Shown here: positions 1-17,684 of the stretch, piece after piece
How positions within the stretch are numbered: the stretch's first letter is position 1
Layout of the letters: every line of letters begins with the position of its first letter
Source of the DNA: a virus
Taxonomy: Duplodnaviria; Heunggongvirae; Uroviricota; Caudoviricetes
Virus record (IMG/VR): IMGVR_UViG_2667527666_000002
Span: 1 to 17,684 of that record
Length of the DNA: 17,684 nt
Direction: 5' to 3' (one strand)
The notes under the pieces: generated by a model
Database searches by the model: none
What the model saw: the letters and a program-made list of their open reading frames with translations, nothing else
Told to the model about the DNA's origin: nothing
Position numbers and translations under genes: made by a program

Positions 1-1254
1 ATGCTGGAACAAATGGGCATTGCCGCGAAGCAAGCCTCGTATAAATTAGCGCAACTCTCCAGCCGCGAAAAAAATCGCGTGCTGGAAAAAATCGCCGATG
101 AACTGGAAGCACAAAGCGAAATCATCCTCAACGCTAACGCCCAGGATGTTGCTGACGCGCGAGCCAATGGCCTTAGCGAAGCGATGCTTGACCGTCTGGC
201 ACTGACGCCCGCACGGCTGAAAGGCATTGCCGACGATGTACGTCAGGTGTGCAACCTCGCCGATCCGGTGGGGCAGGTAATCGATGGCGGCGTACTGGAC
301 AGCGGCCTGCGTCTTGAGCGTCGTCGCGTACCGCTGGGGGTTATTGGCGTGATTTATGAAGCGCGCCCGAACGTGACGGTTGATGTCGCTTCGCTGTGCC
401 TGAAAACCGGTAATGCGGTGATCCTGCGCGGTGGCAAAGAAACGTGTCGCACTAACGCTGCAACGGTGGCGGTGATTCAGGACGCCCTGAAATCCTGCGG
501 CTTACCGGCGGGTGCCGTGCAGGCGATTGATAATCCTGACCGTGCGCTGGTCAGTGAAATGCTGCGTATGGATAAATACATCGACATGCTGATCCCGCGT
601 GGTGGCGCTGGTTTGCATAAACTGTGCCGTGAACAGTCGACAATCCCGGTGATCACAGGTGGTATAGGCGTATGCCATATTTACGTTGATGAAAGTGTAG
701 AGATCGCTGAAGCATTAAAAGTGATCGTCAACGCGAAAACTCAGCGTCCGAGCACATGTAATACGGTTGAAACGTTGCTGGTGAATAAAAACATCGCCGA
801 TAGCTTCCTGCCCGCATTAAGCAAACAAATGGCGGAAAGCGGCGTGACATTACACGCAGATGCAGCTGCACTGGCGCAGTTGCAGGCAGGCCCTGCGAAG
901 GTGGTTGCTGTTAAAGCCGAAGAGTATGACGATGAGTTTCTGTCATTAGATTTGAACGTCAAAATCGTCAGCGATCTTGACGATGCCATCGCCCATATTC
1001 GTGAACACGGCACACAACACTCCGATGCGATCCTGACCCGCGATATGCGCAACGCCCAGCGTTTTGTTAACGAAGTGGATTCGTCCGCTGTTTACGTTAA
1101 CGCCTCTACGCGTTTTACCGACGGCGGCCAGTTTGGTCTGGGTGCGGAAGTGGCGGTAAGCACACAAAAACTCCACGCGCGTGGCCCAATGGGGCTGGAA
1201 GCACTGACCACTTACAAGTGGATCGGCATTGGTGATTACACCATTCGTGCGTAA
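1..1254 (+). CDS. proA: Gamma-glutamyl phosphate reductase (glutamate-5-semialdehyde dehydrogenase), complete 417 aa
   Basis: Full-length ORF from ATG at 1 to TAA at 1252-1254; translation matches the ProA/aldehyde dehydrogenase family over its whole length; position immediately upstream of tRNA-Thr matches the proBA-thrW arrangement of E. coli. Confidence 0.95.
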
Positions 1255-1260
1255 ATAAAA

Positions 1261-1320
1261 CCGGGTGATGCAAAAGTAGCCATTTGATTCACAAGGCCAT
1301 TGACGCATCGCCCGGTTAGT
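1261..1320 (+). terminator. Candidate proA terminator: 11-bp stem (1261-1271 with 1305-1315, one G-U pair) around a long loop, followed by TTAGTTTT
   Basis: Inverted repeat ccgggtgatgc / gcatcgcccgg seen directly, T-rich tail 1316-1323. The loop is long (33 nt) and may contain the thrW promoter, so the call is weak. Confidence 0.25.
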
Positions 1321-1368
1321 TTTAACCTTGTCCACCGTGATTCACGTTCGTGAACATGTCCTTTCAGG

Positions 1369-1444
1369 GCCGATATAGCTCAGTTGGTAGAGCAGCGCAT
1401 TCGTAATGCGAAGGTCGTAGGTTCGACTCCTATTATCGGCACCA
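1369..1444 (+). tRNA. thrW: tRNA-Thr, anticodon CGU, with encoded CCA end
   Basis: 76-nt cloverleaf-compatible sequence GCCGATATAGCTCAGTTGGTAGAGC...GGTTCGACTCCTATTATCGGCACCA; anticodon loop TT-CGT-AA; T-arm GGTTCGA present. Confidence 0.93.
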
Positions 1445-1458
1445 TTTAAATCAATAAG

Positions 1459-2596
1459 TTACACATCATTAGTACCTTCCTTATTTTTTGACTGGGACAA
1501 ATTTGGGACCGATGGGTTCAGGATCGAGTCTATTTGCCGTGCGTGTTCGGTAAGGTGATTAGGTGCAAGGTGAGCATATCGACGAACCATTTCGATAGAC
1601 TCCCAGCCTCCCATTTCCTGTAACACTGACAACGGGACTCCGGCTTGAACCAGCCAGCTTGCCCAGGTGTGTCTCAAGTCGTGAAATCTGAAATCATCAA
1701 TACCAGCCCGTCTCAGCGCCGCTTTCCAGGCTGTGTTTGCGTCATACCGCATCTTCCTGACCGTTGGCGCTTTCCTTGTACACAAATACCCAACGGTGAT
1801 GATTCCCGATTTGTTTTTTCAATACGCGACATGCAGTATCATTCAGCGCAACGCCAATTGCGCGGTTTGATTTACTCTCTTCCGGGTTTATCCATGCCAC
1901 CCGGCGCTGCATGTCTATTTGTTGCCATTCAAGGTTGATGATGTTCGAGCGTCTTAAGCCTGTTGCCAGTGCAAATTCAACAACAGACTTTAATGGCTCC
2001 GGACATTCATCAATCAGCCTTTGTGCTTCATGGGGCTCCAGCCAGCGGATCCGTTTATTCTTTGGTTGAGGCACTTTAATAATTGGTGCCTTATCCAGCA
2101 TTTTCCATTCACGCTCTGCGGCTCTTAGTAGGGCCTTTATAAATGAAAGATGCGTAGCCTTTGTTGCAACGGACGCTGGTTTTGGCATGTATTCTGGAAC
2201 AGGTTTCCCTTTTTTTCTGCATGCTTCTGCCCTGAGTTTCCAGTTTTCCTCATGACGCCGGTTCGTCATTTTCTGCATTGCTGAATAAATTTTTGATTCA
2301 GTAATGTCTCTTAGTTGCATTCCTGCGAAATGTTGAAGCCAGAATCCGATCCGGCTTTTGTCATCGTCCAGTGATTTTTTATGTGCTTTCTCTTCGAGCC
2401 ACCTGATACACGCCTCCTCGAACGTCATATCAGGTATTTCACCAAGTTTGCTGACCCGCCATGCTTCAGCCTTTAGCTTGTCATGGAGCTCTGTCGCCTG
2501 CCTTTTGTCCTTTGTTCCAAGAGACTGTTTAAATCTTTTACCGTTCGGCAATGTGAAACTGGCGTACCATATTTCACCTCTGCGGAAGAGTGACAT
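1459..2596 (-). pseudogene. int: Phage tyrosine integrase, reading frame broken near 1742-1800 (N-terminal 284-aa frame plus C-terminal catalytic fragment in another frame)
   Basis: ORF 1742-2596 begins [14 protein letters not shown] with RBS GAGGAAA upstream of the ATG at 2596; the C-terminal ORF 1459-1785 carries the HxxR box ([11 protein letters not shown]) and the Tyr-containing VRRYAHL motif but lies in a different frame. The two frames overlap over 1742-1785, consistent with a 1-nt indel near aaggaaagcgcc. Confidence 0.7.
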
Positions 2597-2823
2597 TTTC
2601 TTTCCTCTGTTATGCCATCACCCGCGCTCACCAGGACAGTATGCAGCGGAGACTGAAGCGCCGCAATGCAGGCTTGTCGTGTTGTGAGGTAAGGAGATTT
2701 TAGTTTAGTGGGGTCTTTGCGTGTTGCCTGTAGGCGGCCTGTTCGTATCCAGTTGGTAGCGGTAGGTCTGGATATCTTGAGAAACTGACAGGCCTCATCG
2801 AGTGTGAGGCTGTATGGCTCCAT
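2473..2823 (-). CDS. xis: Excisionase / AlpA-family HTH DNA-binding protein
   Basis: Start ATG at 2823 ([31 protein letters not shown], an Xis/AlpA-type HTH) overlaps the stop of the upstream gene as TAATG. The frame stays open to 2473, overlapping the int start by about 124 nt, so the true C-terminus is uncertain. Confidence 0.6.
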
Positions 2824-3128
2824 TATTTCACCTCTTGCTGTGTCATTGTTGAAAAATGGATACCAGCTCGTTGCTGCCAGACGATCCAACCGAGAGTCAT
2901 ATCCCATGCCATGTATTCGTTATCGCCGTTTTTTGCTCTCCGACGATCTACTAAGTCACCGAAACGCTTTTCCATGAATAATTCATAGGCTTCGCGTTCA
3001 TCTGGCTCTACTTCCAGAGATACGAGTGCGATTTCATAAGCACGGCGCTCAATATCGTCTCGAACCTCTAGGCTGCTGATTCGTTCTTTGATTTCTTTAA
3101 TCAGTTCTTTATTGGTAAATGTGGTCAT
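2823..3128 (-). CDS. Hypothetical early-left phage protein, 101 aa, acidic (yfdT-like by position and length, from memory)
   Basis: ORF with ATG at 3128 overlapping the upstream gene's stop (TAATG coupling); protein-like composition; last gene but one before xis in a co-directional operon. Confidence 0.55.
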   Translation of the reverse strand: MTTFTNKELIKEIKERISSLEVRDDIERRAYEIALVSLEVEPDEREAYELFMEKRFGDLVDRRRAKNGDNEYMAWDMTLGWIVWQQRAGIHFSTMTQQEVK

Positions 3129-3490
3129 TATGCTCCAGCCTCCGGTGCTTTTGGCATTACTGCCCAGTGAGTGATATTGACGTTTTCAAGGTCCCCGACC
3201 TGAAATGTCCACTGCCATTCTCCGGTTTCTTTTTGTCCCCAGGTGTACCAGAGAGAACGCCAGCCAATCAGCCAGCCTTCTCCATTAGCATCAAATAACA
3301 GAACACTTTCATTTGCTGGTGGCAGTTCAGCTGACACTGGTATTATTTTGTTTTCCAGTGCCGCACATTTAGCTTCAAGCGCGTCGAATTTACGTACCAG
3401 GTACTCAGCATTTGTTTCGTTCACTTTCAGATCTCGCGGTACACATTTCCCGCGAAGAAACCCTTCCATTTCGAAAACATTCATGCGCAT
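3128..3490 (-). CDS. DUF551-like phage protein, 120 aa
   Basis: C-terminal ...NITHWAVMPKAPEAGA resembles the DUF551 C-terminal motif (recalled, not searched); start ATG at 3490 with GGAG 9 nt upstream; stop overlaps the next gene's start. Confidence 0.6.
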   Translation of the reverse strand: MRMNVFEMEGFLRGKCVPRDLKVNETNAEYLVRKFDALEAKCAALENKIIPVSAELPPANESVLLFDANGEGWLIGWRSLWYTWGQKETGEWQWTFQVGDLENVNITHWAVMPKAPEAGA

Positions 3491-4017
3491 TTGCGTAACT
3501 CCGATAAATCGTTAAAACGTTCCATAAACATCCCGTAGGCATGACCCGGTGCCAGTGGAATCACGTTGAACATCTCTGTTGCCGGGATGCCTTCCAGTAC
3601 AGGCCAGAAAGAGCCATCATCAAGCCCGAGATCGCGGCGTTCGGTTGCCAGCATGATGAGATCGGCATATTTCACGGGTGTACTCATAACTGGGGGTAAC
3701 CCGTATTTCTCACGGATTACGGCGTCTATTTTTTCTTCCATCCGTTTATAGTCAGGAAGAAGGCGTTTCAGTGGTGCGGGAATGTCCTGGCAATACGCTT
3801 CTGTTGCATCATGCATTAACGCTTCAAAAGCAAATTCCTGCGGCACCAGCTGGCTGCAAAGAACCGCATGTTGGGCGACGCTGTAGAAGTGCGAAAGATG
3901 ACCGGCAAAGCGACAGATATTTGAAAGGGAAACCGCGATATCGTTAATATCGATGTCGTCTTTATTTATCTTGTCATAATAAAAATGCTTCCCGGAAAAA
4001 GTTTTAATAAATGACAT
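3481..4017 (-). CDS. HD-domain phosphohydrolase (YfdR-like putative 5'-deoxynucleotidase), 178 aa
   Basis: Contains the H...HD metal-binding signature (SVAQHAV ... LMHDATEAY); start chosen at the ATG at 4017 (MSFIKTF) preceded by GGAG 8 nt upstream, rather than the GTG at 4044 used in the ORF track. Confidence 0.75.
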   Translation of the reverse strand: MSFIKTFSGKHFYYDKINKDDIDINDIAVSLSNICRFAGHLSHFYSVAQHAVLCSQLVPQEFAFEALMHDATEAYCQDIPAPLKRLLPDYKRMEEKIDAVIREKYGLPPVMSTPVKYADLIMLATERRDLGLDDGSFWPVLEGIPATEMFNVIPLAPGHAYGMFMERFNDLSELRKCA

Positions 4018-4110
4018 TTTGTTCTCCACGTATATGCACTGCACCGCGCTGAATTCTGGTAAAAGGAAGCCCTCACCATCCGGTGATTATTGAGTTAATT
4101 ACGTTTCCAT

Positions 4111-4132
4111 AAATGCCCCCGCAGGGGCATTT
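4111..4132 (-). terminator. Perfect 9-bp palindromic hairpin (AAATGCCCC-CGCA-GGGGCATTT) between the 274-aa gene and the HD gene; possible intra-operon attenuator
   Basis: Inverted repeat seen directly. The U residues lie within the stem ends rather than in a clean downstream U-tract, so terminator function is uncertain. Confidence 0.35.
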
Positions 4133-4144
4133 GCAGTAATGAAA

Positions 4145-4969
4145 TCAGGCGGTGAAAGTACCAATAAAGGTTTCTACTTTGCTGTCTTTGAATTTCTCAA
4201 CAAGCAGATCACGAAATTCGTTAGCCATTTCTTCCTGCACCGCTTCCAGCTGAATAATGCGCAGAACCAGTACAGGACGATCGCCAGTGATAATGCTGAG
4301 GCGTAATTTAAACGGACGTTCTTTCAGACCTTCAAACGGAACGCATTTAAATTCAAATGTCACTGGCATAATGTCTTTGGTCTTCGCTTCGACAGACTCC
4401 ATCAGGGAGCGTTTGCCGCTGAAGTCATTATCTTCAAAATCAGCGGTCTGGTTCGCTTCAATTGTGATTTTACGGATCGCCGCAGCCGCTTTGGTTGCCT
4501 GAATGGCGTCACCATTAGCATCAAAGCCCACAAGGTAGTCGGCCCAGTCTTCAATCCATTCTGCCAGTGACTTCTGGGAGTTACGCTCGCCGTTAACAGA
4601 CAACAGGGCAGAGAACGGTGCTGTCTTTTTCAGTTTGAGAGTGGCGGTGTTATCTGCGTGACCTGGTTCATCAATAGTACCCAGGTTAAGCACACTGACG
4701 GCTCGCATATTATCGGCATCGATAAAGCAGCGGGTGCCTTCATCTGCAAGATCTTTAGAATAACGGGTAAAGTCATCGATGCTGGCAGTGGAAAGCGCAC
4801 CACGGAAACGGAAGCGATTTAAATTAAATTTTTCCAGATCATGAATGCGGAAATTCTCAGGCAATGCCACAGCATCGGCACCAATCTTACTGATAATTTC
4901 ATTAACACCCTGAGCAGAAATAAGGGCATGGATTTGATTAATTGCGGTTGCGTCTAAGTTCTGAGACAT
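4145..4969 (-). CDS. Hypothetical phage protein, 274 aa (YfdQ-like)
   Basis: Long ORF with ATG at 4969 and GAGGA 8 nt upstream; size and neighbours (120-aa gene upstream, HD gene downstream) match the recalled yfdP-yfdQ-yfdR order of CPS-53. Confidence 0.7.
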
Positions 4970-5034
4970 AATAAGTCCTCACTATATAAAGATATTCAGT
5001 GATGAGATAAATAATCAGTTTATTAAGAACGATA

Positions 5035-5397
5035 TTAATGACCTGCTGCGCGTAGTTTTCCGTCAGGTTCACCGGCAAGAGTCAGTAATTGTCCCTGGTC
5101 TTCCTGCAGAATAGTCAGGCGACCACCGCGATTGACATACATCGGCGTTTCGGTGGTGTCTTCTTCGGAAATTTTCCCGCGGTTAGTTGGGCGAACATAT
5201 GAGAGTTTGTGTTTGATTTTCACACGGTTCTCATCAAACGGTTCGATTTCCAGGTTGAGCGAGACCTTACCTTTGGTTTTCGTGTTCATCACACCGGAAG
5301 CGACTTCACTGAGAACAGCGCCGATTTTGGTTTCAAATACGCCGCCGTCCAGCTCCCCGATAAATGCCTGCACATCAGTACTGCGTTCGCTAGCCAT
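5035..5397 (-). CDS. Hypothetical phage protein, 120 aa (YfdP-like); first gene of the leftward early operon
   Basis: Start set at the internal ATG at 5397 (MASERSTDVQ...) preceded by GAGGAG 9 nt upstream; the longer 197-aa ORF in the track has a non-protein-like N-terminal extension running into the structured leader. Confidence 0.65.
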   Translation of the reverse strand: MASERSTDVQAFIGELDGGVFETKIGAVLSEVASGVMNTKTKGKVSLNLEIEPFDENRVKIKHKLSYVRPTNRGKISEEDTTETPMYVNRGGRLTILQEDQGQLLTLAGEPDGKLRAAGH

Positions 5398-5445
5398 TTT
5401 GCTGCTCCTCATCATATCGACCCTGCAAGGTCGGTTGGTTTCTCC

Positions 5446-5580
5446 ACAAAACAGAGAAGAACACCTGCGGTGACTGCCGCCCGGATGGATTGGGTTATGA
5501 GCCCGTCGTCCGGTGATTCTCTTCTCTGTTTTGTAAAAAGAGCGGTACCAGCCGGAAGCAAGGGTACAAACTGGTACCGC
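5446..5580 (-). other. Structured element: perfect 15-bp inverted repeat (5446-5460 / 5520-5534, 59-nt spacer) followed by a 10-bp stem (5542-5551 / 5571-5580); candidate cis-acting RNA in the early-left leader
   Basis: Both inverted repeats read directly from the sequence; they lie about 50 nt upstream of the first early-left start codon in a region with no convincing ORF. The strand is assumed from the surrounding operon. Confidence 0.35.
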
Positions 5581-5999
5581 CAAAGCAGTGGCTGTTGTGG
5601 TGGGGTTGTCACTCAGGCGTATGGTCAACCTGACAATCCGGTGCCCTCAACGGGGAAAGAGTAACCCCGCCATACTTACCGCCGCGCCATTTCGCGGATT
5701 ACCACAACGCTGAGAGCACTTAGCCAGTTACGGCACCACACTTTGTCGCGGCTCCATAAATGCCCTCATCGTTGCACCCTGGTCTCTTCCCAGGCGTCAA
5801 ACCGAATCGCCACGCTGGTTAGGCGTCTTATCAGCATCATCATTGACTTGCACATTCCGGCTACCTGGTTTGTTTGCCCGAGCAAGGAGTGGATTGTCCC
5901 CTTTAACGTCCCCAGACCGCTAACGACGCATGTGCCATACGCCGTGTTACAACCAAATTTTGTTAGTACCTTGTTTGTTTGTCTGGAAAGAAAGATAAA

Positions 6000-6050
6000 A
6001 TGAAGTTGCGCATTATGCAAGTGTTTTTGTTGCGAGATATGCAATTTAAA
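6000..6050 (-). promoter_or_regulatory. Candidate OL/pL: two operator-like sites TTGCGCATTATGCAA (6006-6020) and TTGCGAGATATGCAA (6030-6044)
   Basis: Two 15-bp TTGCG-N5-TGCAA dyads 24 bp apart, matching the motif found in the cI-cro intergenic region; located just beyond the end of cI where lambdoid phages place OL/pL. Promoter -35/-10 hexamers are not confidently assigned. Confidence 0.45.
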
Positions 6051-6061
6051 GGGTAATGAAA

Positions 6062-6079
6062 AGCCACCTTTGGGTGGCT
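6062..6079 (-). terminator. Candidate terminator of the repressor gene (stem AGCCACC / GGTGGCT, 4-nt loop)
   Basis: Hairpin about 20 nt beyond the cI stop on the minus strand, followed there by UUU then CAUUACCCUUUAAAUU; the U-tract is short, so the call is moderate. Confidence 0.4.
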
Positions 6080-6099
6080 AATTGATGAGGAGGTAAGGG

Positions 6100-6792
6100 T
6101 TAATTGTGTCGCTTAAGGGTTTGTGACTGGCTGATTAAGACCTTTCCAAAGACCATAAACCGGTGTTCATTTTCGCTGGTAATTCCCCATTCACGGTAAA
6201 TCTGGTTATCAGAAATCACCAGTAGTTTGTCAGGTATCATTTGCAGTCGTTTGACATAAATTTTATCATCAAAACCAAATACATAGATACCATCTCCATC
6301 AAACTGATTGATACTGACATCAACGAAGATGAGATCTCCTGGCTCAATGGTTGGACACATACTGTCCCCACGAACGTTGATAACTTTAATGTGATTGGCT
6401 GGCCGTCCGCCAAACATCGATACAGCATTATCAGTTCTGTATTCAATGGCATGAATCACATCAATGACATCACCGCCCTGGATAAGGCCATTTCCCGCAC
6501 TGGCACTGACATCCAGCATTTCAATACGGAATACATCCTTCACCTGCGCAACATCCTCACTAATACTGTTTTTACATACAGTATTACTTTTGACGTCTGA
6601 GGTAAAGAGATCAGCAATATCAACACCTAAGCTCCTGGCAATATTACTCAGGGCTTGTTCAGTGAATTGTTTCTGCTTACCTGTTTCCAGGCGTGAGATA
6701 TTCGCCGCATCCACTCCTATTGCTTCAGCGAGATCGGCGATTTTCATGTTCTTCGCCTGGCGAAGTTGTCTGACTCGGTTTCCTATGTTCAT
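6100..6792 (-). CDS. cI: CI-like prophage repressor (N-terminal XRE-type HTH, C-terminal S24/LexA-type self-cleaving peptidase), 230 aa
   Basis: N-terminal HTH (IADLAEAIGVDAANISRLETG); Ala-Gly cleavage-site candidate (SASAGNG); catalytic Ser in GDSM and Lys in YVKRL; divergent from a Cro-like gene. Confidence 0.9.
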   Translation of the reverse strand: MNIGNRVRQLRQAKNMKIADLAEAIGVDAANISRLETGKQKQFTEQALSNIARSLGVDIADLFTSDVKSNTVCKNSISEDVAQVKDVFRIEMLDVSASAGNGLIQGGDVIDVIHAIEYRTDNAVSMFGGRPANHIKVINVRGDSMCPTIEPGDLIFVDVSINQFDGDGIYVFGFDDKIYVKRLQMIPDKLLVISDNQIYREWGITSENEHRFMVFGKVLISQSQTLKRHN

Positions 6793-6889
6793 GCGTTTAT
6801 TACATTTCTTTATTGCGCGTTAAGCAAATCAACTTGCGCAAAATATTTGCGTGAAATAATATGCTCATCACGCAATATGTGGAGGTCAT
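6793..6889. promoter_or_regulatory. Immunity-region operator/promoter (OR with divergent pRM and pR): operator TTGCGCGTTAAGCAA (6813-6827), palindrome CGCAAAATATTTGCG (6837-6851), candidate pR -35 TTGCGC (6834-6839) and -10 TAATAT (6857-6862)
   Basis: 97-bp divergent intergenic region between cI and cro containing dyad repeats of the same TTGCG family as the OL candidates, with centres 24 bp apart; sigma70-like hexamers with 17-bp spacing upstream of cro. Confidence 0.6.
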
Positions 6890-7150
6890 ATGCAATCACC
6901 ATTACGGAATGTGCGTAAGGCGCACGGATTTACTTTGCAGCATGTTGCTGCTGGCGTTCAGGTCAATCCAGCGACGCTGAGTCGTATTGAAAGACTGGAA
7001 CAAATTCCATCTATCGATCTTGCAGAACGTCTGGCCAATTTTTTTAAGGGTGAAATCAGCGAAATGCAGATTCTTTATCCGGCACGTTTTCAATCTAGCC
7101 AAAACCAGAATGGGTTTAAACCACAGGAACAGGAGGTAAGCCGTGGGTAA
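6890..7150 (+). CDS. cro: Cro-like XRE-family HTH regulator, 86 aa
   Basis: ATG at 6890 with GGAGG 5 nt upstream; HTH motif (LQHVAAGVQVNPATLSRIE); divergent from cI. Confidence 0.8.
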   Translation: MQSPLRNVRKAHGFTLQHVAAGVQVNPATLSRIERLEQIPSIDLAERLANFFKGEISEMQILYPARFQSSQNQNGFKPQEQEVSRG

Positions 7151-7700
7151 TCATCACTGGAAAGTGGAAAAACAGCCTGAGTGGTACGTGAAAGCTGTCA
7201 GAAAAACTATCGCGGCGTTGCCGGGGGGTTACGCTGAAGCTGCTGAGTGGCTGGATGTAACAGAGAACGCATTATTTAACCGCCTTCGTGCCGATGGCGA
7301 TCAGATTTTCCCGCTGGGATGGGCAATGATTTTACAACGTGCTGGTGGCACTCACTTCATTGCCGACGCTGTGGCGCAGTCTGCAAATGGCGTCTTTGTG
7401 TCTCTTCCTGACGTCGAGGATGTGGACAATGCCGATATTAACCAGCGTTTACTGGAAGTCATTGAACAGATCGGCAGTTATTCAAAACAGATTCGTTCGG
7501 CAATCGAAGACGGTGTAGTGGAACCGCATGAGAAGACAGCAATTAACGACGAGCTGTACCTCTCAATTTCGAAGCTGCAGGAGCATGCAGCACTTGTCTA
7601 CAAAATTTTTTGCGTTTCAGAAAGTAATGACGCCCGCGAGTGTGCAGCTCCGGGCGTCGTGGCGTCGATTGCTTCTGGTTGTGGAGAAACTAACGCATGA
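7143..7700 (+). CDS. Phage regulatory protein, 185 aa, at the CII position (CII / YdaT-like)
   Basis: GTG start at 7143 with AGGAGGT 6 nt upstream; 8-nt overlap with the end of cro; its stop overlaps the next ATG (ATGA). Function inferred from position only. Confidence 0.6.
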
Positions 7701-8035
7701 ACAGTTTAACAACACACTACCGTCGCTCGCAACTGATTGCGCTTCCTGTACCGGGTGGAAAAGCGAAGGTGGAGTATTGCTATGCAGTAAATGTACCAGG
7801 TGACAGGGAAATTGTAACCCACAGCTTTGCTGAGTGGGCTGTGGGAGATTTCAACCGGCAGAAGGAGACAGTCCTTTGCGACAAGTTAACCGCTGGTTCA
7901 AAGATCACTACGGAGTGCCCGTCAGAGTCATTCGTTGGGAGCCGGAAACACAACGGGTTATCTACCTCCGTGAAGGCTATGAGCATGAGTGCTTCAGCCC
8001 GCTCGAACAGTTTCGTCGTAAATTCAGGGAAATAG
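7697..8035 (+). CDS. Hypothetical protein, N-terminal frame (start translationally coupled to the upstream gene); possibly the 5' part of a frameshifted gene
   Basis: ATG at 7697 overlaps the upstream stop (ATGA); first 60 codons are protein-like, the remainder of this frame is low-complexity. Confidence 0.3.
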
Positions 8036-8055
8036 AGGTCGGTCATGAGCACTAA
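7834..8055 (+). CDS. Hypothetical small protein, C-terminal frame (...[39 protein letters not shown]...); true start unclear (a TTG near 7876 follows GAAGGAG)
   Basis: Protein-like frame whose stop at 8053-8055 overlaps the next gene's start at 8045 by 11 nt, as expected for a genuine operon member. Confidence 0.3.
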
Positions 8056-8386
8056 ATTAACCGGCTATGTATGGGATGGTTGCGCTGCGTCAGGCATGAA
8101 ATTATCCAGCGTGGCAATTATGGCCCGCCTGGCTGATTTCAGTAATGACGAAGGTGTGTGCTGGCCATCAATTGAAACTATTGCCCGTCAGATTGGCGCG
8201 GGGATGAGTACCGTCAGAACGGCTATCGCACGGCTGGAAGCAGAAGGCTGGTTAACGCGTAAGGCGCGTCGCCAGGGTAACCGCAATGCGTCGAATGTTT
8301 ATCAGCTTAACGTTGCGAAGCTTCAGGCAGCGGCATTTTCTCAACTGTCAGATTCTGACCCGTCAAAATCTGACGCATCAAAATGA
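8045..8386 (+). pseudogene. Replication-initiator (O-like / winged-HTH N-terminal domain) gene, 3'-truncated by the IS629 insertion
   Basis: N-terminal HTH-type domain ([13 protein letters not shown]...SIETIARQIGAGMSTVRTAIARLEAEGWL); the ORF ends on the TGA formed by the first three bases of the IS inverted repeat (8384-8386); no C-terminal domain. Confidence 0.6.
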
Positions 8387-8425
8387 ACCGCCCCGGGTTT
8401 CCTGGAGAGTGTTTTATCTGTGAAC

Positions 8426-9316
8426 TCAGGCTGCCAGATCATCGTTTCCGATGGAAGCATAATAAGCTTTTTCTGCTTCTGCCGGAGGAGTATGGCCCAG
8501 CCTTTCCAGCAATCGTCGATTGTTATACCAGTCCACCCACGTGAGTGTGGCCAGTTCCACTTCTGCACGGTTTTTCCAGCTCTTACGGTGTATTACCTCC
8601 GCTTTGTAAAGACCATTGATGCTCTCCGCCATCGCGTTGTCATACGAGTCGCCTGTACTTCCTGTTGATGCCAGTAATCCGGCTTCCTTAAGCCGCTGTG
8701 TGTAGGCCAGCGATACATACTGAGAACCTTTATCACTGTGATGGACCGTGCCGGACGGTCGACGGGCCCATAACGCCTGCTCCAGTGCATCCAGCACGAA
8801 TGTCGTTTCCATGGACGATGAGACCCGCCACCCCACGATGTATCCGGCAAACACATCAATGATGAACGCCACATAGACGAAGCCCCGCCATGTGCTGACG
8901 TAAGTAAAATCAGCCACCCACAGCTGGTCAGGTCGTTCTGCCACGAACTGACGGTTTACGCGGTCGCCTGCGGCAACGGCTTTCCGGCTGATGGTCGTAC
9001 GGACCTTTTTACCCCGGAGAACACCGGCAAGTCCCATAACCGCCATGAGACGTGCCACAGTGCATCTGGCCACTCTGATACCTTCCCGTAACAACTGACG
9101 CCAGACTTTACGCACACCGTATACCTTGTGATTTTCATCGTATACGCGCTGTATCTCTTTCTTCAGCCAGTCATCGCGCTGCGCACGGGCACTGCGTTTA
9201 TCCGGATGATGTCGCTGTTGCTGACAGTGGTAATACGTTGACGGGGCAATATGCAGTTCGCTGCATAGCGGTCCGACCCCGTACTGCTCACGCAGCTTAT
9301 CCAGCAGTGGCATCAT
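8426..9316 (-). CDS. IS629-like transposase OrfB (DDE/integrase catalytic domain), 296 aa
   Basis: Translation [29 protein letters not shown]... with a DDE-type core (WVADFTYV ... HSDKGSQY ... [10 protein letters not shown]). Confidence 0.9.
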
Positions 9317-9639
9317 TTTTTCCAGAGGCGGTCGAACTCCGCCTTCGCAAAATAAGCGGAAGCCTGGCGAAGGATATCGTTACTGCGGCGCAGTTCACGA
9401 TTTTCACGTTCCAGCTCTTTCAGACGCTGACGTTCAGCGGTGGTGAGCCCTCCATCACCGCCCCCGGTATCCCGCTCATGCTGGCGAACCCAGACACGCA
9501 GAGTCTCCGGCGTACAGCCAATCTTTGGAGCAATGGAACAAATTGTCGCCCATTGTGAGTCATATTCGCTCTGACTTTCCAGAACCATACGGACTGCCCG
9601 TTGACGGACTTCGGGGGAAAAACGAGTATTTTTAGTCAT
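9313..9639 (-). CDS. IS629-like transposase OrfA (HTH), 108 aa
   Basis: Translation [42 protein letters not shown]...; identical to the orfA of the second copy at 17358-17684. Confidence 0.9.
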
Positions 9640-9693
9640 CCTGTTTACCTCTTTCTCAGGAAGTTTAGTCTCCAGGATTCCCGGGGCGGTTCA

Positions 9694-10238
9694 ATTAACA
9701 CCCTGTTTGGCCCGTTTGTTCTGGATCTGTTCACTGACGGTGATAACGCCAAATGTGCTGCGTATTACACGGCGGAAGACAACGCGCTGGCGCATGACTG
9801 GTCAGAACGCCTTGCGGAGCTTAAAGGTGCTGCCTTTGGTAATCCCCCATACAGCCGCGCCAGTCAGCATGAGGGGCAATACATCACCGGCATGCGTTAC
9901 ATCATGAAGCATGCCAGTGCCATGCGTGATAAAGGCGGGCGCTATGTTTTCCTGATCAAAGCTGCCACCAGCAAGTGTGGTGGCCGGAAGATGCAGATCA
10001 TATTGCTTTTATTCGCGGGCGTATTGGTTTTGAACTGCCTGCCTGGTTTATCCCGAAGGATGAGAAGCAGGTGCCGACAGGCGCTTTCTTCGCTGGTGCT
10101 ATTGCTGTTTTCGACAAGACCTGGAAGGGACCGGCAATCAGCTACATCGGGCGCGATGAACTTGAGGCATGTGGTGAGGCCTTTCTGGCGCAGGTTCGCC
10201 AGCAGGCAGAAAAACTGGTCAGGGAGATGGCGGCATGA
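9694..10238 (+). pseudogene. Phage Dam-type DNA N6-adenine methyltransferase remnant: 5'-truncated at the IS boundary and frameshifted near 9960-9980
   Basis: Frame 1 immediately after the IS reads INTLFGPFVLD...FGNPPYS (NPPY catalytic motif); the C-terminal part (VWWPEDADHIAFIRGRIGF...) continues in another frame (ORF 9975-10238), whose stop overlaps the next gene's ATG. Confidence 0.6.
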
Positions 10239-10561
10239 CGACGTTAACTCAATGCCAGCAGCAGGTGCTGGATATGCTGATTTCTTATCAGAAAGAACGT
10301 GGCTTCCCGCCAACCAATCAGGAGGTGGCAACCATGCTGGGATACCGTTCAGTGAATGCAGCGGTGGAGCATCTTCGCGCACTGGAGAAAAAAGGCGTCA
10401 TCACGATAAAGCGTGGCGTGGCCCGGGGCATCACGCTTCATACCGCGGTGAAGGACGACGACAGCGAGGCGGTCGGGATTATCCGCTCACTGCTTGCCGG
10501 TGAGGAAAACGCAAGGCTGCGTGCAGCCCACTGGTTACATGAGAGGGGCCTGAAAGTATGA
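10235..10561 (+). CDS. LexA N-terminal DNA-binding-domain-like protein, 108 aa, without peptidase domain
   Basis: MTTLTQCQQQVLDMLISYQKERGFPPTNQEVATMLGYRSVNAAVEHLRALEKKGVI resembles the LexA winged-HTH domain; no S24 domain follows; start/stop coupled to neighbours. Confidence 0.6.
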   Translation: MTTLTQCQQQVLDMLISYQKERGFPPTNQEVATMLGYRSVNAAVEHLRALEKKGVITIKRGVARGITLHTAVKDDDSEAVGIIRSLLAGEENARLRAAHWLHERGLKV

Positions 10562-10947
10562 AGCTGATCCTGCCTTTTCCGCCCAGCGTGAACACGTACT
10601 GGCGACACCCCAACAAAGGGGCGTTTGCTGGTAAGAGCCTGATAAGCGCGGCGGGGCGAAAATTCCAGAGCGCGGCGTGCGCAGCAATAGTTGAGCAGTT
10701 ACGTCGTCTGCCGAAACCAACGTCGGCACCTGCTTCAGTGGAGATCGTGTTGTTTCCTCCGGATAACAGGATCCGCGATCTGGACAACTATAACAAGGCG
10801 CTGTTTGACGCCCTGACCCACGCGGGGGTGTGGGAAGACGACAGTCAGGTGAAAAGAATGCTGGTGGAGTGGGGACCGGTTATCCCGGAAGGGAAGGTCG
10901 AGATCACTATCAGTAAGTACGAGAAAACGGCGGGTGCAGCTGCCTGA
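10558..10947 (+). CDS. rusA: RusA-family Holliday-junction resolvase, 129 aa
   Basis: Conserved RusA features: LPFPPSVNTYWRH near the N-terminus and RDLDNYNKALFDALT acidic catalytic region. Confidence 0.85.
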   Translation: MKLILPFPPSVNTYWRHPNKGAFAGKSLISAAGRKFQSAACAAIVEQLRRLPKPTSAPASVEIVLFPPDNRIRDLDNYNKALFDALTHAGVWEDDSQVKRMLVEWGPVIPEGKVEITISKYEKTAGAAA

Positions 10948-10966
10948 TTAAGAGGAGAAACGAAGT

Positions 10967-11776
10967 ATGAATAATCTGATGGTCATTGATGGTATTGAAG
11001 TTCGTCGTGATGCTTATGGGCGTTACAGCCTGAACGATCTGCATCGCGCAGCAGTAGCATCTGGTGCAAATGCCAGAACCAAGGAGCCAGGAAAGTTTCT
11101 TTCCAGCCAACAAACTGTTGAGCTTGTTCATGAATTAACCAACACCCAGAATTTGGGTGTTGACCCGGTGAGCGTGATTCATGGGGGAAATGAACGGGGA
11201 ACGTATGTCTGTAAGGAACTGGTGTATGCCTATGCAATGTGGATCAGCCCGTCATTCCATCTGAAGGTGATCCGTACTTTCGATATGGTAACCAGCGCGC
11301 CGGAAAAGTTATCCGGACAGGCTGCTGACAAGATGCAGGCTGGCGTGATTCTGCTGGACTTTATGCGCCGGGAGTTAAATCTGTCTAACTCATCTGTGCT
11401 TGGGGCCTGTCAGAAACTCCAGGAGGCTGTTGGCTTACCGAATCTGGCACCGCGCTATGCCATTGATGCACCTGCTGACGCGCCTGATGGCTCAAGCCGC
11501 CCCACGCTGTCGCTGAGTGCACTGCTGAAGCAGTATGGTATCCGCCTGACGGCTAATCAGGCATATCACCAGATGGCGAAGCTGGGGATCGTTGAACAAC
11601 GCGAACGATACAGCCGTACCGCGATTAACAACATCAAAAAATTCTGGTCGCTGACAGCGAAAGGCTGCATGTTCGGCAAGAACATCACCAGTCCCGCAAA
11701 TCCGCGCGAGACGCAGCCGCATTTCTTCGAATCCCGATTCCCTGAGCTGTTAAAGCTGCTCGATACCGTTCATTGA
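10967..11776 (+). CDS. KilA-N domain antirepressor-like protein, 269 aa
   Basis: N-terminal KilA-N/APSES-type domain (IDGIEVRRDAYGRYSLNDL ... GTYVCKELVYAYAMWISPSFHLKV); RBS AGGAG upstream of the ATG at 10967. Confidence 0.75.
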   Translation: MNNLMVIDGIEVRRDAYGRYSLNDLHRAAVASGANARTKEPGKFLSSQQTVELVHELTNTQNLGVDPVSVIHGGNERGTYVCKELVYAYAMWISPSFHLKVIRTFDMVTSAPEKLSGQAADKMQAGVILLDFMRRELNLSNSSVLGACQKLQEAVGLPNLAPRYAIDAPADAPDGSSRPTLSLSALLKQYGIRLTANQAYHQMAKLGIVEQRERYSRTAINNIKKFWSLTAKGCMFGKNITSPANPRETQPHFFESRFPELLKLLDTVH

Positions 11777-11777
11777 G

Positions 11778-12773
11778 GTGACCGTGAGAGCACTACTGAC
11801 CCCTGAAATTGCCCCGCGTATGGGGATCGTATTGTTCAGGCCAGGTTCAGAGCTGATGCCCCTGTTTATGCAGGGGCGTGTCCTGCTGGAGCCTGAGCCG
11901 GAACGTTATTCATCTTTTGCCAGTGGTGCCGTTCCGGCTGCATCACAACCGCTGGCGGATGATCCTGCCGTTCGGGCCGTGTTCCGCAATGAGGCAGTGA
12001 TCCGTCGTGCTGGTGGCGTGGAATGTCTTGAAAGCTGGTTACTTCGTGAAAAAGGCTGCCAGTGGCCTCATTCCGACTGGCACAGCGAGAACATGACCAC
12101 AATGCGACACGCGCCGGGCGCAATCCGTCTGTGCTGGCACTGCGATAACCAACTGCGCGATCAGTTCACGGAACGGCTGGAATCAATGGCAACGGATAAC
12201 TGTGCCCGCTGGGTGTTGTCTGTTGTGCGTCGGGATCTCGGTTTTGATGACAGTCACGTTGTGACAATGCCGGAACTGTGCTGGTGGCTGATTCGTAATG
12301 ATCTGGCGGATGCCTTACCGGAAAGTGCAGCCCGTAAGGCACTGAGATTACCGAAGCCTGTTGTGCCGTCTGTCACCCGGGAAAGTGACCTGGTGCCTTC
12401 GGTTCCTGCCACCAGCATCATCCAGGATAAAGCGAAAAAGGTGCTGGCGCTGAAAGTGGATCCGGAGTCGCCGGACTCTTTTATGTTACGCCCAAAACGT
12501 CGCCGCTGGGTTAATGAAAAGTACACGCGATGGGTTAAGACGCAGCCGTGCGCATGTTGTGGAAAACCTGCTGATGATCCCCACCACCTGATAGGCCACG
12601 GTCAGGGTGGAATGGGGACAAAAGCGCATGACCTCTTTGTGTTGCCTTTGTGCAGAAAGCATCACGACGAGCTGCATGCGGATAATGTGGCATTCGAAGA
12701 GAAGTATGGCTCCCAGCTGGAGCTGATATTTCGTTTTATCGATCGTGCGCTGACGATTGGTGTGCTGGCCTGA
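11778..12773 (+). CDS. DUF968-like nin-region protein, 331 aa, with C-terminal Cys/His (HNH-like) cluster
   Basis: C-terminal motif [43 protein letters not shown]; exact start uncertain (GTG at 11778 or 11784). Confidence 0.65.
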
Positions 12774-12790
12774 TTTTGTGGAGAAAGTTG

Positions 12791-13174
12791 ATGCGTGATA
12801 TTCAGATGGTTCTTGAGCGTTGGGGAGCGTGGGCGGCTAATAATCATGAAGATGTGACCTGGTCGTCCATTGCCGCCGGTTTTAAGGGATTAATTCCTTC
12901 AAAAGTAAAATCTCGCCCGCAATGTTGTGACGATGACGCGATGATCATTTGCGGGTGCATGGCCCGTCTGAAAAAGAACAACAGCGATTTGCACGATTTA
13001 TTAGTAGATTATTATGTAGTCGGTATGACATTCATGTCACTGGCAGGTAAGCATTGCTGCTCTGATGGTTATATCGGGAAAAGGTTACAAAAAGCTGAGG
13101 GCATAATTGAAGGGATGTTAATGGCATTAGATATCTGGTTAGAGATGGATATCGTTGTTAATAACTCTAATTAA
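12791..13174 (+). CDS. Q: Late-gene antitermination protein Q (short Q family), 127 aa
   Basis: Start at the ATG at 12791 with GGAG 8 nt upstream (the ORF track's 12776 start is a TTG); last gene of the nin-like block, in the position Q occupies upstream of the lysis cassette. Confidence 0.7.
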
Positions 13175-13207
13175 TATGCCAATTGTTTACTAAAAATTAT
13201 TAAAAAT

Positions 13208-13225
13208 GGGGCGTTGAGACGCCCC
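13208..13225 (-). terminator. Candidate intrinsic terminator for the porin gene (stem GGGGCGT / ACGCCCC, 4-nt loop, followed on the minus strand by AUUUUUAAUAAUUUUU)
   Basis: Hairpin and U-rich tract read directly; lies about 140 nt beyond the porin stop, after three further hairpins. Confidence 0.4.
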
Positions 13226-13363
13226 CAAAAATAAAGGGTAATATATAACAGAAGGTTTATATAGTTAGAAGCAAGGTTGTGCTTCTAAAGGAAGTGGCTT
13301 GAGGGAGCCACTTATATGTTGGGGAGGCAACGCCTCCCGCAACATATCTTTTTCGTAATCAGA

Positions 13364-14446
13364 TTAGAACTGGTAAACCAGACCTACAGCAACGATGTCA
13401 TCAGTATCAATACCAGCTGTTTTGGTAAACTTACTATCGTCAATTAAGTTGATTTTGTAATCAACAAAAGTGGACATGTTTTTATTAAAGTAGTAAGTAG
13501 CACCGACATCGACATACTTGACTAAGTCTCGGTCACCATGAACACCAAGGTCTTTACCTTTTGACTGAAGGTAAGCAACAGATGGGCGCAGACCGAAGTC
13601 AAACTGATATTGTGCTACTGCTTCAAAGTTTTGTGCTTTGTTTGCAATATGGTTATTACCAAAAACGGTCATATTCTGAGTTTCAGAATATGTGGTAGCC
13701 AGATAGATATTGTTCGCATCATATTTCAGGCCTGCAGCCCATACTTCCGCATTTTTGCCGGAGGCATTGAATTTGCTCTTACCATAGGCGACCTGACCGT
13801 CAGTGCGATCTGATTTAGCATAGGTTGCACCCACGCCGAATCCTTCATACTCATAAGTAGTGGAGAAACCGAAACCATCACCATTGGCTTCAGTTACGTC
13901 AGTGCGGTCATTTTTACCCTGATACTGAGCAGCAAAGTTCAGGCCATCGACCAGACCAAAGAAGTCGTTGTTACGATAAGTTGCAACACCAGTAGTGCGA
14001 CCAGTCATGAACACATCTGTTTGGGTCCAGGTATCACCACCGAATTCTGGCAGGACGTCAGTCCACGCACCGATGTCGTATGCTACACCGTAGTTACGGC
14101 CGTAATCGATTGAGCCGTAATCACCAAATTTCAGGCCTGCAAATGCAAGACGGGTTTTGTCTTTGGAAGAACCTTGAGATTCAGCGCGGTTGCCTTTGAA
14201 TTCATATTCCCACTGACCGAAACCAGTCAGTTGATCGTTGATTTGGGTTTCACCTTTGAAGCCAAGACGGGCATAAGTAGTATCACCATCATCTGCATCA
14301 TTAGAGGAGAAGTAGTGCTTAGCATTAACTTTCCCGTACAGATCCAGCTTGTTACTGTCTTTATTATAAATTTCAGCTGCCTGAGCAGACATCGCCATCA
14401 GTACTGATGCAGCTACAGCAGAAATTGCCACTGTTAATTTTTTCAT
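13364..14446 (-). CDS. General-diffusion outer-membrane porin, OmpC/NmpC/Lc family, 360 aa precursor
   Basis: Signal peptide ending AQA-AE; mature N-terminus [17 protein letters not shown] typical of OmpC-family porins; C-terminal ...VGLVYQF beta-barrel signature; opposite strand to flanking phage late genes. Confidence 0.92.
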
Positions 14447-14874
14447 CGTGAGCCCTTTTTTTTGAACTATTATTAAAAAATGATGTCACTGCGCGATAAA
14501 TATTCATCTAATCAATGTGATTATTTCAAGATGTAAGTTTTGGTTTCTCGTTTGATTTGTGAAGTAGATCTCTATTTTTATCTGAACTTTTTTCTATCGA
14601 ATCCTATTCATAGCTCTTGGCTGAATAAAAATAAATCTATTAGCCAATTTATACTAACGGTTGTTATTTATAAGTGCTCTATAATTTGAAGGTTCAATTT
14701 AAATCGGCTAAAAATAACACTGGAAATTATTTGTTGGTTATTTGTTGAGATTTGCTTATGTATTTGTAGTGGTGTTTTCAATACTCGGTAGCATTCTCGC
14801 AAATATCATTTAGTGGTTTACGTACGTAAAAAATTGGTTATGCTGTTAAGAGTGGTTACTTCGTCACACAGCTT

Positions 14875-14908
14875 AAACCCGCCGTCGAGCGGGTTTTTCC
14901 ATTTTTTG
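14875..14908 (+). terminator. Intrinsic terminator (8-bp stem AAACCCGC / GCGGGTTT, then TTTTTCCATTTTTT), candidate tR' about 115 bp upstream of the holin gene
   Basis: Perfect stem followed by a T-rich tract on the plus strand; no plus-strand gene ends upstream, consistent with a short terminated late-promoter leader transcript. Confidence 0.6.
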
Positions 14909-15019
14909 AGTCTCGATATTAGCTGATAACCCAATACCTGAGTTATTCACTGACTTCGAGTCTGTTACGTTTCGTAGTATTCCCTCAATTTACACCCGCT
15001 TTGTCTGCGAGGTGGGGTT

Positions 15020-15235
15020 ATGAAATCCATGGATAAGTTAACAACGGGTGTCGCCTATGGCACCTCAGCAGGTAGTGCCGGGTACTGGTTTTTACAGCTG
15101 CTAGATAAAGTCACGCCCTCACAGTGGGCGGCAATTGGAGTGCTGGGTAGCCTGGTATTTGGCCTGCTGACGTACCTGACAAACCTTTATTTCAAGATTA
15201 AAGAAGATAAGCGTAAGGCTGCGAGAGGTGAATAA
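15020..15235 (+). CDS. S: Phage-21-type class II holin (pinholin), 71 aa
   Basis: Two predicted TM helices with the glycine-zipper-like [10 protein letters not shown]; basic C-terminus [11 protein letters not shown]; stop overlaps the endolysin start (TAATG). Confidence 0.9.
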
Positions 15236-15732
15236 TGTCGCCATCATTACGCAAGGCTGTAGCAGCTGCTATTGGTGGTGGGGCTGTTGCCATAGCGTCT
15301 GTGCTCATCACTGGTCCGAGTGGTGACGATGGTCTGGAAGGTGTCAGCTACATACCATATAAAGATATTGTTGGTGTATGGACTGTATGTCACGGGCATA
15401 CAGGAAAAGACATCATGCTCGGTAAAACGTATACCAAAGCAGAATGCAAAGCACTCTTGAATAAAGACCTTGCCACTGTCGCCAGACAAATTAACCCGTA
15501 CATCGAAGTCGATATACCGGAAACAACGCGCGGCGCTCTTTACTCATTCGTTTACAACGTGGGTGCTGGCAATTTCAGAACATCGACGCTTCTTCGCAAA
15601 ATAAACCAGGGCGATATCAAAGGCGCATGTGATCAGCTACGGCGCTGGACATACGCTGGCGGTAATCAATGGAAAGGACTGATGACTCGCCGTGAGATTG
15701 AGCGTGAAGTCTGTTTGTGGGGGAAACAATGA
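15235..15732 (+). CDS. R: SAR (signal-anchor-release) endolysin, lysozyme-like, 165 aa
   Basis: N-terminal Gly/Ala-rich SAR domain ([20 protein letters not shown]) followed by a lysozyme-type catalytic domain; stop overlaps the Rz start (ATGA). Confidence 0.92.
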
Positions 15733-16187
15733 GCAGAGTAACCGCGATTATCTCCGCTCTGGTTATCTGCATCATCGTCTGCCTGTCATGGGCTGTTAAT
15801 CATTACCGTGATAACGCCATTACCTACAAAGCCCAGCGCGACAAAAATGTCAGAGAACTGGAGAAGGCGAACGCCACCATCGCTGACATGCGGAAGCGTC
15901 AACGTGATGTAGCAGAACTCGATGCAAGATACACAAAGGAGCTTGCTGATGCTAACGCGACTATCGAAAGTCTCCGTGCTGATGTTTCTGCTGGGCGTAA
16001 GCGCCTGCAAGTCGCCGCCACCTGTGCAAAGTCAACGACCGGAGCCAGCGGCATGGGCGATGGAGAAAGCCCAGGACTTACAGCAGATGCTGAACTCAAT
16101 TATTACCGTCTCCGAAGTGGAATCGACAAGATAACCGCGCAGGTTAACTACCTGCAGGAATACATCAGGACGCAATGCCTGAAATAA
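15729..16187 (+). CDS. Rz: Rz i-spanin, 152 aa
   Basis: ATG at 15729 overlapping the endolysin stop; N-terminal TM helix ([17 protein letters not shown]) followed by a coiled-coil-like periplasmic domain. Confidence 0.8.
15949..16134 (+). CDS. Rz1: Rz1 o-spanin lipoprotein, about 61 aa, embedded in the +1 frame of Rz
   Basis: Signal peptide [20 protein letters not shown] with lipobox VSAC, then proline-rich [13 protein letters not shown]; lies entirely within Rz in a different frame. Confidence 0.7.
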
Positions 16188-16219
16188 TTTTTTTGCAAAT
16201 CACAAAGTCCATTTAATGA

Positions 16220-16241
16220 GCCTCGCGATGCGGGGCTTTTT
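16220..16241 (+). terminator. Intrinsic terminator after the lysis cassette (stem GCCTCGC / GCGGGGC with one G-U pair, 3-nt loop, then TTTTT)
   Basis: GC-rich hairpin immediately followed by a T5 run, 33 nt after the Rz stop. Confidence 0.5.
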
Positions 16242-16248
16242 GCAATAA

Positions 16249-16273
16249 ATGCGTACCGCAACGCATGTTTTTT
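16249..16273 (+). terminator. Second tandem terminator-like hairpin (ATGCGT / ACGCAT, then GTTTTTT)
   Basis: 6-bp stem followed by a T6 run directly downstream of the first terminator. Confidence 0.4.
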
Positions 16274-16388
16274 ACACCGAACCTGCCCCTTTGGAATGGG
16301 CCTTTGAGGATACCAGTTAGTGCTGGCGAGCCTCGGTGGGCTGGTTTCCTGTGCGGCAAAGGTTCATTTCAAAGAGTAGGTACACGCT

Positions 16389-16886
16389 ATGAAATCATTA
16401 ACCCTCTTCAATTAACCAATTCGTATCGGTGAAGATGGCATGATCTGCCTCACTGATATGTGGAAAGCCAGTGGTAAAAGTGAATCTGAATCGCCTTACC
16501 ACTACCTGCGAAACAAGCAGACCAAAGAGTTCTTAGCCGAGCTGGAGAAAAACCACGAATCTGTGGTTTTTACTGAGCGCGGTGTACACGGTGGAACATA
16601 TGGCGGGAAGTTTGTTGCTTACGATTATGCGGCTTGGTTAAACCCCGGGTTCAAGTACGCGGCCTATAAAGTCCTCGATGACTACTTCACCGGAGAACTT
16701 CAGCATCGCAACAGCTTAAGTGCGCAGCTCAACATGAAATGTCATGAGTTTGACCAGAAGAAAGACATGGCGAGCTTCTGCGGACAAGGGCTGGCAGCAT
16801 GGCGCTATACTAAGCCAGTGTTGGTCGCTGAGATTAACTCCCTGGCTAACCAGCTGCAGATTACGATCCCCGGGCTTCCGGGATGA
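16389..16886 (+). pseudogene. KilA-N domain gene, paralogous to 10967-11776, with an in-frame TAA at codon 9 (16413-16415); a product may still be made from the internal ATG at 16440
   Basis: ATG at 16389 (MKSLTLFN), in-frame TAA, then the same frame continues PIRIGEDGMICLTDMWKASGK...GTYGGKFVAYDYAAWLNPGF (KilA-N signature), aligning with the N-terminus of the intact paralog. Confidence 0.5.
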
Positions 16887-17146
16887 GTGATCATGTTATT
16901 GAATGCGCCTCCAGAGCGGGGCGCGACTTCTCAGAGTTCATGAAAGGCGAGAAGGGCATGATGGAAGCATTGGCCTCGGTGGACGAGTTTGGCGAGCAGC
17001 TGCGCCTCAACGGCTGTGTCAATCATCACTTTGTTAGCTACATGATGCGGAACTCGATCATGCAGGCATTCATGGACATGGCAAAAGCCGAGAGGAAAGA
17101 AGAGCGCCGGCGTAAGCGAGCGGAAGCAAAAGCAAAAGTGAAGTAG
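16883..17146 (+). CDS. Hypothetical phage protein, 87 aa, Lys/Arg/Glu-rich C-terminus
   Basis: ATG at 16883 overlaps the upstream stop (ATGA coupling); protein-like composition; no family recognised. Confidence 0.5.
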   Translation: MSDHVIECASRAGRDFSEFMKGEKGMMEALASVDEFGEQLRLNGCVNHHFVSYMMRNSIMQAFMDMAKAERKEERRRKRAEAKAKVK

Positions 17147-17303
17147 CCATTACAAAGCCCATTTACGGGTGGGCTTGATAATGAAACCGGAATTTATTCT
17201 GGGCCACCAGTTAACGGCAGTACCACGAAACAACCCAAGCCAGTAAGTGGGGAAATAACACCGGCAGCCACTGAAAGATGAACCTCCTGCCTTATGGCAA
17301 AAA

Positions 17304-17684
17304 TGAACCGCCCCGGGAATCCTGGAGACTAAACTTCCTGAGAAAGAGGTAAACAGGATGACTAAAAATACTCGTTTTTCCCCCGAAGTCCGTCAACGGG
17401 CAGTCCGTATGGTTCTGGAAAGTCAGAGCGAATATGACTCACAATGGGCGACAATTTGTTCCATTGCTCCAAAGATTGGCTGTACGCCGGAGACTCTGCG
17501 TGTCTGGGTTCGCCAGCATGAGCGGGATACCGGGGGCGGTGATGGAGGGCTCACCACCGCTGAACGTCAGCGTCTGAAAGAGCTGGAACGTGAAAATCGT
17601 GAACTGCGCCGCAGTAACGATATCCTTCGCCAGGCTTCCGCTTATTTTGCGAAGGCGGAGTTCGACCGCCTCTGGAAAAAATGA
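17304..17684 (+). mobile_element. Second IS629/IS1203-like element, opposite orientation to the first, truncated by the window end
   Basis: Left inverted repeat TGAACCGCCCCGGGAATCCTGGAGACTAAACTTCCTG begins at 17304 and matches the reverse complement of 9657-9693; orfA follows. Confidence 0.9.
17358..17684 (+). CDS. IS629-like transposase OrfA, 108 aa
   Basis: Translation identical to the OrfA of the first IS copy; stop TGA at 17682-17684. Confidence 0.9.

Follow-up and report, generated by a model that had tools for sequence, protein, structure and literature searches.

A widespread structured RNA in the early-left leader of an N-less lambdoid prophage, a candidate for terminator readthrough

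Background

The job of reading through early terminators falls to N and its nut sites in lambda and to put RNA in HK022. HK022-type put acts on RNA polymerase without phage proteins, and its action is abolished by mutations in the zinc-binding domain of rpoC. The HK022 elements putL and putR are cis-acting antiterminator RNAs of a lambdoid phage that lacks N (PMC9378689), while SfII, SfV, and SfIV have likewise been reported to be without N (PMC3851460), and for early transcription in N-less lambdoids a 2025 analysis suggested only that it is "maybe put-like" (PMC12315714). Polymerase must also pass the early terminators in the other N-less lambdoids, among them mEp460, the cdtI phage, serotype converters of the SfV kind, and the Stx2c and Stx2k toxin phages.

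T4 species 1 and 2 RNAs are stable RNAs co-transcribed with tRNAs, GOLLD and ROOL adjoin prophage tRNAs, and StxS is a leader-derived prophage sRNA that ends at an early terminator. Another leader-derived prophage sRNA with such an end is STnc100/PasD (Rfam RF02076; bioRxiv 10.64898/2026.05.13.724894).

Here, we analysed a 17,684-nt stretch of viral DNA (the window, to which all coordinates refer; positions 1 to 17,684 of IMG/VR record IMGVR_UViG_2667527666_000002), in which an initial annotation, made from the letters alone, had pointed to a structured 700-bp region without a convincing gene at 5398-6099. We find that the leftward (minus-strand) PL transcript of an N-less lambdoid prophage of the SfV/mEp460/cdtI type has its untranslated and heavily folded leader at 5398-5990, and that this leader consists of RNA modules that move separately and follow one another as C, D2, B, terminator tL, and A.

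Results and discussion

Early region of the prophage

The window holds an E. coli-type prophage adjoining a proA-like gene and a tRNA (1369-1441). Pfam searches identified the minus-strand ORF at 6100-6792 as a cI-type repressor with HTH and Peptidase_S24 domains, the ORF at 6890-7150 as Cro-like, and the ORF at 7143-7700 as CII-like. On the minus strand, the first early-left gene begins at an ATG (5395-5397) that is preceded by a Shine-Dalgarno (SD) sequence, GAGGAG (5406-5411), and, ahead of this, by a small hairpin (5420-5433, minus strand); the gene matches phrog_204, of unknown function, and is followed by a gene for a DUF2303 protein (Pfam/PHROG). The nearest relatives by BLAST are mEp460, cdtI, Ayreon, 2H10, and Stx2c- and Stx2k-converting phages, and SfV, SfII, and SfIV have parts of 5398-6099 in common with the window.

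Between the repressor gene and the leader, the rightmost ~110 bp (5990-6099) of the annotated region proved ordinary. It contains the intrinsic terminator of the cI-like gene (6055..6079, minus strand, from a terminator scan; stem 6062-6079 followed by UUUCAUU), two 16-bp operator-like repeats designated OL (6005-6020 and 6029-6044, reading TTGCATAnnnCGCAAC on the minus strand, from a direct-repeat search), and a plausible PL. The same operator layout recurs in relatives with other operator sequences. As read from the sequence, the putative PL (minus strand) has a -35 hexamer TTGCAT (6015-6020), a 17-bp spacer, and a -10 hexamer TATCTT (5992-5997), a geometry (TTGCnn, 17 bp, TAWYTT) that recurs in ST64B/F1055 and at the related locus L010, and its transcription would be expected to start near 5985. 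This promoter was missed by our consensus promoter scan because its -35 is weak, and the scan predicted no other promoter between tL and the early-left ATG. Read along the minus strand, the window is laid out as PL (~5985), C (5949-5774), tL (5580-5535), and ATG (5397).

The leader is folded and has no credible gene

Both inverted repeats that had been reported are perfect and stand exactly where they were placed, the 15-nt repeat at 5446-5460/5520-5534 with 59 nt between its arms and the 10-nt repeat at 5542-5551/5571-5580, and a hairpin proposed at 5651-5669 is present in the minimum-free-energy fold. By chance, ~3e-4 perfect 15-nt inverted repeats would be expected in 800 nt (800^2/2 / 4^15). 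Compared with dinucleotide shuffles, a 563-nt stretch gave z scores of -4.2 and -4.3 on the two strands, with 0 of 100 shuffles folding as well.

The absence of a convincing ORF from 5398-6099 was borne out by Pfam, PHROG, and SD-plus-ATG searches, none of which returned a credible gene. Neither strand of the interval has an ORF of 10 codons or more that starts at an ATG and is preceded by an SD, which leaves the suggestion that peptides below 60 aa are encoded here unsupported. The four program-called ORFs in the interval (41-92 codons) have no Pfam match, and one of them alone matches a PHROG family, phrog_33599, of unknown function. Since this ORF spans the terminator and a homolog (L148) has a 1-nt indel that interrupts the frame, it was evidently miscalled across a conserved hairpin; phrog_33599, together with several GenBank "hypothetical proteins" annotated here, is probably an artefact. 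The called ORFs, these phage-record annotations, and the PHROG match are what could be cited for a degraded protein gene (N, rex, or another) or a small-peptide locus, an explanation that we regard as very improbable: the ORFs lack Pfam homology and start inside operators or span the terminator, the lengths of homologous cores (183-215 nt) do not vary in multiples of three, and the changes seen in helices are compensatory.

As had been stated, there is no N-like ORF between the repressor and the first early-left gene, and there is no boxA either (none within 2 mismatches near PL or PR in the window), while the Pfam and PHROG matches of the window include no antiterminator. An N/nut system was considered for the window and rejected, no N ORF with SD and ATG and no boxA or boxB being present. 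We also ran the Rfam scan that had been recommended, with Rfam 15, which includes riboswitches, sRNAs, STnc100, and GOLLD/ROOL. At gathering thresholds, the whole window matched the tRNA and ALIL pseudoknot families only, and in a permissive scan of 5200-6300 (E up to 10) the top match was a microRNA model at E 0.32, with no riboswitch and no STnc100; the interval scores at or near the gathering threshold of no Rfam family.

Element C is a real structured RNA family

The 176-nt core at 5774-5949 on the minus strand, which we term element C, was delimited by a covariance model and by covariation. The initial annotation did not single out this stretch, the most conserved and most structured part of the interval. 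Our hand-built structure, all on the minus strand, consists of hairpin P1 (5924-5944), helix P2 (5912-5920 with 5860-5868) enclosing a variable insert, an invariant segment GGUAGCCGGAAUGUGCAAG (5847-5865), hairpin P4 (5796-5827), whose loop forms a pseudoknot with a downstream GGUG(U), and hairpin P5 (5778-5794). In an alignment of 32 representatives below 95% identity (A2), 97.2% of cells are paired as against 88.1% in shuffles (0 of 500 as high), and compensatory changes affect 11 of 28 pairs (72 cells), whereas slid controls gave 0-5 pairs. One pseudoknot pair also covaries, being C:G in 29 sequences and A:U in 3. The calibrated covariance model (R1) has a single match in the window, with 143.8 bits and E 2e-41, which covers 5774-5949 of the minus strand; it detected no second copy there that could be a putR analogue. 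Element C is a real structured RNA family, and together with D2 and module A, described below, it keeps its stems across homologs with compensatory changes.

About 12% of the paired cells of C are G-U, i.e., A-C mismatches on the other strand, which argues for an RNA of the minus strand. The perfect palindromic arms and the clustering of mosaic junctions in the interval might otherwise be read as a sign that the repeats work as DNA, in a cruciform or as a protein-binding or recombination site; but these wobbles would be unpaired on the complementary strand or in DNA, the U-tract follows the terminator stem on one strand only, and the elements keep a constant orientation relative to tRNAs and promoters, so that of all explanations weighed here we give this one the least weight.

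Many nucleotides of C are unpaired and invariant, with ~60 invariant positions in all. Members were recruited by exact 16-mer or 19-base patterns; hence those words are invariant partly by construction and the diversity of the family is underestimated. The same applies to a long-range pairing proposed by RNAalifold, GGCACAU/AUGUGC, each side of which owes part of its constancy to this recruitment. The loop also occurs naturally as GGUAC, AGCAC, and GGAAC, and these variants are compatible with C with or without a loop-loop pseudoknot.

Element C is widespread and virtually unannotated

An exact 16-mer scan of viral contigs recovered at least 120 C loci, with at least 78 distinct cores of 183-215 nt. 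In a second pattern scan with one genome per species, C was found in ~20 species of Enterobacteriaceae/Erwinia, and the remaining pattern matches were as many as expected by chance and failed model R1. A further 24 matches passed the model (122-163 bits); they come from 20 named species of Enterobacteriaceae/Erwinia and from a single contig labelled Bacillota, which is probably mis-binned. Among complete E. coli genomes, 1831 of 5426 (about a third) carry C, as do 581 plasmid records, mostly non-mobilizable and apparently P1-like. Among the matches listed, all but one record have no annotation under C. Element C has no Rfam match at gathering or permissive thresholds, and its core sequence strings were not met in the literature examined, although C or E may have been described by King et al. 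2011. The family is apparently new, and it is widespread and virtually unannotated.

BLAST against phage genomes divided the interval into modules with separate distributions: 5398-5582 is common to SfV, SfIV, SfII, and ST64B; PPompW phages carry 5586-5708; two epsilon15-like phages, phiV10 and TL-2011b, match 5702-5945 (83% identity); and P1, P7, D6, and SJ46 match 5781-5958 (~79% identity). The interval is accordingly a mosaic and a hotspot of mosaic junctions.

Neighbouring modules of the leader

Next to C on the minus strand, covariation defined D2 (5702-5775), a long hairpin (CAACGAUGAGGGCAUU ... AGUGCUCUCAGCGUUG) with a hypervariable interior, the closing helix of which has been kept through many double changes in ~20 variants. 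D2 follows C in most variants and is also present in phiV10. Module B (5594-5708, minus strand, from an inverted repeat and the fold) is a hairpin domain with GUUGUGGU/ACCACAAC as its closing stem and with the 5651-5669 hairpin inside; in BLAST it is an independently distributed module, and in relatives an STnc100-like module lies between this same closing stem in its place.

The 10-bp stem at 5542-5551/5571-5580 is part of an intrinsic terminator, because UCUUUUU follows it on the minus strand. This terminator, tL (5535-5580, minus strand; fold, repeats, and terminator scan), has a G+C-rich stem of 10-13 bp, GCGGUACCAG/CUGGUACCGC, ahead of the U-tract, and a computed dG of -21.2. At the tL position, ST64B and three other relatives (L132, L148, and L093) have unrelated terminator sequences, and the presence of non-homologous terminators at one site argues that termination itself is the conserved function.

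Module A (5440-5534, minus strand, RNAalifold) is a ~25-bp helix that has the 15-bp repeat as its lower part and is topped by a conserved, Y-shaped three-way junction; among 8 variants, RNAalifold gave 39 pairs, 9 of them with compensatory changes. Its place, between the terminator and the ribosome-binding site, is constant and does not depend on which gene comes first. The lambda N leader contains an RNase III site, which the helix of module A recalls. This constant place, the abutment of C and D2 on tRNA ends, and a tRNA T-arm-like GGUUCGAUUCC in some D2 inserts would suit modules that only govern how the early-left mRNA and adjacent tRNAs are processed, stabilised, or translated (through sites for RNase III, E, or P and 5' stabilisers), with no effect on transcription. 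As an account of the whole leader we consider this improbable, since a simple cleavage site needs no 175 nt, pseudoknot, and ~60 invariant positions, and the terminator problem is left unsolved.

A different conserved RNA, module E, in which a closing helix surrounds two hairpins, stands at the PL start in relatives (SfV, SfII, ST64B, and F1055). In the window, comparison with L121, SfII, and L019 revealed a ~18-nt remnant of it, CCAGACAAACAAACAAGG (5970-5987, minus strand), and its covariance model (R2) gave no match. Module E was also weighed as a possible put homolog: its 5' end shows some resemblance to put, but its architecture is another, and its model has no match in HK022.

Genomic settings of element C

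In lambdoids, operator/promoter regions belonging to at least 8 immunity types are followed by C at a distance of 5-110 nt, and the predicted transcription start is no more than ~10 nt from the beginning of C in L010/L041 and L031/L112. C is followed by a long stretch free of ORFs. A strong terminator precedes the first long ORF in 20 of 32 distinct contexts downstream of C, that ORF starting at +190 to +1700, and terminators number 1.06 per context versus 0.56-0.72 in controls, a modest enrichment. The commonest layout is a promoter, the structured RNA, and a strong terminator at +260 to +360. Two loci (L087 and L121) read C, terminator, xis, int. A perfect rrn-type boxA occurs directly after C in L084 and after E in L143, and a close boxA variant follows C in L027, i.e., the leaders of this phage group place there elements that look like antitermination signals.

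Beyond the lambdoids, C of P1 is flanked by tRNA-Ile2 and ban and points the same way as the ban operon, and in P1-like elements it is found ~2.3 kb from Pban, straight after tRNA-Ile and just before ban; we found no convincing terminator after C in P1. In phiV10, C belongs to a divergent unit and is followed by a tRNA, and in epsilon15-like phages the unit comprises a promoter, C, D2, tRNA-Arg(UCU), and a terminator, which looks like a stand-alone RNA operon. Both in P1 and in phiV10 the orientation corresponds to the minus strand of the window. Among the matches listed, a tRNA directly adjoins C at 42 of 124 loci, always on the same strand, being tRNA-Ile2 just upstream of C in P1-likes and tRNA-Arg(UCU) just after D2 in epsilon15-likes.

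These settings bear on whether C, with or without D2 and B, might be a stable non-coding RNA gene acting in trans, e.g., by binding or titrating a host or phage protein. Such an RNA would be released by termination at tL and by tRNA-processing enzymes, and the early-left genes would be reached by leak-through or otherwise. This, the main rival of the reading preferred below, is possible, if somewhat doubtful. It would suit the commonest layout, the same-strand abutment of C on tRNA-Ile2 or, through D2, on tRNA-Arg-UCU among the matches listed, the occurrence of C in three unrelated phage types and contexts, the resemblance of the alternative module in relatives to the sRNA STnc100 with the same terminator end, and the dispensability of C in SfV, SfII, and ST64B. 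However, lambdoid C is repressor-controlled and sits on the only path to the early-left genes, no other promoter being predicted between tL and the ATG; the distance of C from the promoter and its 3' neighbours vary widely, which argues against defined RNA ends; and no target or partner protein gene travels with C.

A proposed cis-acting role in terminator readthrough

In phages that carry C but not E, such as mEp460 and cdtI, there is no N and no boxA, yet the same terminator lies before the early-left genes. In the window, too, readthrough would be needed, with an N ORF, boxA, and module E all missing and one strong terminator between PL and the genes. The initial annotation had drawn an analogy to the put elements of HK022, which was reasonable and is plausible as to position (after repressor-controlled promoters and with a strong terminator before the genes), but it was attached to the wrong hairpins, one of which is the terminator itself while the other lies downstream of it.

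Our preferred reading, to which we assign a probability of roughly 0.4, is that C is a cis-acting terminator-readthrough element, analogous but not homologous to put. C, probably with D2, would act in cis, its target being either the very RNA polymerase that has transcribed it or a host factor for elongation or termination. Polymerase starting from the repressor-controlled PL would then read through tL and ~540 nt of untranslated RNA into the early-left genes, and transcripts without C would end at tL. Module A, which directly precedes the first ribosome-binding site, might speculatively act as a processing or translation-control hairpin. The invariant unpaired nucleotides and the restriction to Enterobacteriaceae/Erwinia fit the binding of a conserved host machine. 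C is neither necessary nor the sole candidate, because SfV, SfII, and ST64B are working phages without it and several phages have both C and E; C is absent from F1055 as well, and all four of these phages keep the terminator and module A. The antitermination reading is weakened by the lack of kinship between C and put, by the P1 context with its lack of a convincing terminator, by the RNA-operon look of the epsilon15-like unit, and by the modest size of the terminator enrichment.

Tentatively, C (with D2) could represent a new class of RNA-polymerase-modifying cis antiterminator unrelated to put. It would serve N-less lambdoids, the Stx2c-, Stx2k-, and Cdt-converting phages among them, and P1-like phage-plasmids and epsilon15-likes would have co-opted it to transcribe through tRNA genes, terminators, and long untranslated stretches; we hold this extended version to be rather unlikely.

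The place of C upstream of a terminator, its complex pseudoknotted fold with many invariant unpaired bases, and an 8-nt complementarity between its invariant AGCCGGAA and the loop/3' arm of the terminator would also be expected if C served a riboswitch-like or factor-sensing leader as its sensor domain, gating tL in response to a metabolite, an ion, a tRNA, or a host protein. We judge this to have a small chance of being correct. The gap between C and the terminator is 100-500 nt, with unrelated modules or a tRNA between, and terminator sequences differ; phages that lack C have the same terminator; in 800 nt, complementary 8-mers should arise by chance, and in a crude, partial RNAduplex test of C-tL pairing the window-type context gave a z of 0.02, i.e., no excess; Rfam riboswitches had no match at E up to 10; and the downstream genes are mutually unrelated.

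An ops/RfaH site was considered separately and rejected: GGTAGC is in common with ops, but key positions differ by eye from the ops consensus.

For N-less lambdoids, these results name concrete RNA candidates for passage of the early terminators, element C and, second, module E, with the terminator and the Y-shaped hairpin as conserved partners. Should C prove to modify RNA polymerase, put would be the only other phage RNA known to do so, and the two would differ greatly in structure; if C is a stable trans-acting RNA linked to phage tRNAs, it would be a widespread unknown ncRNA.

Comparison with described systems

The leader occupies the same map slot as the N/nut system of lambda, with PL, a signal, a terminator, and the early-left genes in succession, and a few relatives have a perfect boxA after C or E; unlike lambda, the window has no N-like ORF, boxA, or boxB. 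STnc100/PasD and StxS share with the leader of the window a promoter-proximal structured RNA, an end at a strong intrinsic terminator, and residence in lambdoid prophages, and SfII, SfV, and ST64B carry an STnc100-like module that ends at the terminator of the window (in SfII, STnc100 itself gives a sub-threshold match only). In contrast to STnc100, C is larger, unrelated, and upstream of the STnc100-like module, and the window has no STnc100 match at E up to 10. T4 species 1 and 2, GOLLD, and ROOL are, like C, phage-borne RNAs that abut tRNA genes on the same strand (for C, at the 42 of 124 loci given above, among the matches listed), whereas C has no sequence or model match to GOLLD or ROOL, both of which are in Rfam, and lambdoid C is at PL without a tRNA.

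With HK022 put, the differences lie in architecture and distribution. put is ~70 nt long and consists of two adjacent stem-loops with conserved bulges, while C is 160-180 nt long with at least 4 helices and a pseudoknot, plus D2; C is present in a single copy in the window, without a putR equivalent; and C also occurs beside tRNAs in P1 and epsilon15-like phages. Homology of C to put was considered and rejected, model R1 having no match (E up to 10) in HK022 DNA including putL and putR, with filters at default or off. Rfam apparently has no put family, since HK022 gave no Rfam match. The likenesses lie in position and general nature: both are folded non-coding RNAs that lie close to the promoter of an early operon, in a lambdoid without N, with a terminator downstream. 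putL starts at the transcription start, as some C variants do at about the predicted start, and stem I of putL and C have the short strings ACGGCG and CAUGCGUCG..AGCG in common. putL follows PL in HK022; L042, whose repressor is 56% identical to HK022 cI and whose PL is closely similar, lacks nun, and there it is C that follows PL. In its position, just downstream of a repressor-controlled early promoter in a lambdoid without N and upstream of terminators, element C agrees with put.

Prophage ends and insertion sequences

The prophage integrase, encoded on the minus strand at window positions 1462-2596, aligned with the SfII integrase in two pieces (residues 1-299 and 277-387) that do not share a reading frame, and on this sequence evidence the gene is frameshifted, so the prophage is probably defective. 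Within positions 1-1441, a 417-aa ORF looks proA-like from its size and position, and it is followed by a tRNA gene at 1369-1441; the integration site appears to be of the thrW tRNA type. The rightward operon is broken by an IS3-family insertion sequence at 8426-9696, inside which the ALIL frameshift pseudoknot was detected (9242-9358, 120 bits), and a second copy of this element begins at 17301 in inverted orientation (17301-17684; 381-384 nt at 99.7-100% identity).

Module E and boxA motifs in the leftward leader

Many N-less relatives carry, starting ~10 nt past the PL -10, a conserved RNA of 62-76 nt (module E), in which a closing helix encloses two hairpins, one of them covarying. It was located in SfV (L159, 3421-3496), ST64B (L158, 3097-3172), and SfII (L002, 3871-3946) and also in loci L019, L087, and L093, while the window retains a remnant at 5970-5987. 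No Rfam match was obtained for module E in SfII, the sole E-carrying locus scanned, and no match to it was found in HK022, the N-less phage with put antiterminator RNAs. We consider module E a second candidate for a role as leader RNA or antiterminator.

In a few relatives, a hairpin and then an rrn-type boxA lie directly 3′ of module E or of element C, the structured leader RNA at window 5774-5949 (minus strand). L084 and L027 have it about +125 after the 16-mer used to recruit element C, as a perfect copy (UGCUCUUUAACAA) in L084 and a close variant (AGCUCUUUAAUAA) in L027, and a further perfect copy (UGCUCUUUAACAA) occurs at L143 6804. This arrangement suggests that these leaders also contain antitermination signals of the Nus-factor type.

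Hairpin variants and the STnc100-like module

Downstream of element C, the variable hairpin D2 (window 5702-5775, minus strand) has, in its interior or just 3′ of it, a tRNA T-arm-like GGUUCGAUUCC stem-loop in F1055 (L160), L007, L072, and L099, which hints at tRNA-derived or tRNA-like inserts in some D2 variants. At window 5701-5709, 4 nt are common to the D2 3′ strand (CGUUG) and to GUUGUGGU, the 5′ half of the helix that closes module B, the next hairpin domain (5594-5708, minus strand), and thus the two helices cannot both form fully at once.

Across the conserved RNA hairpins at window 5412-5612 (minus strand), phrog_33599 and, in GenBank records of the mEp460, cdtI, and PhiR phages, "hypothetical protein" CDSs have been called; these calls are most likely annotation artefacts.

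Finally, SfII positions 3112-3327 (L002) matched the Rfam sRNA STnc100 below threshold, with 39.5 bits against a gathering score of 47. This STnc100-like module, also present in SfV and ST64B, occupies the slot of module B, and its 3′ end is the same terminator as that at window 5535-5580.

Follow-up and report, generated by a model that had tools for sequence, protein, structure and literature searches.

Two tandem dyads beyond a prophage repressor gene as candidate left operators of an uncharacterised lambdoid immunity type

What acts at two short tandem dyads that stand just beyond the end of a prophage repressor gene, and which transcript do they control? The dyads lie in a 17.7-kb stretch of viral DNA (hereafter the window), which consists of a left-end 417-aa ORF, then tRNA-Thr(CGU) at 1369–1444, and then a lambdoid prophage. 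The ORF is presumably proA, judging from its size and its position beside thrW. The integrase of the prophage is split between two frames near 1703–1782. An IS3-family element occupies 8426–9639 and carries an ALIL frameshift pseudoknot at 9242–9358; the O-like replication gene before it is cut to 101 of 313 residues.

Positions 5000–7200, which hold the dyads and the repressor gene, match prophages of several Escherichia coli chromosomes at 100% identity, phages PhiR47_1, mEp460, and Stx2a_1447/WGPS2 at 97–98%, and Shigella phage SfII at 91%. In the literature, we found no paper that contains the site or that defines operators for mEp460, SfII, ST64B, or Stx2a_1447-type repressors. From the analysis below, we consider it highly likely that the dyads are OL1 and OL2, the left operators of a lambda-type immunity region. 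The locus is an ordinary lambdoid OL/pL unit of an uncharacterised immunity type, and its design is textbook; the dyads are very probably the sites at which the repressor would shut off the leftward early promoter.

The dyad pair and its conservation

The preliminary description of this DNA had placed two TTGCG-N5-TGCAA 15-mers beyond the end of the repressor gene, at a center-to-center distance of 24 bp, and had proposed a search for further copies. Both are present, as TTGCGCATTATGCAA and TTGCGAGATATGCAA, centered at 6013 and 6037 and extending from 56 to 94 bp past the stop codon (6100–6102), and the search returned these two matches only in the 17.7-kb window (Table 1). Shuffled windows contain 0.10 matches on expectation, and at least two matches anywhere were seen in 2 of 200 shuffles. 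The full 15-mers are imperfect dyads, the fifth positions being R and Y and thus not complementary. Their strictly symmetric core, TTGC-N7-GCAA, is matched perfectly at three positions of the window, 6006, 6030, and 6813, all within the two noncoding stretches that flank the repressor gene. The motif is not known to resemble LexA or CRP boxes, and readings of TTGC...GCAA as sigma-54, LexA, or CRP sites do not fit. A rightward promoter starting from the dyads (TTGCGA at 6030, a 16–17-bp spacer, then GGTAAT or GTAATG) was also rejected: it is a poor match, it is not conserved in a Salmonella relative, and it would fire into the terminator of the repressor gene, which stands between that gene and the dyads.

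Table 1. Features of the immunity region and the leftward leader, by window position. Promoters and operators are predictions.
Feature	Position	Strand	Description
yfdQ	4145–4969	minus	
yfdP	5035–5397	minus	first protein gene of the leftward operon; RefSeq annotation of the locus identical over window 5000–7200
Hairpin between leader terminator and yfdP	about 5447–5534		stem of ~21 bp
Intrinsic terminator inside leader	5535–5581	minus	GGCGGTACCAG...CTGGTACCGC then TCTTTTT; corresponds to the sRNA-17 3′ end in relatives
Cargo B	5586–5708	minus	RNA folding as a four-way junction, closed by GUUGUGGU/ACCACAAC
Module C	5772–5950	minus	structured RNA, first element of the pL leader; covariance model R1, 175 bits
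pL (predicted)	5992–6020	minus	−35 TTGCAT 6020–6015, 17-bp spacer, −10 TATCTT 5997–5992, start near 5985
OL1 (candidate)	6006–6020		promoter-proximal left operator; position and half-sites conserved in homologous loci
OL2 (candidate)	6030–6044		second left operator, 24 bp from OL1; no −10-like hexamer after it
Intrinsic terminator of repressor gene	6058–6079	minus	AGCCACC-CAAA-GGTGGCT (stem 6062–6079), then TTTTC
cI-type repressor gene	6100–6792	minus	230 aa, intact; Pfam HTH_3/HTH_26 and Peptidase_S24
pRM (predicted)	6799–6827	minus	−35 TTGCTT 6827–6822, 17-bp spacer, −10 TGTAAT 6804–6799
OR3	6813–6827		TTGCGCGTTAAGCAA; perfect TTGC-N7-GCAA; minus-strand TTGCTT is the −35 of pRM
OR2	6835–6849		TTGCGCAAAATATTT; left half-site TTGCG only, its TTGCGC being the −35 of pR
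pR (predicted)	6835–6863	plus	−35 TTGCGC 6835–6840, 17-bp spacer, −10 TAATAT 6858–6863; from sequence and conservation
OR1	6861–6875		ATGCTCATCACGCAA; one mismatch; overlaps the −10 and start of pR
cro-like gene	6890–7150	plus	86 aa, HTH_3 (Pfam)
CII/YmfL-like protein gene	7143–7700	plus	

We compared the region with three sets of loci. The first comprises phages found through the repressor protein in a phage collection. In mEp460, Stx2a_1447, Salmonella phage S.Typ Adana (84% repressor identity), Klebsiella phage Kp4873-4 (71%), and E. coli phage Flotzy (68%), the same order recurs: repressor stop codon, hairpin and T run, dyad, 8–9 bp, dyad. The TTGC and GCAA half-sites are kept in all five, and the central bases differ. 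A hairpin with a T run occupies the position of the repressor terminator in all relatives.

The second set came from a gene-blind scan of viral contigs with the pattern TTGC-N7-GCAA-N8/9-TTGC-N7-GCAA, which returned 80 loci (L011–L090). Of these, 37 encode a repressor homolog of 67–100% identity, and in every one of the 37 the dyad pair lies 55–62 bp past the repressor stop codon; the other 43 are unrelated sequences, several of them obvious repeats. Since the dyad pattern was the means of retrieving these loci, invariance of their OL half-sites is built in. Support for operators is accordingly drawn from where the pair lies relative to the gene, from the protein-ascertained loci, and from the OR sites.

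The third set consists of 24 loci fetched by repressor peptide patterns from species-representative genomes of Shigella, Citrobacter, Kluyvera, Buttiauxella, Trabulsiella, Klebsiella, Pantoea, Mixta, Rosenbergiella, Proteus, Serratia, and others. With one truncated locus and one outlier omitted, the remaining 22, the five phage loci, and the window form a repressor-ascertained set of 28 from about ten enterobacterial genera. Two sites 22–24 bp apart follow the terminator in 21 of the 28. The spacer bases vary even among loci whose repressors are 97–100% identical, with TTGC and GCAA fixed.

Motif density was compared across ~1 Mb of phage and prophage DNA that was not selected by the motif: within 130 bp on either side of homologous repressor genes it is 14 per kb, versus 0.025 per kb elsewhere. 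By extrapolation, a whole genome would hold some tens to about a hundred single matches by chance; a tandem pair 22–24 bp apart will not be a chance event on that scale.

Repressor, right-hand sites, and promoters

The repressor has the features of a LexA/S24-type phage cI protein. Its N-terminal helix–turn–helix (HTH) domain carries the recognition helix AANISRLETGKQ, and its C-terminal S24 LexA/UmuD-like domain contains an Ala99–Gly100 cleavage site and a Ser144/Lys181 dyad, all invariant in the family. The C-terminal domain matches UmuD′, the N-terminal domain resembles only generic 434-type HTH proteins, and a sequence search of the PDB found a close solved relative for neither the repressor nor Cro. 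Within the family, the recognition helix (A/G/S)AN(I/V)SR(L/V)ETGKQK is nearly invariant as the N-terminal domains fall to 63–69% identity, and it remains almost invariant down to 54–60% identity of the whole repressor. The prophage itself is probably defective, with its immunity region intact.

The preliminary description had proposed that the dyads define an immunity specificity, and the comparative data point the same way. Wherever the recognition helix ANISRLETGKQK is conserved, the half-sites and their spacing are conserved and the central bases are free. Phage mEp390 is heteroimmune and has a different repressor; at the same OL and OR positions it carries another dyad, of the GTAGGA-N4-TCCTAC type, twice beyond the repressor gene and three times in the spacer before cro. 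These observations also bear on the possibility that the dyads are bound not by the S24 repressor but by another protein, whether a host factor, the CII-like YmfL, or Cro on its own. Cro does have an HTH domain, and its recognition helix PATLSRIERLEQ has xSRxE in common with that of cI by eye alignment only, BLASTP giving no significant alignment between Cro and the cI N-terminal domain. Cro would be expected to share the operators in any case, whereas the sites track the repressor gene at a nearly constant distance and the motif changes with the repressor. We regard binding by another protein in place of the repressor as improbable.

The dyad consensus is shared with the spacer between cI and cro, as had been suggested, and the common core of the sites on both sides is TTGCR-N5-YGCAA. 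OR3 matches it perfectly, OR1 has one mismatch, and OR2, which we placed by homology, retains a left half-site in the window and is nearly complete in relatives (TTGCGCAATTCGTAA), where TTGCGCAAG is invariant across the family. OR1 ends in GCAT throughout the family because it overlaps the −10 element of pR. The proposal that the two sides also share their geometry held in part: the two good OR sites are 48 bp apart, which is twice 24 bp, but the individual spacings are 22 and 26 bp (centers at 6820, 6842, and 6868). Centering OR2 at 6844 would give 24/24 spacing, and this alternative was rejected, as its half-sites would be in inverted order and relatives lend it no support.

For the leftward promoter, the preliminary placement of pL at the dyads agrees with the arrangement that we found. 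On the minus strand, exactly 17 bp separate the TTGCAT half of the distal site from TATCTT downstream, and a TAnnnT hexamer stands at this same distance from the distal-site TTGCNN in 22 of the 28 repressor-ascertained loci; six of the 28 lack the arrangement. An operator half-site apparently serves as the −35 element in all three predicted promoters, pL, pR, and pRM. They are weak consensus matches that the promoter scan did not report (pL agrees with the sigma-70 consensus at 7 of 12 positions), and it is positional conservation that supports them and on which the placement of pL rests. The −10 element of pRM is nearly invariant across the family and ends 6 nt before the cI ATG, so that cI mRNA would be leaderless or nearly so. 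The scan did call a minus-strand promoter at 6883–6856 (TCCACA-16-TATTAT). Its −10 mirrors that of pR, and its −35, which lacks conservation, coincides in part with the complement of the cro ribosome-binding site; we judged this promoter fortuitous.

With all three promoters having a TTGCNN −35 and a 17-bp spacer, the TTGC elements might be −35 hexamers and nothing else, their dyad symmetry being incidental. The left half of OL1 does double as a −35, and part of the conservation of OL1 could reflect promoter constraint. Against this explanation, OL2 and OR1 are equally conserved and have no −10 partner at the right distance and orientation; promoter function therefore cannot explain the conservation of OL2. 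Moreover, a −35 hexamer would not require a conserved right half-site, and the right half, YGCAA, which begins 10 bp farther downstream, shows the same degree of conservation as its left counterpart: each half-site position of OR1 and OR3 carries 2.0 bits, the centers little, in sites that were never used to fetch loci. A role as −35 hexamers only thus seems quite improbable to us.

Still less credit is due to the idea that the dyads are not DNA sites but small RNA hairpins in a transcript, for example in read-through from cI. Each dyad could form a stem of 4–5 bp, and an Rfam sRNA model grazes 5996–6085 with an E value of 6.9, far below threshold. However, the stems keep their sequence unchanged and show no covariation, and that stem sequence is used again at five positions flanking cI on both sides. 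With the cI terminator on one side and the predicted pL start on the other, the sites would also be mostly untranscribed. Chance occurrence of the pair, which would have to start from single matches at ~0.025 per kb of background DNA, has next to no probability left, since the expectation from shuffles is low, the pair recurs at a fixed distance from the repressor gene across about ten genera, and the locus comparisons have effectively refuted it.

The reading of the dyads as OL1 and OL2 accords with the features of a lambdoid OL/pL unit. The sites stand at the head of a leftward operon, between the terminator of the repressor gene and a ~590-nt noncoding leader, they share their consensus with OR, they overlap sigma-70 core elements reading away from the repressor gene, and their tandem spacing fits cooperative dimers. 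On this basis, repressor dimers would bind each site through the recognition helix ANISRLETGKQ, and two dimers would bind OL1 and OL2 cooperatively at a spacing like that of lambda OL1–OL2. OL may also loop to OR, about 800 bp away. In the lysogen, the dimer on OL1 would cover the −35 element and spacer of pL and so exclude RNA polymerase, with OL2 lying upstream; early in the lytic cycle, Cro would act at these same sites. Release of pL would come from RecA-stimulated self-cleavage of the repressor at Ala99–Gly100, and transcription would then run leftward, on the minus strand, through the structured noncoding leader into yfdP–yfdQ–yfdR.

The leader RNA

The preliminary description had placed the structured region to the left of the dyads in the leader of the early-left transcript. 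The region is indeed noncoding, and its structure is on the minus strand. Between yfdP and the repressor gene (5398–6099) the RefSeq annotation has no gene, and the leader itself (5398–5985, ~590 nt) is modular. Its ORFs (5743–6003 on the plus strand; 5766–6044 and 5412–5612 on the minus strand) have neither a Pfam match nor a RefSeq annotation, and the substitutions found here compensate one another within stems; we rejected a coding reading. In a related prophage, the leader transcript was detected with a probe specific for the minus-equivalent strand (PMC7719688).

The first leader element, module C, is conserved in sequence over 5709–5960. RNAalifold, applied to 13 diverse copies, predicted 30 pairs, 11 of them with compensatory changes. 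When a five-helix model was applied to 83 distinct sequences, pairing held in 98.1% of cells, and both partners had changed in 14 of 26 pairs. The alignment was fitted to the model and thus favors it; sliding the partners by 1–3 columns lowered pairing to 28–49%. Because the leader RNA contains G-U pairs, the folded strand is that of pL. Rfam 15 gave no gathering-level match for 5300–6150 and, at E ≤ 10, three chance-level matches only, and a literature search for the core sequence of module C found nothing relevant.

Module C is present in 1833 of 5426 complete E. coli genomes, at 2467 places, 554 of which are on plasmids. It is unannotated in all E. coli genomes among the matches listed, and each of two viral scans found at least 120 loci. 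It follows pL directly in mEp390, Kp4873-4, and Citrobacter prophages. In the ban operon of P1, which C1 controls, it comes directly after tRNA-Ile2 (anticodon CAU, called Met by ARAGORN), and in phiV10 and other epsilon15-like phages it lies ~70 nt before tRNA-Arg. Among 217 unique contexts, a tRNA stands upstream in 20, downstream in 33, and on the opposite strand in none.

Downstream of module C, exchangeable cargo begins after a junction that reads ...AGUGCUCUCAGC/GUUGUGG. The cargo is tRNA-Arg in phiV10, the 193-nt sRNA-17 in mEp460/RS218-type prophages, and several other RNAs elsewhere, and all cargos are closed by GUUGUGG(UGA)/(UCA)CCACAAC. In the window, cargo B, with a cloverleaf-like fold, fills the slot in which relatives have tRNA-Arg or sRNA-17. 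The z-score of its folding energy is only −1.09, and ARAGORN and the Rfam tRNA model find only tRNA-Thr at 1369–1444 in the window. The U tract of the leader terminator that follows lies on the minus strand and supports the assignment of the leader to that strand.

The published sRNA-17 of E. coli K1 RS218 (PMC7719688) comes from the equivalent pL leader of an mEp460-type prophage and from the same strand, the published Northern probe being antisense to the minus strand of the leader. Its 5′ junction, CGUUGUGG, and its terminator hairpin are those of window 5535–5708, but its RNA body differs, and the window shares about 67 nt with it; the authors class copies like that of the window as "degenerative" (PMC7719688). 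They also treat the 252 bp upstream of sRNA-17, equivalent to window 5709–5960, as its promoter (PMC7719688). In our reading, this fragment is module C, a conserved structured RNA downstream of the predicted pL, and does not include that promoter. sRNA-17 from the equivalent leader was detectable in an uninduced lysogen (PMC7719688), and the leader may therefore not depend on pL alone.

A further reading, which we put forward tentatively and hold to be possible rather than probable, is that OL/pL heads an RNA cassette rather than a lambda-type protein-coding early operon, with module C, an RNA of about 180 nt, as its first product and an exchangeable tRNA or tRNA-like cargo behind it. More speculatively, module C could, in this phage group without N, act in cis to let pL transcription pass the terminator at 5535–5581, or it could instead direct the processing of cargo. 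In either case, release of the repressor would first switch on an RNA-based function.

Implications and comparison with known switches

The present analysis provides a testable operator consensus, TTGCR-N5-YGCAA, a promoter map, and a definition of immunity for a repressor family with no published operator that we could find. The family is common in E. coli, in Shigella (SfII), and in Stx2a-converting phages, and also in prophages of Salmonella, Citrobacter, Klebsiella, Pantoea, and Proteus. It should thereby become possible to predict from sequence which Stx2a and serotype-converting phages are homoimmune. With the predicted start and strand of the early-left transcript, the published sRNA-17 would be reframed as part of a pL leader, and the analysis brings to light a structured RNA, so far without annotation, that a third of complete E. 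coli genomes carry.

The gene order is that of lambda: N-side leader, pL/OL, terminator, cI, pRM/OR/pR, and cro. As in lambda, tandem dyad operators are common to OL and OR, the repressor combines an HTH N-terminal domain with a self-cleaving S24 C-terminal domain, and the cI mRNA from pRM is predicted to be leaderless. The distance of 24 bp between OL1 and OL2, center to center, is also that of lambda. The window differs in its 15-bp operator, which contrasts with a 17-bp site of other sequence in lambda, and in having two OL sites instead of three. Its OL1 overlies the −35 and spacer of pL, not the −10 side as in lambda, and its OR sites are spaced 22 and 26 bp apart with a degenerate OR2. 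This OR2 is centered near −50 of pRM, whereas lambda OR2 is at −42, and activation of pRM is therefore uncertain in the window phage.

The phage in the window also differs from lambda in that it has no N gene, its pL leader being a noncoding RNA. Consistent with the absence of Pfam matches from the leader ORFs and of RefSeq genes from 5398–6099, we found no lambda-type N/nut in the leader; a boxA-like string at 5531–5544 we take to be a resemblance only. SfII, SfV, and SfIV, which belong to the same phage group, are reported to lack N (PMC3851460). A functional analogy of the leader RNA to the put antiterminator RNA of phage HK022 is conceivable. The leader RNA lacks detectable homology to putL or putR: model R1, run with filters off against HK022 20000–40751, gave a best score of 5 bits (E = 0.9).

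Among other lambdoid phages, 933W reportedly has three OR but only two OL sites (attributed to Tyler, Mills, and Friedman, 2004). It probably differs from the window in repressor and operator sequence. The closest relatives found by sequence among repressors known to have a characterized specificity are P22-type c2 proteins such as that of ST160; the window repressor is 42.9% identical to ST160 c2 over 99% of its length and has the same domain layout. P22 has 18-bp operators of the TAAG-N4-CTTA type, which are unrelated to TTGC-N7-GCAA. The same architecture as in the window is seen in mEp390, with module C, pL with two dyads, terminator, repressor gene, three dyads, and cro in that order. Its dyad is different, and mEp390 thus represents a natural specificity-swap control for the operators proposed here.

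Inferred operator sites at the repressor gene and a possible site in cro

The number and position of the inferred left operators (OL) beyond the cI-type repressor gene differ among loci with a homologous repressor. Some of these relatives carry three OL sites rather than two, as in the Pantoea alvi locus L142, where the sites lie about 47-104 bp beyond the repressor stop codon. In two Dryocola loci there is a single OL site, located ahead of the terminator. Loci of this repressor family thus do not all share one OL arrangement.

On the other side of the repressor gene, a perfect dyad, GTGCG-N5-CGCAC (6911-6925), lies within the 5′ end of cro. At this position, relatives carry a complete operator-like TTGCGATTTTCGCAA or ATGCGATTTCCGCAA. 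The distance to the centre of OR1, one of the inferred operators in the cI-cro spacer, is 50 bp. The dyad could be a fourth operator site or could merely reflect coding constraint.

State of the prophage and its porin gene

The O-like replication gene that precedes the IS3-family element retains residues 1-101 of 313, and the next ORF (9601-10503) encodes a Dam methylase domain. The replication module of the prophage appears to be disrupted. The integrase gene is broken across two reading frames near 1703-1782, and is either a frameshifted pseudogene or the product of a sequencing error. The porin gene, flanked by Q-like antiterminator and lysis genes, looks like a moron-type cargo gene.

Features of the prophage, with coordinates in the window
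Feature	Position	Strand	Remarks
Integrase gene	1462-2596	minus	beside tRNA-Thr; 93-95% identity to SfII integrase
Hairpin	about 5447-5534	minus	~21-bp stem; between leader terminator and yfdP
Leader terminator	5535-5581	minus	after cloverleaf-like RNA
Cloverleaf-like RNA	5586-5708	minus	ends closed by GUUGUGGU/ACCACAAC
Module C, structured RNA	5772-5950	minus	~180 nt; conserved sequence 5709-5960; strong covariation
Region of truncated O-like gene and IS3-family insertion sequence	8045-9639	minus (insertion sequence)	insertion sequence after O-like gene
IS3-family orfB	8426-9316	minus
ALIL frameshift pseudoknot	9242-9358	minus	of IS3-family element
IS3-family orfA	9313-9639	minus
OmpC/NmpC-type porin gene	13364-14446	minus	complete; Pfam Porin_1, 505 bits

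Module C and the cargo slot of the pL leader

Module C, the first element of the non-coding leader transcribed from the inferred promoter pL, has no Rfam match and carries no annotation in RefSeq, and was found in 1833 of the 5426 complete E. coli genomes. It lies immediately downstream of pL in several lambdoid immunity types, precedes tRNA-Arg in epsilon15-like phages, and is located directly 3′ of tRNA-Ile2 and ahead of ban in P1-type phage-plasmids. At the far end of the leader, the hairpin before yfdP is common to SfV, SfIV, and ST64B, and the terminator tail contains CGCTCTTTTTACAA (5531-5544), which bears a resemblance to boxA.

The slot of the cloverleaf-like RNA is occupied in phiV10 by a real tRNA-Arg, and in mEp460 and E. 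coli K1 RS218 by the published RNA sRNA-17 (PMC7719688). The RACE-mapped 5′ end of sRNA-17 (PMC7719688) coincides with the junction at the 5′ edge of this slot, its 3′ end is the terminator shared with the window, and the fragment described as its "promoter" (PMC7719688) corresponds to module C.

Follow-up and report, generated by a model that had tools for sequence, protein, structure and literature searches.

Predicted operators and promoters of a lambda-type immunity switch shared by prophages of the mEp460/SfII/Stx2a_1447-WGPS2 group

Background

The immunity switch of phage lambda has three operators in OR and three in OL, which are 17-bp sites spaced at 20-24 bp. The operators lie at roughly -19, -42 and -66, and the cI message made from pRM is leaderless. 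The Stx phage 933W, whose operator and early promoter region was reportedly described by Tyler, Mills and Friedman in 2004, is said to carry a lambdoid switch of the same kind with only two OL operators; it is also said to have three canonical OR sites, and its repressor and operator sequence are different from those of the locus described here. The operators of P22 are unrelated to TTGCG-N5-YGCAA, the dyad with which this report is concerned. The e14 element of E. coli K-12 has the gene order ymfK-ymfT-ymfL-ymfM, with a gene for a YmfL-like CII protein after cro, and its YmfM is annotated as a cell-division inhibitor. For the related phage LLS, it is the P22 repressor that has been put forward as the closest among those whose specificity is known, the similarity of the LLS-type repressor to that of P22 being mainly in the C-terminal domain, and the operator specificity of this repressor family was called unknown in that 2025 paper (PMC12315714). 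In the literature that we searched no mapping of operators or start sites was found for this immunity group, and none of the solved structures searched was close to the repressor.

Sequences and matrix

The comparative set consisted of 16 related loci, found by protein or DNA similarity, whose CI is 66-99% identical to that of the window (the whole stretch of DNA analysed here, 17,684 nucleotides), which makes 17 sequences when the window is included. The 16 loci span phages, Shigella, Citrobacter, Klebsiella, Pseudescherichia, Buttiauxella, and Trabulsiella. The conserved columns of OR given below are from 14 distinct OR sequences that were retrieved by protein similarity. A scan of IMG/VR with the pattern ACTTGCGCAA-N15-TAAYATGC gave 119 further usable loci with 69 distinct sequences and 45 distinct spacers, and in this set the columns of the pattern are invariant by construction. 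In total about 130 related loci were compared, and these sequences are kin to each other and not independent. Operators were scored with a symmetrised matrix of 19 nt built from 42 distinct sites of related loci, in which the window's own sites are partly included and from which the intragenic site at 6911-6925 was left out.

Results

Genes and sequence identify the region 6793-6889 as the OR control region of a prophage that is lambdoid and belongs to the mEp460/SfII/Stx2a_1447-WGPS2 immunity group. It had been read from the sequence alone as a compact divergent immunity switch, and this is borne out by the two open reading frames that flank it, one coding for a protein with an HTH_3 domain and a Peptidase_S24 domain and the other, on the opposite strand, for a small HTH_3 protein (Table 1). 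The gap between them is 97 bp in 15 of the 17 loci and 98 bp in the other two. The larger protein, CI, has the HTH_3 domain (PF01381) at its N-terminus and the S24 LexA-like autopeptidase domain (PF00717) at its C-terminus, and the elements of LexA-type self-cleavage are found at the motif positions Ala99-Gly100, Ser144 within GDSM, and Lys181. The smaller gene is preceded by GGAGG at 6881-6885, and its homologue is named Cro in the annotations of SfII, PhiR63_1, and Stx2a_1447. A gene for a cII-type activator follows cro, as in other lambdoid switches. The terminator hairpin after cI is kept in relatives and is annotated as a terminator in SfII, which is the only control element of the switch marked in that record; operators and promoters are unannotated in all four GenBank records examined (SfII, mEp460, Stx2a_1447, and 1720a-02).

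Table 1. Genes, predicted operators, and predicted promoters of the immunity region (positions are those of the window)
Feature	Position	Strand	Sequence or motif	Remarks
Terminator after cI, intrinsic	6062-6079	minus	AGCCACC-CAAA-GGTGGCT	followed by T-run; from terminator scan
cI-like repressor gene	6100-6792	minus		230 aa; Pfam PF01381 and PF00717; PHROG 4, 6201
cro-like gene	6890-7150	plus		86 aa, HTH_3; Pfam PF01381
CII/CP76-like regulator gene, YmfL-like	7143-7700	plus		185 aa; PF06892; PHROG 101 (CII-like activator)
OL-a, predicted operator	6006-6020		TTGCGCATTATGCAA	exact motif; 21.0 bits; right half is the predicted pL -35
OL-b, predicted operator	6030-6044		TTGCGAGATATGCAA	exact motif; 19.8 bits; 24 bp from OL-a
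OR-a, predicted canonical operator	6813-6827		TTGCGCGTTAAGCAA	exact motif match; 20.5 bits
OR-c, predicted canonical operator	6861-6875	minus	ATGCTCATCACGCAA	one-mismatch motif, matched on the minus strand; 18.4 bits
Operator-like dyad in cro codons 8-12	6911-6925		GTGCGTAAGGCGCAC	3.9 bits; degenerate in the window
Central palindrome	6837-6851		CGCAAAATATTTGCG	CGCAAA-ATA-TTTGCG; 6-bp arms round ATA; centre 6844
Invariant block	6832-6841		ACTTGCGCAA	contains pR -35 TTGCGC and the overlapped half-sites TTGCG and CGCAA
pR, predicted	-35 6834-6839; -10 6857-6862	plus	TTGCGC; TAATAT	17-bp spacer; start expected near 6869
pRM, predicted	-35 6827-6822; -10 6804-6799	minus	TTGCTT; TGTAAT	17-bp spacer
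pL, predicted	-35 6020-6015; -10 5997-5992	minus	TTGCAT; TATCTT	17-bp spacer

The repressor is given a start at Met16, that is 215 aa, in the records of mEp460, Stx2a_1447, and 1720a-02, which is 15 codons short of the start used here and in SfII. The shorter start would cost the protein the first helix of its HTH domain. Since the HTH profile sets in at residue 7 of CI and relatives share the first 15 residues at the protein level, the 230-aa start, which includes the codons at 6748-6792, is judged from these sequences to be the better call.

Over the 1.2 kb round the switch, identity is 96-99% with PhiR63_1, mEp460, phiSTEC1575-Stx2k, 1720a-02, and Stx2a_1447/WGPS2, whereas with Shigella phage SfII it is 92%; OR is identical or nearly so in the immunity regions of all these phages. 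A probe of 301 bp across the switch matched 1040 of 5426 complete E. coli genomes. Because the recognition helix of CI, VDAANISRLETGKQK, is almost invariant across the relatives, the same operator specificity is expected in all of them. The recognition helix of Cro, VNPATLSRIER, resembles that of CI. BLASTP of CI against Cro gave no significant alignment, and the likeness of their HTH domains comes from a register set by hand, in which 12 of 60 positions are identical.

Among the known specificities compared (lambda, 434, P22, and e14) none matched this repressor and its predicted operators. The c2 repressor of P22 immC is the nearest repressor of known specificity, and CI is about 43% identical to P22-type c2; the two immunity regions are alike in the domain layout of the repressor and in having an HTH_3-type Cro. 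The e14 element has the same gene order as the window. The genes after cro in the window (7143-8035), which code for a YmfL-type CII-like protein and then a YmfM-like protein, are e14-like, and the YmfM of e14 is 97% identical to the YmfM-like protein of the window. We considered whether e14 belongs to the same immunity group and rejected this: the match to YmfK is confined to 39 residues in the peptidase domain, its HTH domain is unrelated, and the intergenic region of e14 has dyads of the GTAC type that are unrelated to the operators of the window, so that the two are heteroimmune.

Two other parts of the window deserve mention. An insertion sequence of the IS3 family, about 1.3 kb long (8381-9696), has terminal inverted repeats of 28 nt at 8381-8408 and 9669-9696 that are 89% complementary and transposase open reading frames on the minus strand at 9313-9639 and 8426-9316. 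Since it interrupts the O-like replication initiator gene, of which 8045-8386 covers the first ~112 of 298 profile positions, the prophage is, from its sequence, probably replication-defective. On the other side of cI, about 350 bp (5630-5985) separate the predicted start of pL from the next supported minus-strand gene (PHROG 204, within 5035-5628). No convincing minus-strand open reading frame was found in 5630-5985, and the plus-strand open reading frames annotated there in mEp460 match no family; the stretch may be a leader that is not translated, may contain a region of the nut type, or may hold a small gene that has escaped annotation.

The matrix has the consensus (A/T)TGCG-N5-YGCA(A/T), which as a 15-bp dyad reads TTGCG-N5-YGCAA. 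With this matrix, in which the window's own sites have a part, there are four matches in the window at 18.4-21.0 bits, and the next best match in the 17.7 kb scores 6.3. Exact copies of TTGCG-N6-GCAA number only three in the 17.7 kb and all three are beside cI, while the fourth site, OR-c, has one mismatch. The 97 bp hold five copies of the pentamer TTGCG/CGCAA where 0.2 would be expected at the window's own rate (Poisson, ~2e-6). From this and from the related loci we conclude that the predicted operator of the repressor is the 15-bp dyad TTGCG-N5-YGCAA and that it is present in four copies, two in OL and two in OR. Dyads of one consensus thus lie on both sides of cI, as they do in lambdoid switches. 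Three tandem canonical operators spaced at roughly two turns were not found in OR, which has two such sites and a centre that scores -2 to -9 in all frames.

In OR, the offset of the site OR-a is constant throughout the 17 loci, its half-sites being kept and its N5 centre variable. The sequence TTGCGCGTTAAGCAA had already been picked out here as a probable operator with a recognition sequence different from that of lambda, and the comparison upholds this. By position OR-a is the analogue of OR3, and the -35 predicted for pRM is formed by its right half. The site OR-c, which was overlooked in the sequence-only reading, overlaps the -10 and +1 of pR, has a fixed position in all relatives, and is by position the analogue of OR1. 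The two sites are 48 bp apart in every relative. In OL, both sites are kept in 13 of the 17 sequences. Their spacing is 24 bp in the window, mEp460, and Citrobacter, 23 bp in Stx2a_1447, Eeyore, and Adana, and 22 bp in SfII; over 122 loci, spacings of 22, 23, and 24 bp were counted 7, 15, and 10 times in window-like loci and 9, 20, and 1 times in others.

A further operator-like dyad lies inside cro, 50 bp downstream of OR-c. It is degenerate in the window, and its equivalent in distant relatives is TTGCG-N5-CGCAW, which scores 12-19 bits at the same offset, including in the loci where cro is disrupted, namely, Pseudescherichia and K. spallanzanii, which have a near-consensus site. In this intragenic site the codons for Leu (TTG) and Ser (TCG) do not change, and the central bases vary. 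Since the site had no part in the training of the matrix, its scores of 12-19 bits in relatives give the motif independent support, and they suggest from sequence a fourth, intragenic operator in this phage group. The same dyad had come up as a hairpin at 6910-6926, and we do not regard this hairpin as a terminator; it coincides with the intragenic dyad and the T-run is missing in relatives. In the Pseudescherichia (L013) and K. spallanzanii (L014) loci cro is disrupted or frameshifted, but cI, the two OR operators, and the site inside cro are still there; the OL pair is absent in the former and one OL site is left in the latter. Going by their sequences, both appear to be prophages in decay in which the repressor and its sites have been kept.

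The conserved blocks between and around the operators fit three predicted promoters. Among the 14 distinct sequences, TTGCGC and TAAYAT are invariant at a spacing of 17 bp, which supports the pR that had been proposed earlier with the hexamers TTGCGC and TAATAT, while the 15 bp of its spacer at 6842-6856 have zero conserved columns. The other conserved columns of OR are the TTGCG and xGCAA of OR-a, the rest of the block ACTTGCGCAA at 6832-6841, the half-sites of OR-c, and the ribosome-binding site of cro, together with ATTACA at 6799-6804, which does not vary in relatives and keeps a constant distance to the start of cI. Conserved blocks with a free spacer are the expected signature of a sigma-70 promoter that lies between two operators. 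On the other side of cI, just past its conserved terminator, the OL operators and the hexamer AAGATA, which is the pL -10 read on the plus strand, are conserved at fixed spacing in most relatives, the hexamer being 8 bp to the left of OL. The -35 hexamers of pL, pRM, and pR each appear from the sequence to be a TTGCnn operator half-site.

All three promoters fall under the threshold of 9 of 12 positions in a scan for consensus promoters. The -10 of pRM, TGTAAT, does not have the usual A at position 2, and for this reason pRM may need activation. The hexamer stops 7 nt short of the A of the cI ATG, and a Shine-Dalgarno sequence is lacking; a start of pRM at 6792, the A of the ATG, would give a leaderless cI mRNA, as we infer from these distances. 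Other promoter candidates were discarded. The sole pair flagged by the scan, TCCACA-16-TATTAT on the minus strand (6883-6856), has a -35 that is not conserved in relatives. Inspection by hand gave no partner hexamers for TTGCGT at 6847-6852 as a -35 or for AATAAT as a -10, and the alternative register does not hold in relatives that have TAACAT.

What remains in OR is its centre. The sequence-only reading had noted the palindrome CGCAAAATATTTGCG, which is indeed present and overlaps the pR -35 TTGCGC, and had proposed that it is an operator that binds repressor cooperatively with OR-a over a distance of 24 bp, the spacing of the OL pair. In this proposal 6837-6851 would be a regular OR2. The arithmetic is correct, for the dyad centres at 6820 and 6844 are 24 bp apart and so are those of the OL pair at 6013 and 6037. 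Furthermore, the palindrome lies exactly midway between OR-a and OR-c, 24 bp from each, so that the layout of 15-9-15-9-15 in OR matches 15-9-15 in OL, it is built from the same pentamers as the operators, and OR as a whole forms a long, imperfect dyad round 6844, whose arms of 32 nt are 72% complementary. The proposal also has support from the variation in the lineage of the window. Among its 23 haplotypes the variable columns cluster at 6818-6820, at 6842, 6843, 6845, and 6846, and at 6865-6870, that is, in the centres of the three dyads; at the palindrome the arms are invariant and four of the five central bases vary, a pattern of fixed arms and variable centre that is also seen at both canonical operators.

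However, the half-sites of the palindrome are everted, reading CGCAA-N5-TTGCG where the canonical site reads TTGCG-N5-YGCAA, and none of the 10 arm positions matches a canonical site in register. The matrix scores are -2.0, -9.3, and -3.9 in the three possible frames. The left arm is part of the invariant pR -35 block TTGCGCAA, made up of the pR -35 and two overlapped half-sites, and the right arm is an extra, lineage-specific TTGCG at 6847-6851 in the pR spacer. Relatives whose CI is 93% identical or more have this right arm, and Kp4873-4 has part of it (TAGCG), but it is absent in Eeyore/Flotzy, C. amalonaticus, Pseudescherichia, K. spallanzanii, Trabulsiella, and Adana, which keep a nearly identical CI recognition helix. 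As for the spacing, the match of 24 bp is not a conserved feature, since OL spacing varies from 22 to 24 bp in relatives with the same repressor. Nor is a dyad of this size rare: when the 97 bp are shuffled, a perfect dyad of 6+6 whose loop is no longer than 9 turns up in 21% of the shuffles that keep mononucleotide composition and in 41% of those made with a first-order Markov model, and the palindrome is thus not significant alone. On these grounds we conclude from the sequence comparison that the palindrome is not a canonical operator, and a regular OR2 at 6837-6851 that pairs with OR-a is in our judgement quite unlikely.

If the palindrome is not a regular operator it could have no binding role at all, the left arm being simply the -35 block of pR, the TTGCG of the right arm being there by chance or hitch-hiking, and OR working with two operators. 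The frequency of such dyads in shuffles, the spacer without a conserved column across lineages, and the behaviour of a second, divergent lineage, in which TTGCG, CTGCT, and TAGCA alternate at the position of the right arm, would all be accounted for in this way. The conservation test in the lineage of the window is marginal as well: TTGCGT at 6847-6852 is invariant in the 23 haplotypes, but the significance of this is modest, about 0.04-0.08 in a calculation by hand in which 5 of the 15 spacer columns vary. Against a lack of any role, ten distinct spacers of this lineage all keep TTGCGT while every neighbouring position changes, and the pentamer is an operator half-site placed exactly symmetrically to CGCAA about the midpoint of OR. 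Moreover, most relatives keep some partial site in the centre of OR, which suggests from sequence that the centre is normally used. We therefore think it unlikely, with some weight left to it, that the central element does nothing.

The palindrome might also be the target of another protein, either a site specific for Cro or one for a host regulator of the LacI/PurR type. The arms CGCAAA...TTTGCG resemble PurR half-sites, the PurR box being ACGCAAAC-GTTTGCGT, and an everted geometry would suit a dimer built unlike CI. But the arms are one base too far apart for a PurR/LacI box, the central CpG of the LacI family is missing and replaced by ATA, and the resemblance is confined to the window, the AAA/TTT part being lost in close relatives from SfII and Citrobacter, which have CGCAA-AATAA-TTGCG or CGCAA-TTTAC-TTGCG. 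We rejected the box on these grounds. In the case of Cro, the likeness of its recognition helix to that of CI argues for shared sites. A target of another protein is thus highly improbable.

The relatives point to what the centre of OR may be. Many lineages have a canonical OR2, TTGCGCAAnnCGYWA, which scores 9-14 bits at the equivalent of 6834-6848 and is found in the loci L003, L007, L008, L012, and L015 and in many IMG/VR loci. This OR2 is 21 bp from OR-a and 27 bp from OR-c, which puts it 3 bp to the left of the palindrome, and its left half is the pR -35. In the lineage of the window the same position scores -9 bits and there is no right half of OR2; instead there is TTGCGT 13 bp downstream. 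Because the arms of the central dyad never vary in this lineage while its centre does, a weak, non-canonical binding site there is possible. C. amalonaticus has an additional full site, ATGCGACTTGCGCAA, at the equivalent of 6827-6841, where it abuts OR-a.

Discussion

Taken together, the model that we favour, and hold to be rather probable, is a lambdoid OR switch with four canonical operators and three promoters in which the everted centre is weakly contacted. If the switch works like those of lambda, 434, and P22, the -35 of pL would be covered in the lysogen by CI dimers bound to the OL pair, a dimer on OR-c would cover the -10 and +1 of pR and so shut off cro, and a CI dimer or Cro on OR-a would cover the -35 of pRM. 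Occupancy of OR-a would then lead to negative autoregulation and, in the case of Cro, to the shut-off of cI, and repression would be lifted, again by analogy, by RecA-stimulated self-cleavage at Ala99-Gly100. Our best guess for the lineage of the window is that the everted pair would be a weak contact of the repressor over the -35 of pR that depends on cooperativity, and that the pair would stand in for the canonical OR2 of many relatives. A broader form of the same idea, that the middle of OR is evolutionarily plastic under an unchanged repressor, with an OR2 in some lineages and a bound everted pair in this one, is in our view doubtful. The model has no explanation for how a symmetric HTH dimer would sit on half-sites that face outward, and this counts against it. 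If the everted pair is bound, the binding could be by a CI dimer with flexibly tethered N-terminal domains or by two half-occupied dimers that abut the outer operators.

The likeness to lambda extends to most of the switch. In both, cI and cro diverge from a short gap with dyad operators that overlap back-to-back promoters, which here are predicted ones, another cluster of operators lies beyond cI and would here too control a leftward promoter, CI consists of an HTH domain and a LexA-like self-cleaving domain, a cII-like gene follows cro, and the cI message from pRM is apparently leaderless. The differences are in the details. Here the half-site is TTGCG and the sites are of 15 bp and not of 17 bp, OR has only two canonical sites, at a distance of 48 bp, and OL likewise has two, each predicted -35 hexamer is an operator half-site, and the canonical OR sites are at about -28 of pRM and about -1 of pR. 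The Cro protein is of the HTH_3 type, like those of 434 and P22, and does not have the fold of lambda Cro.

Conclusions

In its concept the switch is, as far as its sequence tells, of the lambda type, and unusual only in having two canonical OR sites and not three and in its ambiguous central element; we regard the region as an ordinary lambdoid immunity switch for which a map of operators and promoters can be put forward. This map, with TTGCG-N5-YGCAA as the consensus, the positions of four sites, and three promoter predictions, is directly testable. If the everted pair is bound, the switch would have a geometry of OR2 that is non-canonical and is not known to have been described for lambdoid phages, together with an extra operator inside cro and promoters whose -35 is an operator half-site. 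The module is present in about one fifth of complete E. coli genomes, and it is also found in the serotype-converting phage SfII and in several Stx2a- and Stx2k-converting phages. In Stx2 phages the control of pR by the repressor governs the induction of the prophage and hence the output of toxin.

Follow-up and report, generated by a model that had tools for sequence, protein, structure and literature searches.

An IS629-like insertion sequence lies at 8384-9693 of the stretch of DNA analysed here, 17,684 nt of an E. coli prophage (hereafter the window). The question that it raises is whether the element simply landed among the phage genes, or whether phage DNA was lost with it, and by which route. 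An earlier, sequence-only reading took the second view: it proposed an insertion with an adjacent deletion that removed the replication module, and expected the prophage to be replication-defective. The window matches scaffold KQ087962.1 of E. coli GCA_001030635.1 with 100% identity, and the prophage sits at tRNA-Thr(CGT) (thrW), adjoining proA, on the E. coli chromosome. Genomes and contigs compared with it are designated L001, L002, and so on.

A complete IS629 and its two flanks

The insertion was recovered at exactly the coordinates first proposed. It is a complete IS629 of the IS3 family, 1,310 bp long (8384-9693), with its transposase genes on the minus strand, and it starts with TGAACCGCCCCGGGTTTCC and finishes with GGATTCCCGGGGCGGTTCA. 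Many chromosomal and plasmid copies in E. coli are 100% identical to it over all of its 1,310 bp, and bear the annotation IS3 family or IS1203. Matches to the window IS629 were found in 4,264 of the 5,426 complete E. coli genomes and in 176 phage records. The feature annotated as "insertion sequence: IS3 family IS629" in LC567824.1 is 99.5% identical over the full length, the threshold for assignment to IS629 being ≥95%. The terminal inverted repeats are imperfect and have TGAACCGCCCCGGG as their first bases: the orfB-distal repeat (TGAACCGCCCCGGGTTTCCTGGAGA, 8384-8408) matches the orfA-proximal one (9669-9693, reverse complement TGAACCGCCCCGGGAATCCTGGAGA) in inverted orientation at 23 of 25 nt (92%).

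The two ORFs typical of IS629 were identified on the minus strand. The first, orfA (9313-9639, from the ORF list and the gene table), encodes 108 aa with an HTH_Tnp_1 domain. The second, orfB (8426-9316), is a 296-aa ORF in the -1 frame relative to orfA, with an rve/DDE integrase domain (Pfam rve; NF033516, IS3 family transposase, E = 1e-93). An A6 run in the orfA/orfB overlap is accompanied by a downstream pseudoknot, the arrangement of a programmed -1 frameshift; this ALIL pseudoknot (RF01497) was detected over the full-length model at 9242-9358, minus strand, with 120.2 bits against a gathering score of 50 (E = 4e-32). The sequence of the element is uninterrupted and contains no N bases. 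Judged by these features, IS629 is complete and apparently functional and active. A consensus promoter and terminator scan across it gave nothing above shuffled expectation, i.e. neither an outward promoter nor a strong terminator.

The left flank had been read as codon 113 of a replication initiator gene whose stop is donated by the IS, and this was borne out. The ORF at 8045-8386 (plus strand, from the ORF list) has 113 codons followed by TGA, and this TGA is made of the first three bases of the IS. In phage vB_EcoM-689R6 (L001), the end of the left flank falls at 2760, codon 113 of the 313-codon "DNA replication protein O", and in prophage L018 the same O portion is found at 1272-1610 with 100% identity. 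The full-length 313-aa homologue matches phrog_391, "replication initiation O-like", over aa 1-313 (E = 4.5e-135), and its C-terminal part also matches DnaD-like helicase-loader and replisome-organiser PHROGs. A PDB sequence search with the O protein returned weak MarR-type wHTH matches only. The protein thus combines a winged helix with membership of the O-like family, as lambda O-type initiators do; the N-terminal winged helix (Pfam HTH_36, aa 23-70, E = 7e-12) is the sole O domain surviving in the window. No separate gene for a P-type helicase loader or a helicase was found in the module, which in intact relatives reads O, perC-like, dam, lexA-like, rusA; the O-like protein is therefore the only recognisable replication function of the phage.

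The lambda origin of replication lies within the O gene. In intact L018, about 6 repeats with a 15-bp period occupy 1560-1682, inside the O gene at the domain linker, with more GATCCGTCAG repeats after the array and a local GC minimum of 0.37 at 1590-1649. By analogy, this iteron-like array inside O is probably the phage origin. The IS junction, at L018 1610/1611, cuts the array: 2-3 units remain in the window (8348-8383), and about half of the array is lost.

On the other side, the right flank proved to be, as first described, a methyltransferase gene truncated at its 5' end. Alignment to the dam gene of L001 shows that it starts at L001 position 3962, codon 37 of the 217-codon Dam; the remnant of this phage N6-adenine methyltransferase gene spans 9694-10238 on the plus strand, and the intact homologue carries the Pfam Dam domain (E = 1e-45). 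The remnant lacks one G between 9972 and 9973. Since this 1-nt frameshift is common to IS-free relatives (it is present in L018, L020, L021 and L023-L032), dam was a pseudogene before the IS event. The frameshifted 87-aa Dam ORF is found in 649 blocks of the protein collection.

The missing 1,201 bp

The closest IS-free relatives of the window are L018 (GCA_016850225.1) and L020 (GCA_026281945.1). The left flank is 100% identical to both (over 1,611 nt for L018 and 1,204 nt for L020), and the right flank differs from them at 4 of 7,611 positions (99.95% identity). In intact relatives the two flanks are collinear, on the same strand, and separated by 1,201 bp (L001 and L018) or 1,199 bp (phage SfII, L002, where the positions equivalent to the two flanks are 3078 and 4278). 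Aligning the flanks to intact prophages thus measures the deleted segment: it corresponds to L018 1611-2811, i.e. 1,201 bp. It comprised codons 114-313 of O with about half of the iteron-like array, the first 36 codons of dam and, between the two, the whole perC/yfdN-like gene, which encodes 164 aa (Pfam PerC). The gene order was examined in SfII, vB_EcoM-689R6, L018, L020 and L023-L031, and the natural adjacency of an O N-terminus with dam, which would have spoken against a deletion, was encountered in none of these IS-free relatives: all have a 313-aa O, then perC, then dam. The statement that the replication module was removed nevertheless needs tempering: O codons 114-313 are gone, whereas the N-terminal winged helix and 2-3 iteron units are still there.

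No target-site duplication flanks the element, in agreement with the first reading: the flanks are AAA and ATT when 3 bp are compared, AAAA and ATTA when 4 bp are compared, and none appeared upon realignment. Each IS boundary is ambiguous by 1 nt only (a T on the left, an A on the right). The 3-4 bp duplication expected of IS629 is missing at 8384-9693 because 1,201 bp have been lost. Simple IS629 insertions elsewhere in the same module keep 3-bp duplications, GTA in FORC_042 and CAA in Stx2a_WGPS2, so that its absence here is informative. Among O157 sites in four genomes, the 3-4 bp duplication of IS629 was kept at only 21 of 47, the other 26 being without (PMC3271280). Both junctions are flush with full IS termini, and the endpoints share no significant homology, as looked for in an adjacent deletion. 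Because the ends are flush and intact, the flanks keep their order and strand, and neither duplication nor endpoint homology is found, the locus carries the signature of an IS-associated deletion. We consider it very probable that an IS629-associated deletion of 1.2 kb is really present. The prophage is lambdoid and SfII/CPS-53-like, and the loss affects its early-right operon.

The outer junctions are reproduced across three independent assemblies: the junction between O codon 113 and the IS is also present in GCA_002475195.1 (L006), and the junction between the IS and ATTAAC of dam in GCA_003999985.1 (L022). Exact-match searches for the left junction found nothing in GTDB representative genomes, JGI metagenomes or IMG/VR; those for the right junction found nothing in GTDB or JGI metagenomes, and one match in IMG/VR (L004, see below). 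Neither junction was found contiguous in the 5,426 complete E. coli genomes, with whole-window and junction queries. Three genomes that apparently matched the window with 100% coverage were discarded, the IS copies being 155-538 bp off the window breakpoints.

Routes to the deletion

The first reading called the event an IS-mediated adjacent deletion. The collinear loss of 1,201 bp and the flush junctions agree with this; recombination between two IS copies, however, gives the same product. We lean slightly towards the adjacent deletion by one IS. A single IS629 would first have landed at one of the two endpoints, O codon 113 or dam codon 37. One of its ends would then have been joined to neighbouring DNA by a one-ended strand transfer that depends on transposase, possibly with IEE-type repair, and the DNA between the IS end and its new target would have been lost, leaving the IS intact, flush junctions and no duplication. 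The structure and the 1,201-bp loss are evident from the alignments, while the one-IS route, and the side on which DNA would have been deleted, we infer.

Published work offers close parallels. Transposases of the IS3 family can produce adjacent deletions that leave the IS intact, with endpoint homology of at most 6 bp (PMC8860574). In that study (Kanai et al. 2022), deletions started exactly at the IS end, the IS could stay intact, and there was little or no homology, as here; it used a plasmid and an over-expressed fused transposase, with or without IEE, whereas the window holds a natural end product whose route is deduced. IS629-adjacent deletions obtained in IEE/transposase reactions range from a few nt to more than 40 kb (PMC9943667). 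The prophage IS629 events of E. coli O157:H7 (Rump et al. 2011, PMC3271280) involve the same element, with 99.5-100% identity, and share with our case the preference for prophages (62% of IS629 copies reside in them), a 3-4 bp duplication at simple insertions, its frequent absence, and adjacent deletions. Ooka 2009 and Kusumoto 2011, as cited in PMC9943667, also concern such IS629 events in O157:H7. As a difference from the O157:H7 cases, the fdeC flank of the present prophage (see below) shares 99.9% identity with E. coli 042 and further non-O157 strains, and the present junction pair is absent from the 5,426 complete E. coli genomes.

Several points weigh against the one-IS route. Elements that, like IS629, transpose by copy-out-paste-in are not expected to give classic replicative adjacent deletions (bioRxiv 10.1101/2023.06.07.543989), and for such an element an extra step, aberrant strand transfer or repair, must be assumed. 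Moreover, no intermediate with the IS at one endpoint and the other side intact was found in the 5,426 E. coli genomes or IMG/VR: neither an IS at O codon 113 with intact downstream O, nor an IS at dam codon 37 with intact upstream dam. These searches used exact and degenerate patterns and synthetic junction queries.

A possible but less probable route starts from two directly oriented IS629 copies, one at O codon 113 with an AAA duplication and one at dam codon 37 with an ATT duplication. RecA-dependent recombination between them would remove the 1,201 bp together with one IS; the second copy may also have come from the first by a short local transposition. Such a history would leave the same structure, one complete IS629 with flush junctions between unmatched AAA and ATT. 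In the lineage, several IS629 copies are 100% identical to one another, IS629 has struck the O-perC-dam module of other strains repeatedly, and recombination between IS copies, in the form of an inversion, evidently occurred at a second copy in the same genome. On the other hand, two insertions within 1.2 kb are required, and neither simple insertion was found in any genome searched.

The dam-37 nucleotide has been used by IS629 in another strain too, which speaks for the two-copy route; the orientation of the IS in that case speaks against it. The IMG/VR metagenomic contig L004 reproduces window 9694-16478 with two mismatches (99.97% identity), and its IS629 abuts dam ATTAAC at the same nucleotide by its orfB-distal end, versus the orfA-proximal end in the window, i.e. 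in the orientation opposite to the one that the two-copy route requires. At its other extremity, an IS629 end is joined after position 16478, not after 17303. Recombination between IS copies never swaps the IS end found on a flank. The dam nucleotide must therefore have been hit by another event of the transposition type, which shows that the dam-37 site saw more than one such event and also counts against the one-IS route. Candidate explanations for L004 are a target hot spot, an insertion next to a resident IS end, an in-place inversion, for which the 14 identical bp shared by the IS629 termini are a candidate substrate, or transposition of the segment with one IS as a unit. A search for the partner junction predicted from L004 did not find it.

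Other IS629 hits were seen at O codon 258 (UTME-1), at O codon 292 and the perC 3' end (FORC_042), and in the perC-like gene (Stx2a_WGPS2); these were partly selected by the query design and do not establish a regional preference. It appears rather doubtful to us that the action of IS629 on this module is site-specific or end-targeted and not random. If true, it would imply a strong hot spot, insertion beside a resident IS end, or in-place inversion of the IS and, taken with the recurrent O-perC-dam hits, it could reflect a repeated, selected knock-out of prophage replication. The one feature that is slightly out of the ordinary is that, in near-identical prophages, different IS629 ends have used the same nucleotides.

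Two further readings share only a small part of the probability. In the first, the deletion would have arisen during insertion itself, the ends of a circle junction being integrated non-concertedly at two sites 1.2 kb apart. One IS with flush ends and no duplication would also result, and both endpoints resemble ordinary targets of IS629, whose other junctions in the phage follow A-runs. We regard it as very unlikely: it is less parsimonious than the documented routes, and nothing supports it for IS629 in PMC3271280, PMC9943667 or PMC8860574.

The second, which we rate as a shade less probable still, is an assembly artefact, in which contigs ending in IS629 were collapsed or mis-joined, so that the locus in fact still contains the 1.2-kb segment or another IS. 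The source is a scaffold-level short-read assembly, in which continuity across the 1.3-kb repeat rests on scaffolding, and the related assemblies L006 and L022 break exactly at IS ends. Furthermore, segment 9694-17303 abuts the same type of IS end on both sides, so that junction reads alone would not fix its orientation. Against an artefact, the IS629 sequence runs through without N bases, the two outer junctions occur in three assemblies and no inner junction emerged from the searches, and a genome with a simple insertion would not yield both outer junctions. Finally, the idea that nothing was deleted, an initiator N-domain lying naturally next to dam with IS629 inserted between them, is practically nil, being refuted by the O(313 aa)-perC-dam order of all IS-free relatives examined, including those with an identical left flank, and by O being cut mid-gene inside a repeat array and dam at codon 37.

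A second IS629 and the state of the prophage

A second IS629 copy, inverted and 100% identical to the first, begins at 17304; its first 381 bp (17304-17684, plus strand) are in the window, which ends within it. The full copy corresponds to L015 10422-11731, with flanks AAA and GAC and no target-site duplication. After the position equivalent to 17303, IS-free relatives (L016-L020) continue with DUF1398, terminase, portal and head genes. In the source scaffold the second IS is followed instead by an HTH gene, of which the 3' part is present, and by fdeC (minus strand), ykgR, ykgM, ykgO, ecpR and ecpA (plus strand). In E. coli 042, relative to proA and thrW on the plus strand, the order is ecp (minus), then fdeC (plus) and the HTH gene (minus). 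The order and strands being opposite, the fdeC-ecp chromosomal segment is inverted in the source. Recombination between two IS629 copies in inverted orientation accounts best for this inversion, as read from a single scaffold-level assembly. The prophage would then be split at the second IS629, and its late region, if still present, would lie tens of kilobases away in opposite orientation.

Two other origins of the inverted pair were considered and set aside. Intramolecular replicative inversion does not account for it, the bracketed segment being collinear with the phage order and the triplets not being inverted copies. Nor do the two copies form a composite transposon bracketing 9694-17303: there is no outer duplication (AAA and GAC), and the genes inside follow the usual order of the phage. 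The junction at 17303 recurs in L021, a more divergent phage, but not in L018, the closest relative, which is free of the IS.

As the C-terminal two-thirds of the initiator and half of the iteron array are gone, the prophage should be unable to start its own replication. Its only initiator is truncated, the putative origin is cut in two, and the operon leading to the Q antiterminator is broken: the 1.3-kb insertion, antisense to the rightward early transcript, would separate rusA ... Q from pR. The split from the late genes at the second IS would alone prevent the formation of complete phage genomes. The first reading was thus right in direction, and the prophage appears more defective than it stated. 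Together with the inversion bounded by the second IS629, the deletion would have left, at thrW, a mere remnant of an SfII/CPS-53-like phage, fixed in the chromosome.

Other prophages with this module illustrate different outcomes. In the Stx2-converting phage Stx2a_WGPS2 (AP012537), which has the same O - perC-like - dam - lexA-like - rusA module, an IS629 in the same orientation lies about 1 kb away from the present site; it is a simple insertion with a CAA duplication and no loss of DNA, and the copy is 96.3% identical to that of the window. The FORC_042 prophage at 3.70 Mb has its O gene cut by an IS629 in the same orientation, also without duplication (GACC and TTCC), and has lost its right part up to the IS; it differs by its breakpoint, codon 292, and by a loss or rearrangement that extends past the prophage into the chromosome, on the ompT-envY side. 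The yfdM-yfdN region of the K-12 prophage CPS-53 (KpLE1) has the same perC-like/dam module with 99.2% identity. CPS-53 is a decayed, non-replicating prophage remnant and, to our knowledge, its decay was not mediated by IS629.

Insertions, deletions and inversions by IS629 are already well documented in E. coli prophages; the present case is one of a known IS and a known common mode of prophage decay, and leaves the general understanding unchanged. The locus may be useful for IS629-based strain typing. For annotation, the ORFs of the 113-aa "HTH protein" and the 87-aa "Dam" are pseudogene fragments. The same 113-aa ORF is present in 402 blocks of the collection, which could be taken for a widespread truncation; we rejected this, most of the blocks shown being short-read contigs from unrelated prophages that end at this place. 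A likely cause of these contig breaks is the 30-nt repeat unit, which equals k-1 for k = 31, and one such block continues with TC, i.e. with the intact sequence.

IS629 junctions and rearrangements

A second IS629 copy enters the window at 17304-17684, inverted with respect to the first and 100% identical to it; its full length is seen in L015, a contig that carries it entire (10422-11731). The triplets at its two sides are AAA and GAC, so that there is no target-site duplication. Past this copy, the scaffold carries the 3' portion of an HTH gene, followed by fdeC, ykgR, ykgM, ykgO, ecpR and ecpA, an order which is reversed compared to E. coli 042. This implies an IS629-bounded inversion, which parts the early region of the prophage from its late genes.

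Related phages have junctions of their own. At 3.70 Mb in E. coli FORC_042 (L034), an IS629 in the same orientation as that of the window (L034 4288-5598) truncates the same O-like gene at codon 292. Its far side is chromosomal ompT-envY DNA, and no target-site duplication is present: here too a related prophage has lost its right part at an IS629 boundary. The near-identical contig L004 (IMGVR_UViG_3300029234_000076) differs from the window by 2 mismatches over 6.8 kb, its ends matching window positions 9694 and 16478. The latter is followed by an IS629 end, within a 148-aa KilA-N/ORF11CD3 gene. Recombination between IS copies was ruled out as the source of the L004 junctions, as at the dam junction nucleotide of the window (9694) it is the opposite IS629 end that is attached. 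The 17303|IS629 junction is also found in L021 (L021 10422 corresponds to window 17304), a phage that is more divergent, has another type of O and keeps the 5' end of dam intact. In L019, another relative, an IS629 end lies within the lysozyme gene (138/139, equivalent to window 15227/15228). This phage group thus holds many IS629 junctions, independent or recombined.

The truncated initiator gene and the dam remnant

The exact 113-aa partial O ORF was found in 402 blocks of the protein collection. Most of those shown (ends of L007-L014) belong to short-read contigs whose prophage surroundings are unrelated and which stop at the IS-junction nucleotide; one of them reads on with TC, the intact sequence. 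The repeat unit there (window 8354-8383) is 30 nt long, that is k-1 for k=31, so the end shared by these contigs was interpreted as an assembly break rather than as the same IS truncation. The iteron-like array has one additional 15-bp unit at 1.70 Mb in E. coli FORC_042 (L036 1188-1290), in an O gene of 318 codons, showing that the repeats within the initiator gene vary in copy number.

In the dam remnant, one G is absent at window 9972/9973, causing a frameshift; the resulting 87-aa ORF occurs in 649 blocks of the collection. Thus dam was a pseudogene already ahead of the IS event, because the IS-free relatives (L018, L020, L021, L023-L032) have the same 1-nt frameshift.

Integrase, attachment site and porin gene

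The integrase ORF (window 1742-2907, minus strand) encodes only 284 aa and shares 124 nt with the excisionase ORF. Its match to the large integrase PHROG covers positions 119-368 of the latter, and an arm-binding N-terminal domain therefore appears to be absent. The attachment site is a tRNA-Thr(CGT) gene (window 1369-1444). A porin gene (window 13364-14446, minus strand; 360 aa, Porin_1/Porin_4) is flanked by the genes for the Q antiterminator and the holin; it is a moron-type cargo gene that is conserved in the relatives.

Follow-up and report, generated by a model that had tools for sequence, protein, structure and literature searches.

IS629 is abundant in the prophages of E. coli and causes both gene inactivation and IS-adjacent deletions, which range from a few nucleotides to more than 40 kb (PMC9943667, PMC7430833). 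Chromosomal inversions by homologous recombination between inverted IS or prophage copies have been described in E. coli and Shigella, among them the large O157:H7 rearrangements (PMC8743559, PMC7430833). In these, inverted identical repeats exchange their flanks, the recombinant copies lose their matched target duplication and a gene block becomes reversed relative to its neighbours. The cryptic lambdoid prophages of K-12 (DLP12, Rac, Qin, CPS-53, and CP4-6 at thrW) show inactivated integrases and broken replication modules.

The window analysed here is a stretch of 17,684 nucleotides, in which the thrW tRNA gene is adjoined by a decayed lambda-like prophage carrying two identical IS629 copies. 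With the IS629 of O157:H7 and other STEC prophages (PMC9943667, PMC7430833) it shares the element itself (1310 bp, orfA/orfB, 100% identical copies in E. coli), the lambdoid prophage habitat, the gene truncation and a flanking deletion without target duplication, while there is no O157-type context here and the host is not among the complete RefSeq genomes. The missing target duplication and the reversed gene block resemble the inversions mentioned above; in this case, however, the inversion would be a local one that reaches from the prophage spacer to ykgA (probably tens of kb); its joint is seen in one scaffold, and its reciprocal junction was not found. The thrW site, the inactivated integrase and the broken replication module are as in the K-12 prophages, but the genes differ, with a yfd-like early region and, in the relatives, a lambda-like late region, and the decay is visibly IS629-driven. 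In our estimation the probability is about 60% that this is a defective thrW prophage with both IS629 copies at secondary rearrangements, a deletion at copy 1 and an inversion between copy 2 and ykgA. The event is of a known kind, ordinary IS-driven genome decay.

Besides proA and thrW, the window contains a lambdoid prophage that has suffered several lesions. The sole scaffold identical to the window was KQ087962.1 (L055; 100%, no Ns), and L003 was 100% identical to window positions 6883-17684 (window coordinate = L003 coordinate + 6882). Among the complete E. coli genomes of RefSeq (n=5,426) no record covered at least 80% of the window, and the J2, J3 and copy 2-ykgA junctions were all absent; a complete prophage near-identical to that of the window was not found in RefSeq, the best reaching 96.9%. 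The left part of the window has the following features.

1..1254, plus strand: proA (glutamate-5-semialdehyde dehydrogenase), the chromosomal left border (ORF; aligns to the annotated proA of L001)
1369..1444, plus strand: thrW, tRNA-Thr(CGT), attachment site of the prophage (ARAGORN)
1459..2596, minus strand: integrase pseudogene, split into ORFs of 108 aa and 284 aa (1459..1785, 1742..2596)
within 2473..8035: early region, with yfdP/Q/R-like genes on the minus strand (L001 comparison)
6100-6792, minus strand: cI-like XRE/S24 repressor of the early region (Pfam on the identical L003)
6890-7150: cro-like HTH, early region
7143-7700: Phage_CP76, early region
7697-8035: 112-aa ORF, early region
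8045..8386, plus strand: truncated O-like replication initiator, 113 aa, HTH_36 (313 aa in the intact relatives L006 and L008)

An integrase beside a tRNA-Thr gene (the same succession is annotated in L001), a cI/cro switch, a replication module, Q and lysis genes were found in the canonical order of a lambdoid prophage. The early region (2473..8035) is collinear with the annotated L001 at 98% identity, its Pfam matches being taken from L003. Compared with the intact 372-aa integrase of L001, the integrase has a 26-bp deletion at about 1769. Its frameshifted integrase and truncated replication module make the thrW prophage a remnant, and with the loss of O/ori and the displacement of the late genes it is dead.

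Self-comparison of the window gave exactly one long repeat, the inverted pair 9313-9696 / 17301-17684. Reading base by base, the identical part was 9313-9693 versus 17304-17684, 381 nt with zero mismatches, which is far beyond chance. The extension of the repeat by 3 nt past the IS ends was rejected as a chance match of the flank, which contains one mismatch (9694 a opposite 17303 a); the repeat arms given by the tool, flank included, have 1 mismatch in 1313. The two copies were resolved as follows.

8384..9693, minus strand: IS629 copy 1, complete, 1310 bp, IRR end at 8384 and IRL end at 9693
8426-9316, minus strand: orfB of copy 1
9313-9639, minus strand: orfA of copy 1
17304..17684, plus strand: first 381 nt of IS629 copy 2, with the IRL end and orfA (17358-17684)

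The last codon of the window is the orfA stop of copy 2 (17684); in L003 this copy is complete, 1310 bp with 0 differences from copy 1. The terminal repeats of copy 1 are imperfect and start TGAACCGCCCCGGG, the ends being TGAACCGCCCCGGGAATCCTGGAGA at IRL and TGAACCGCCCCGGGTTTCCTGGAGA at IRR (reverse complement). A length of about 1.3 kb with imperfect terminal inverted repeats is that of IS629, and so are the two overlapping ORFs, orfA (108 aa, HTH_Tnp_1) and orfB (295/296 aa; HTH_21, rve and rve_3, of the DDE/rve integrase fold). Their overlap reads ggaaaaaatgatg, the A-run of which is a predicted -1 frameshifting site. A set of 20 full copies from other E. coli genomes matched the element at 100% over its 1310 bp, and matching copies are labelled 'IS3-like element IS629 family transposase' in RefSeq. 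Judged by its length, ORFs, ends and RefSeq-labelled matches, the element is IS629 of the IS3 family. The preliminary description of this DNA had reported two near-identical, inversely oriented IS629 copies (8384-9693 minus, from 17304 plus) whose orfA-proximal ends face each other across a methyltransferase-to-KilA-N segment, and this was correct: the IRL ends at 9693 and 17304 face inward, 7,610 bp apart, and enclose the genes from a dam remnant to a KilA-N gene and an 87-aa ORF.

The comparison with related genomes, proposed in the same description, revealed that copy 1 replaces 1,199 bp of the prophage. Window positions 1-8384 aligned to L001 12001-20404 and positions 9693-13036 to L001 21604-24948, the gap opposite copy 1 being L001 20405-21603, and the same gap was obtained against L006/L008. 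Both of these IS-free prophages keep the 1,199 bp, and their identity to the window on the two sides of copy 1 is 100% and 99.95%. What was lost is the 3' two-thirds of the O-like gene with some of its iterons, the PerC/yfdN-like gene in its entirety and, from dam, the first 107 nt. The break of the O-like gene falls within iteron-like repeats, visible at this place in L001, and the TGA stop of the truncated ORF is formed by the first three bases of IS629. The exact 113-aa protein was detected on 305 contigs, the longest of which was KQ087962.1, and the J2 junction is also present in L010. On the other side of copy 1 the dam remnant carries in addition a 1-bp deletion at 9973, and only an 87-aa Dam fragment was called. 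Copy 1 would have landed in or near the replication module, where the 1,199-bp deletion is now found; the deletion may have been made by the transposase adjacent to the IS, with or without IEE, or by recombination between two direct IS copies.

The flanks were read directly as aaaa-IS-att at copy 1 ('caaaa' before and 'attaac' after the element) and as aaaaa-IS-gac at copy 2. A 3-bp target-site duplication was absent at both copies, while 13-14 of 20 other IS629 copies possess it. The missing duplication favours secondary rearrangement and is no argument against the IS629 identity; neither copy is a simple insertion and both mark secondary rearrangements. The pentamer caaaa, which had been noticed at both flanks, is present at copy 1 (8379-8383), but the flank of copy 2 ends in aaaaa (17299-17303, with c at 17298) and is off by one base. 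These A-rich flanks abut opposite IS ends, the IRR of copy 1 and the IRL of copy 2. Since they read tttt / aaaa in IS orientation, they do not form the two sides of a single target duplication, and an A-rich flank common to both copies has no mechanistic meaning.

Copy 2 lies 157 nt past the 87-aa ORF, at the end of an intergenic region.

17147..17303, no strand: intergenic spacer with the insertion site of copy 2 (L002 sequence and annotation; L005-L008)

In the relatives the empty site reads ggcaaaaaa/gattctttg, and DUF1398, ylcI, nohD and the terminase gene come after it; this terminase region was not found at this point beyond copy 2. The second copy had been thought to replace the cos/terminase region. 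That region is indeed missing, but copy 2 sits in the spacer and its far end is joined to ykgA. Beyond 17684, where a search for structural genes had been recommended, KQ087962.1 contains the complete copy 2 followed by ykgA-fdeC-ecp and not by structural genes. The IRR end of copy 2 abuts the chromosomal ykgA 159 nt before its stop codon, the right flank 'gactgggtgcg' being position 3001 of L013, inside ykgA. The last 159 nt of ykgA are followed in L003 and L055 by fdeC(-), ykgR, ykgM, ykgO, ykgL and ecpRABCDE(+). L009-L012 share the J3 junction, with the IS at 17304.

The standard order of this chromosomal region is rclABC, ykgA(+), fdeC(-), ecp(+), pao, thrW(-), proA(-), thus the joint places the ykgA-fdeC-ecp block in reverse relative to proA. 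In the clone-mate scaffold KE701649.1, which has the same FdeC allele, the un-inverted arrangement fdeC-'ykgA-IS629-rclC could be observed, and the IS629 has the orientation required for inversion against copy 2. This ykgA copy has a 1,025-bp deletion on its IRL side and no duplication, and the 5' part of ykgA is gone. Taken together, the data point to copy 2 and an IS629 in ykgA, not copies 1 and 2, as the endpoints of a larger inversion. Copy 2 would first have entered the spacer that separates the 87-aa ORF from DUF1398/nohD and would then have recombined with an oppositely oriented IS629 in ykgA of the same clone. Such an exchange would invert the late half of the prophage, pao, ecp, fdeC and the 3' end of ykgA, and would leave the IRR end of copy 2 against the reversed ykgA-fdeC-ecp. 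The joint is directly present in one scaffold; that it represents a true inversion, as well as the location of the partner copy, we infer from the sequences.

Since the IS copies are identical, an assembler could mis-pair their flanks, and the four junction sequences would be alike under either linkage. The joint might be an assembly artefact: the genome would carry a simple IS629 insertion in the prophage spacer and another in ykgA, the wrong flanks would have been paired across the identical copies, and the inversion would be only apparent. The simple linkage would then be J3-IS-(aaaagattctttg... DUF1398) and (rclC side)-IS-ykgA'-fdeC, and the window's copies would still be real. We regard this as unlikely. 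It is in agreement with it that copy 2 is spanned by KQ087962.1 alone, that KE701649.1 ties ykgA'-IS to the rclC side, that the short-read contigs all end inside the IS, and that the partner junction was not found by scans of three collections and the Z look-up. The predicted partner copy (rclC-side flank ...cgaactaatt, IS629, and aaa(a)gattctttg on the DUF1398 side) was not retrieved, the J4 pattern (IS-IRR followed by aaa(a)gattctttg) giving 0 matches in exact scans of the viral, genome-representative and metagenome collections. YlcI and both OrfB forms were far too common to trace the scaffold by exact-protein look-up. The truncated YkgA (residues 1-232 and the IS TGA) was rejected as a marker of the partner junction; the exact protein exists but is not diagnostic, since the places shown were either W233 nonsense alleles (TAG or TGA) of independent origin or contigs stopping at GACT(G). 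Against mis-pairing, no Ns interrupt either IS in L003 and L055, the same scaffold spans copy 1 with a sensible local deletion, and repeats of 1.3 kb are usually resolved by mate-pair or long-read scaffolds. The 1,025-bp deletion at the ykgA IS of the clone-mate indicates, too, that rearrangements at these copies are real in the clone.

Somewhat more doubtful is a loss of the late half (cos, terminase, head and tail genes) by deletion, with or without an earlier inversion, copy 2 capping a truncated prophage. The L005/L032-type Z allele of the closest relatives was not on KQ087962.1 in exact-protein look-up, and the only match listed there for the shared portal allele lies in another prophage, a Qin-like one at 1.80 Mb. 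Given these look-ups the late half may be lost or may have other alleles, and documented IS629-adjacent deletions reach more than 40 kb (PMC9943667). However, the tail alleles are mosaic among close relatives, thus failed exact-allele look-ups are weak evidence. A plain rightward deletion would leave what follows in standard orientation, whether pao/ecp on the minus strand or the genes from rclC onward, whereas the observed ykgA(+)-fdeC(-)-ecp(+) orientation requires an inversion step.

The 7.6-kb segment between the copies carries the following genes.

9694..10238, plus strand: remnant of dam (phage N6-adenine methyltransferase), first 107 nt missing at the IS
10235-10561, plus strand: LexA-like gene (Pfam on L003; same order in L001)
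10558-10947, plus strand: RusA (Pfam on L003)
10967-11776, plus strand: KilA-N (Pfam on L003)
11784-12773, plus strand: DUF968 (Pfam on L003)
12791-13174, plus strand: Q antiterminator (Pfam on L003)
13364..14446, minus strand: porin (OmpC/NmpC-like; Porin_1/Porin_4), prophage cargo between Q and the lysis genes
15020..16187, plus strand: lysis cassette of holin (15020-15235), lysozyme (15235-15732) and Rz-type spanin (15729-16187)
16440-16886, plus strand: second KilA-N/ORF11CD3 gene
16883-17146, plus strand: 87-aa ORF

It had been named a late and lysis segment; the S/R/Rz lysis genes are there, but with the dam remnant, LexA-like, RusA, KilA-N, DUF968, Q and porin genes the segment is not late. 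The preliminary description, partly supported as a whole, had proposed that homologous recombination between the copies could invert this segment. The inverted repeats, 1310/1310 identical and 7.6 kb apart, are recombination substrates, and RecA-mediated flipping between these perfect 1.3-kb repeats is possible. Nevertheless, a reading as two plain insertions whose main importance is to make the Q-lysis segment an actively flipping element is very improbable. The target duplication is absent at both copies and both show other rearrangements. The gene order and orientation of the segment are the same as in the IS-free near-identical prophages L006 and L008 and in L001, and this collinearity means that the orientation seen here is ancestral and the segment is not inverted. 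The opposite orientation was seen in none of the sequences reached, and the flanks lack the swapped pattern expected after an exchange between copy 1 and copy 2. Since the prophage is already dead, the orientation would be of little consequence, and the flipped segment has no obvious function. One scaffold spans both copies, and the short-read contigs (L010 and five similar ones) stop in the IS and would look the same in either orientation.

Three related candidates were rejected. A past inversion between copy 1 and copy 2 disagrees with the flanks ..aat/ttt.. and ..aaa/gac.., which show no swapped pairs, and with the collinearity of the segment; a composite transposon disagrees with the outer flanks, aaa (8381-8383) versus gac (L003 11732-11734), and with the cargo being in situ; and for a Hin/Gin/Pin-type invertase switch no resolvase/invertase domain was found among the segment's Pfam calls, the borders being the IS ends. 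That the 7.6-kb Q-porin-lysis module is a functional unit rather than debris, either switched (frequent flipping might decide whether early transcription induced by the SOS response extends to Q and the lysis genes) or mobile (a composite element might move the prophage porin and the lysis cassette), is hardly credible, the evidence at hand giving no sign of function or mobility.

With the deletion at copy 1 and the inversion between copy 2 and ykgA as the preferred reading, the locus has small significance beyond this strain, but it is a clear example of the dismantling of a prophage by IS629: the replication genes were deleted and the late genes parted from Q and the lysis genes, while the neighbouring block with the fdeC adhesin, the ecp pilus operon and probably pao would have been flipped. 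In annotation and typing, the prophage should be taken as non-functional; the identical IS copies make the local assembly ambiguous, and claims on orientation need reads longer than 1.3 kb. Q, the porin and the lysis genes were kept here, as nmpC and essD/rrrD/rzpD were kept in DLP12, and the counterpart of the porin in the relatives is annotated as ompC/porin.

The window opens with proA and thrW, after which a lambdoid prophage follows. Its gene order, based on an annotated relative (L001, 98% identical) and on Pfam calls on the identical scaffold region L003, is the following: integrase, yfdP/Q/R-like genes, cI-like repressor, cro-like gene, Phage_CP76, O-like initiator and the first IS629 copy; then dam, a LexA-like gene, RusA, KilA-N, DUF968 and Q; finally a porin (minus strand), holin, lysozyme, Rz, KilA-N, an 87-aa ORF and the second IS629 copy.

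Main features of the window
1-1254: proA
1369-1444: tRNA-Thr(CGT), thrW, from tRNA prediction
8384-9693, minus strand: IS629 copy 1, complete (1310 bp), junctions read base by base
8426-9316, minus strand: orfB of copy 1, ORF call
9313-9639, minus strand: orfA of copy 1, ORF call
17304 to the window end (the orfA stop codon), plus strand: start of IS629 copy 2, from junction reading

Judged from its sequence, the prophage is a remnant. The integrase gene (1459-2596) carries a 26-bp deletion around 1769 compared with the intact 372-aa gene of L001 and is split into ORFs of 284 and 108 aa; the prophage is thus probably trapped at its site. In dam, a 1-bp deletion at 9973, beside the IS truncation, causes a frameshift; since this is common to the IS-free relatives L006 and L008 and to L009, another assembly of the same prophage type, dam was already a pseudogene before the arrival of copy 1. 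The OmpC/NmpC-like porin gene (360 aa, 13364-14446, minus strand) is intact and flanked by Q and the holin gene, which run on the other strand; this location is typical for prophage cargo, and the gene has been kept although the phage is dead.

Self-comparison of the window gave a single long repeat, the inverted pair 9313-9696 / 17301-17684, in which the three extra bases of the arms are flank and not IS, and include one mismatch (1 in 1313). The identical part of the two copies is 381 nt (9313-9693 versus 17304-17684), and copy 2, which is complete in L003, is identical to copy 1. The ends are imperfect inverted repeats starting TGAACCGCCCCGGG, orfA encodes an HTH_Tnp_1 domain and orfB HTH_21/rve/rve_3 domains (Pfam), and an A-run is present in the orfA/orfB overlap. 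Over its whole length of 1310 bp the element is 100% identical to 20 complete copies in other E. coli genomes. Matching copies are labelled in RefSeq as 'IS3-like element IS629 family transposase'; by these sequence features the element is an ordinary IS629. The preliminary description had placed the copies correctly, at 8384-9693 on the minus and from 17304 on the plus strand, and the junction reading agreed that their orfA ends point toward one another. The caaaa pentamer said to end both flanks was found at copy 1 (8379-8383), while copy 2 is preceded by aaaaa (17299-17303) and the c lies one base further out, at 17298. These A-rich flanks abut opposite IS ends, therefore they cannot be one target duplication.

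Window positions 1-8384 match L001 12001-20404 and positions 9693-13036 match L001 21604-24948, so copy 1 stands in for 1,199 bp. The missing stretch is present in both L006 and L008, which show 100% identity up to 8384 and 99.95% over 9693-17303. The lost DNA runs from iteron-like repeats within the O-like gene, whose 3' part is gone, through the entire PerC/yfdN-like gene into dam, of which the first 107 nt are missing. It may have been lost by an IEE-assisted deletion adjoining the IS or by recombination between two direct IS629 copies. The left junction (window 8340-8383; L001 20370-20460) lies within the tandem iteron-like repeats (ccgtcaaaatctgacgcatcaaaatctgacccgtcaaaatttgatgcg) of the O-like gene, which are presumably the prophage origin, now half lost. 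The truncated O protein has 113 aa and ends at a TGA of IS629 itself; exactly this protein occurs on 305 contigs, of which KQ087962.1 is the longest, thus the O/IS629 junction is real and widespread in a clone.

A search for exact matches to the protein of the 87-aa ORF located L003 (GCA_001030635.1, scaffold KQ087962.1), 100% identical to window 6883-17684 with zero Ns. There the IRR end of copy 2, opposite to the orfA-proximal one, adjoins 'gactgggtgcg', i.e. position 3001 of the locus L013, inside the AraC-type gene ykgA and 159 nt ahead of its stop codon. Further on, KQ087962.1 carries fdeC(-), ykgR, ykgM, ykgO, ykgL and ecpR-A-B-C-D-E(+). Since the order in the closest complete genomes is rclABC, ykgA(+), fdeC(-), ecp(+), ykgJ, yagU, pao, island, thrW(-), proA(-), the ykgA-to-ecp block is reversed relative to proA in the source. 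The empty site in the IS-free relatives is the spacer ggcaaaaaa|gattctttg, followed by DUF1398, ylcI, nohD and the terminase gene.

A primary IS insertion normally leaves a target duplication. None was found at copy 1 (aaaa|IS|att) or at copy 2 (aaaaa|IS|gac); a 3-bp duplication was seen in 13-14 of the 20 other IS629 copies and none in 6 of them. The lack of duplications here fits secondary events at both copies.

The source FdeC allele is rare (61 contigs, the longest again KQ087962.1), and among the matches listed every contig with this allele has IS629 at the same ykgA site. In one of them, scaffold KE701649.1, the order is un-inverted, fdeC-'ykgA-IS629 being linked to the rclC side; the 5' part of ykgA has lost 1,025 bp there, and the IS is oriented opposite to copy 2. 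The junction at 17304 also occurs in L009-L012, further assemblies of this prophage type, of which L009 is without copy 1, and the junction at the copy 1 edge also occurs in L010. Inversions between repeats are well documented in E. coli. The simplest history would be an IS629 insertion in ykgA, old within the clone, another in the prophage spacer, and homologous recombination between these inverted copies, flipping all DNA in between; this gives exactly the observed joint of spacer, IS629 and ykgA'. Judged by K-12 gene orientation, KQ087962.1 would run in the standard sense both at proA and, 1.5 Mb away, at a Qin-like prophage, which would require a second breakpoint nearby. The predicted partner copy would read (rclC side ...cgaactaatt)|IS629|(aaa(a)gattctttg... 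DUF1398), or, in reverse after DUF1398, ccacaaagaatcttt(t)|TGAACC...IS629 (reverse)...|aattagttcgcttgatttggg (rclC side).

Exact-pattern scans of viral, genome-representative and metagenome collections for the junction of this copy with the DUF1398 side gave no match, and common proteins match too widely for a protein look-up of it. The Z allele of the relatives is absent from KQ087962.1, and the portal allele shared with them was seen on this scaffold only in another prophage. Since close relatives show a mosaic of tail alleles, these negatives are weak; they leave room for a loss of the late half of the prophage from the source genome. A mis-join of the scaffold is also possible, as the IS copies are identical, a single scaffold spans them, and the four junction sequences would be alike under either linkage.

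The preliminary description had proposed that the 7.6-kb segment between the copies could be inverted. It is collinear with the IS-free relatives and thus in ancestral orientation, and no swapped flank pairs between the copies, read in IS orientation (..aat/ttt.. and ..aaa/gac..), were found, so there is no trace of any past exchange between copies 1 and 2. Flipping via the perfect 1.3-kb inverted repeats would be possible, but of little consequence, since the integrase is dead, the origin broken and the late genes displaced. The segment is neither a composite transposon (no outer duplication, cargo in situ) nor a site-specific switch (no invertase gene among the Pfam calls). What actually took place is a deletion of 1.2 kb at copy 1 and most probably a larger inversion anchored at copy 2.

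IS629 is abundant in E. coli prophages and inactivates genes, and deletions adjoining it range from a few nt to >40 kb (PMC9943667, PMC7430833). The finding holds but is unremarkable: events of this kind are known, and the location is new.

Codon W233 of ykgA (L013 3004-3006), directly adjoining the IS629 insertion site of the source clone, carries nonsense mutations, TAG or TGA, in several unrelated contigs (L014-L018, L021, L023); ykgA appears to have been inactivated repeatedly by different routes. The prophage region seems to be a favoured target of IS3-family elements: in L007 (1-139), without IS at 17304, an IS629 IRL (orfA-proximal) end adjoins window position 15228, in L012 (1-128) an IS629 IRR end adjoins position 11270, and L040 (10882-12110) has a different IS3-family element in the same spacer between the 87-aa ORF and DUF1398. 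The Qin-like second prophage of the scaffold (L030, KQ087962.1 1795639-1817240) shares identical terminase, portal, protease and capsid proteins with relatives of the thrW prophage. An IS629 copy of its own lies 5.4 kb upstream of DUF1398, and the prophage thus offers added substrates for recombination between prophages.

Follow-up and report, generated by a model that had tools for sequence, protein, structure and literature searches.

A LexA-type winged-helix protein without the S24 autoprotease domain, encoded between dam and rusA in the nin region of an SfV-like prophage

[quoted passage not shown] This gene, called lexL here, is under selection, lies in a conserved gene order and is widely distributed. 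We tentatively propose, with a probability of about 0.4, that its product is a RecA-uncleavable, delayed-early, sequence-specific DNA-binding regulator that would act at CTGT-type sites, with a C-terminal hairpin replacing the dimerization function of the C-terminal domain of LexA. lexL belongs to a catalogued, widespread family (SfV orf42, PHROG 362) that is annotated by homology only, and our literature search found no functional study of this lambdoid family. A phage-encoded truncated LexA homolog is a kind of protein already known from gp6 of phage GIL01, and the protein itself would not surprise a specialist.

The lexL gene, its prophage and its relatives

The window begins with proA and tRNA-Thr(CGU), followed by a prophage arm with int, cI, cro, a CP76-type cII and a replication gene, and then by an IS3 element, the Dam remnant, lexL, rusA and the genes for a KilA-N protein, a DUF968 protein and Q. 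The features that concern lexL and the state of the prophage are these (window coordinates):

1369-1444, tRNA-Thr(CGU) gene (thrW) beside proA; prophage integration site, an SfV/SfII-type attachment site
6100..6792, minus strand, S24-type cI gene
8385..9692, minus strand, IS3-family element with its junctions, from comparison with the intact relative L001
9694..10238, plus strand, phage Dam methyltransferase remnant (PF05869), without residues 1-36 and with a frameshift near 9948-9978
10222..10226, plus strand, lexL ribosome-binding site GGGAG, 8 nt before the ATG, read from the sequence
10235..10561, plus strand, lexL (SfV orf42 family, PHROG 362), from its open reading frame, PF01726 and PHROG 362 matches and dN/dS
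10558..10947, plus strand, rusA Holliday-junction resolvase gene (PF05866)

The lexL reading frame is intact, with 108 codons from ATG to TGA. ATGA junctions are present at both of its ends, where its start overlaps the stop of the dam remnant and its stop overlaps the start of rusA, and lexL is translationally coupled to the decayed Dam methylase gene and to rusA. The plus strand around lexL was scanned and no promoter-like or terminator-like site was found. These overlaps on both sides and the lack of a plus-strand promoter or terminator place lexL as an internal gene of the delayed-early rightward (nin) operon, in agreement with a sequence-only reading of this DNA that had assigned it to the nin region. 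Since it has no promoter of its own and lies inside this operon, its product should appear after derepression and not in a lysogen; expression on infection or after derepression is thus the predicted pattern. The suggestion in the same reading that the protein gives the prophage control over its own induction is unlikely as it was worded, because the gene is a promoterless member of a delayed-early operon.

Comparison with L001 shows that perC is gone from the window, together with the 3′ two-thirds of the replication gene and codons 1-36 of dam; the IS3 element stands in their place, and in this copy it separates lexL from the early promoter pR. The int gene (1462-2551) is frameshifted into two frames, split near 1703-1782. 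With the replication gene, dam and int all broken, this SfV-like prophage is defective; lexL, rusA and the KilA-N, DUF968 and Q genes are intact.

The pairing of lexL with rusA is very stable. Of 71 related IMG/VR loci (L005-L075), about 70 have rusA downstream of lexL at a distance of no more than about 1.1 kb, 51 of them with the two genes directly adjacent, and 59 have a DNA methyltransferase gene directly upstream of lexL. Four architectures are represented among these upstream methyltransferases (PF05869 Dam, PF02086 D12 Dam, a PF00145+PF02086 C5+D12 fusion, and PF01555 N6/N4), and in other phages lexL follows perC or the replication gene with no methyltransferase. The simplest reading is that the region upstream of the lexL-rusA pair is a cassette-exchange hot spot in which methylases are swapped; a functional tie of lexL to methylation is a conceivable alternative.

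The exact LexL protein occurs on at least 1000 contigs, where it is named "LexA family transcriptional regulator," and of 5426 complete E. coli genomes, 1629 (about 30%) contain the dam-lexL-rusA block at ≥80% query coverage. A tblastn search found lexL in 61 phage records, including SfV (orf42), SfII, SfIV, mEp460, cdtI, and Stx2a and Stx2c phages; a survey of Stx phages lists the family as pham 237 (PMC8136144). Purifying selection acts on the gene, as 55 of the 56 distinct full-length lexL alleles are intact and the median pairwise dN/dS is 0.14. When 1.84 billion representative proteins were searched with a profile, the matches included full-length relatives with 39-49% identity that have the winged helix and the hairpin pattern, and the length of lexL relatives remains constant (104-112 amino acids) down to 39% identity. 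Short LexA-domain proteins are also frequent in many phage groups in BFVD. The representative-protein search contained, in addition, proteins of 140-350 amino acids (P0128, P0129, P0137-P0139 and others) that carry two tandem LexA_DNA_bind stretches, an arrangement that would allow a single chain to read a two-half-site operator without a dimerization domain.

Domains and recognition helix of the LexL protein

Three parts of the 108 amino acid LexL protein are referred to below:

10235..10438, plus strand, LexA-type winged helix-turn-helix, residues 1-68 (helices 6-22, 28-35 and 40-52; strands 56-58 and 66-68)
10349..10390, plus strand, recognition helix, residues 39-52, SVNAAVEHLRALEK (LexA: SPNAAEEHLKALAR), from alignments
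10457..10543, plus strand, two-helix hairpin, residues 75-103 (helices 75-88 and 93-103), pLDDT about 90 in the second model

Residues 1-65 cover the complete Pfam domain PF01726, LexA_DNA_bind (positions 1-65 of 65; E = 2.9e-19; 69 bits, cutoff 23.7). A Pfam search for a peptidase S24 domain gave no PF00717 match, and the protein ends at residue 108; the C-terminal S24 peptidase/dimerization domain of canonical LexA, with its Ser119-Lys156 dyad, is absent. Consistent with this, LexL matches only positions 1-91 of the 203 in the NCBIfam lexA equivalog TIGR00498 (70.8 bits, below the cutoff of 110.95), whereas its match to PHROG 362 spans positions 1-106 of 106 (E = 1.4e-59). It is 43% identical to residues 1-86 of E. 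coli LexA (BLASTP), and every significant PDB sequence match is to LexA; PADLOC gave only a weak wHTH-type match. BLASTP also aligns an LLAGE sequence in LexL weakly with the LexA cleavage-site motif VAAGE (Ala84-Gly85, in the hinge), but the Ala-Gly pair is not kept across lexL relatives, and LexL has no catalytic domain with which to use it.

Two AlphaFold2 models, one built with 11 close homologs (pLDDT 75) and one with 15 diverse homologs (pLDDT 88, pTM 0.60), have the same layout of winged helix, linker and two-helix hairpin, in which residues ∼69-74 form a low-confidence, flexible linker. The sequence-only reading had described the protein as a LexA winged helix-turn-helix without an S24 domain, and the PF01726 match, the missing PF00717 match and these winged-helix models bear this out. 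Its corollary, that RecA-stimulated self-cleavage cannot inactivate the protein, holds as well, because the S24 domain is missing. On the other hand, its idea that LexL titrates LexA dimers finds no support, since LexA dimerizes through its C-terminal domain (PMC3091678), which LexL lacks.

The family-specific hairpin has no Pfam match and no PDB match, and its pattern is kept in relatives at 39-49% identity. We infer that the hairpin is an oligomerization or partner-binding module, and it probably replaces the dimerization role of the missing domain.

Five residues of helix 3 of E. coli LexA contact the operator, namely Ser39, Asn41, Ala42, Glu44 and Glu45 (PMC3091678). LexL (SVNAAVEHLRAL, compared with SPNAAEEHLKAL in LexA) keeps four of the five, Ser39, Asn41, Ala42 and Glu45, and has Val in place of Glu44; the helix segment reads SVNAAVEHL in LexL and SPNAAEEHL in LexA. 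(The E. coli LexA sequence used in these alignments agrees with the aligned PDB chains.) The LexL recognition helix is of the gammaproteobacterial LexA type and not of the Firmicute type, and for this reason CTGT-like half-sites should be favored. The helix of this allele probably still reads CTGT-type sites, and it is plausible that LexL could, as the sequence-only reading suggested, occupy SOS boxes or similar CTGT sites in a way that RecA cannot relieve.

The best conserved residues of LexL are those of the DNA-binding surface. Glu44 is kept in no family member, and Glu45 is present in seven of 12 diverse members. A 65% identical Citrobacter homolog, encoded by an otherwise syntenic prophage, has NTIAGH where LexL has NAAVEH, which amounts to four consecutive changes at positions 42-45. 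A family whose members all recognized the host SOS box, which is invariant, would not be expected to vary in this way. Between the window and this Citrobacter prophage the identities are 65% for lexL, 91% for RusA, 87% for DUF968, 78% for KilA-N and 84% for cII; within the conserved nin block no gene has diverged more than lexL, and the same ordering is found against two more distant sets. This pattern suggests that the specificity of LexL, or its partner interface, may have diversified.

Candidate target sites

The window contains a single exact match to CTGT-N8-ACAG:

6564..6583, no strand assigned, candidate SOS box TACTGTTTTTACATACAGTA, within the inter-domain linker codons of cI

Its arms extend to 9 nt (TAATACTGT-N8-ACAGTATTA), and Stx2a_1447 and several IMG/VR prophages have here a 20-mer that matches the umuDC operator of E. 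coli at every position (reference read from MG1655). Across four cI variants with ∼72% protein identity, 17 of the 20 columns of the box are identical, and the linker sequences that flank it are almost fully diverged; 17 of 685 sliding windows in cI match the conservation of the box. In one variant the spacer alters the encoded residues, and CTGT and ACAG are kept. An island of conservation with intact CTGT and ACAG in an otherwise diverged linker is very likely a functional DNA element. The cI sense strand at the box reads TTTACC-17 nt-TACTGT, the same layout as in PumuDC, and the box could mark LexA control of cI transcription or of an internal promoter. A literature search found no paper that describes this box. 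This side finding may matter more than lexL itself, and it supplies a concrete first site to test.

Among loci of adequate length, the cI box and lexL occur together in 14 of 15 and in 60 of 63. This was rejected as evidence that links them, because the whole cro-to-Q region is inherited together and the co-occurrence is therefore uninformative; 53 of 56 loci with a P0122-type lexL are without a cI-type box. Covariation of helix and box was uninformative as well, in that P0122-type lexL, with a different helix, is found with the same canonical box, and the Citrobacter P0088-type phage has an unrelated cI and no box.

Most of the related loci lack a CTGT-N8-ACAG box within 10 kb of lexL. All palindromes with 6 nt arms and spacers of 0-12 nt were enumerated in the 71 IMG/VR loci, both in the full sequence and with coding regions masked, and no conserved noncoding operator was found; apart from hairpins resembling terminators, the enumeration yielded only one hairpin, GGTTGC-N3-GCAACC, about 1.7 kb upstream of lexL. 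More fully, a hairpin CTTGTCnGGTTGC-NNN-GCAACCyGAC with a variable 3 nt loop lies ∼1.3-3.5 kb upstream of lexL (L005-L074; for example at position 4808 of L021). The two distant lexL sets have it in 14 of 15 and in 45 of 56 loci, and neither the window nor any of the E. coli phages examined contains it.

A further SOS-like box, TACTGTAAA(A/T)(A/T)TAAACAGT(G/A), lies over codons 3-9 of a late-region N6/N4 DNA methylase gene downstream of Q, at the following places:

L001 15963-15982, L002 (SfV) 34170 and L003 (mEp460) 41021, late-methylase SOS-like box
L006, L010, L012-L014 and L016, +3.5 to +5.6 kb from lexL, late-methylase SOS-like box

Its spacer varies between lineages and CTGT and ACAG are kept. 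It was rejected as a LexL target, being moderately conserved and degenerate in Stx2a_1447, and the methylase gene is absent from the window.

Proposed function, alternatives and comparison with known systems

According to the reading proposed here, lexL would derive from a LexA winged helix that lost its S24 autoprotease and gained the conserved C-terminal helical hairpin. The early rightward operon would transcribe it with dam and rusA after loss of repressor or on infection, as the operon structure implies; the LexL helix would then bind DNA and favor CTGT-type, SOS-box-like half-sites, as the four retained contact residues suggest, and the hairpin would supply the self-association or partner contact that normally comes from the LexA C-terminal domain. 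RecA* should be unable to remove LexL, which could therefore repress or otherwise regulate SOS-type operators, host or phage, while host LexA is being destroyed. There is a precedent in LexA-like repressors, whose DNA-binding fragments go on repressing unless ClpX removes them (PMC10584840). In favor of this model, the cognate phage lineage has strong SOS boxes, including the conserved umuDC-type operator in cI; against it, the recognition helix varies among relatives, lexL diverges faster than the other nin genes, most relatives lack a nearby SOS box, isolated LexA DNA-binding domains bind weakly, and in this copy the IS3 element cuts lexL off from pR and the prophage is defective. A narrower and improbable form would pair LexL, as a stand-in for LexA that RecA cannot inactivate, with the umuDC-type SOS operator in the cI linker. 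Host LexA would sit on the cI box in the lysogen, and after induction LexL would reoccupy that box and host SOS promoters, blocking cI re-expression or an internal cI promoter and shutting down SOS functions or LexA-controlled rival prophages. If true, this would be a second, SOS-wired commitment layer in the lambdoid switch, present in some Stx2 phages.

The main rival explanation, somewhat less likely, is that LexL is a LexA-derived, phage-specific transcription factor that activates or represses at an operator of its own phage and leaves the SOS regulon untouched. There is a precedent in GIL01 gp6, a truncated LexA homolog whose binding site is GaCACAnnTGTGaC and which activates the late promoter P3 (PMC6182141). 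The diversification of the recognition helix among relatives, with Glu44 lost in all of them, fits such a role, as do the faster evolution of lexL than of its neighbor genes and the lack of a nearby SOS box in most relatives. However, no conserved noncoding palindrome emerged from the 71 related loci, the window allele retains four of the five LexA contact residues, and late transcription in such phages is already served by the Q antiterminator.

The gene order itself invites another explanation, that LexL is a DNA-binding accessory in a methyltransferase-lexL-rusA module, for example in targeting or timing methylation or junction resolution, and does not act in transcription. The genes are translationally coupled, a methyltransferase precedes lexL in 59 of 71 loci with all four architectures represented, and rusA follows it in about 70. 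We nevertheless regard this as improbable: four unrelated methyltransferase families point to a cassette-swapping hot spot and not to a protein partnership, some phages have lexL behind perC or the replication gene without any methyltransferase, and no precedent is known. Very improbable is a protein decoy that would bind host LexA, RecA* or ClpXP and alter SOS signaling without specific DNA binding, a reading that takes in the suggested titration of LexA dimers. The conserved hairpin without an assigned function and the weak alignment of LLAGE to the cleavage motif would suit a decoy, but the LexA dimer interface is in the domain that LexL lacks, Ala-Gly is not conserved across the family, the hairpin has no PDB similarity, and the DNA-binding surface is the best conserved part of the protein. 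Decay of the host prophage, with its broken int, replication and dam genes, might suggest that lexL is a functionless relic of a captured lexA gene; this is hardly credible for a gene with 55 of 56 alleles intact and a dN/dS of 0.14, which contradict it, whose length is steady at 104-112 amino acids across relatives to 39% identity, and which is present in the active phages SfV, SfII, mEp460 and the Stx2 phages.

Among known systems, the closest are SfV orf42, PHROG 362 and pham 237, of which the window gene is a member (95-100% identity, likewise between dam and rusA). The N-terminal domain of E. coli LexA (PDB 1LEA/1LEB, 3JSO) exists on its own as a post-cleavage fragment, whereas lexL is a dedicated gene and not a source of cleavage product; LexL also has Val for Glu44, and where LexA continues into the hinge and the S24 domain it has a conserved helical hairpin of 30 residues. 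The two proteins end differently, LexL in GLKV and the LexA fragment in VAA, an end that marks the fragment for ClpXP. The CI-NTD of S. aureus phage phi11 and LexA-NTD are RecA-resistant DNA-binding domains that hold operators closed during SOS (PMC10584840), and LexL may be alike in this respect; those two are fragments of host or phage repressors, however, and LexL is the product of a separate delayed-early phage gene.

Gp6 of the Bacillus thuringiensis tectivirus GIL01, the nearest analog that has been characterized, resembles LexL as a temperate-phage gene product with a LexA-type DNA-binding domain and no protease. Both are expressed early (LexL as judged from its operon) and both are regulators in an SOS-wired phage, in the case of LexL by prediction. 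Gp6 has 66 amino acids and no C-terminal hairpin, in contrast to the 108 amino acids and hairpin of LexL. A BLASTP comparison of gp6 with LexL gave no alignment at E ≤ 100, and LexL is 43% identical to E. coli LexA; thus, they are independent truncations of a Firmicute and a gammaproteobacterial LexA, respectively. The gp6 helix is far more altered from B. subtilis LexA (the Firmicute reference) than the LexL helix is from LexA. Gp6 recognizes its own palindrome, a non-LexA site, and its activation of P3 is experimentally established (PMC6182141). LexA control is rewired by phage proteins such as gp6 and gp7 of GIL01, which change the timing of prophage induction and which co-resident prophage wins. 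The lexL family is found in roughly one in three complete E. coli genomes, and also in Stx2a and Stx2c phages, whose induction sets toxin output. In pathogenic E. coli, a RecA-uncleavable LexA-type binder produced in the lytic phase could alter how the SOS response, mutagenesis or competition among prophages plays out.

What the first reader, a model, noticed from the sequence alone, without database searches (positions are those of the whole stretch)
10967..12773. KilA-N antirepressor paired with a DUF968 protein bearing an HNH-like Cys/His cluster
The two genes are separated by one nucleotide and sit between rusA and Q. The DUF968-like C-terminus (CACCGK...HHLIGHG...[10 protein letters not shown]) has the spacing of a zinc-binding HNH-type nuclease motif, and function is unknown for this family. 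Possible roles include an anti-repressor plus nuclease pair acting on a competing prophage or a defence function.
Basis: partly seen in the sequence, partly recalled or inferred. Interest (0 to 1): 0.45.

Follow-up and report, generated by a model that had tools for sequence, protein, structure and literature searches.

The report
Known prophage KilA-N and HNH-nuclease genes
These are two ordinary, very common early genes of lambda-like prophages: a KilA-N DNA-binding protein and a YdfU/DUF968 protein whose zinc-held HNH nuclease domain was already classified in the literature. They are not an obligatory pair.

Summary
Window 10967-11776 encodes a 269-aa KilA-N protein. Window 11784-12773 (or 11778) encodes a 329-aa DUF968 protein carrying CACCGK…HH…[10 protein letters not shown], between rusA and Q.

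None of this is new:
- Jablonska et al. 2017 placed DUF968 and DUF1364 (YdfU, YbcO) in the His-Me finger superfamily and noted RusA, Q and antirepressor neighbours.
- PHROGs and RefSeq phage records already call the protein an HNH endonuclease.
- The module occurs at 95% identity or more in about 2,100 of 5,426 complete E. coli genomes.

The "pair" reading is weak. Across 78 species-level loci, the gene upstream of DUF968 is KilA-N type in 11, Rha+ANT in 30 and RusA itself in 11. The gene downstream is a Q antiterminator in 77.

Most likely this is a Ref/Gp16-like recombination nuclease of the nin region, with an exchangeable accessory DNA-binding gene beside it. I found no evidence for antirepressor or defence roles. 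The one addition here is a second, probably non-catalytic zinc site in the N-terminal domain.

The parts
10967..11776 (+). Gene for a 269-aa KilA-N domain protein. The KilA-N DNA-binding domain covers residues 7-109 (nt 10985-11293). Residues ~115-269 form a C-terminal domain of unknown fold.
   Evidence: ORF. Pfam KilA-N E 2.4e-22. PHROG 129 'transcriptional regulator', full length, E 2e-124. RefSeq names it 'KilA-N domain-containing protein'. It is 100% identical to a protein of phage Ayreon, and the C-terminal part (129-265) matches the C-termini of proteins annotated as Ant in Pseudomonas and Ruminococcus phages. No Pfam ANT hit for the C-terminal part.
11774..11786 (+). Gene junction: KilA-N stop TGA (11774-11776), GAGG Shine-Dalgarno (11775-11778), first GTG (11778) and the likely true start GTG (11784).
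   Evidence: Sequence. The RefSeq start corresponds to 11784. All homologues begin with M-R/K-x-L-L.
11784..12773 (+). Gene for a 329-aa DUF968/YdfU-family protein.
   Evidence: Pfam DUF968 E 2.4e-80. PHROG 96 'HNH endonuclease', full length, E 4e-176. 1,688 homologues in the word-indexed search and 3,130 in the exhaustive search.
11784..12353 (+). N-terminal domain (residues 1-190): small beta sheet, helices, then a beta-hairpin (104-117) and helix (118-124). It carries a conserved second zinc site: C92, H/C100, C117, C/H120, followed by D121. It is probably a non-catalytic, degenerate beta-beta-alpha finger.
12354..12518 (+). Linker predicted to be disordered (residues ~191-245). It ends in the conserved basic motif [10 protein letters not shown] (233-242).
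   Evidence: pLDDT below 50 for residues 192-244. F233, M234, L235, P237, K238, R239-R241 and W242 are invariant in alignment A1, and K238 is invariant in the diverse alignment A2.
12519..12773 (+). C-terminal His-Me finger (HNH) nuclease domain. The Cys/His cluster lies at nt 12549-12677 (C256, C259, H267, H268, D283, C290, H293, H294, H298).
10558..10947 (+). Context: RusA Holliday-junction resolvase gene. It is the recurrent partner of DUF968 across loci.
   Evidence: Pfam RusA E 6e-15. RusA lies within 2.5 kb on the same strand in 49 of 78 loci, plus 2 with a second RusA type. It directly overlaps DUF968 in 11 of 78.
12791..13174 (+). Context: Q (QuuD-type) late antiterminator gene, directly downstream.
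   Evidence: Pfam Phage_antitermQ E 5e-53. RefSeq names it quuD. A Q-type gene of one of five families follows DUF968 in 77 of 78 loci.

Best explanation
The two genes are the last delayed-early (nin-region) genes of a lambdoid prophage. They are co-transcribed with the LexA-domain gene and rusA, just upstream of Q.

**The DUF968/YdfU protein** is a two-domain DNA enzyme:
- The C-terminal domain is an intact His-Me finger (HNH) nuclease. One zinc site (C256, C259, C290, H293) holds the fold. H267/H268 sit at the end of strand 1 and would act as general base. D283, H294 and H298 form the catalytic-metal site.
- A conserved basic stretch (RPKRRRW) at the end of a disordered linker precedes this domain.
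- The N-terminal domain has its own conserved zinc site and is probably non-catalytic. It would recognise DNA structure or bind a partner protein.

By analogy with its nearest characterised relatives, the protein most likely nicks or cuts recombination or replication intermediates such as D-loops, RecA-coated DNA or branched DNA. Those relatives are P1 Ref, which cuts only RecA-bound DNA, and staphylococcal phage Gp16, a nickase that binds RecA and is stimulated by it. The constant company of RusA points the same way. The role would be to promote recombination-dependent phage replication and genome exchange, as lambda Rap/NinG does at the same map position.

**The KilA-N protein** is a DNA-binding accessory protein. 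It occupies an exchangeable slot between rusA and DUF968, and DUF968 does not need it.

**Shown versus inferred.** Shown here: gene identity, fold, residue conservation, genomic context and ubiquity. Inferred: nuclease activity, substrate, RecA dependence and biological role.
For: - **Residues:** zinc and catalytic residues are conserved in 49-65 of 65 diverse representatives.
- **Characterised relatives:**
  - The motif CxxC-x8-H…CxxHHxxxH matches Gp16 residue for residue (C145/C148/H157/C181/H184/H185/H189 in PMC12817073). BLASTP against the Gp16 homologue phiMR11 orf15 gives E 2e-11.
  - Gp16 is a nickase that binds RecA and is stimulated by it.
  - Ref is a RecA-dependent HNH enzyme whose basic, unstructured N-terminal segment is needed for DNA binding (PMC4330346). 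Ref shares HH…LPLCRxHH with the window protein.
- **Literature:** DUF968 and DUF1364 form His-Me group 7, with a proposed recombination/repair role like NinG and the RecA-dependent nucleases (PMC5714182).
- **Context:** RusA is nearby in 51 of 78 loci and directly overlapping in 11. A Q gene follows in 77 of 78. In Chris1 the order is RusA then YdfU, and in BZS1 it is O, DUF968, RusA, Q.
- **KilA-N is not obligatory:** the upstream gene is Rha+ANT in 30 loci, KilA-N in 11, RusA in 11 and something else in the rest.
- **Expression:** no internal promoter, terminator or LexA box was found, which fits one delayed-early operon.
Against: - No experiment exists on any enterobacterial DUF968 protein.
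- The homologue P1 PdcB is dispensable and of unknown function (PMC10695390 and PMC10067587).
- The PdcB clade has lost the catalytic histidines while keeping the fold, so catalysis is not universal in the family.
- The window protein is not a Pfam member of the Ref family (no RecA_dep_nuc hit).
- It lacks the NinB-like N-domain that Gp16 needs to bind RecA. RecA dependence therefore rests only on analogy.
- A profile search of PDB sequences finds nothing, so the link to Ref and YbcO rests on fold comparison and one pairwise BLAST.
- The full-length model has only moderate confidence (mean pLDDT 66).
- Where KilA-N is present, its C-terminal domain diverges in step with the DUF968 N-domain. 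Physical linkage explains this, but it is also what an interacting pair would show.
Confidence: 0.6

Rival explanations
1. The two proteins form a functional pair. The upstream 'antirepressor-like' protein (KilA-N here; Rha+ANT or ORF6N+ANT elsewhere) is a DNA-targeting or regulatory subunit for the DUF968 nuclease. The pair would act on a competing prophage, a satellite or the host chromosome, which is the first reader's idea of an anti-prophage or defence function.
For: - An antirepressor-like gene sits directly upstream of DUF968 in 43 of 78 loci (30 Rha+ANT, 11 KilA-N, 2 ORF6N+ANT). In 3 more loci an ORF6N-type gene lies one small ORF further upstream. The start/stop arrangement suggests translational coupling: a 4-nt overlap for Rha+ANT and -1 to +10 nt for KilA-N.
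- Within the KilA-N subset, identity of the KilA-N C-domain tracks identity of the DUF968 N-domain from 99/99% down to 57/47%, while the KilA-N domain itself is mosaic.
- In E. coli, about 90% of full-length copies of this DUF968 allele carry this KilA-N gene (2,116 of 2,363).
- The KilA-N protein gives a weak local PADLOC hit (PDC-S22, E 1.6e-5).
Against: - DUF968 occurs without any such neighbour in many loci: RusA directly upstream in 11, DNA methyltransferases in 7, rem-like in 5, and in P1, Chris1, VaK and K-12 Qin.
- All upstream gene types occur within one DUF968 identity tier (65-70%), so the slot is swapped freely.
- Co-divergence and linkage are expected for adjacent DNA whatever the function.
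- DUF968 gives no PADLOC hit.
- The genes have no promoter of their own, so they would be silent in a lysogen.
- The rare KilA-N::DUF968 fusions are in-frame deletions that remove parts of both proteins, not domain fusions.
Confidence: 0.12
2. DUF968 is mainly a non-catalytic zinc-finger protein that binds DNA or another protein. It would have a regulatory role tied to the switch to late transcription, and the nuclease motif would be vestigial or secondary.
For: - DUF968 lies immediately before a Q antiterminator of five unrelated families in 77 of 78 loci.
- In the non-lambdoid phage P1, pdcB lies immediately before lpa, the late promoter activator.
- The PdcB clade keeps the zinc cysteines and the whole architecture but has lost the catalytic histidines.
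- The N-terminal domain is a conserved zinc module with no catalytic histidine.
- In Gp16 the zinc-site mutants abolished the phenotype completely, whereas the catalytic-centre mutants relieved it only partly or, for H157A, not at all (PMC12817073).
Against: - The catalytic residues H267, H268, D283, H294 and H298 are kept in 56-65 of 65 diverse representatives. That argues for selection on catalysis.
- Being the last nin gene before Q is also true of lambda's recombination nuclease Rap/NinG (PMC4118853). The position is more simply a module boundary.
- Because the Q families differ, a specific Q-DUF968 interaction is unlikely.
Confidence: 0.12
3. DUF968 is a packaging HNH endonuclease that assists the terminase in cutting cos or pac, like HK97 gp74.
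For: HNH proteins are widespread terminase partners (cited in PMC4330346 and PMC12817073). P1 pdcB lies two genes upstream of pacA and pacB.
Against: - In the 99.9% identical YJ6 prophage, the terminase genes lie about 5 kb downstream, beyond Q, a porin gene and the lysis cassette.
- Packaging HNH genes abut the terminase genes.
- PdcB lacks the catalytic histidines and is non-essential, whereas pacA and pacB are essential.
Confidence: 0.03

Closest known systems
E. coli K-12 YdfU (Qin prophage) and Pfam DUF968 / His-Me finger group 7 of Jablonska et al. 2017 (PMC5714182)
   Same: Same Pfam family (E 2.4e-80) and same PHROG 96. The C-terminal His-Me finger is the same and lies in the same prophage context, next to RusA, Q and antirepressor-like genes.
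   Different: K-12 ydfU matches only the C-terminal third of the gene at about 84% nucleotide identity, so the N-terminal half is a different allele. Qin YdfU-type loci have a small rem-like gene upstream instead of KilA-N.
Phage P1 Ref (PDB 3plw), a RecA-dependent HNH endonuclease (Pfam RecA_dep_nuc)
   Different: The window protein is not a Pfam member of RecA_dep_nuc. Ref has no structured N-terminal domain, whereas DUF968 has a 190-residue zinc-containing one. RecA dependence has not been tested for DUF968.
Staphylococcus phage PhiNM1 Gp16 and phiMR11 orf15 (Pfam HNHc_6), a nickase that binds RecA and is stimulated by it (PMC12817073)
   Same: The C-domains are homologous (BLASTP E 2e-11, 41% identity; HNHc_6 hit at its cut-off) and the zinc and catalytic residues have the same spacing. 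Both are early phage genes located among replication and recombination genes.
   Different: Gp16 has a NinB/Orf-like N-domain that is required for binding RecA. The window protein's N-domain shows no NinB similarity. The host phylum and the gene neighbourhood also differ.
DLP12 YbcO (PDB 3g27, Pfam DUF1364)
   Different: YbcO is a stand-alone domain of about 80-95 residues, without the N-terminal domain or the linker.
Phage P1 PdcB
   Same: A full-length homologue with both domains: 26% identity, tblastn E 6e-32, same PHROG 96 and same Pfam DUF968. It also lies directly before the late-gene activator.
   Different: The catalytic histidines (the HH pair and the HHxxxH motif) are lost, while CxxC…CxxC is kept. 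It sits in a non-lambdoid phage with no RusA or KilA-N neighbour. It is non-essential.
Lambda Rap (NinG)
   Same: A phage recombination endonuclease of the His-Me superfamily, encoded late in the nin region just before Q (PMC4118853 and PMC5714182).
   Different: A different Pfam family (NinG); the window protein gives no NinG hit. The resemblance is one of position and presumed role, not of family membership.
Phage P1 KilA and the KilA-N domain proteins
   Same: The N-terminal KilA-N domain (Pfam E 2.4e-22). P1 kilA matches residues 4-105 at 40% identity.
   Different: The C-terminal domains differ. The window protein has no ANT/KilAC domain. No host-killing or antirepressor activity has been shown for it.

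Membership tests
KilA-N domain proteins (Pfam PF04383) | Sequence match to the KilA-N domain model above the gathering score | tested here: met
   79.2 bits against a cut-off of 23.8, E 2.4e-22, covering model positions 5-105 of 107.
Phage antirepressors (P22 Ant / KilAC-ANT type) | ANT/KilAC domain (PF03374) or clear homology to a proven antirepressor | tested here: not met
   No Pfam hit for the C-terminal part (residues 127-269 scanned), even at E up to 1. hhalign against the ANT domains of the Rha+ANT neighbours gives probability 0.2% on shallow alignments. The only link is to C-termini of proteins merely annotated 'Ant'.
Phage antirepressors (P22 Ant / KilAC-ANT type) | Expression independent of the main repressor, for example from its own LexA-controlled or immI-type promoter | tested here: not met
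   Only 19 nt separate rusA from this gene. Promoter-like sites do not exceed the shuffled expectation, and there is no LexA box near the gene. The consensus scans are crude.
Phage antirepressors (P22 Ant / KilAC-ANT type) | Binds and inactivates a phage repressor | not testable with these tools
   This needs biochemistry or genetics. The resident repressor is of the self-cleaving HTH+S24 type, so this prophage does not need an antirepressor for SOS induction.
DUF968 / YdfU family (Pfam PF06147; PHROG 96) | Sequence match to the family models | tested here: met
   Pfam 269 bits against a cut-off of 27.8, covering the whole model (positions 2-171 of 171). PHROG 96 matched over its full length, E 4e-176.
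His-Me finger (HNH) nucleases | Beta-beta-alpha-metal fold | tested here: met
His-Me finger (HNH) nucleases | Catalytic His at the end of strand 1, and metal-binding His/Asn/Asp residues in the helix | tested here: met
   H267 60/65, H268 61/65, D283 65/65, H294 58/65 and H298 56/65 among diverse representatives. These correspond to Gp16 H157, H185 and H189.
His-Me finger (HNH) nucleases | Structural zinc site CxxC…CxxH/C (the zinc-finger subclass) | tested here: met
   C256 60/65, C259 49/65, C290 54/65, and position 293 is H in 27 and C in 21 of 65.
His-Me finger (HNH) nucleases | Metal-dependent nuclease activity | not testable with these tools
   I found no published assay for an enterobacterial DUF968 protein.
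Ref-type RecA-dependent nucleases (Pfam PF16786) | Match to the RecA_dep_nuc model | tested here: not met
   P1 Ref itself scores E 2.3e-51. The window protein gives no hit at E up to 0.01. One 71%-identical homologue (P0087) has a precomputed PF16786 hit.
Ref-type RecA-dependent nucleases (Pfam PF16786) | Cleavage only of RecA-bound DNA | not testable with these tools
   This needs in vitro assays with RecA, ATP and D-loop substrates.
HNHc_6 / Gp16-type Orf-HNH proteins (Pfam PF16784) | HNHc_6 match together with a NinB/Orf-like N-terminal domain | tested here: not met
Terminase-associated packaging HNH proteins | Gene adjacent to the terminase genes or the cos site | tested here: not met
   In the 99.9% identical YJ6 prophage, the terminase small subunit starts about 5 kb downstream, after Q, a porin gene and the lysis genes.
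Known anti-phage defence systems (PADLOC) | Match to a defence-system protein model | tested here: not met
   DUF968 gives no hit. The KilA-N protein gives only a local hit of 22 bits to candidate PDC-S22, within the KilA-N domain.

The most novel reading that the evidence does not exclude
Enterobacterial DUF968 proteins may be tandem His-Me finger proteins. A degenerate, zinc-binding N-terminal copy would serve as an adaptor, and a Ref/Gp16-like C-terminal nickase would do the cutting.

The adaptor domain might dock the C-terminal domain of whichever 'antirepressor-like' DNA-binding protein is encoded just upstream (KilA-N, Rha+ANT or ORF6N+ANT). That would make a modular nuclease with exchangeable targeting subunits. 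It could be aimed at RecA-bound or specific DNA during the early-to-late switch, for instance to nick host or rival-prophage DNA while a LexA-DNA-binding-domain mimic encoded two genes upstream damps the SOS response.

The evidence does not exclude this, but linkage and mosaicism explain the same patterns.
Probability: 0.1. Interest if true: 0.5.

Novelty: already known. Interest (0 to 1): 0.15.

Why it matters
As it stands the finding matters little. The genes are among the commonest prophage genes in E. coli and Shigella. The HNH assignment, the family and even the neighbourhood are published.

The residual value is practical. YdfU/DUF968 is still an unassayed y-ome family present in most E. 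coli genomes and in many Stx2 phages. Two characterised relatives, Ref and Gp16, now make a concrete hypothesis cheap to test: a recombination nuclease stimulated by RecA that works alongside RusA.

If that hypothesis were confirmed, it would add a nuclease to the lambdoid recombination toolkit. It might also bear on prophage recombination and on Stx-phage replication.

Tried and rejected
1. **Sequence searches of PDB.** Neither the single protein nor a 29-sequence profile found a relative. Only fold comparison did.
2. **NCBIfam.** No hit for either protein.
3. **Is the KilA-N C-domain a divergent ANT/KilAC domain?** Pfam at E up to 1 and hhalign were both negative, though the alignments were shallow. 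The idea is rejected for lack of evidence, not disproved.
4. **Is the DUF968 N-domain a duplicate of the HNH domain?** The results are suggestive but not significant, so I report it only as a possibility:
   - hhalign gives P 0.007 and probability 5%, with the motifs in register.
5. **N-domain against BFVD viral structures.** Nothing significant. The afdb50 library was unavailable.
6. **First search for related loci attempt.** The diverse alignment had no stretch conserved enough. It was redone with a narrower alignment.
7. **Promoter, terminator and LexA-box scans** between rusA and Q found nothing above chance.
8. **Rosetta-stone fusions of KilA-N and DUF968.** These turned out to be rare in-frame deletions in decaying prophages.
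9. **Packaging-HNH and defence-system readings.** Both were rejected on gene context and on the PADLOC result.
10. **Literature on ydfU and pdcB.** It yielded only 'unknown function' or 'non-essential', plus a GWAS association most simply explained by linkage to stx2.
Full report
**1. What is there**

The window is a defective lambdoid prophage.
- To the left lie an aldehyde-dehydrogenase-family gene, tRNA-Thr(CGT) at 1369-1444 and a truncated integrase.
- The repressor at 6100-6792 has HTH and S24 peptidase domains.
- An IS3-family element at 8426-9639 carries the ALIL frameshift pseudoknot. It cuts the replication gene and leaves only the C-terminal piece of a Dam methylase.

A tightly packed run of + strand genes follows: a LexA-DNA-binding-domain protein (10235-10561), RusA (10558-10947), the KilA-N protein (10967-11776), the DUF968 protein (11784-12773) and Q (12791-13174). 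After these come a porin gene on the other strand and the lysis genes.

The only correction is the DUF968 start. RefSeq and every homologue begin at the second in-frame GTG (11784, MRALL…), behind a GAGG that overlaps the KilA-N stop codon. The gap is therefore 7 nt rather than 1.

**2. How common it is**

- The 1.8-kb module is found in 3,719 of 5,426 complete E. coli genomes.
- 2,116 genomes hold at least 80% of it, nearly all at 95% identity or more.
- It also occurs in 74 sequenced phages, including cdtI, mEp460, SfII, Ayreon and many Stx2 phages. Protein searches additionally find SfV.
- Some RefSeq phage records already label the two genes "transcriptional regulator" and "HNH endonuclease".
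- The best match, E. coli YJ6 (99.9%), carries the module in a prophage at a different tRNA site. It is a mobile mosaic block.

**3. The HNH question**

It is conserved.

An exhaustive search found 3,130 relatives. Among 65 cluster representatives that cover the region and are less than 90% identical to the window protein:

| Residue | Conserved in |
|---|---|
| C256 | 60/65 |
| C259 | 49/65 |
| H267 | 60/65 |
| H268 | 61/65 |
| D283 | 65/65 |
| C290 | 54/65 |
| Position 293 | His in 27, Cys in 21 |
| H294 | 58/65 |
| H298 | 56/65 |

An AlphaFold model places H267/H268 at the end of a strand and C290-H298 on the following helix. Its best PDB matches are all HNH nucleases:
- Cap5
- IscB
- McrA

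At sequence level the domain aligns with P1 Ref (HH…LPLCRxHH, E 6e-4). It aligns much better with phiMR11 orf15 (E 2e-11, 41% identity).

phiMR11 orf15 carries the same motif as phage PhiNM1 Gp16, offset by one residue. A 2026 paper showed that Gp16 is a nickase, binds RecA and is stimulated by it, and depends on the CxxC…CxxH zinc site (PMC12817073).

So the HNH reading is right. It is also not new:
- Jablonska et al. 2017 placed DUF968 together with DUF1364 (YbcO, PDB 3g27) in His-Me finger group 7.
- They named YdfU as a member and listed RusA, Q and antirepressor as typical neighbours.
- They proposed a recombination/repair role like NinG and the RecA-dependent nucleases (PMC5714182).
- Curtis et al. 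2014 had already described the zinc-finger HNH motif in DUF968 proteins (PMC4118853).
- PHROG 96, which the protein matches end to end, is named HNH endonuclease.

**4. What the tools add**

*The N-terminal half has its own zinc site.*
- Residues 1-190 have no Pfam model, yet they fold confidently (pLDDT 89.6).
- The conserved site is C92 (60/63), position 100 (H 34, C 25), C117 (63/63) and position 120 (H 38, C 25), followed by D121 (54/63). It sits on a beta-hairpin plus helix.
- There is no conserved histidine where the catalytic one would be.
- A profile-profile comparison of the two domains aligns the motifs in register, but only at P 0.007.
- A degenerate second His-Me finger is therefore plausible but unproven.

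*Other features of the protein.*
- The two domains are joined by a linker predicted to be disordered. It ends in the conserved [10 protein letters not shown] motif. This recalls the basic, unstructured DNA-binding segment of Ref.
- P1 PdcB is a full-length homologue. Its clade has lost the catalytic histidines but kept the cysteines. PdcB is dispensable.

**5. Is it a pair?**

I fetched 80 loci from different species, mostly Enterobacterales, and classified the genes on either side of DUF968.

| Gene directly upstream of DUF968 (78 informative loci) | Loci |
|---|---|
| Rha+ANT protein | 30 |
| KilA-N type, as here | 11 |
| RusA, overlapping DUF968 | 11 |
| Second RusA type | 2 |
| ORF6N+ANT | 2 |
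| Others: DNA methyltransferases, LexA-domain proteins, a rem-like small protein and singletons | 22 |

- Downstream, a Q-type antiterminator of one of five different families follows in 77 of 78 loci.
- RusA lies nearby in 51 of 78.
- Individual phages show RusA then YdfU (Chris1), O-DUF968-RusA-Q (Serratia BZS1), and no KilA-N neighbour in Vibrio VaK or in P1.
- All upstream types occur within the same DUF968 identity tier.

DUF968 therefore does not need the KilA-N protein. The constant features are RusA and the position before Q.

Two observations keep a weaker form of the pair idea alive:
- An "antirepressor-like" modular DNA-binding gene fills the upstream slot in more than half of the loci.
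- In the 11 KilA-N loci, the KilA-N protein's C-domain diverges in step with the DUF968 N-domain, while its KilA-N domain is mosaic.

Physical linkage explains both.

**6. Is it an antirepressor or a defence gene?**

- The KilA-N protein has the KilA-N domain but no ANT/KilAC domain.
- It has no promoter or LexA box of its own.
- It sits in a prophage whose repressor is of the self-cleaving type.
- PHROGs calls it a transcriptional regulator.
- DUF968 matches nothing in PADLOC. The KilA-N protein gives only a weak local hit.
- Neither role is supported, and neither can be excluded without experiments.

**7. Most likely mechanism**

*Shown:* an intact, conserved, zinc-stabilised HNH active site; a fold closest to Ref; homology to Gp16; early-operon context with RusA.

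*Inferred:* the protein nicks or cuts recombination or replication intermediates. It may be stimulated by RecA. It would promote recombination-dependent replication and genome exchange, with RusA resolving the junctions that result. In lambda, Rap/NinG occupies the equivalent position.

I put about 0.6 on this overall picture, and lower (about 0.3) on RecA dependence specifically. The reason is that the Gp16 N-domain needed for RecA binding is absent here.

The rivals are a targeting-subunit-plus-nuclease pair (0.12), a mainly non-catalytic regulatory zinc-finger protein linked to the late switch (0.12) and a packaging HNH (0.03).

**8. Verdict**

Interest is low.

What remains open is the biochemical function of a very widespread y-ome family. 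Ref and Gp16 now give a specific, testable model for it.

Noticed in passing
window 10235-10561 (+): A 108-aa protein that consists only of a LexA DNA-binding domain (Pfam LexA_DNA_bind, E 3e-19) and has no S24 peptidase domain. Its stop codon overlaps the rusA start. The same gene precedes rusA in 29 of 80 DUF968 loci. It could be an uncleavable LexA mimic that damps the SOS response during lytic growth.
   Followed up: partly
window 11784-12353 (DUF968 residues 1-190): The N-terminal domain has no Pfam model and no PDB or BFVD structural relative. It carries a conserved second zinc site (C92, H/C100, C117, C/H120) on a beta-hairpin plus helix. It may be a degenerate copy of the HNH finger.
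   Followed up: yes
L006-L085 (80 genome loci); L002 (P1): DUF968 is followed at once by a Q-type antiterminator of five different families in 77 of 78 loci. In P1 the homologue pdcB directly precedes lpa, the late promoter activator. This may be a module boundary or a functional link to the late switch.
   Followed up: partly
L012, L014, L016, L017 and 26 other loci, about 700 nt upstream of DUF968: The slot between rusA and DUF968 is filled by interchangeable modular DNA-binding genes: Rha+ANT in 30 loci, KilA-N type in 11 and ORF6N+ANT in 2. In the Rha+ANT case the stop and start overlap by 4 nt.
   Followed up: yes
L002:4001-5044 (P1 pdcB) and relatives P0190, P0192, P0252: The PdcB clade has lost the HNH catalytic histidines but retains CxxC…CxxC and the whole two-domain architecture. 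It is probably a catalytically dead relative.
   Followed up: partly
window 8426-9639 (-), with flanks 8045-8386 and 9975-10238: An IS3-family insertion sequence (orfA, orfB and the ALIL frameshift pseudoknot at 9242-9358). It truncates the phage replication (HTH_36) gene and leaves only the C-terminal fragment of the Dam methylase, so the prophage is defective.
   Followed up: partly
window 1-2596: An aldehyde-dehydrogenase-family gene (417 aa), tRNA-Thr(CGT) at 1369-1444 and a truncated integrase. This prophage sits at a tRNA-Thr site. The 99.9% identical KilA-N/DUF968 module of E. coli YJ6 lies in a prophage next to tRNA-Arg and intD, so the module moves between prophages.
   Followed up: partly
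window 13364-14446 (-): An OmpC/NmpC-like porin gene (Porin_1, E 2e-151) lies on the opposite strand between Q and the lysis genes. It looks like a lysogenic-conversion moron.
   Followed up: no
window 6566-6581, inside the repressor gene 6100-6792 (-): This is the only CTGT-N8-ACAG (LexA-box-like) match in the window. It lies inside the HTH+S24 repressor gene. Chance expectation is 0.21 per window, so it is probably fortuitous.
   Followed up: no
proteins P0045, P0064, P0014, P0060 (other E. coli assemblies): Rare KilA-N::DUF968 fusion proteins. They are in-frame deletions that join truncated parts of the two genes, which indicates prophage decay rather than evolved fusions.
   Followed up: yes
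L006, L007, L019, L023, L024, L030, L066, L074, L075, L080: Identity of the KilA-N protein's C-domain tracks identity of the DUF968 N-domain, from 99/99% down to 57/47%. The KilA-N domain itself is mosaic (for example 70% where the C-domain is 99%). A recombination breakpoint therefore lies inside the KilA-N gene.
   Followed up: partly

What the first reader, a model, noticed from the sequence alone, without database searches (positions are those of the whole stretch)
13175..13363. Array of four consecutive 7-9-bp hairpins between Q and the porin gene
Within 190 bp there are four perfect stems (13208-13225, 13265-13288, 13292-13313, 13322-13338) at fairly regular spacing. Only the first has a U-tract, on the minus strand, which fits a porin terminator; the other three are not explained by termination in either direction. 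They may be Q-utilisation or pause elements, RNA stability determinants, or protein-binding dyads insulating the lysogenic-conversion gene.
Basis: seen in the sequence. Interest (0 to 1): 0.45.

Follow-up and report, generated by a model that had tools for sequence, protein, structure and literature searches.

The report
IpeX: phage porin 3'UTR small RNA
The hairpin cluster is the already-described IpeX small RNA, the structured tail of a prophage porin mRNA that shuts down the host's own porins; here it also proves to carry a conserved stretch complementary to the ompC and ompF ribosome-binding regions, which the literature says does not exist.

Summary
The 189-bp Q-porin spacer holds five perfect stems of at least 7 bp; 2000 shuffles gave at most two. 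It is not a new element: window 13200-13366 (minus strand) is 167/167 identical to the E. coli K-12 DLP12 small RNA gene ipeX, and the spacer is identical to the sequence downstream of phage PA-2 lc. IpeX is the 3'UTR of the prophage porin mRNA and is reported to repress OmpC and OmpF. Three hairpins and the terminator are supported by compensatory changes in lambdoid, E. albertii and P1/P7-type phages. G.U wobbles favour the porin-sense strand. The element travels with the porin gene, not with Q. The Q-utilisation idea fails: the pR'/qut/terminator homologue of Stx phages, whose Q is 78% identical, lies at 14816-14898, beyond the porin. One result goes beyond the literature. The conserved unpaired stretch between hairpin P3 and the terminator is complementary to the ompC leader at -32..-2 (27 bp, -26.7 kcal/mol), as strong as MicC-ompC. 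The P7 variant matches the ompF start region as well as MicF does. The phage's own porin leader is spared. Reviews state that IpeX does not base-pair. Identity is certain; the antisense mechanism is inferred.

The parts
13200..13366 (-). IpeX small RNA, which is the 3'UTR of the prophage porin mRNA, from the UAA stop codon to 8 nt past the terminator stem
   Evidence: 167/167 identical to NC_000913.3 574365-574531. Those are the ipeX mature-transcript coordinates in PMC8313858 supplementary file 1. The spacer is 100% identical to phage PA-2 downstream of lc (H52). The covariance model R1 matches only here in the window.
13314..13347 (-).
   Evidence: Six of its 15 pairs show changes on both sides across lineages; the L124 class and P7 have entirely different inner stems that still pair.
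13292..13313 (-).
   Evidence: Two pairs are compensated in P7, and a U.G wobble occurs in L006. The loop sequence is kept in P7, which was found independently by blastn; E. albertii has CCCUUA.
13265..13288 (-).
   Evidence: Three pairs are compensated, and G.U wobbles occur in three sequence types.
13228..13262 (-). Conserved, largely unpaired core (IpeX nt 105-139: AUAUAAACCUUCUGUUAUAUAUUACCCUUUAUUUU), the proposed antisense seed against the ompC/ompF translation-initiation regions
   Evidence: The duplex with E. coli ompC -32..-2 is -26.7 kcal/mol, z = -4.5, with 0/1000 shuffles as low. Only 2 of 54,546 background windows are as low, and both are ompC-type leaders. The sequence is invariant in 20 lambdoid variants. 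IpeX nt 128-142 is listed as the INTERFACE 'likely-functional region' in PMC8313858.
13242..13263 (-). Weak all-A/U hairpin predicted by energy only; probably not a conserved structure
   Evidence: It has uncompensated C.A mismatches in the L094-type and L124 sequences and is absent in P7. It overlaps the seed.
13197..13225 (-). Intrinsic terminator P5: 7-bp G+C stem 13208-13225 plus a U-tract
   Evidence: Terminator scan. The stem is kept, with U.G and G.U wobbles and a compensated variant in P7.
13364..14446 (-). Porin gene (Lc/NmpC/OmpC-like, 360 aa) whose transcript carries IpeX
   Evidence: Pfam Porin_1 E = 1.9e-151. Annotated as porin in homologous records.

Best explanation
The hairpin array is IpeX, the 167-nt structured 3' untranslated tail of the prophage porin (lc/nmpC-type) mRNA, read on the minus strand and ended by the intrinsic terminator at 13208-13225. 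Identity, strand, conserved secondary structure (P1, P2, P3, terminator) and linkage to the porin gene rather than to Q are shown here. That IpeX is made from the porin transcript, is processed, and lowers OmpC and OmpF is taken from the literature. The following is inferred. The conserved A/U-rich stretch between P3 and the terminator (13228-13262) acts as a MicC/MicF-like antisense seed. It pairs with the Shine-Dalgarno region of host ompC (-32..-2) and, more weakly, of ompF, and so blocks translation. The phage porin's own leader lacks the site and escapes. The lysogen therefore swaps its porins, removing a phage receptor. Hairpins P1-P3 most likely give the processed RNA a protected 5' body, and they protect the porin mRNA's 3' end against exonucleases.
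For: - **Identity:** 167/167 to K-12 ipeX and 100% to PA-2. A match is present in 2504 of 5426 complete E. coli genomes.
- **Structure:** z = -9.2. On the model-based alignment 97% of cells pair, against 41-48% when partners are slid, and 11 of 39 pairs change on both sides.
- **Strand:** 10 G.U cells in the porin sense against 1 that would be G.U on the other strand. The U-tract is on the minus strand only.
- **Linkage:** the same array follows nmpC in P7, between ssb and nmpC, with no Q gene.
- **Antisense core, ompC:** -26.7 kcal/mol, z = -4.5, 0/1000 shuffles, equal to the MicC-ompC control at -26.5.
- **Antisense core, P7 variant:** -31.0 kcal/mol against ompF, z = -4.9, compared with MicF-ompF at -27.4.
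- **Specificity:** ompA, phoE and the phage's own porin leader are at background level. This matches the OmpC/OmpF targets named in reviews; that OmpA is unaffected I recall from the abstract of Castillo-Keller et al. 2006.
- **Unbiased scan:** 19 of the top 55 of 54,552 windows are porin leaders, where 0.4 are expected. The structure-plus-sequence model on its own also hit the antisense of porin leaders.
- **Accessibility:** the 3' half of the core is predicted unpaired (P = 0.71) and coincides with the accessible region found experimentally.
Against: Reviews citing the original study say no complementarity to ompC exists and that IpeX does not act by base-pairing (PMC3617542; PMC10690425; PMC12197685). 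I could not read the original paper. The minimal active fragment may not include the core. The ompF duplex of the lambdoid variant is unremarkable (z = -1.6; 0.7% of background windows are as low). Cofolding of full-length RNAs discriminates poorly: ddG is -16.5 for ompC and -11.9 for ompA. The 5' half of the core can be sequestered in a weak A/U hairpin. The complementarity could be an inert relic of an inverted porin leader. Background windows and orthologous leaders are not independent, so the enrichment P-value is inflated.
Confidence: 0.8

Rival explanations
1. IpeX acts as the literature states, without base-pairing. The hairpins, for example the conserved CCCUCA loop of P2, would titrate a protein or another RNA needed for porin mRNA translation or stability, and the complementarity of the core would be incidental.
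For: Statements in PMC3617542, PMC10690425 and PMC12197685. IpeX is described as Hfq-independent in PMC8313858. The P2 loop is kept between the lambdoid and P7 lineages while the stem covaries.
Against: The core-ompC duplex equals the validated MicC-ompC control and is exceeded by 0 of 1000 shuffles and by only 2 of 54,546 genomic windows. The core is the most conserved part of the RNA. The P7 variant retunes to ompF. The P2 loop is not invariant: it is CCCUUA in E. albertii.
Confidence: 0.3
2. The hairpins are only transcription terminators or insulators between the convergent Q and porin units: P5 for the porin, and P1 plus CUUUUU for rightward transcripts. They would have no function in trans.
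For: A minus-strand terminator is present. The extended P1 stem is followed by CTTTTT on the plus strand. The plus strand also folds well (z = -6.95).
Against: Two terminators do not explain P2, P3 or the conserved unpaired core. The plus-strand T-run is not kept in P7 or L124. G.U asymmetry favours the minus strand. Published genetics assigns a trans effect to this very sequence.
Confidence: 0.08
3. The hairpins are Q-utilisation, pause or late-promoter elements (a pR'-qut-tR' module like the lambda 6S RNA region).
For: Position immediately downstream of Q, and a spacer of about 190 bp, similar to the lambda pR'-tR' distance (the lambda distance is from memory).
Against: No promoter-like site lies in the spacer. 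The homologue of the annotated late promoter, qut and terminator of VT2-Sakai, whose Q is 78% identical, is at 14816-14898. The array also occurs in P7 without Q.
Confidence: 0.02
4. The dyads are DNA binding sites for a protein (a repressor or nucleoid protein) that insulates the cargo gene.
For: Dyad symmetry alone.
Against: The stems differ in sequence from one another. Stem sequences change while pairing is kept, which is the signature of RNA rather than of a DNA motif. G.U-type changes are strand-specific.
Confidence: 0.02

Closest known systems
IpeX small RNA of cryptic prophage DLP12 / phage PA-2 (Castillo-Keller, Vuong and Misra 2006, J Bacteriol 188:576; cited)
   Same: Same sequence (167/167), same position between the porin stop codon and its intrinsic terminator, and the same Q-porin-holin neighbourhood.
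   Different: Here the porin gene is intact, whereas in K-12 it is cut by IS5. Upstream of about 13405 the porin is a different allele from nmpC/lc. The published mechanism is 'no base-pairing', whereas I find a strong antisense core.
MicC and MicF, trans-acting antisense small RNAs encoded next to the porin genes ompN and ompC
   Same: Each is a porin-linked RNA that represses a different porin. The IpeX core shares GUUAUAU...CCUUUAUU with the MicC 5' end and UUAUNUAUUACC with MicF. It covers the same ompC and ompF sites with equal predicted energy.
   Different: No Rfam MicC or MicF match. The seed is internal rather than 5'-terminal. IpeX sits in the 3'UTR of the porin mRNA rather than in a divergent gene with its own promoter. 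It has three extra hairpins and is carried by phages.
3'UTR-derived small RNAs that share the terminator of their parent mRNA (for example CpxQ, SroC, MicL; class named from general knowledge)
   Same: The RNA runs from the stop codon to the mRNA's own terminator. An A/U-rich seed lies just upstream of the terminator hairpin. It is reported to be processed from the longer transcript.
   Different: Reported as Hfq-independent for ompC. It has an unusually large structured 5' body.
Lambdoid pR'-qut-tR' late-control module (annotated in VT2-Sakai)
   Same: Lies downstream of a Q gene and contains hairpins.
   Different: Opposite functional strand, no promoter, and the true homologue is elsewhere in the window (14816-14898).

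Membership tests
IpeX (DLP12/PA-2 porin 3'UTR small RNA) | Sequence identity to the annotated K-12 ipeX transcript | tested here: met
   167/167 identical to NC_000913.3 574365-574531.
IpeX (DLP12/PA-2 porin 3'UTR small RNA) | Lies between the stop codon of an nmpC/lc-type porin gene and its Rho-independent terminator, on the porin strand | tested here: met
   Porin stop codon at 13364-13366. Terminator stem at 13208-13225 with a minus-strand U-tract.
IpeX (DLP12/PA-2 porin 3'UTR small RNA) | Made as part of the porin transcript and processed to about 167 nt | not testable with these tools
   Literature only. No promoter-like site was found inside the spacer.
IpeX (DLP12/PA-2 porin 3'UTR small RNA) | Lowers OmpC and OmpF but not OmpA | not testable with these tools
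   OmpC and OmpF as targets come from the literature; that OmpA is unaffected is my recollection of the 2006 abstract. The predicted duplex energies follow the same order: ompC -26.7, ompF -18.6, ompA -10.8.
MicC / MicF Rfam families | Match to the family covariance model | tested here: not met
   No Rfam hit with E up to 1 in 12600-15200 apart from a chance Trp_leader match at a terminator.
MicC / MicF Rfam families | Extended complementarity to the ompC or ompF translation-initiation region | tested here: met
   27 bp with ompC -32..-2. The P7 variant pairs with ompF -15..+9 and beyond. Energies equal those of the MicC and MicF controls.
MicC / MicF Rfam families | Independent gene with a 5'-terminal seed, divergent from a porin gene | tested here: not met
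   The seed is at nt 105-139 of an RNA that is the 3'UTR of the porin mRNA.
Lambdoid pR'-qut-tR' module | Late promoter and Q-utilisation site immediately downstream of Q, on the Q strand | tested here: not met
   No promoter-like site in 13175-13363. The homologue of the VT2-Sakai promoter/qut/terminator is at 14816-14898.
Lambdoid pR'-qut-tR' module | Co-occurs with the Q gene | tested here: not met
   The array follows nmpC in phage P7, next to ssb, with no Q.

The most novel reading that the evidence does not exclude
Contrary to the accepted view, IpeX is a classical antisense regulator. A conserved internal seed, combining MicC-like and MicF-like sequence, pairs with the ribosome-binding regions of host ompC and ompF. 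Different phage lineages have tuned it differently: lambdoid phages mainly towards ompC, P1/P7-type phages towards ompF. The phage's own porin mRNA is exempt. The porin gene and its 3'UTR would then form a self-contained 'porin replacement' cassette that moves between unrelated phages.
Probability: 0.6. Interest if true: 0.55.

Novelty: already known. Interest (0 to 1): 0.35.

Why it matters
As an element it is ordinary: a published prophage small RNA, present in almost half of complete E. coli genomes. The value lies in three results.

- **Structure.** The analysis gives a covariation-supported secondary structure, and a covariance model, for an RNA that has no Rfam family.
- **Mobility.** The RNA belongs to a mobile porin cassette shared by lambdoid and P1-like phages.
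- **Mechanism.** It offers a concrete, testable explanation for a roughly 20-year-old oddity, an sRNA said to repress porins without base-pairing. If confirmed, this would place IpeX with MicC and MicF. It would show how a phage swaps the host's surface porins, which are receptors for other phages and entry routes for antibiotics, using a single transcript.

Tried and rejected
- **Rfam:** a scan of 12600-15200 at E up to 1 found no family for the spacer. The only hit was a chance Trp_leader match on the terminator at 14875-14896.
- **RefSeq annotation:** NC_000913.3 lists no ncRNA in the quuD-nmpC spacer, so the ipeX coordinates had to come from a paper's supplement.
- **Original paper:** the IpeX paper (PMID 16385048, PMC1347279) is not held. 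What it says is known only through reviews and my memory of the abstract.
- **Pattern scan:** a gapped pattern scan of genome contigs found nothing.
- **Porin-based fetch:** the fetch from genome contigs showed that chromosomal OmpD/OmpC-type porins of other genera have no IpeX-like 3'UTR. Only E. coli L205 and E. albertii L223 do.
- **Viral contigs:** the first fetch gave 80 identical porins and little diversity.
- **Ascertainment bias:** the second viral-contig set was retrieved with a pattern that fixes the P2 loop. Loop conservation in that set is therefore by construction and was not used as evidence.
- **Alignment:** MAFFT misaligned the P7 hairpins by one register, so the model-based alignment was used instead. 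That alignment leans towards the model.
- **A/U hairpin:** the stem at 13242-13263 was rejected as a conserved structure because its mismatches are uncompensated.
- **Energy calculations:** duplexfold on full-length RNAs is meaningless. Cofolding discriminates poorly.
- **MicC/MicF membership:** rejected.

Full report

The interval 13175-13363 is exactly the spacer between two convergent genes. One is a Q-family antiterminator gene (12791-13174, plus strand; Pfam Phage_antitermQ E = 4.5e-53). The other is a porin gene (13364-14446, minus strand; Porin_1 E = 1.9e-151).

The fourth extends through a one-base bulge to 13314-13347. A fifth, all-A/U stem lies at 13242-13263.

The spacer holds five perfect stems of at least 7 bp. 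The window as a whole averages 0.21 per 189 nt. In 2000 dinucleotide-preserving shuffles the mean was 0.10 and the maximum 2, and no other part of the window has three or more. Folding energy is far below that of shuffles on both strands: z = -9.2 on the minus strand and -6.95 on the plus strand. The only consensus intrinsic terminator is on the minus strand, at 13225->13208.

**2. What is it?**

The window is a lambdoid prophage next to tRNA-Thr(CGT). It carries an integrase, a cI-like repressor, Cro and CII, Q, the porin, holin, lysozyme and Rz.

The stretch 13100-13405 is 99.7% identical to the quuD-nmpC spacer of the DLP12 cryptic prophage of E. coli K-12. It is 100% identical to the sequence downstream of lc in phage PA-2. 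A match occurs in 2504 of 5426 complete E. coli genomes.

That spacer encodes the published small RNA IpeX ('inhibitor of porin expression'; Castillo-Keller et al. 2006). [quoted passage not shown] A supplement gives the K-12 coordinates as NC_000913.3 574365-574531, reverse strand, 167 nt. These map to window 13200-13366, and the two sequences are identical at 167 of 167 positions.

Rfam has no family for it, and RefSeq does not annotate it in K-12. This is probably why it looked unexplained.

**3. Anatomy and comparative support**

I collected variants from three sources: phage genomes, IMG/VR contigs and one genome per species. They fall into four lineages:
- close lambdoid variants, 92-100% identical;
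- a divergent lambdoid class (L124);
- E. albertii (L223);
- P1/P7-type phages, about 70% identical.

In P7 the array lies between ssb and nmpC. No Q gene is nearby. The element therefore travels with the porin gene, not with Q.

By eye and in alignments, P1, P2, P3 and the terminator keep their pairing while their sequences change. For example, the inner P1 stem is CGGGAGGC/GCCUCCCC in the window and GAGAAGG/UCUUCUC in L124.

I built a covariance model from 20 lambdoid variants (R1). It recovers P7 at E = 8e-15. On the model-based alignment of 22 distinct sequences:
- 97% of cells form standard pairs, against 41-48% when partners are slid by 1-3 columns;
- 11 of 39 pairs show changes on both sides, against 0-3 when slid.

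This alignment is fitted to the model, so the figures lean towards the structure.

One-sided changes are almost all G.U in the porin sense. There are 10 such cells, against 1 that would be G.U on the other strand. Together with the minus-strand U-tract, this identifies the functional molecule as the minus-strand RNA.

The A/U hairpin at 13242-13263 is not supported. It has uncompensated C.A mismatches and is absent from P7.

Among chromosomal porin loci of 80 enterobacterial species, only E. coli and E. albertii carry the element.

**4. The Q-utilisation idea**

The Q protein here is 78% identical to the Q of VT2-Sakai, the 933W type. In VT2-Sakai the annotated late promoter, 'Q-utilization' site and first terminator directly follow Q. 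Their homologue in this window lies at 14816-14898, between the porin start and the holin gene. It includes the terminator at 14875-14896.

The porin gene plus IpeX is therefore a cargo cassette inserted between Q and its site of action. The hairpins are not qut or pause elements. No promoter-like site lies in the spacer.

**5. Mechanism**

This part goes beyond the literature and is inference.

The model search unexpectedly gave weak hits antisense to the 5' leaders of chromosomal porin genes. Following this up, the most conserved and least structured part of IpeX is nt 105-139 (window 13228-13262), AUAUAAACCUUCUGUUAUAUAUUACCCUUUAUUUU. It is complementary to the E. coli ompC leader from -32 to -2. 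The pairing has blocks of 9, 15 and 3 bp and covers the Shine-Dalgarno sequence.

Predicted duplex energies, with z-scores against shuffles of the small-RNA core:

| Pair | Energy (kcal/mol) | z |
|---|---|---|
| IpeX core (window) - ompC | -26.7 | -4.5 (0/1000 shuffles as low) |
| MicC - ompC (control) | -26.5 | -3.2 |
| MicF - ompF (control) | -27.4 | -4.0 |
| IpeX core (window) - ompF | -18.6 | -1.6 |
| IpeX core (window) - ompA | -10.8 | about 0 |
| IpeX core (window) - phoE | -8.6 | about 0 |
| IpeX core (window) - own porin leader | -12.3 | -1.4 |
| P7-type core - ompF | -31.0 | -4.9 |
| P7-type core - ompC | -25.1 | -2.8 |

In a scan of 54,546 sixty-nucleotide windows from 553 kb of enterobacterial DNA, only two reach -26.7, and both are ompC-type leaders. 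Of the top 55 windows, 19 are porin leaders, where 0.4 are expected. These windows are not independent, so the P-value is inflated.

The core shares GUUAUAU...CCUUUAUU with the 5' end of MicC and UUAUNUAUUACC with MicF.

The P7-type core differs at a few positions and includes the complement of the start codon. A 40-nt version gives -23.8 kcal/mol against ompF, reached by 1 of 54,552 background windows.

This order of strengths fits what is reported. OmpC and OmpF are the repressed porins. As I recall from the abstract of the 2006 paper, OmpA is not affected, and the effect on ompC, but not on ompF, is independent of Hfq.

The 3' half of the core is predicted to be mostly unpaired (P = 0.71). 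It coincides with the in vivo accessible 'likely-functional region', nt 128-142, listed in PMC8313858.

[quoted passage not shown] P1-P3 would serve as a stable structured body and 3'-end protection. The apical loop of P2 (CCCUCA, complementary to UGAGGG) may be a second contact, but it is not invariant.

**6. Conflict with the literature**

Three reviews state that IpeX has no complementarity to its targets or does not act by base-pairing. One speaks of base-pairing-dependent regulation without detail. No paper in the searchable library reports the pairing I describe. I could not read the original article, so I cannot exclude two possibilities: that the active sub-fragment lacks the core, or that the pairing was seen and dismissed.

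Cofolding of full-length molecules keeps P1-P3 and the terminator and uses the core for pairing with ompC. However, the energy gain discriminates poorly between ompC (-16.5) and ompA (-11.9). I put the antisense mechanism at about 0.6.

**7. Verdict**

The finding is a real, strongly non-random feature, but it is an already known element. Interest as a discovery is low. The testable antisense model, the covariation-backed structure and the link to P1-type phages add moderate value.

Noticed in passing
window 14816-14898 (+): This is a homologue (about 78% identity) of the annotated late promoter, Q-utilisation site and first terminator of phage VT2-Sakai, with an intrinsic terminator at 14875-14896. 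The late-control region therefore sits 1.6 kb from Q, separated from it by the porin cassette. The short pR' transcript ending here would correspond to the StxS small RNA of Stx phages; that link is from memory.
   Followed up: partly
window about 13405, inside the porin 3' end: There is a mosaic joint here. IpeX and the last 42 nt of the porin gene are identical to K-12 nmpC and PA-2 lc. Upstream of 13405 the similarity to both ends: K-12 has IS5 there, and the PA-2 match ends at the same point. The 94%-identity class of phages aligns throughout. This suggests that porin alleles are exchanged by recombination against a conserved 3'UTR.
   Followed up: partly
L024 3590-4300 (IMGVR_UViG_2563366891_000011): An insertion of about 700 bp lies between the porin stop codon and hairpin P1 of IpeX. 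It carries a 169-aa ORF that looks like an IS200/IS605-type transposase; this is judged by eye from the translation and was not scanned. The insertion would uncouple IpeX from the porin transcript.
   Followed up: partly
window 13300-13305 (minus strand loop CCCUCA): The apical loop of hairpin P2 is identical in the lambdoid and P7 lineages although the stem covaries. It is complementary to UGAGGG, which is the ompF Shine-Dalgarno sequence and also occurs in the upstream part of the ompC leader (about -58 to -53). In E. albertii the loop is CCCUUA. It may be a second, kissing-loop contact.
   Followed up: partly
window 13314-13352 (+): On the plus strand the extended P1 stem is followed by CTTTTT. 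It could act as a weak terminator for rightward transcripts leaving Q. The T-run is reduced or absent in the L124 and P7 variants.
   Followed up: partly
window 8426-9639 (-): An IS3-family transposase lies inside the prophage early region. ORF 8426-9316 matches the rve and HTH_21 domains; the adjacent upstream ORF 9313-9639 was not scanned. The prophage may therefore be defective.
   Followed up: no
window 1-1444: The prophage abuts tRNA-Thr(CGT) at 1369-1444, downstream of an aldehyde-dehydrogenase-family gene (1-1254, proA-like), with an integrase gene at 1742-2596. This is the thrW attachment region rather than the argU site used by DLP12 in K-12; the site assignments are from memory.
   Followed up: partly
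L285 585-677 and L290 1622-1732 (K-12 micF, micC): Three porin genes each have a linked antisense RNA aimed at a different porin: ompC-micF, ompN-micC and lc/nmpC-ipeX. The IpeX core looks like a fusion of the MicC and MicF seed sequences.
   Followed up: partly

Follow-up and report, generated by a model that had tools for sequence, protein, structure and literature searches.

Organization of the locus

The window, meaning the whole stretch of 17,684 nucleotides analysed here, begins with proA (1-1254) and the tRNA-Thr(CGU) gene thrW (1369-1444), followed by a lambdoid prophage. Within this prophage, a minus-strand porin gene is flanked by a quuD-type Q gene on one side and by S-R-Rz lysis genes of the phage-21 type on the other, as in the reference loci. 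A complete opposite-strand porin gene between Q and the holin was what the first-pass annotation had described, and the corresponding open reading frame indeed matches Pfam Porin_1 (PF00267) from end to end (profile positions 1-337 of 337, E = 1.9e-151). The features of this region, in window coordinates, are as follows.

12791..13174, plus strand: Q antiterminator, quuD-type, 127 aa (ATG at 12791; mechanical ORF from TTG at 12776; Phage_antitermQ, PF06530, E = 5e-53)
13200..13363, minus strand: 3' UTR of the porin mRNA, the putative IpeX sRNA region; four hairpins, then an intrinsic terminator (stem 13225..13208) and a U run
13364..14446, minus strand: porin CDS (nmpC/lc), ATG start, 360 aa with signal peptide; stop codon 13364-13366
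14378..14446, minus strand: signal peptide, residues 1-23, cleavage before AEIYNK
14447..14656, minus strand: 5' UTR and porin promoter region (PnmpC), AT-rich, GC 0.27-0.31
14558..14573, plus strand: candidate CRP-like half-palindrome TGTGAAGTAGATCTCT, from a pattern search with 2 mismatches, inside the promoter region
14817..14844, plus strand: putative late promoter pR' (-35 TTTACG at 14817-14822, 16-nt spacer, -10 TATGCT at 14839-14844; start near 14851)
14875..14905, plus strand: intrinsic terminator, putative tR' (AAACCCGCCGTCGAGCGGGTTT + TTCCATTTTTT), from the terminator scan and homologous to the terminator annotated in 933W
15020..15235, plus strand: holin S, phage-21 type, dual-start MKSM, essD homologue (Phage_holin_2_1, E = 2e-35)
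15235-15732, plus strand: endolysin (Pfam Phage_lysozyme)
15717-16187, plus strand: Rz, with Rz1 embedded within 15922-16134 (Pfam Phage_lysis and Rz1)

The prophage around these genes is degraded. Its integrase region (1459-2596, minus strand) is split into two ORFs matching positions 1-101 and 101-171 of Pfam Phage_integrase, and since the two ORFs divide the profile between them, the gene is frameshifted; the prophage is probably unable to excise. An IS3-family element at ~8426-9696 interrupts the replication region, which appears disrupted as a module. This left IS copy is bordered on one side by a replication-initiator-like HTH gene (8045-8386, plus strand) and on the other by a Dam-like methyltransferase ORF (9601-10503, plus strand), the mechanical start of which falls inside the IS end. 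A second copy lies at the right end of the window, and the two (9313-9696 and 17301-17684) face in opposite directions and show 100% identity across the 384 nt compared. Both carry orfA with an HTH_Tnp_1 domain, and the left copy additionally includes orfB (rve) and an ALIL frameshift pseudoknot (9242-9358). Together they bracket 7.6 kb containing Dam, RusA, Q, the porin cassette, and the lysis genes, and it is conceivable that this segment could be inverted or mobilised as a composite unit.

Several other genes were noted in the window. Between the Dam-like gene and rusA, a 108-aa ORF (10235-10561, plus strand) encodes a full LexA DNA-binding domain without the S24 peptidase, and may represent a phage-encoded LexA-like regulator. 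A KilA-N/ORF11CD3 antirepressor-like gene (16440-16886, plus strand) follows Rz/Rz1, at the place where the DLP12 prophage of K-12 instead carries borD on the opposite strand after its lysis cassette, and a second KilA-N gene is found upstream (10967-11776).

Identity of the porin

Membership of the OmpC family, also proposed at first pass, is borne out by the Porin_1 match together with the match to solved OmpC structures (E = 5.8e-137). Structures of OmpC, OmpK36, PhoE, and OmpF range from E = 1e-137 to 1e-111, and 48 solved porin sequences match the window porin at E < 1e-110. The mature chains of solved OmpC, OmpK36, and PhoE align from residue 24 (AEIYNK), which identifies residues 1-23 as the signal peptide, a stretch identical in K-12 NmpC. 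The protein ends in YQF, with the terminal Phe providing the aromatic residue for BAM recognition, and both ends of the precursor are thus as intact as first described. The L3 eyelet motif PEFGGD (P133-D138) is invariant between the window porin, OmpC, OmpF, and PhoE in the alignment. Given its ~65% identity to solved porins, the product is likely a trimeric, 16-strand beta-barrel general-diffusion porin; the pore activity of NmpC was the subject of Hindahl et al. 1984, as cited in PMC8144880.

Sequence comparisons place this porin closest to NmpC. Identity to the K-12 NmpC fragment is 91% by BLASTP (316/346) and 93% in a multiple alignment, in which K-12 OmpC, OmpF, and PhoE reach 66%, 63%, and 65%, respectively. 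The window protein is 100% identical to WP_000737271.1, encoded by a prophage at the DLP12 site, and at least 1000 public contigs encode the same protein, labelled there either "outer membrane porin protein LC" or "porin OmpC". At the DNA level, the Q-to-holin segment is 99% identical to a prophage that occupies argU, the DLP12 site, in E. coli LH10-b-1. The window porin is an intact allele of nmpC, known from the cryptic prophage DLP12 (qsr') of K-12, and of lc, known from the temperate phage PA-2, and no sequence feature argues against this identification. The two genes were treated together by Blasband et al. 1986, and the nmpC/lc locus was sequenced in that year by Blasband, Marcotte, and Schnaitman (both as cited in PMC11677980). 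The nmpC/lc-IpeX locus is already known, being a textbook and very common locus with a biology worked out from the 1970s to the 2000s. The suggestion made at first pass, a phage-borne porin with possible lysogenic-conversion effects, describes what this locus is known to be; that annotation recognised neither the common locus itself nor IpeX in the 3' UTR, the RNA being an important part of the conversion mechanism.

The database name "porin OmpC" would fit a different origin, in which the gene is a host ompC orthologue or a recent capture of chromosomal ompC, with no distinct phage porin lineage involved. PGAP applies this name because the protein scores 521 bits with the NCBIfam model "porin OmpC", above its cut-off of 484, but that model operates at subfamily level and is no equivalog, while the equivalog cut-offs for PhoE and OmpF both lie above the score of the window porin. 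The gene does not qualify as an OmpC orthologue, as the protein shares 66% identity with K-12 OmpC against 91-93% with NmpC, and its locus is a prophage next to thrW rather than ompC-micF. Phage Q and lysis genes moreover flank all copies examined, and we regard an ompC origin as extremely improbable. The correct annotation is hence an nmpC/lc prophage porin, not ompC, with the adjacent 3' UTR annotated as the IpeX regulatory RNA.

Position relative to Q and the late promoter

To the left of the cassette, Q is annotated as quuD in matching genomes and is a distant relative of Q21 (E = 1.4e-7). Its DNA is ~76-78% identical to the Q genes of 933W and Sp5, phages which share with the window only Q and a short block around 14800-14898. 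In the 933W record, this short block directly follows Q and is annotated as pR' and tR'. The promoter within the block matches the consensus at 8 of 12 positions and is invariant in four of the five cassettes compared, with one change in the fifth, and the initial transcribed sequence, TAAGAGTGGTTAC, is conserved in the 933W alignment. From the homologous promoter of Sp5 (TTTACG-16-TATCAT), transcription is predicted to start 258 nt before the end of a terminator T-run, and 258 nt is the PR'-to-tR' distance obtained for Sp5 by dRNA-seq and Term-seq (PMC7547250). That the Sp5 homologue reproduces the mapped distance supports the assignment of 14817-14844 as the true late promoter. A promoter directly after Q (13175-13260) was also considered and rejected, as the alignment revealed no meaningful similarity to 933W pR'-tR' in this interval.

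The hairpin at 14875-14905 is strong and followed by a T-run, and by homology probably acts as a functional tR' in this prophage. The terminator scan detected no further terminator-like site between this hairpin and S, from which a pR' RNA of only ~50 nt is predicted for the window. In Sp5, the mapped transcript of the StxS precursor (258 nt) apparently continues through the homologous first hairpin and stops at a second terminator. A minus-strand "hypothetical protein" of 38 aa is annotated across pR'-tR' (around 14800-14920 of the window) in several phage records, most likely an erroneous gene call on top of a regulatory element. Beyond tR', the holin is annotated as essD in matching genomes, and phage 434B, with the K-12 module, has its S71/S68 antiholin/holin pair annotated.

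Because pR'-tR' lies at 14817-14905, past the porin, the ~1.65-kb cassette occupies the interval between Q and pR' and falls outside the Q-dependent late transcript. It is convergent with Q and constitutes an insulated, self-regulated cargo. The first-pass comparison with the cargo position of other lambdoid phages accordingly stands for the placement between Q and the lysis genes; the equivalence with the stx position does not, since the porin lies upstream of pR'-tR'. A reading as stx-like late-operon cargo, expressed mainly upon induction through Q antitermination from pR', could appeal to the fact that Stx phages carry their stx genes and tRNAs between Q and S, where the porin is found. 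However, the porin is encoded on the strand opposite to the late genes, and the homologue of the pR' mapped in 933W/Sp5 lies downstream of it. The K-12 copy has its own mapped promoter (PMC11677980), and NmpC is reported to be abundant in uninduced cells (PMC8144880). Late-operon expression thus appears very nearly untenable.

Promoter, expression, and 3' UTR

Upstream of the porin, GC content falls from 0.42-0.50 within the gene to 0.27-0.31 for 14400-14800, in agreement with the AT-rich upstream region pointed out earlier, and the 573 nt of intergenic DNA that separate the porin start from the holin gene match K-12 at 99% identity. For K-12 PnmpC, PMC11677980 reports a transcription start site mapped by 5' RACE and two ways of removing the promoter, namely deletion of -199..-1 and replacement of -210..-1 (numbered from the start codon). 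[quoted passage not shown] The candidate site at 14558-14573 is consistent with the reported Crp control, being the one CRP-like match (2 mismatches) in the promoter region, with no enrichment of such matches across the window. A generic sigma-70 scan called no promoter on either strand of 14447-15019; PnmpC and pR' fall below its threshold and were for this reason located by homology.

Downstream of the gene, 13200-13363 is 100% identical to the quuD-nmpC intergenic DNA of K-12 DLP12. This 3' UTR folds at -63.1 kcal/mol (z = -9.0 against shuffles), and the terminator scan calls a minus-strand terminator at its end. An Rfam scan of the whole window returned only the tRNA and the IS3-family ALIL frameshift element, and since Rfam contains no IpeX family, the IpeX assignment is based on K-12 DNA identity and position. 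IpeX is described as a 167-nt DLP12 RNA made from the phage porin promoter within the porin transcript (PMC12197685), and is reported to repress ompC and ompF (PMC5069750), through an action that does not depend solely on complementarity with ompC mRNA (PMC12197685). A further hairpin was noted immediately 3' of the porin stop codon, at 13300-13350, where the plus strand reads ATATGTTGGGGAGGC-AAC-GCCTCCCGCAACATAT followed by CTTTTT. This hairpin might act as a terminator for Q-derived transcription and limit antisense transcription of the porin gene; the terminator scan did not call it, owing to a stem mismatch.

The first-pass annotation had made its proposal conditional on the gene being expressed, a point already answered for near-identical copies: PMC8144880 puts NmpC at ~2% of the proteome in K-12 NCM3722, which has an intact nmpC, and a proteomic study comparing extraintestinal clinical isolates also found NmpC (PMC2947995). 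In NCM3722, NmpC is described as a major porin under carbon limitation, seemingly complementary to OmpC, and its level is given as 200-fold lower in an MG1655 background, where the gene is interrupted by IS5 (PMC8144880). The gene has also been linked to heat resistance, per a cited reference. Expression nonetheless depends on strain and condition, as Prilipov et al. 1998 refer in their title to a "quiescent" nmpC in E. coli B(E).

The same title could be taken to indicate that the window gene is intact but silent in its host, a quiescent remnant of a decaying prophage with no present physiological role. In line with such a remnant, the prophage is defective, with its integrase in two ORFs and identical inverted IS3-family copies interrupting and flanking the region; IS insertions within nmpC are common elsewhere (IS5 in K-12, IS1 or IS5 in other strains), and the gene has been argued to be dispensable or even harmful (PMC11677980). 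Yet the window shows no damage to the ORF, signal peptide, promoter, or 3' UTR, and the regulatory parts are 99-100% identical to those of K-12, in which the promoter is active and its start site mapped; the proteome share measured in NCM3722 likewise speaks against silence. An intact cassette in an otherwise decayed prophage also suggests retention, and is compatible with a benefit to the host. Overall, we consider a silent gene unlikely, and favour a cassette that is expressed in the lysogen.

Prevalence and allelic variation

The cassette is widespread among E. coli genomes and their phages. The segment comprising 3' UTR, gene, and promoter (13195-14660) was found at ≥80% coverage in 2473 of 5426 complete E. 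coli genomes (46%), with at most four matching places per genome among all genomes with a match, and the entire Q-to-holin segment was at least 80% present in 2392 of the 5426. In addition, 36 sequenced lambdoid phages carry the porin cassette at the same site and in the order quuD - porin (minus strand) - essD - lysozyme - Rz. These include ev207, 4A7, ev017, the PhiR series, and Perceval, in which the porin is variously annotated as OmpD, NmpC, or OmpC, and which have it in the same position with 92-96% identity over Q to S. The ev207 record annotates the porin from an upstream start, giving 380 aa. Copies in functional lambdoid phages show that the cassette travels on viable phages.

A mosaic pattern of conservation emerged when the window cassette was compared with four further ones, of which three come from phages. 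Q, IpeX, the first 180 codons of the porin, its promoter, and pR' are 93-100% identical across the compared cassettes. Over codons 181-360 (13364-13906, minus strand), nucleotide identity is 84% to PhiR68_2 and 75% to PhiR26_1, which has a K-12-like allele, and the flanks remain 97-100% identical where the 3' half of the gene diverges to 75-84%. Aligned with the OmpF/OmpC topology, the residues of this half that differ from K-12 NmpC would correspond to surface loops L4-L8, and the pattern suggests that the exposed face of the protein has undergone recombination or diversifying selection. Tentatively, the cassette could combine a frozen regulatory and N-terminal scaffold with a recombining, hypervariable 3' half, driven by allele swapping or by diversifying selection from porin-targeting phages, colicins, or antibody, with early-right (Q) transcription, which converges on the 3' end of IpeX/porin, maybe switching the cassette off on induction. 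We see this combined scheme as possible rather than probable, and both of its ideas may have been reported before. The mosaic 3' half is the sole aspect of the locus with residual novelty, and may well be documented already.

Proposed function and comparison with known systems

Taken as a whole, we hold with high confidence that the window carries an intact nmpC/lc cassette, inserted between Q and its cognate pR'-tR' and predicted to be expressed in the lysogen, where IpeX would lower OmpC and OmpF. The window copy, with its intact gene of nmpC identity, 3' UTR and promoter matching those of K-12, established position relative to pR', and wide prevalence, probably behaves like near-identical copies in expression, regulation, and IpeX effect. 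On this model, three elements would make up the minus-strand cassette of ~1.65 kb: a CRP-responsive PnmpC, the porin gene, and a structured 3' UTR that closes with an intrinsic terminator. Host RNA polymerase would transcribe porin and IpeX from PnmpC in the lysogen, under cAMP-CRP control and apart from the lytic programme, and expression would rise strongly under carbon limitation, as reported for near-identical copies. The precursor would be exported via its signal peptide and assemble into the predicted trimeric 16-strand porin, a major outer-membrane channel, while the 3' UTR would yield IpeX RNA and reduce the amounts of OmpC and OmpF made by the host. The net effect would be replacement of host porins by the phage porin, presumably altering permeability and causing phage and colicin receptors to be lost or gained.

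Phage PA-2 reportedly adsorbs to OmpC, and PA-2 lysogens are said to make Lc and lose OmpC in a manner that requires the lc 3' UTR, findings attributed to Schnaitman and colleagues in the 1970s and to Castillo-Keller, Vuong, and Misra in 2006. If OmpC is indeed the PA-2 receptor, then Lc and IpeX would act as a superinfection exclusion system. Because the prophage in the window is degraded, the beneficiary of any such role would now be the host and no longer a viable phage. For E. coli physiology more generally, NmpC can become a major protein of the outer membrane when carbon is limiting in strains whose copy is intact, which affects how OmpC/OmpF levels, sensitivity to phages and colicins, and the uptake of antibiotics through porins are to be read.

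Among known systems, the host porins OmpC, OmpF, and PhoE share with the window porin their family, their predicted fold, the mature N-terminus AEIYNKD, the PEFGGD eyelet loop, and the C-terminal YQF, but differ in locus, regulation, and loop indels, at only 63-66% identity; OmpC in particular has a long L4 insertion that the window porin lacks. The stx and tRNA cargo of 933W and Sp5 similarly consists of accessory genes between Q and the lysis genes, associated with homologous Q and pR'. However, stx lies downstream of pR'-tR', on the late-gene strand, and is Q-dependent, whereas the porin cassette is upstream of pR', on the opposite strand, and independently transcribed.

The two classical copies of the locus offer further parallels. 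PA-2 lc encodes a phage-borne general porin (Lc, or "protein 2") expressed in lysogens, with an IpeX-type sequence downstream; its likeness to the window gene is drawn from the name "outer membrane porin protein LC", which one source gives to the exact protein of the window. The phage record "Escherichia phage PA2" was considered as the classical PA-2 and rejected, as it describes an Stx phage without a porin. The DLP12 prophage of K-12 MG1655 shares with the window the order quuD - porin (minus strand) - essD - rrrD - rzpD, a 3' UTR identical at every position, 99% identity over promoter and intergenic DNA up to S, and a protein 91-93% identical, with the amino-acid changes clustered in the C-terminal half at 181-235, 263-267, 303-306, and 335-341. 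The two prophages differ in location, at argU in K-12 and at thrW, next to proA, in the window, and in the state of the gene, as K-12 nmpC is broken by IS5 after codon 346 whereas the window copy is intact.

Follow-up and report, generated by a model that had tools for sequence, protein, structure and literature searches.

We find that positions 14817–14908 of the window, the whole 17,684-nt stretch of virus DNA analysed here, very probably form the Q-dependent late transcription unit (promoter pR', leader and terminator tR') of a lambdoid prophage of the DLP12/PA-2/434B type, the same unit that directly abuts the Q antiterminator gene in phage 933W. An earlier note had read this region as a short terminated leader in the pR'-tR' style with a porin gene lying between it and Q, and that reading gains support from homology to 933W, from the conservation of a -10 hexamer and a terminator hairpin, and from a candidate Q-binding element specific to the Q allele. 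The locus itself is already known, as the quuD-nmpC-essD layout of the K-12 prophage DLP12, since the interval is 98.6% identical to DLP12 and 2,356 of 5,426 complete E. coli genomes carry the locus, and its mechanism is ordinary. What separates Q from its promoter, by 1.64 kb, is an AT-rich, self-contained cassette placed precisely at their junction.

In the scheme that we favour, sigma-70 polymerase would initiate near 14851 from TTTACG-16 bp-TATGCT and, without Q, would halt at the hairpin and U-tract of 14875–14908, leaving a leader RNA of about 55 nt. Q, made from the early operon (12791–13174), would work as a diffusible protein, with the palindrome TTTACGTACGTAAA across the -35 element as its most likely binding site, and would load onto a polymerase presumed to pause in the conserved leader; the Q-loaded polymerase would then pass tR' and go on to transcribe the holin, endolysin and Rz genes. 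Between Q and the late promoter stands the opposite-strand porin gene, a cassette equipped with a promoter (start ~14492) and a terminator (13225–13208) of its own.

Organisation of the locus

Most of the layout described in the earlier note is borne out (Table 1). Q ends at 13174 with the porin gene following on the minus strand, and the interval 14447–15019 (573 bp) contains no plus-strand ORF that reaches 50 aa, its only small ATG ORFs having 18 and 28 codons, in agreement with the claim that no plus-strand gene precedes the terminator. The AT-richness of the interval is confirmed by the composition profile, with 27–31% GC over 14400–14800 against 45–56% for the flanking genes, and the displacement of about 1.5 kb given in that note is near enough to the distances found, the Q stop lying 1,642 bp from the -35 element and 1,676 bp from the predicted start. 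The canonical arrangement, in which the late unit adjoins Q, is lost here to the porin cassette that fills the 1,642 bp, a departure of layout and not of mechanism. A divergent porin promoter had also been placed inside the interval, and a published K-12 start agrees with it: the SMRT-Cappable-seq operon b0553|b0552 has its TSS at 576,870, reverse (PMC6131387 Supplementary Data 2), which maps to window position 14492. The claim that stood only in part concerns 14875–14908, which does hold a terminator, though not the sole convincing one on the plus strand; the hairpin that follows Q at 13314–13358 is stronger (fold -25.3 kcal/mol, z -4.45, with 0 of 200 shuffles as stable).

Table 1. Features from Q to the lysis genes, in window positions (a dot marks a feature without a strand).
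Feature	Positions	Strand	Remarks
Q antiterminator gene, 127 aa, Q21/Q933W family	12791..13174	+	Pfam PF06530
Intrinsic terminator ending the porin cassette	13198..13225	-	hairpin 13225-13208, then T-run
Intrinsic terminator after Q	13314..13358	+	15-bp bulged hairpin 13314-13353, then CUUUUU
Porin gene, lc/nmpC type, 360 aa, cargo parting Q from its promoter	13364..14446	-	PF00267, E 1.9e-151
Porin 5' UTR (45 nt) and promoter	14447..14530	-	start ~14492
Porin -10, AATATT	14504-14499	-	hexamer read from sequence
Porin -35, weak	near 14529-14524	-	hexamer read from sequence
CRP-like site ATTTGTGAAGTAGATCTCTAT	14555..14575	.	predicted; centre ~73 bp upstream of porin start
AT-rich spacer between two divergent promoters	14576..14816	.	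27-37% GC, composition profile
Perfect palindrome TTTACGTACGTAAA and A-tract, candidate Q-binding element	14817..14836	+	putative binding
-35 element TTTACG, the palindrome's left arm	14817-14822	+	
-10 hexamer TATGCT	14839..14844	+	16 bp after -35; aligned with annotated 933W -10 TATCAT
Conserved start and leader block TAAGAGTGGTTACTTCGTCACA	14847..14868	+	presumed sigma-dependent pause site
tR' intrinsic terminator	14875..14908	+	stem AAACCCGC/GCGGGTTT, loop 6, UUUUUCCAUUUUUU
Late lysis genes, served by the late unit	15020..16187	+	PF04971, PF00959, PF03245; 434B annotation
Holin/antiholin, S21-type	15020-15235	+	start 15020
SAR-type lysozyme	15235-15732	+	
Rz	15717-16187	+	

The porin gene, annotated lc in PA-2 and nmpC in K-12 and 434B, has the attributes of a moron, namely its own promoter, its own terminator, an atypical composition and a cargo absent from 933W-type loci. 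The gap between Q and the late promoter has 40% GC, its flanks 27–34%, and the sequence elsewhere about 50%. The PA-2 record (J02580) annotates a CRP binding site at the CRP-like site upstream of the porin start, and its sequence is identical in the window. The minus-strand terminator closing the cassette was called by the terminator scan with 7 pairs, 6 of them G-C, and folds at -14 kcal/mol (z -3.07); the plus-strand hairpin after Q was missed by the same scan because of a one-base bulge, and probably serves to end the early/Q transcript ahead of an antisense run into the porin gene. Within the spacer at 14576–14816 we sought an ORF, an Rfam family and a consensus promoter and found none, and no feature was identified there.

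The Q protein

The product of the Q gene matches PF06530 over the full model (E 4.5e-53) and the solved PDB chains of Q21 with an E value of 1.5e-7, and the family is the one named Q21/Q933W (bioRxiv 10.1101/651190). Residues 1–126 are 77.8–81% identical to the Q proteins of Stx phages, 933W among them at 78%. The likeness to relatives stops at ...LEMD, beyond which the C-terminal tails differ, the 933W protein having 157 aa and that of the window 127. The last seven codons (IVVNNSN) are part of the inserted AT-rich DNA, the insertion having replaced the original end of Q. Phage 82 was dropped as a comparator, its Q (229 aa, X92588) belonging to a different family.

Homology to the late region of 933W

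The match to 933W falls on the promoter, terminator, Q and qut features of its record. Window positions 14816–14898 align with 933W positions 20,665–20,746 at 77% identity (E 1e-7 in 2.3 Gb searched), and the 83-nt matches to segments of the 933W type have 77.1–78.3% identity with E values from 1e-7 to 3e-9 (again in 2.3 Gb). Similar matches occur in 363 phage records, and about 280 other Stx-phage records align in which the late unit abuts Q. Compared base by base with the pR'-qut-tR' region of 933W (AF125520, 20,666–20,748), whose promoter, qut and terminators the record itself labels 'putative', the -35 element, the spacer length, the -10 element, the leader and the terminator are all in register. 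The two units share the -35 hexamer TTTACG, the 16-bp spacer, the palindrome, the leader block TAAGAGTGGTTAC and a CCCGC/GCGGG terminator, and the mechanism is expected to be the same. They differ at the -10 element (TATCAT in 933W, TATGCT in the window) and downstream, where 933W has tRNAs and stx and the window has the holin gene. In 933W, moreover, the unit and the 3' end of Q overlap, and the palindrome, at the same position, contains the Q stop codon, whereas the unit of the window lies behind the porin gene. Wagner et al. reportedly found in 2001 that the 933W pR' is required for Stx2 expression.

The late promoter and its palindrome

The combination TTTACG-16-TATGCT is in register with the 933W pR' annotation. 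As a promoter it is weak by consensus, agreeing at just 8 of 12 positions and with a 16-bp spacer, and for that reason the promoter scan made no call on it. T1, A2 and T6 of the -10 hexamer are nonetheless kept in nearly all variants among 63–71 distinct homologous leaders. TGnTAAGAG was rejected as an extended -10 promoter because its hexamer lacks T6, whereas the upstream hexamer keeps T1, A2 and T6. The palindrome proper spans 14817–14830, with one exact match in the whole window, and has its centre some 27 bp upstream of where transcription is predicted to start. The late unit likewise is single copy in the window, with none beside Q.

In 13 Q clusters, and with more than 20 different cargoes lying in between, the type of the palindrome follows the Q allele, a pairing that is correlative; inside each cluster the palindrome and A-tract are kept, and the variation falls in the spacer and the upstream flank. 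Lambda_ev087, with a Q 88% identical, carries TTTACAATCGTAAA-TATGAT 1.88 kb after Q, the palindrome matching the Q type; it has no leader core and was thus not selected through that core. As a counter-example, having the same Q type with the leader core absent, it was rejected, the matching palindrome and a good -10 element being present.

Phage 21, whose Q is the structurally solved member of the Pfam family, offers an architectural parallel: S21-type lysis genes lie downstream, the binding site (in the window, the candidate site) lies between or overlaps the -35 and -10 elements, and a leader of about 50 nt is closed by an intrinsic terminator. In its experimentally annotated unit the distance from start to terminator end is 50 nt, in agreement with the leader length of the window. 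The DNA of the two promoters, in contrast, is not alignable, and the phage 21 promoter adjoins the gene for Q21 (162 aa), whereas Q and promoter are split in the window. The Q21-binding element consists of two 8-bp subsites (ATTGAGCA and AATGAGCA) in direct repeat, unlike the inverted and allele-specific repeat found here, and since solved Q21 binds a direct repeat and not a palindrome, the binding mode proposed here differs from the one established for the family. A Q21-like direct-repeat element was itself rejected for the window, there being no convincing 8-bp direct repeat. The pR'-6S RNA-tR' unit of lambda works on the same general plan, its constitutive promoter giving a leader that is terminated unless Q lets polymerase read on into the lysis and structural genes, but it has a Q of another family (PF03589), a 194-nt leader as against about 55 nt, no sequence similarity, and a promoter adjoining Q.

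Leader and terminator

The predicted start, A14851 (range 14849–14852), is set by the -10 spacing only, and the predicted leader RNA has about 50–58 nt (about 55) and is ended by tR'. The block at 14847–14868 is identical or nearly so in 8 BLAST homologues and unique in the window. No clear -10-like pause hexamer with A2 and T6 is found at the canonical distance in the leader; the pause candidates are AAGAGT at -2 to +4, the extended-type TGGTTACTT at +3 to +11, and CAGCTT at +19 to +24.

For tR' the terminator scan gives a stem at 14875–14896 with 8 pairs, 5 of them G-C, a loop of 6 and the tail TTCCATTTTT. Its fold of about -12 kcal/mol stands modestly above shuffles (z -1.4 to -2.0), and it is homologous to the terminator annotated in 933W. 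Conservation speaks for it more broadly: a hairpin followed by a T-run occurs in 50 of 71 distinct leaders as against 21 of 1,420 shuffles (1.5%), and the hairpins are built from at least six different stem sequences, unrelated stems having been swapped in with the feature retained. An intrinsic terminator shortly past the start and ahead of the late genes is in this way conserved with turnover of its sequence. The K-12 datasets examined contain no transcript 5' or 3' ends for the late unit. The supplements of Adams 2021 (3' ends) and Ettwiller 2016 (Cappable-seq), as stored, have nothing for the locus, and SMRT-Cappable-seq of K-12 has only the porin start there, a method that size-selects long RNAs and would therefore miss a 55-nt leader.

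Alternative origins of the late transcript

The alternative that survives best places the main start of the lysis genes at a sigma-E-type promoter, essDp, at ~14496, the pR'-like element then being an internal terminator, a loading site or a relic; we consider this improbable. The DLP12 intergenic region reportedly has both Q(DLP12)-dependent and RpoE-dependent activity according to Rueggeberg et al. in 2013 and 2015, and the 2015 work is said to assign essDp to sigma-E. A paper that uses the published coordinates (PMC7918800) has a '-121 to +650' amplicon whose forward primer begins at K-12 position 576,753, and primer arithmetic would then put +1 at about 576,874, or window ~14496, with a GAACT motif read from the sequence upstream of it at 14465–14469. 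So placed, essDp would lie about 355 bp upstream of the pR' homologue, and the two positions do not coincide. Against it, position 14496 belongs to the porin cassette and has no counterpart in phages of the 933W type, in spite of their 78–81% identical Q, and it is only 4 bp from the mapped opposite-strand start of the porin, so that activity measured there may be that of the porin promoter region. Known Q loading, furthermore, requires a sigma-70-dependent pause adjoining the binding site, and a transcript begun at 14496 would still meet tR'.

Less probable still is a late transcript that begins directly after Q and runs antisense across the porin gene, with no functional start in 14450–14870. 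A Q-modified polymerase could indeed pass 1.6 kb and several terminators, and the viability of 434B fits either model equally. The stretch 13175–13363, however, contains neither a promoter-like site nor a copy of the conserved palindrome or leader, holding instead the strong plus-strand terminator and the porin terminator, and 72 related loci keep the conserved unit by the late genes and not by Q.

It is equally hard to credit that the conserved block belongs to the cargo, either as a regulatory site of the porin or as an independent gene for a small RNA. Although a CRP site annotated in the PA-2 record maps to 14851–14871 and TTTACG-17 bp-GATATT can be read on the minus strand at 14830–14802, the block is found with more than 20 unrelated cargoes and also without any, the mapped porin start is 360 bp distant, the right half of the CRP-like sequence, TCACA, reads CCACG in 933W (a CRP site in the leader was rejected on this lack of conservation), and all Rfam families fall below threshold. 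The sole match of the Rfam scan over 12500–15500 was the Trp leader, which at 20.8 bits (E 0.57) fell short of the gathering score of 41 and was rejected as terminator-driven.

Distribution in DLP12, 434B and PA-2

The probable late unit at 14817–14908 can be followed through the related prophages. The interval is as close to 434B as to K-12 DLP12 and is 93.9% identical to PA-2, with a shared gene order. In K-12 the pR' unit lies at 577,195–577,286. K-12 and 434B have IS5 in the porin gene, so that the Q stop and the leader core are 2,886 bp apart there, while the porin gene of the window is intact. The plaque-forming phage 434B has Q, the late promoter and the lysis segment from DLP12, with the extra IS5 in the porin gene (PMC9119081), from which it follows that the module works in a live phage. 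We looked for an annotated late promoter in the K-12, 434B and PA-2 records and found none, and a limited literature search gave no specific description of a DLP12 late promoter or of a hot spot between Q and pR'.

The value of the finding in itself is mainly one of correct annotation. A prophage carried by almost half of complete E. coli genomes would have its lysis genes under the control of a unit left unannotated in K-12, 434B and PA-2, and the K-12 placement offers exact positions for work on the DLP12 lysis genes, to which biofilm and vesicle phenotypes have been linked, and may shift where Q is thought to act in DLP12.

Cargo at the junction of Q and its promoter

Cargo sits exactly between Q and the late promoter in 72 of 107 related loci. 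A locus search with the Q alignment returned only near-identical porin-type loci and thus gave no unbiased sample of the family. The kinds of cargo at the junction include the porin, Kiwa, a KAP-NTPase system, a methylase with an OLD-like ATPase, HNH and many uncharacterised gene pairs. Morons and prophage defence hot spots, such as those of P2/P4 (PMC9122126), resemble the window in having a fixed junction of two conserved phage functions and swappable, AT-rich, self-transcribed cargo that includes known defence systems; unlike in those cases, the junction in the window lies between a regulator gene and the very promoter on which the regulator acts, and so parts the two.

We suggest tentatively, and with considerable doubt as to the proposal as a whole, that in lambdoid phages with a Q of the Q21/Q933W family the few bp that lead from the end of Q to its promoter are a dedicated cargo hot spot, taken up mostly by antisense, AT-rich, self-transcribed cassettes that have repeatedly split Q from pR'; that Q would be matched to its promoter through an allele-specific palindrome at the -35 element, unlike the Q21 direct repeat; and that the Q-responsive site of K-12 would be 577,195–577,286 and not the published essDp. 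A palindrome matched to Q despite the intervening cargo may give a cheap route to prophage late promoters and candidate Q-binding sites, and the junction may be a place where defence and conversion genes gather, shielded from both early and late phage transcription.

Anatomy of the probable displaced late unit

Between the start codons of the porin and holin genes lie 573 bp (14447–15019). The earlier note read this interval as holding a late promoter displaced from the antiterminator gene Q and followed by a terminated leader, and our analysis supports that reading; the late unit is of a well-understood regulatory kind, of which it is an ordinary example. The window's Q protein falls within the Q21/Q933W family (PF06530, with matches to Q21 structures; family name from bioRxiv 10.1101/651190) and is 78–81% identical over residues 1–126 to Q proteins of Shiga-toxin phages. 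A sensitive BLAST of phage records with window 14790–14925 gave matches in 363 records, and in about 280 of these window 14816–14898 matches, at 75–78%, a segment at the extreme end of Q. In phage 933W this segment is annotated with the late promoter pR' (20,666–20,693), the Q-utilisation site qut (20,707–20,714), and the first terminator (20,726–20,748), a homology that upholds the comparison with a pR'-tR' arrangement; the aligned sequences are TTTACGATCGTAAAAATCTGCATATCATGATAAGAGTGGTTACATTGCCACGCAGTCGAACCCGCCGATGCGCGGGTTTTTTT in 933W and TTTACGTACGTAAAAAATTGGTTATGCTGTTAAGAGTGGTTACTTCGTCACACAGCTTAAACCCGCCGTCGAGCGGGTTTTT in the window. The window has a single copy of the late-unit motif, and the stretch between Q and the porin gene contains nothing similar. 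Its predicted leader of about 50–58 nt compares with leaders of about 50 nt in the annotated units of 933W and phage 21. At the canonical offset the leader has no pause hexamer with both A2 and T6, and the pause-element candidates are AAGAGT at -2 to +4, TGGTTACTT at +3 to +11, and CAGCTT at +19 to +24.

Features of the prophage and of its late region (window coordinates; late-unit elements placed by alignment to 933W)
Feature	Position	Strand	Remarks
proA-like gene	1–1254
tRNA-Thr (CGU)	1369–1444		prophage adjoins tRNA and proA-like gene (window 1–2596); integrase follows tRNA
cI-like repressor	6100–6792
IS3-family transposase	8426–9639	minus	rve-domain, 296 aa, plus upstream 108-aa ORF; early/replication region
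Dam-like, KilA-N, DUF968 genes			between IS3-family transposase and Q
Q	12791–13174
Porin-cassette terminator	13198–13225	minus	hairpin 13225–13208
Porin gene	13364–14446	minus
CRP-like site	14555–14575		TGTGA-N6-TCTCT; identical to site annotated in PA-2
AT-rich spacer	14576–14816		about 240 bp
-35 element	14817–14822	plus	TTTACG
-10 element	14839–14844	plus	TATGCT
Predicted start	about A14851	plus
tR' terminator	14875–14908	plus
S21-type holin	15020–15235		then lysozyme, Rz

The standard mechanism of the Q21/Q933W family most likely applies to this unit. Sigma-70 polymerase would start at pR' and stop at tR'; Q, supplied by the early operon, would bind its site within the promoter and load onto polymerase paused early in the leader, and the Q-loaded polymerase would then pass tR' and reach the lysis genes. 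As a diffusible protein, Q should be unaffected by the 1.6 kb of separation. In the plaque-forming phage 434B, whose Q, late promoter, and lysis segment come from DLP12, the module works even though an IS5 element in the porin gene widens the gap to 2.9 kb (PMC9119081).

Prophage context and terminators

The window represents a lambdoid prophage that is inserted at thrW, and since an IS3-family insertion sequence lies within the early/replication region the prophage may be defective. The integrase ORF is merely 284 aa long and may be truncated. The interval 14447–15019 is 98.6% identical to the cryptic prophage DLP12 of Escherichia coli K-12 and to the plaque-forming phage 434B, and 93.9% identical to the porin-carrying phage PA-2; the locus is that of these three elements and is therefore already known. 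At 80% coverage or more the interval is present in 2,356 of 5,426 complete E. coli genomes.

As the earlier note had stated, the interval contains no plus-strand gene and is AT-rich (GC 27–31% over 14400–14800, against 45–56% in the adjacent genes), and the plus-strand terminator at its right consists of a hairpin at 14875–14896 and a T-run reaching 14908. This terminator was wrongly called the only convincing one before the lysis genes: a second lies at 13314–13358, 140 bp downstream of Q, with a longer, bulged hairpin (13314–13353) followed by CUUUUU (-25.3 kcal/mol, z -4.45 by folding), and was overlooked by the scan tool because of the bulge. Two opposed intrinsic terminators, this one and the minus-strand terminator of the porin cassette, thus stand between Q and the porin 3' end, and together they seal the Q-proximal side of the cassette. 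The 190-bp stretch that holds them (13175–13363) presumably corresponds to the IpeX small-RNA region of DLP12; a search of this stretch against Rfam gave no match. The earlier note is corrected in two respects, the second terminator after Q and the exact positions of both promoters.

The porin promoter and the published lysis-cassette promoter

The divergent porin promoter that had been expected in the interval is real and lies at its far left. SMRT-Cappable-seq of K-12 (PMC6131387, Supplementary Data 2) places the start of a reverse-strand nmpC-insH transcript (nmpC being the K-12 name of the porin gene) at 576,870. The corresponding window position is 14492, which leaves 45 nt to the porin ATG; the -10 element is AATATT. 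The CRP-like site shared with PA-2 has its centre about 73 bp upstream of this start, a plausible position for an activator. The second CRP-like site marked in PA-2 maps to 14851–14871, within the conserved late leader; we ascribe this similarity to the leader and set the CRP reading aside, since the right half-site is not preserved in 933W.

The DLP12 Q homologue is said to activate a lysis-cassette promoter, essDp, in the work of Rueggeberg et al. of 2013 and 2015, who reportedly also proposed that RpoE uses it. The essDp fragment was amplified as "-121 to +650" with a forward primer that begins at K-12 576,753 (PMC7918800, Table S1), and this arithmetic puts the essDp +1 near K-12 576,874, or window 14496. 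The pR' homologue begins 355 bp downstream of that point, and the porin start on the other strand is 4 bp away from it; provided that the calculation holds, the pR' homologue is not the published essDp site. A start of the lysis genes at a sigma-E promoter near 14496 is improbable as an alternative to pR', since that position belongs to the porin cargo and is missing from close relatives of the window's Q. The essDp "+1" and the nmpC start (about 14492–14496; K-12 576,870–576,874) may belong to a single AT-rich promoter region that is read both ways.

Cargo between Q and its promoter

The wider pattern, a cargo hot spot exactly at the junction of Q and its promoter together with allele-specific palindromes, might be new, and is stated separately from the main finding because our check of the literature was limited. 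A search of IMG/VR with the leader core, the conserved block after the -10 element (TAAGAGTGGTTACNNNGNCAC), yielded more than 119 loci; when the reference loci are included, 107 are preceded by a family Q gene in the same orientation. The textbook layout, with the Q stop 1–41 bp before the core, is found in 35 of the 107, and a split layout with a gap of 627–3,044 bp in the other 72. These gaps are occupied by more than 20 unrelated cassettes, most of them antisense and with 31–42% GC. Porin is the cargo in 28 loci; elsewhere we find Kiwa (KwaB, E 2e-126), a KAP-NTPase candidate system (PDC-S20, E 1e-177), a C5 methylase with an OLD/HEC-04-like ATPase, an HNH protein (PDC-M68A), an NA37-family protein, lipoproteins and a hydrolase, and several pairs of a membrane protein and a protein of about 310 aa without family match.

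Homology among the Q proteins ends at ...LEMD and is followed by locus-specific tails of 0–24 residues, so that on this comparison the C-terminal tail seems dispensable; the final seven codons of the window's Q (IVVNNSN; 13150–13174) lie in the AT-rich inserted DNA. The Q stop codon of 933W falls within the palindrome, which, with the variable tails, means that the entry point of the cargo has essentially no intergenic DNA and that entry rewrites the end of Q. Insertions recur at the junction of the Q stop and the pR' palindrome (window 13175–14816 and loci L004, L007, L008, and L012–L130 of the comparison).

Allele-specific inverted repeats at the promoter

After clustering of the Q proteins at 75% identity, a distinct inverted repeat goes with every cluster, and its centre always falls about 27 bp before the predicted start: TTTAC(G/A)-NN-CGTAAA in the cluster of the window and 933W (46 loci), GCGG-T-CCGC in a second (27+2 loci), GCGTACGC in a third (15 loci), and TGTTATAACA, TGTCATGACA, TGGAATTCCA, and TTCGT-T-ACGAA in smaller ones. 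Within clusters the repeat and the A-tract that follows it are conserved, and the spacer to the -10 element, the upstream flank, and the cargo vary. We count this pairing of repeat and Q allele as evidence that the unit, although displaced, is still that of its Q. From this pattern the repeat and A-tract are a candidate Q-binding element; Q21 binds a direct repeat (bioRxiv 10.1101/651190), so within the family a palindromic Q site would depart from that arrangement. Repeat and A-tract overlap the -35 element, at 14817–14836 in the window and at the same position in L003, L004, and L007–L130.

Nearly all variants of the -10 hexamer retain T1, A2, and T6. That the leader core does not vary in the IMG/VR set is partly by construction, the core having been the search pattern; its invariance is demonstrated independently by eight BLAST-derived sequences. 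Under a strict rule a hairpin with T-run is present in 50 of 71 distinct leaders, against 21 of 1,420 shuffles; the terminator stems comprise at least six unrelated sequences, and the leaders that fail the rule mostly have visibly bulged hairpins. Phage Lambda_ev087, whose Q is 88% identical and which has no leader core, was considered as a counter-example and dropped, as it carries TTTACAATCGTAAA followed by TATGAT 1.88 kb downstream of Q, past a lipocalin gene and a ybgA-like gene; not having been chosen through the leader motif, it is an independent case.

Two IMG/VR loci depart from the common layouts. In L105 the gap between Q and the core holds five plus-strand genes, one of which encodes another Q-like protein (184 aa), unrelated to the first; this suggests that a single late promoter is preceded by two antiterminator genes. 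In L163, Q shares at least 98% identity with that of the window and the porin gene is intact, but no leader core lies within 5 kb downstream; its late promoter could have been deleted or replaced.
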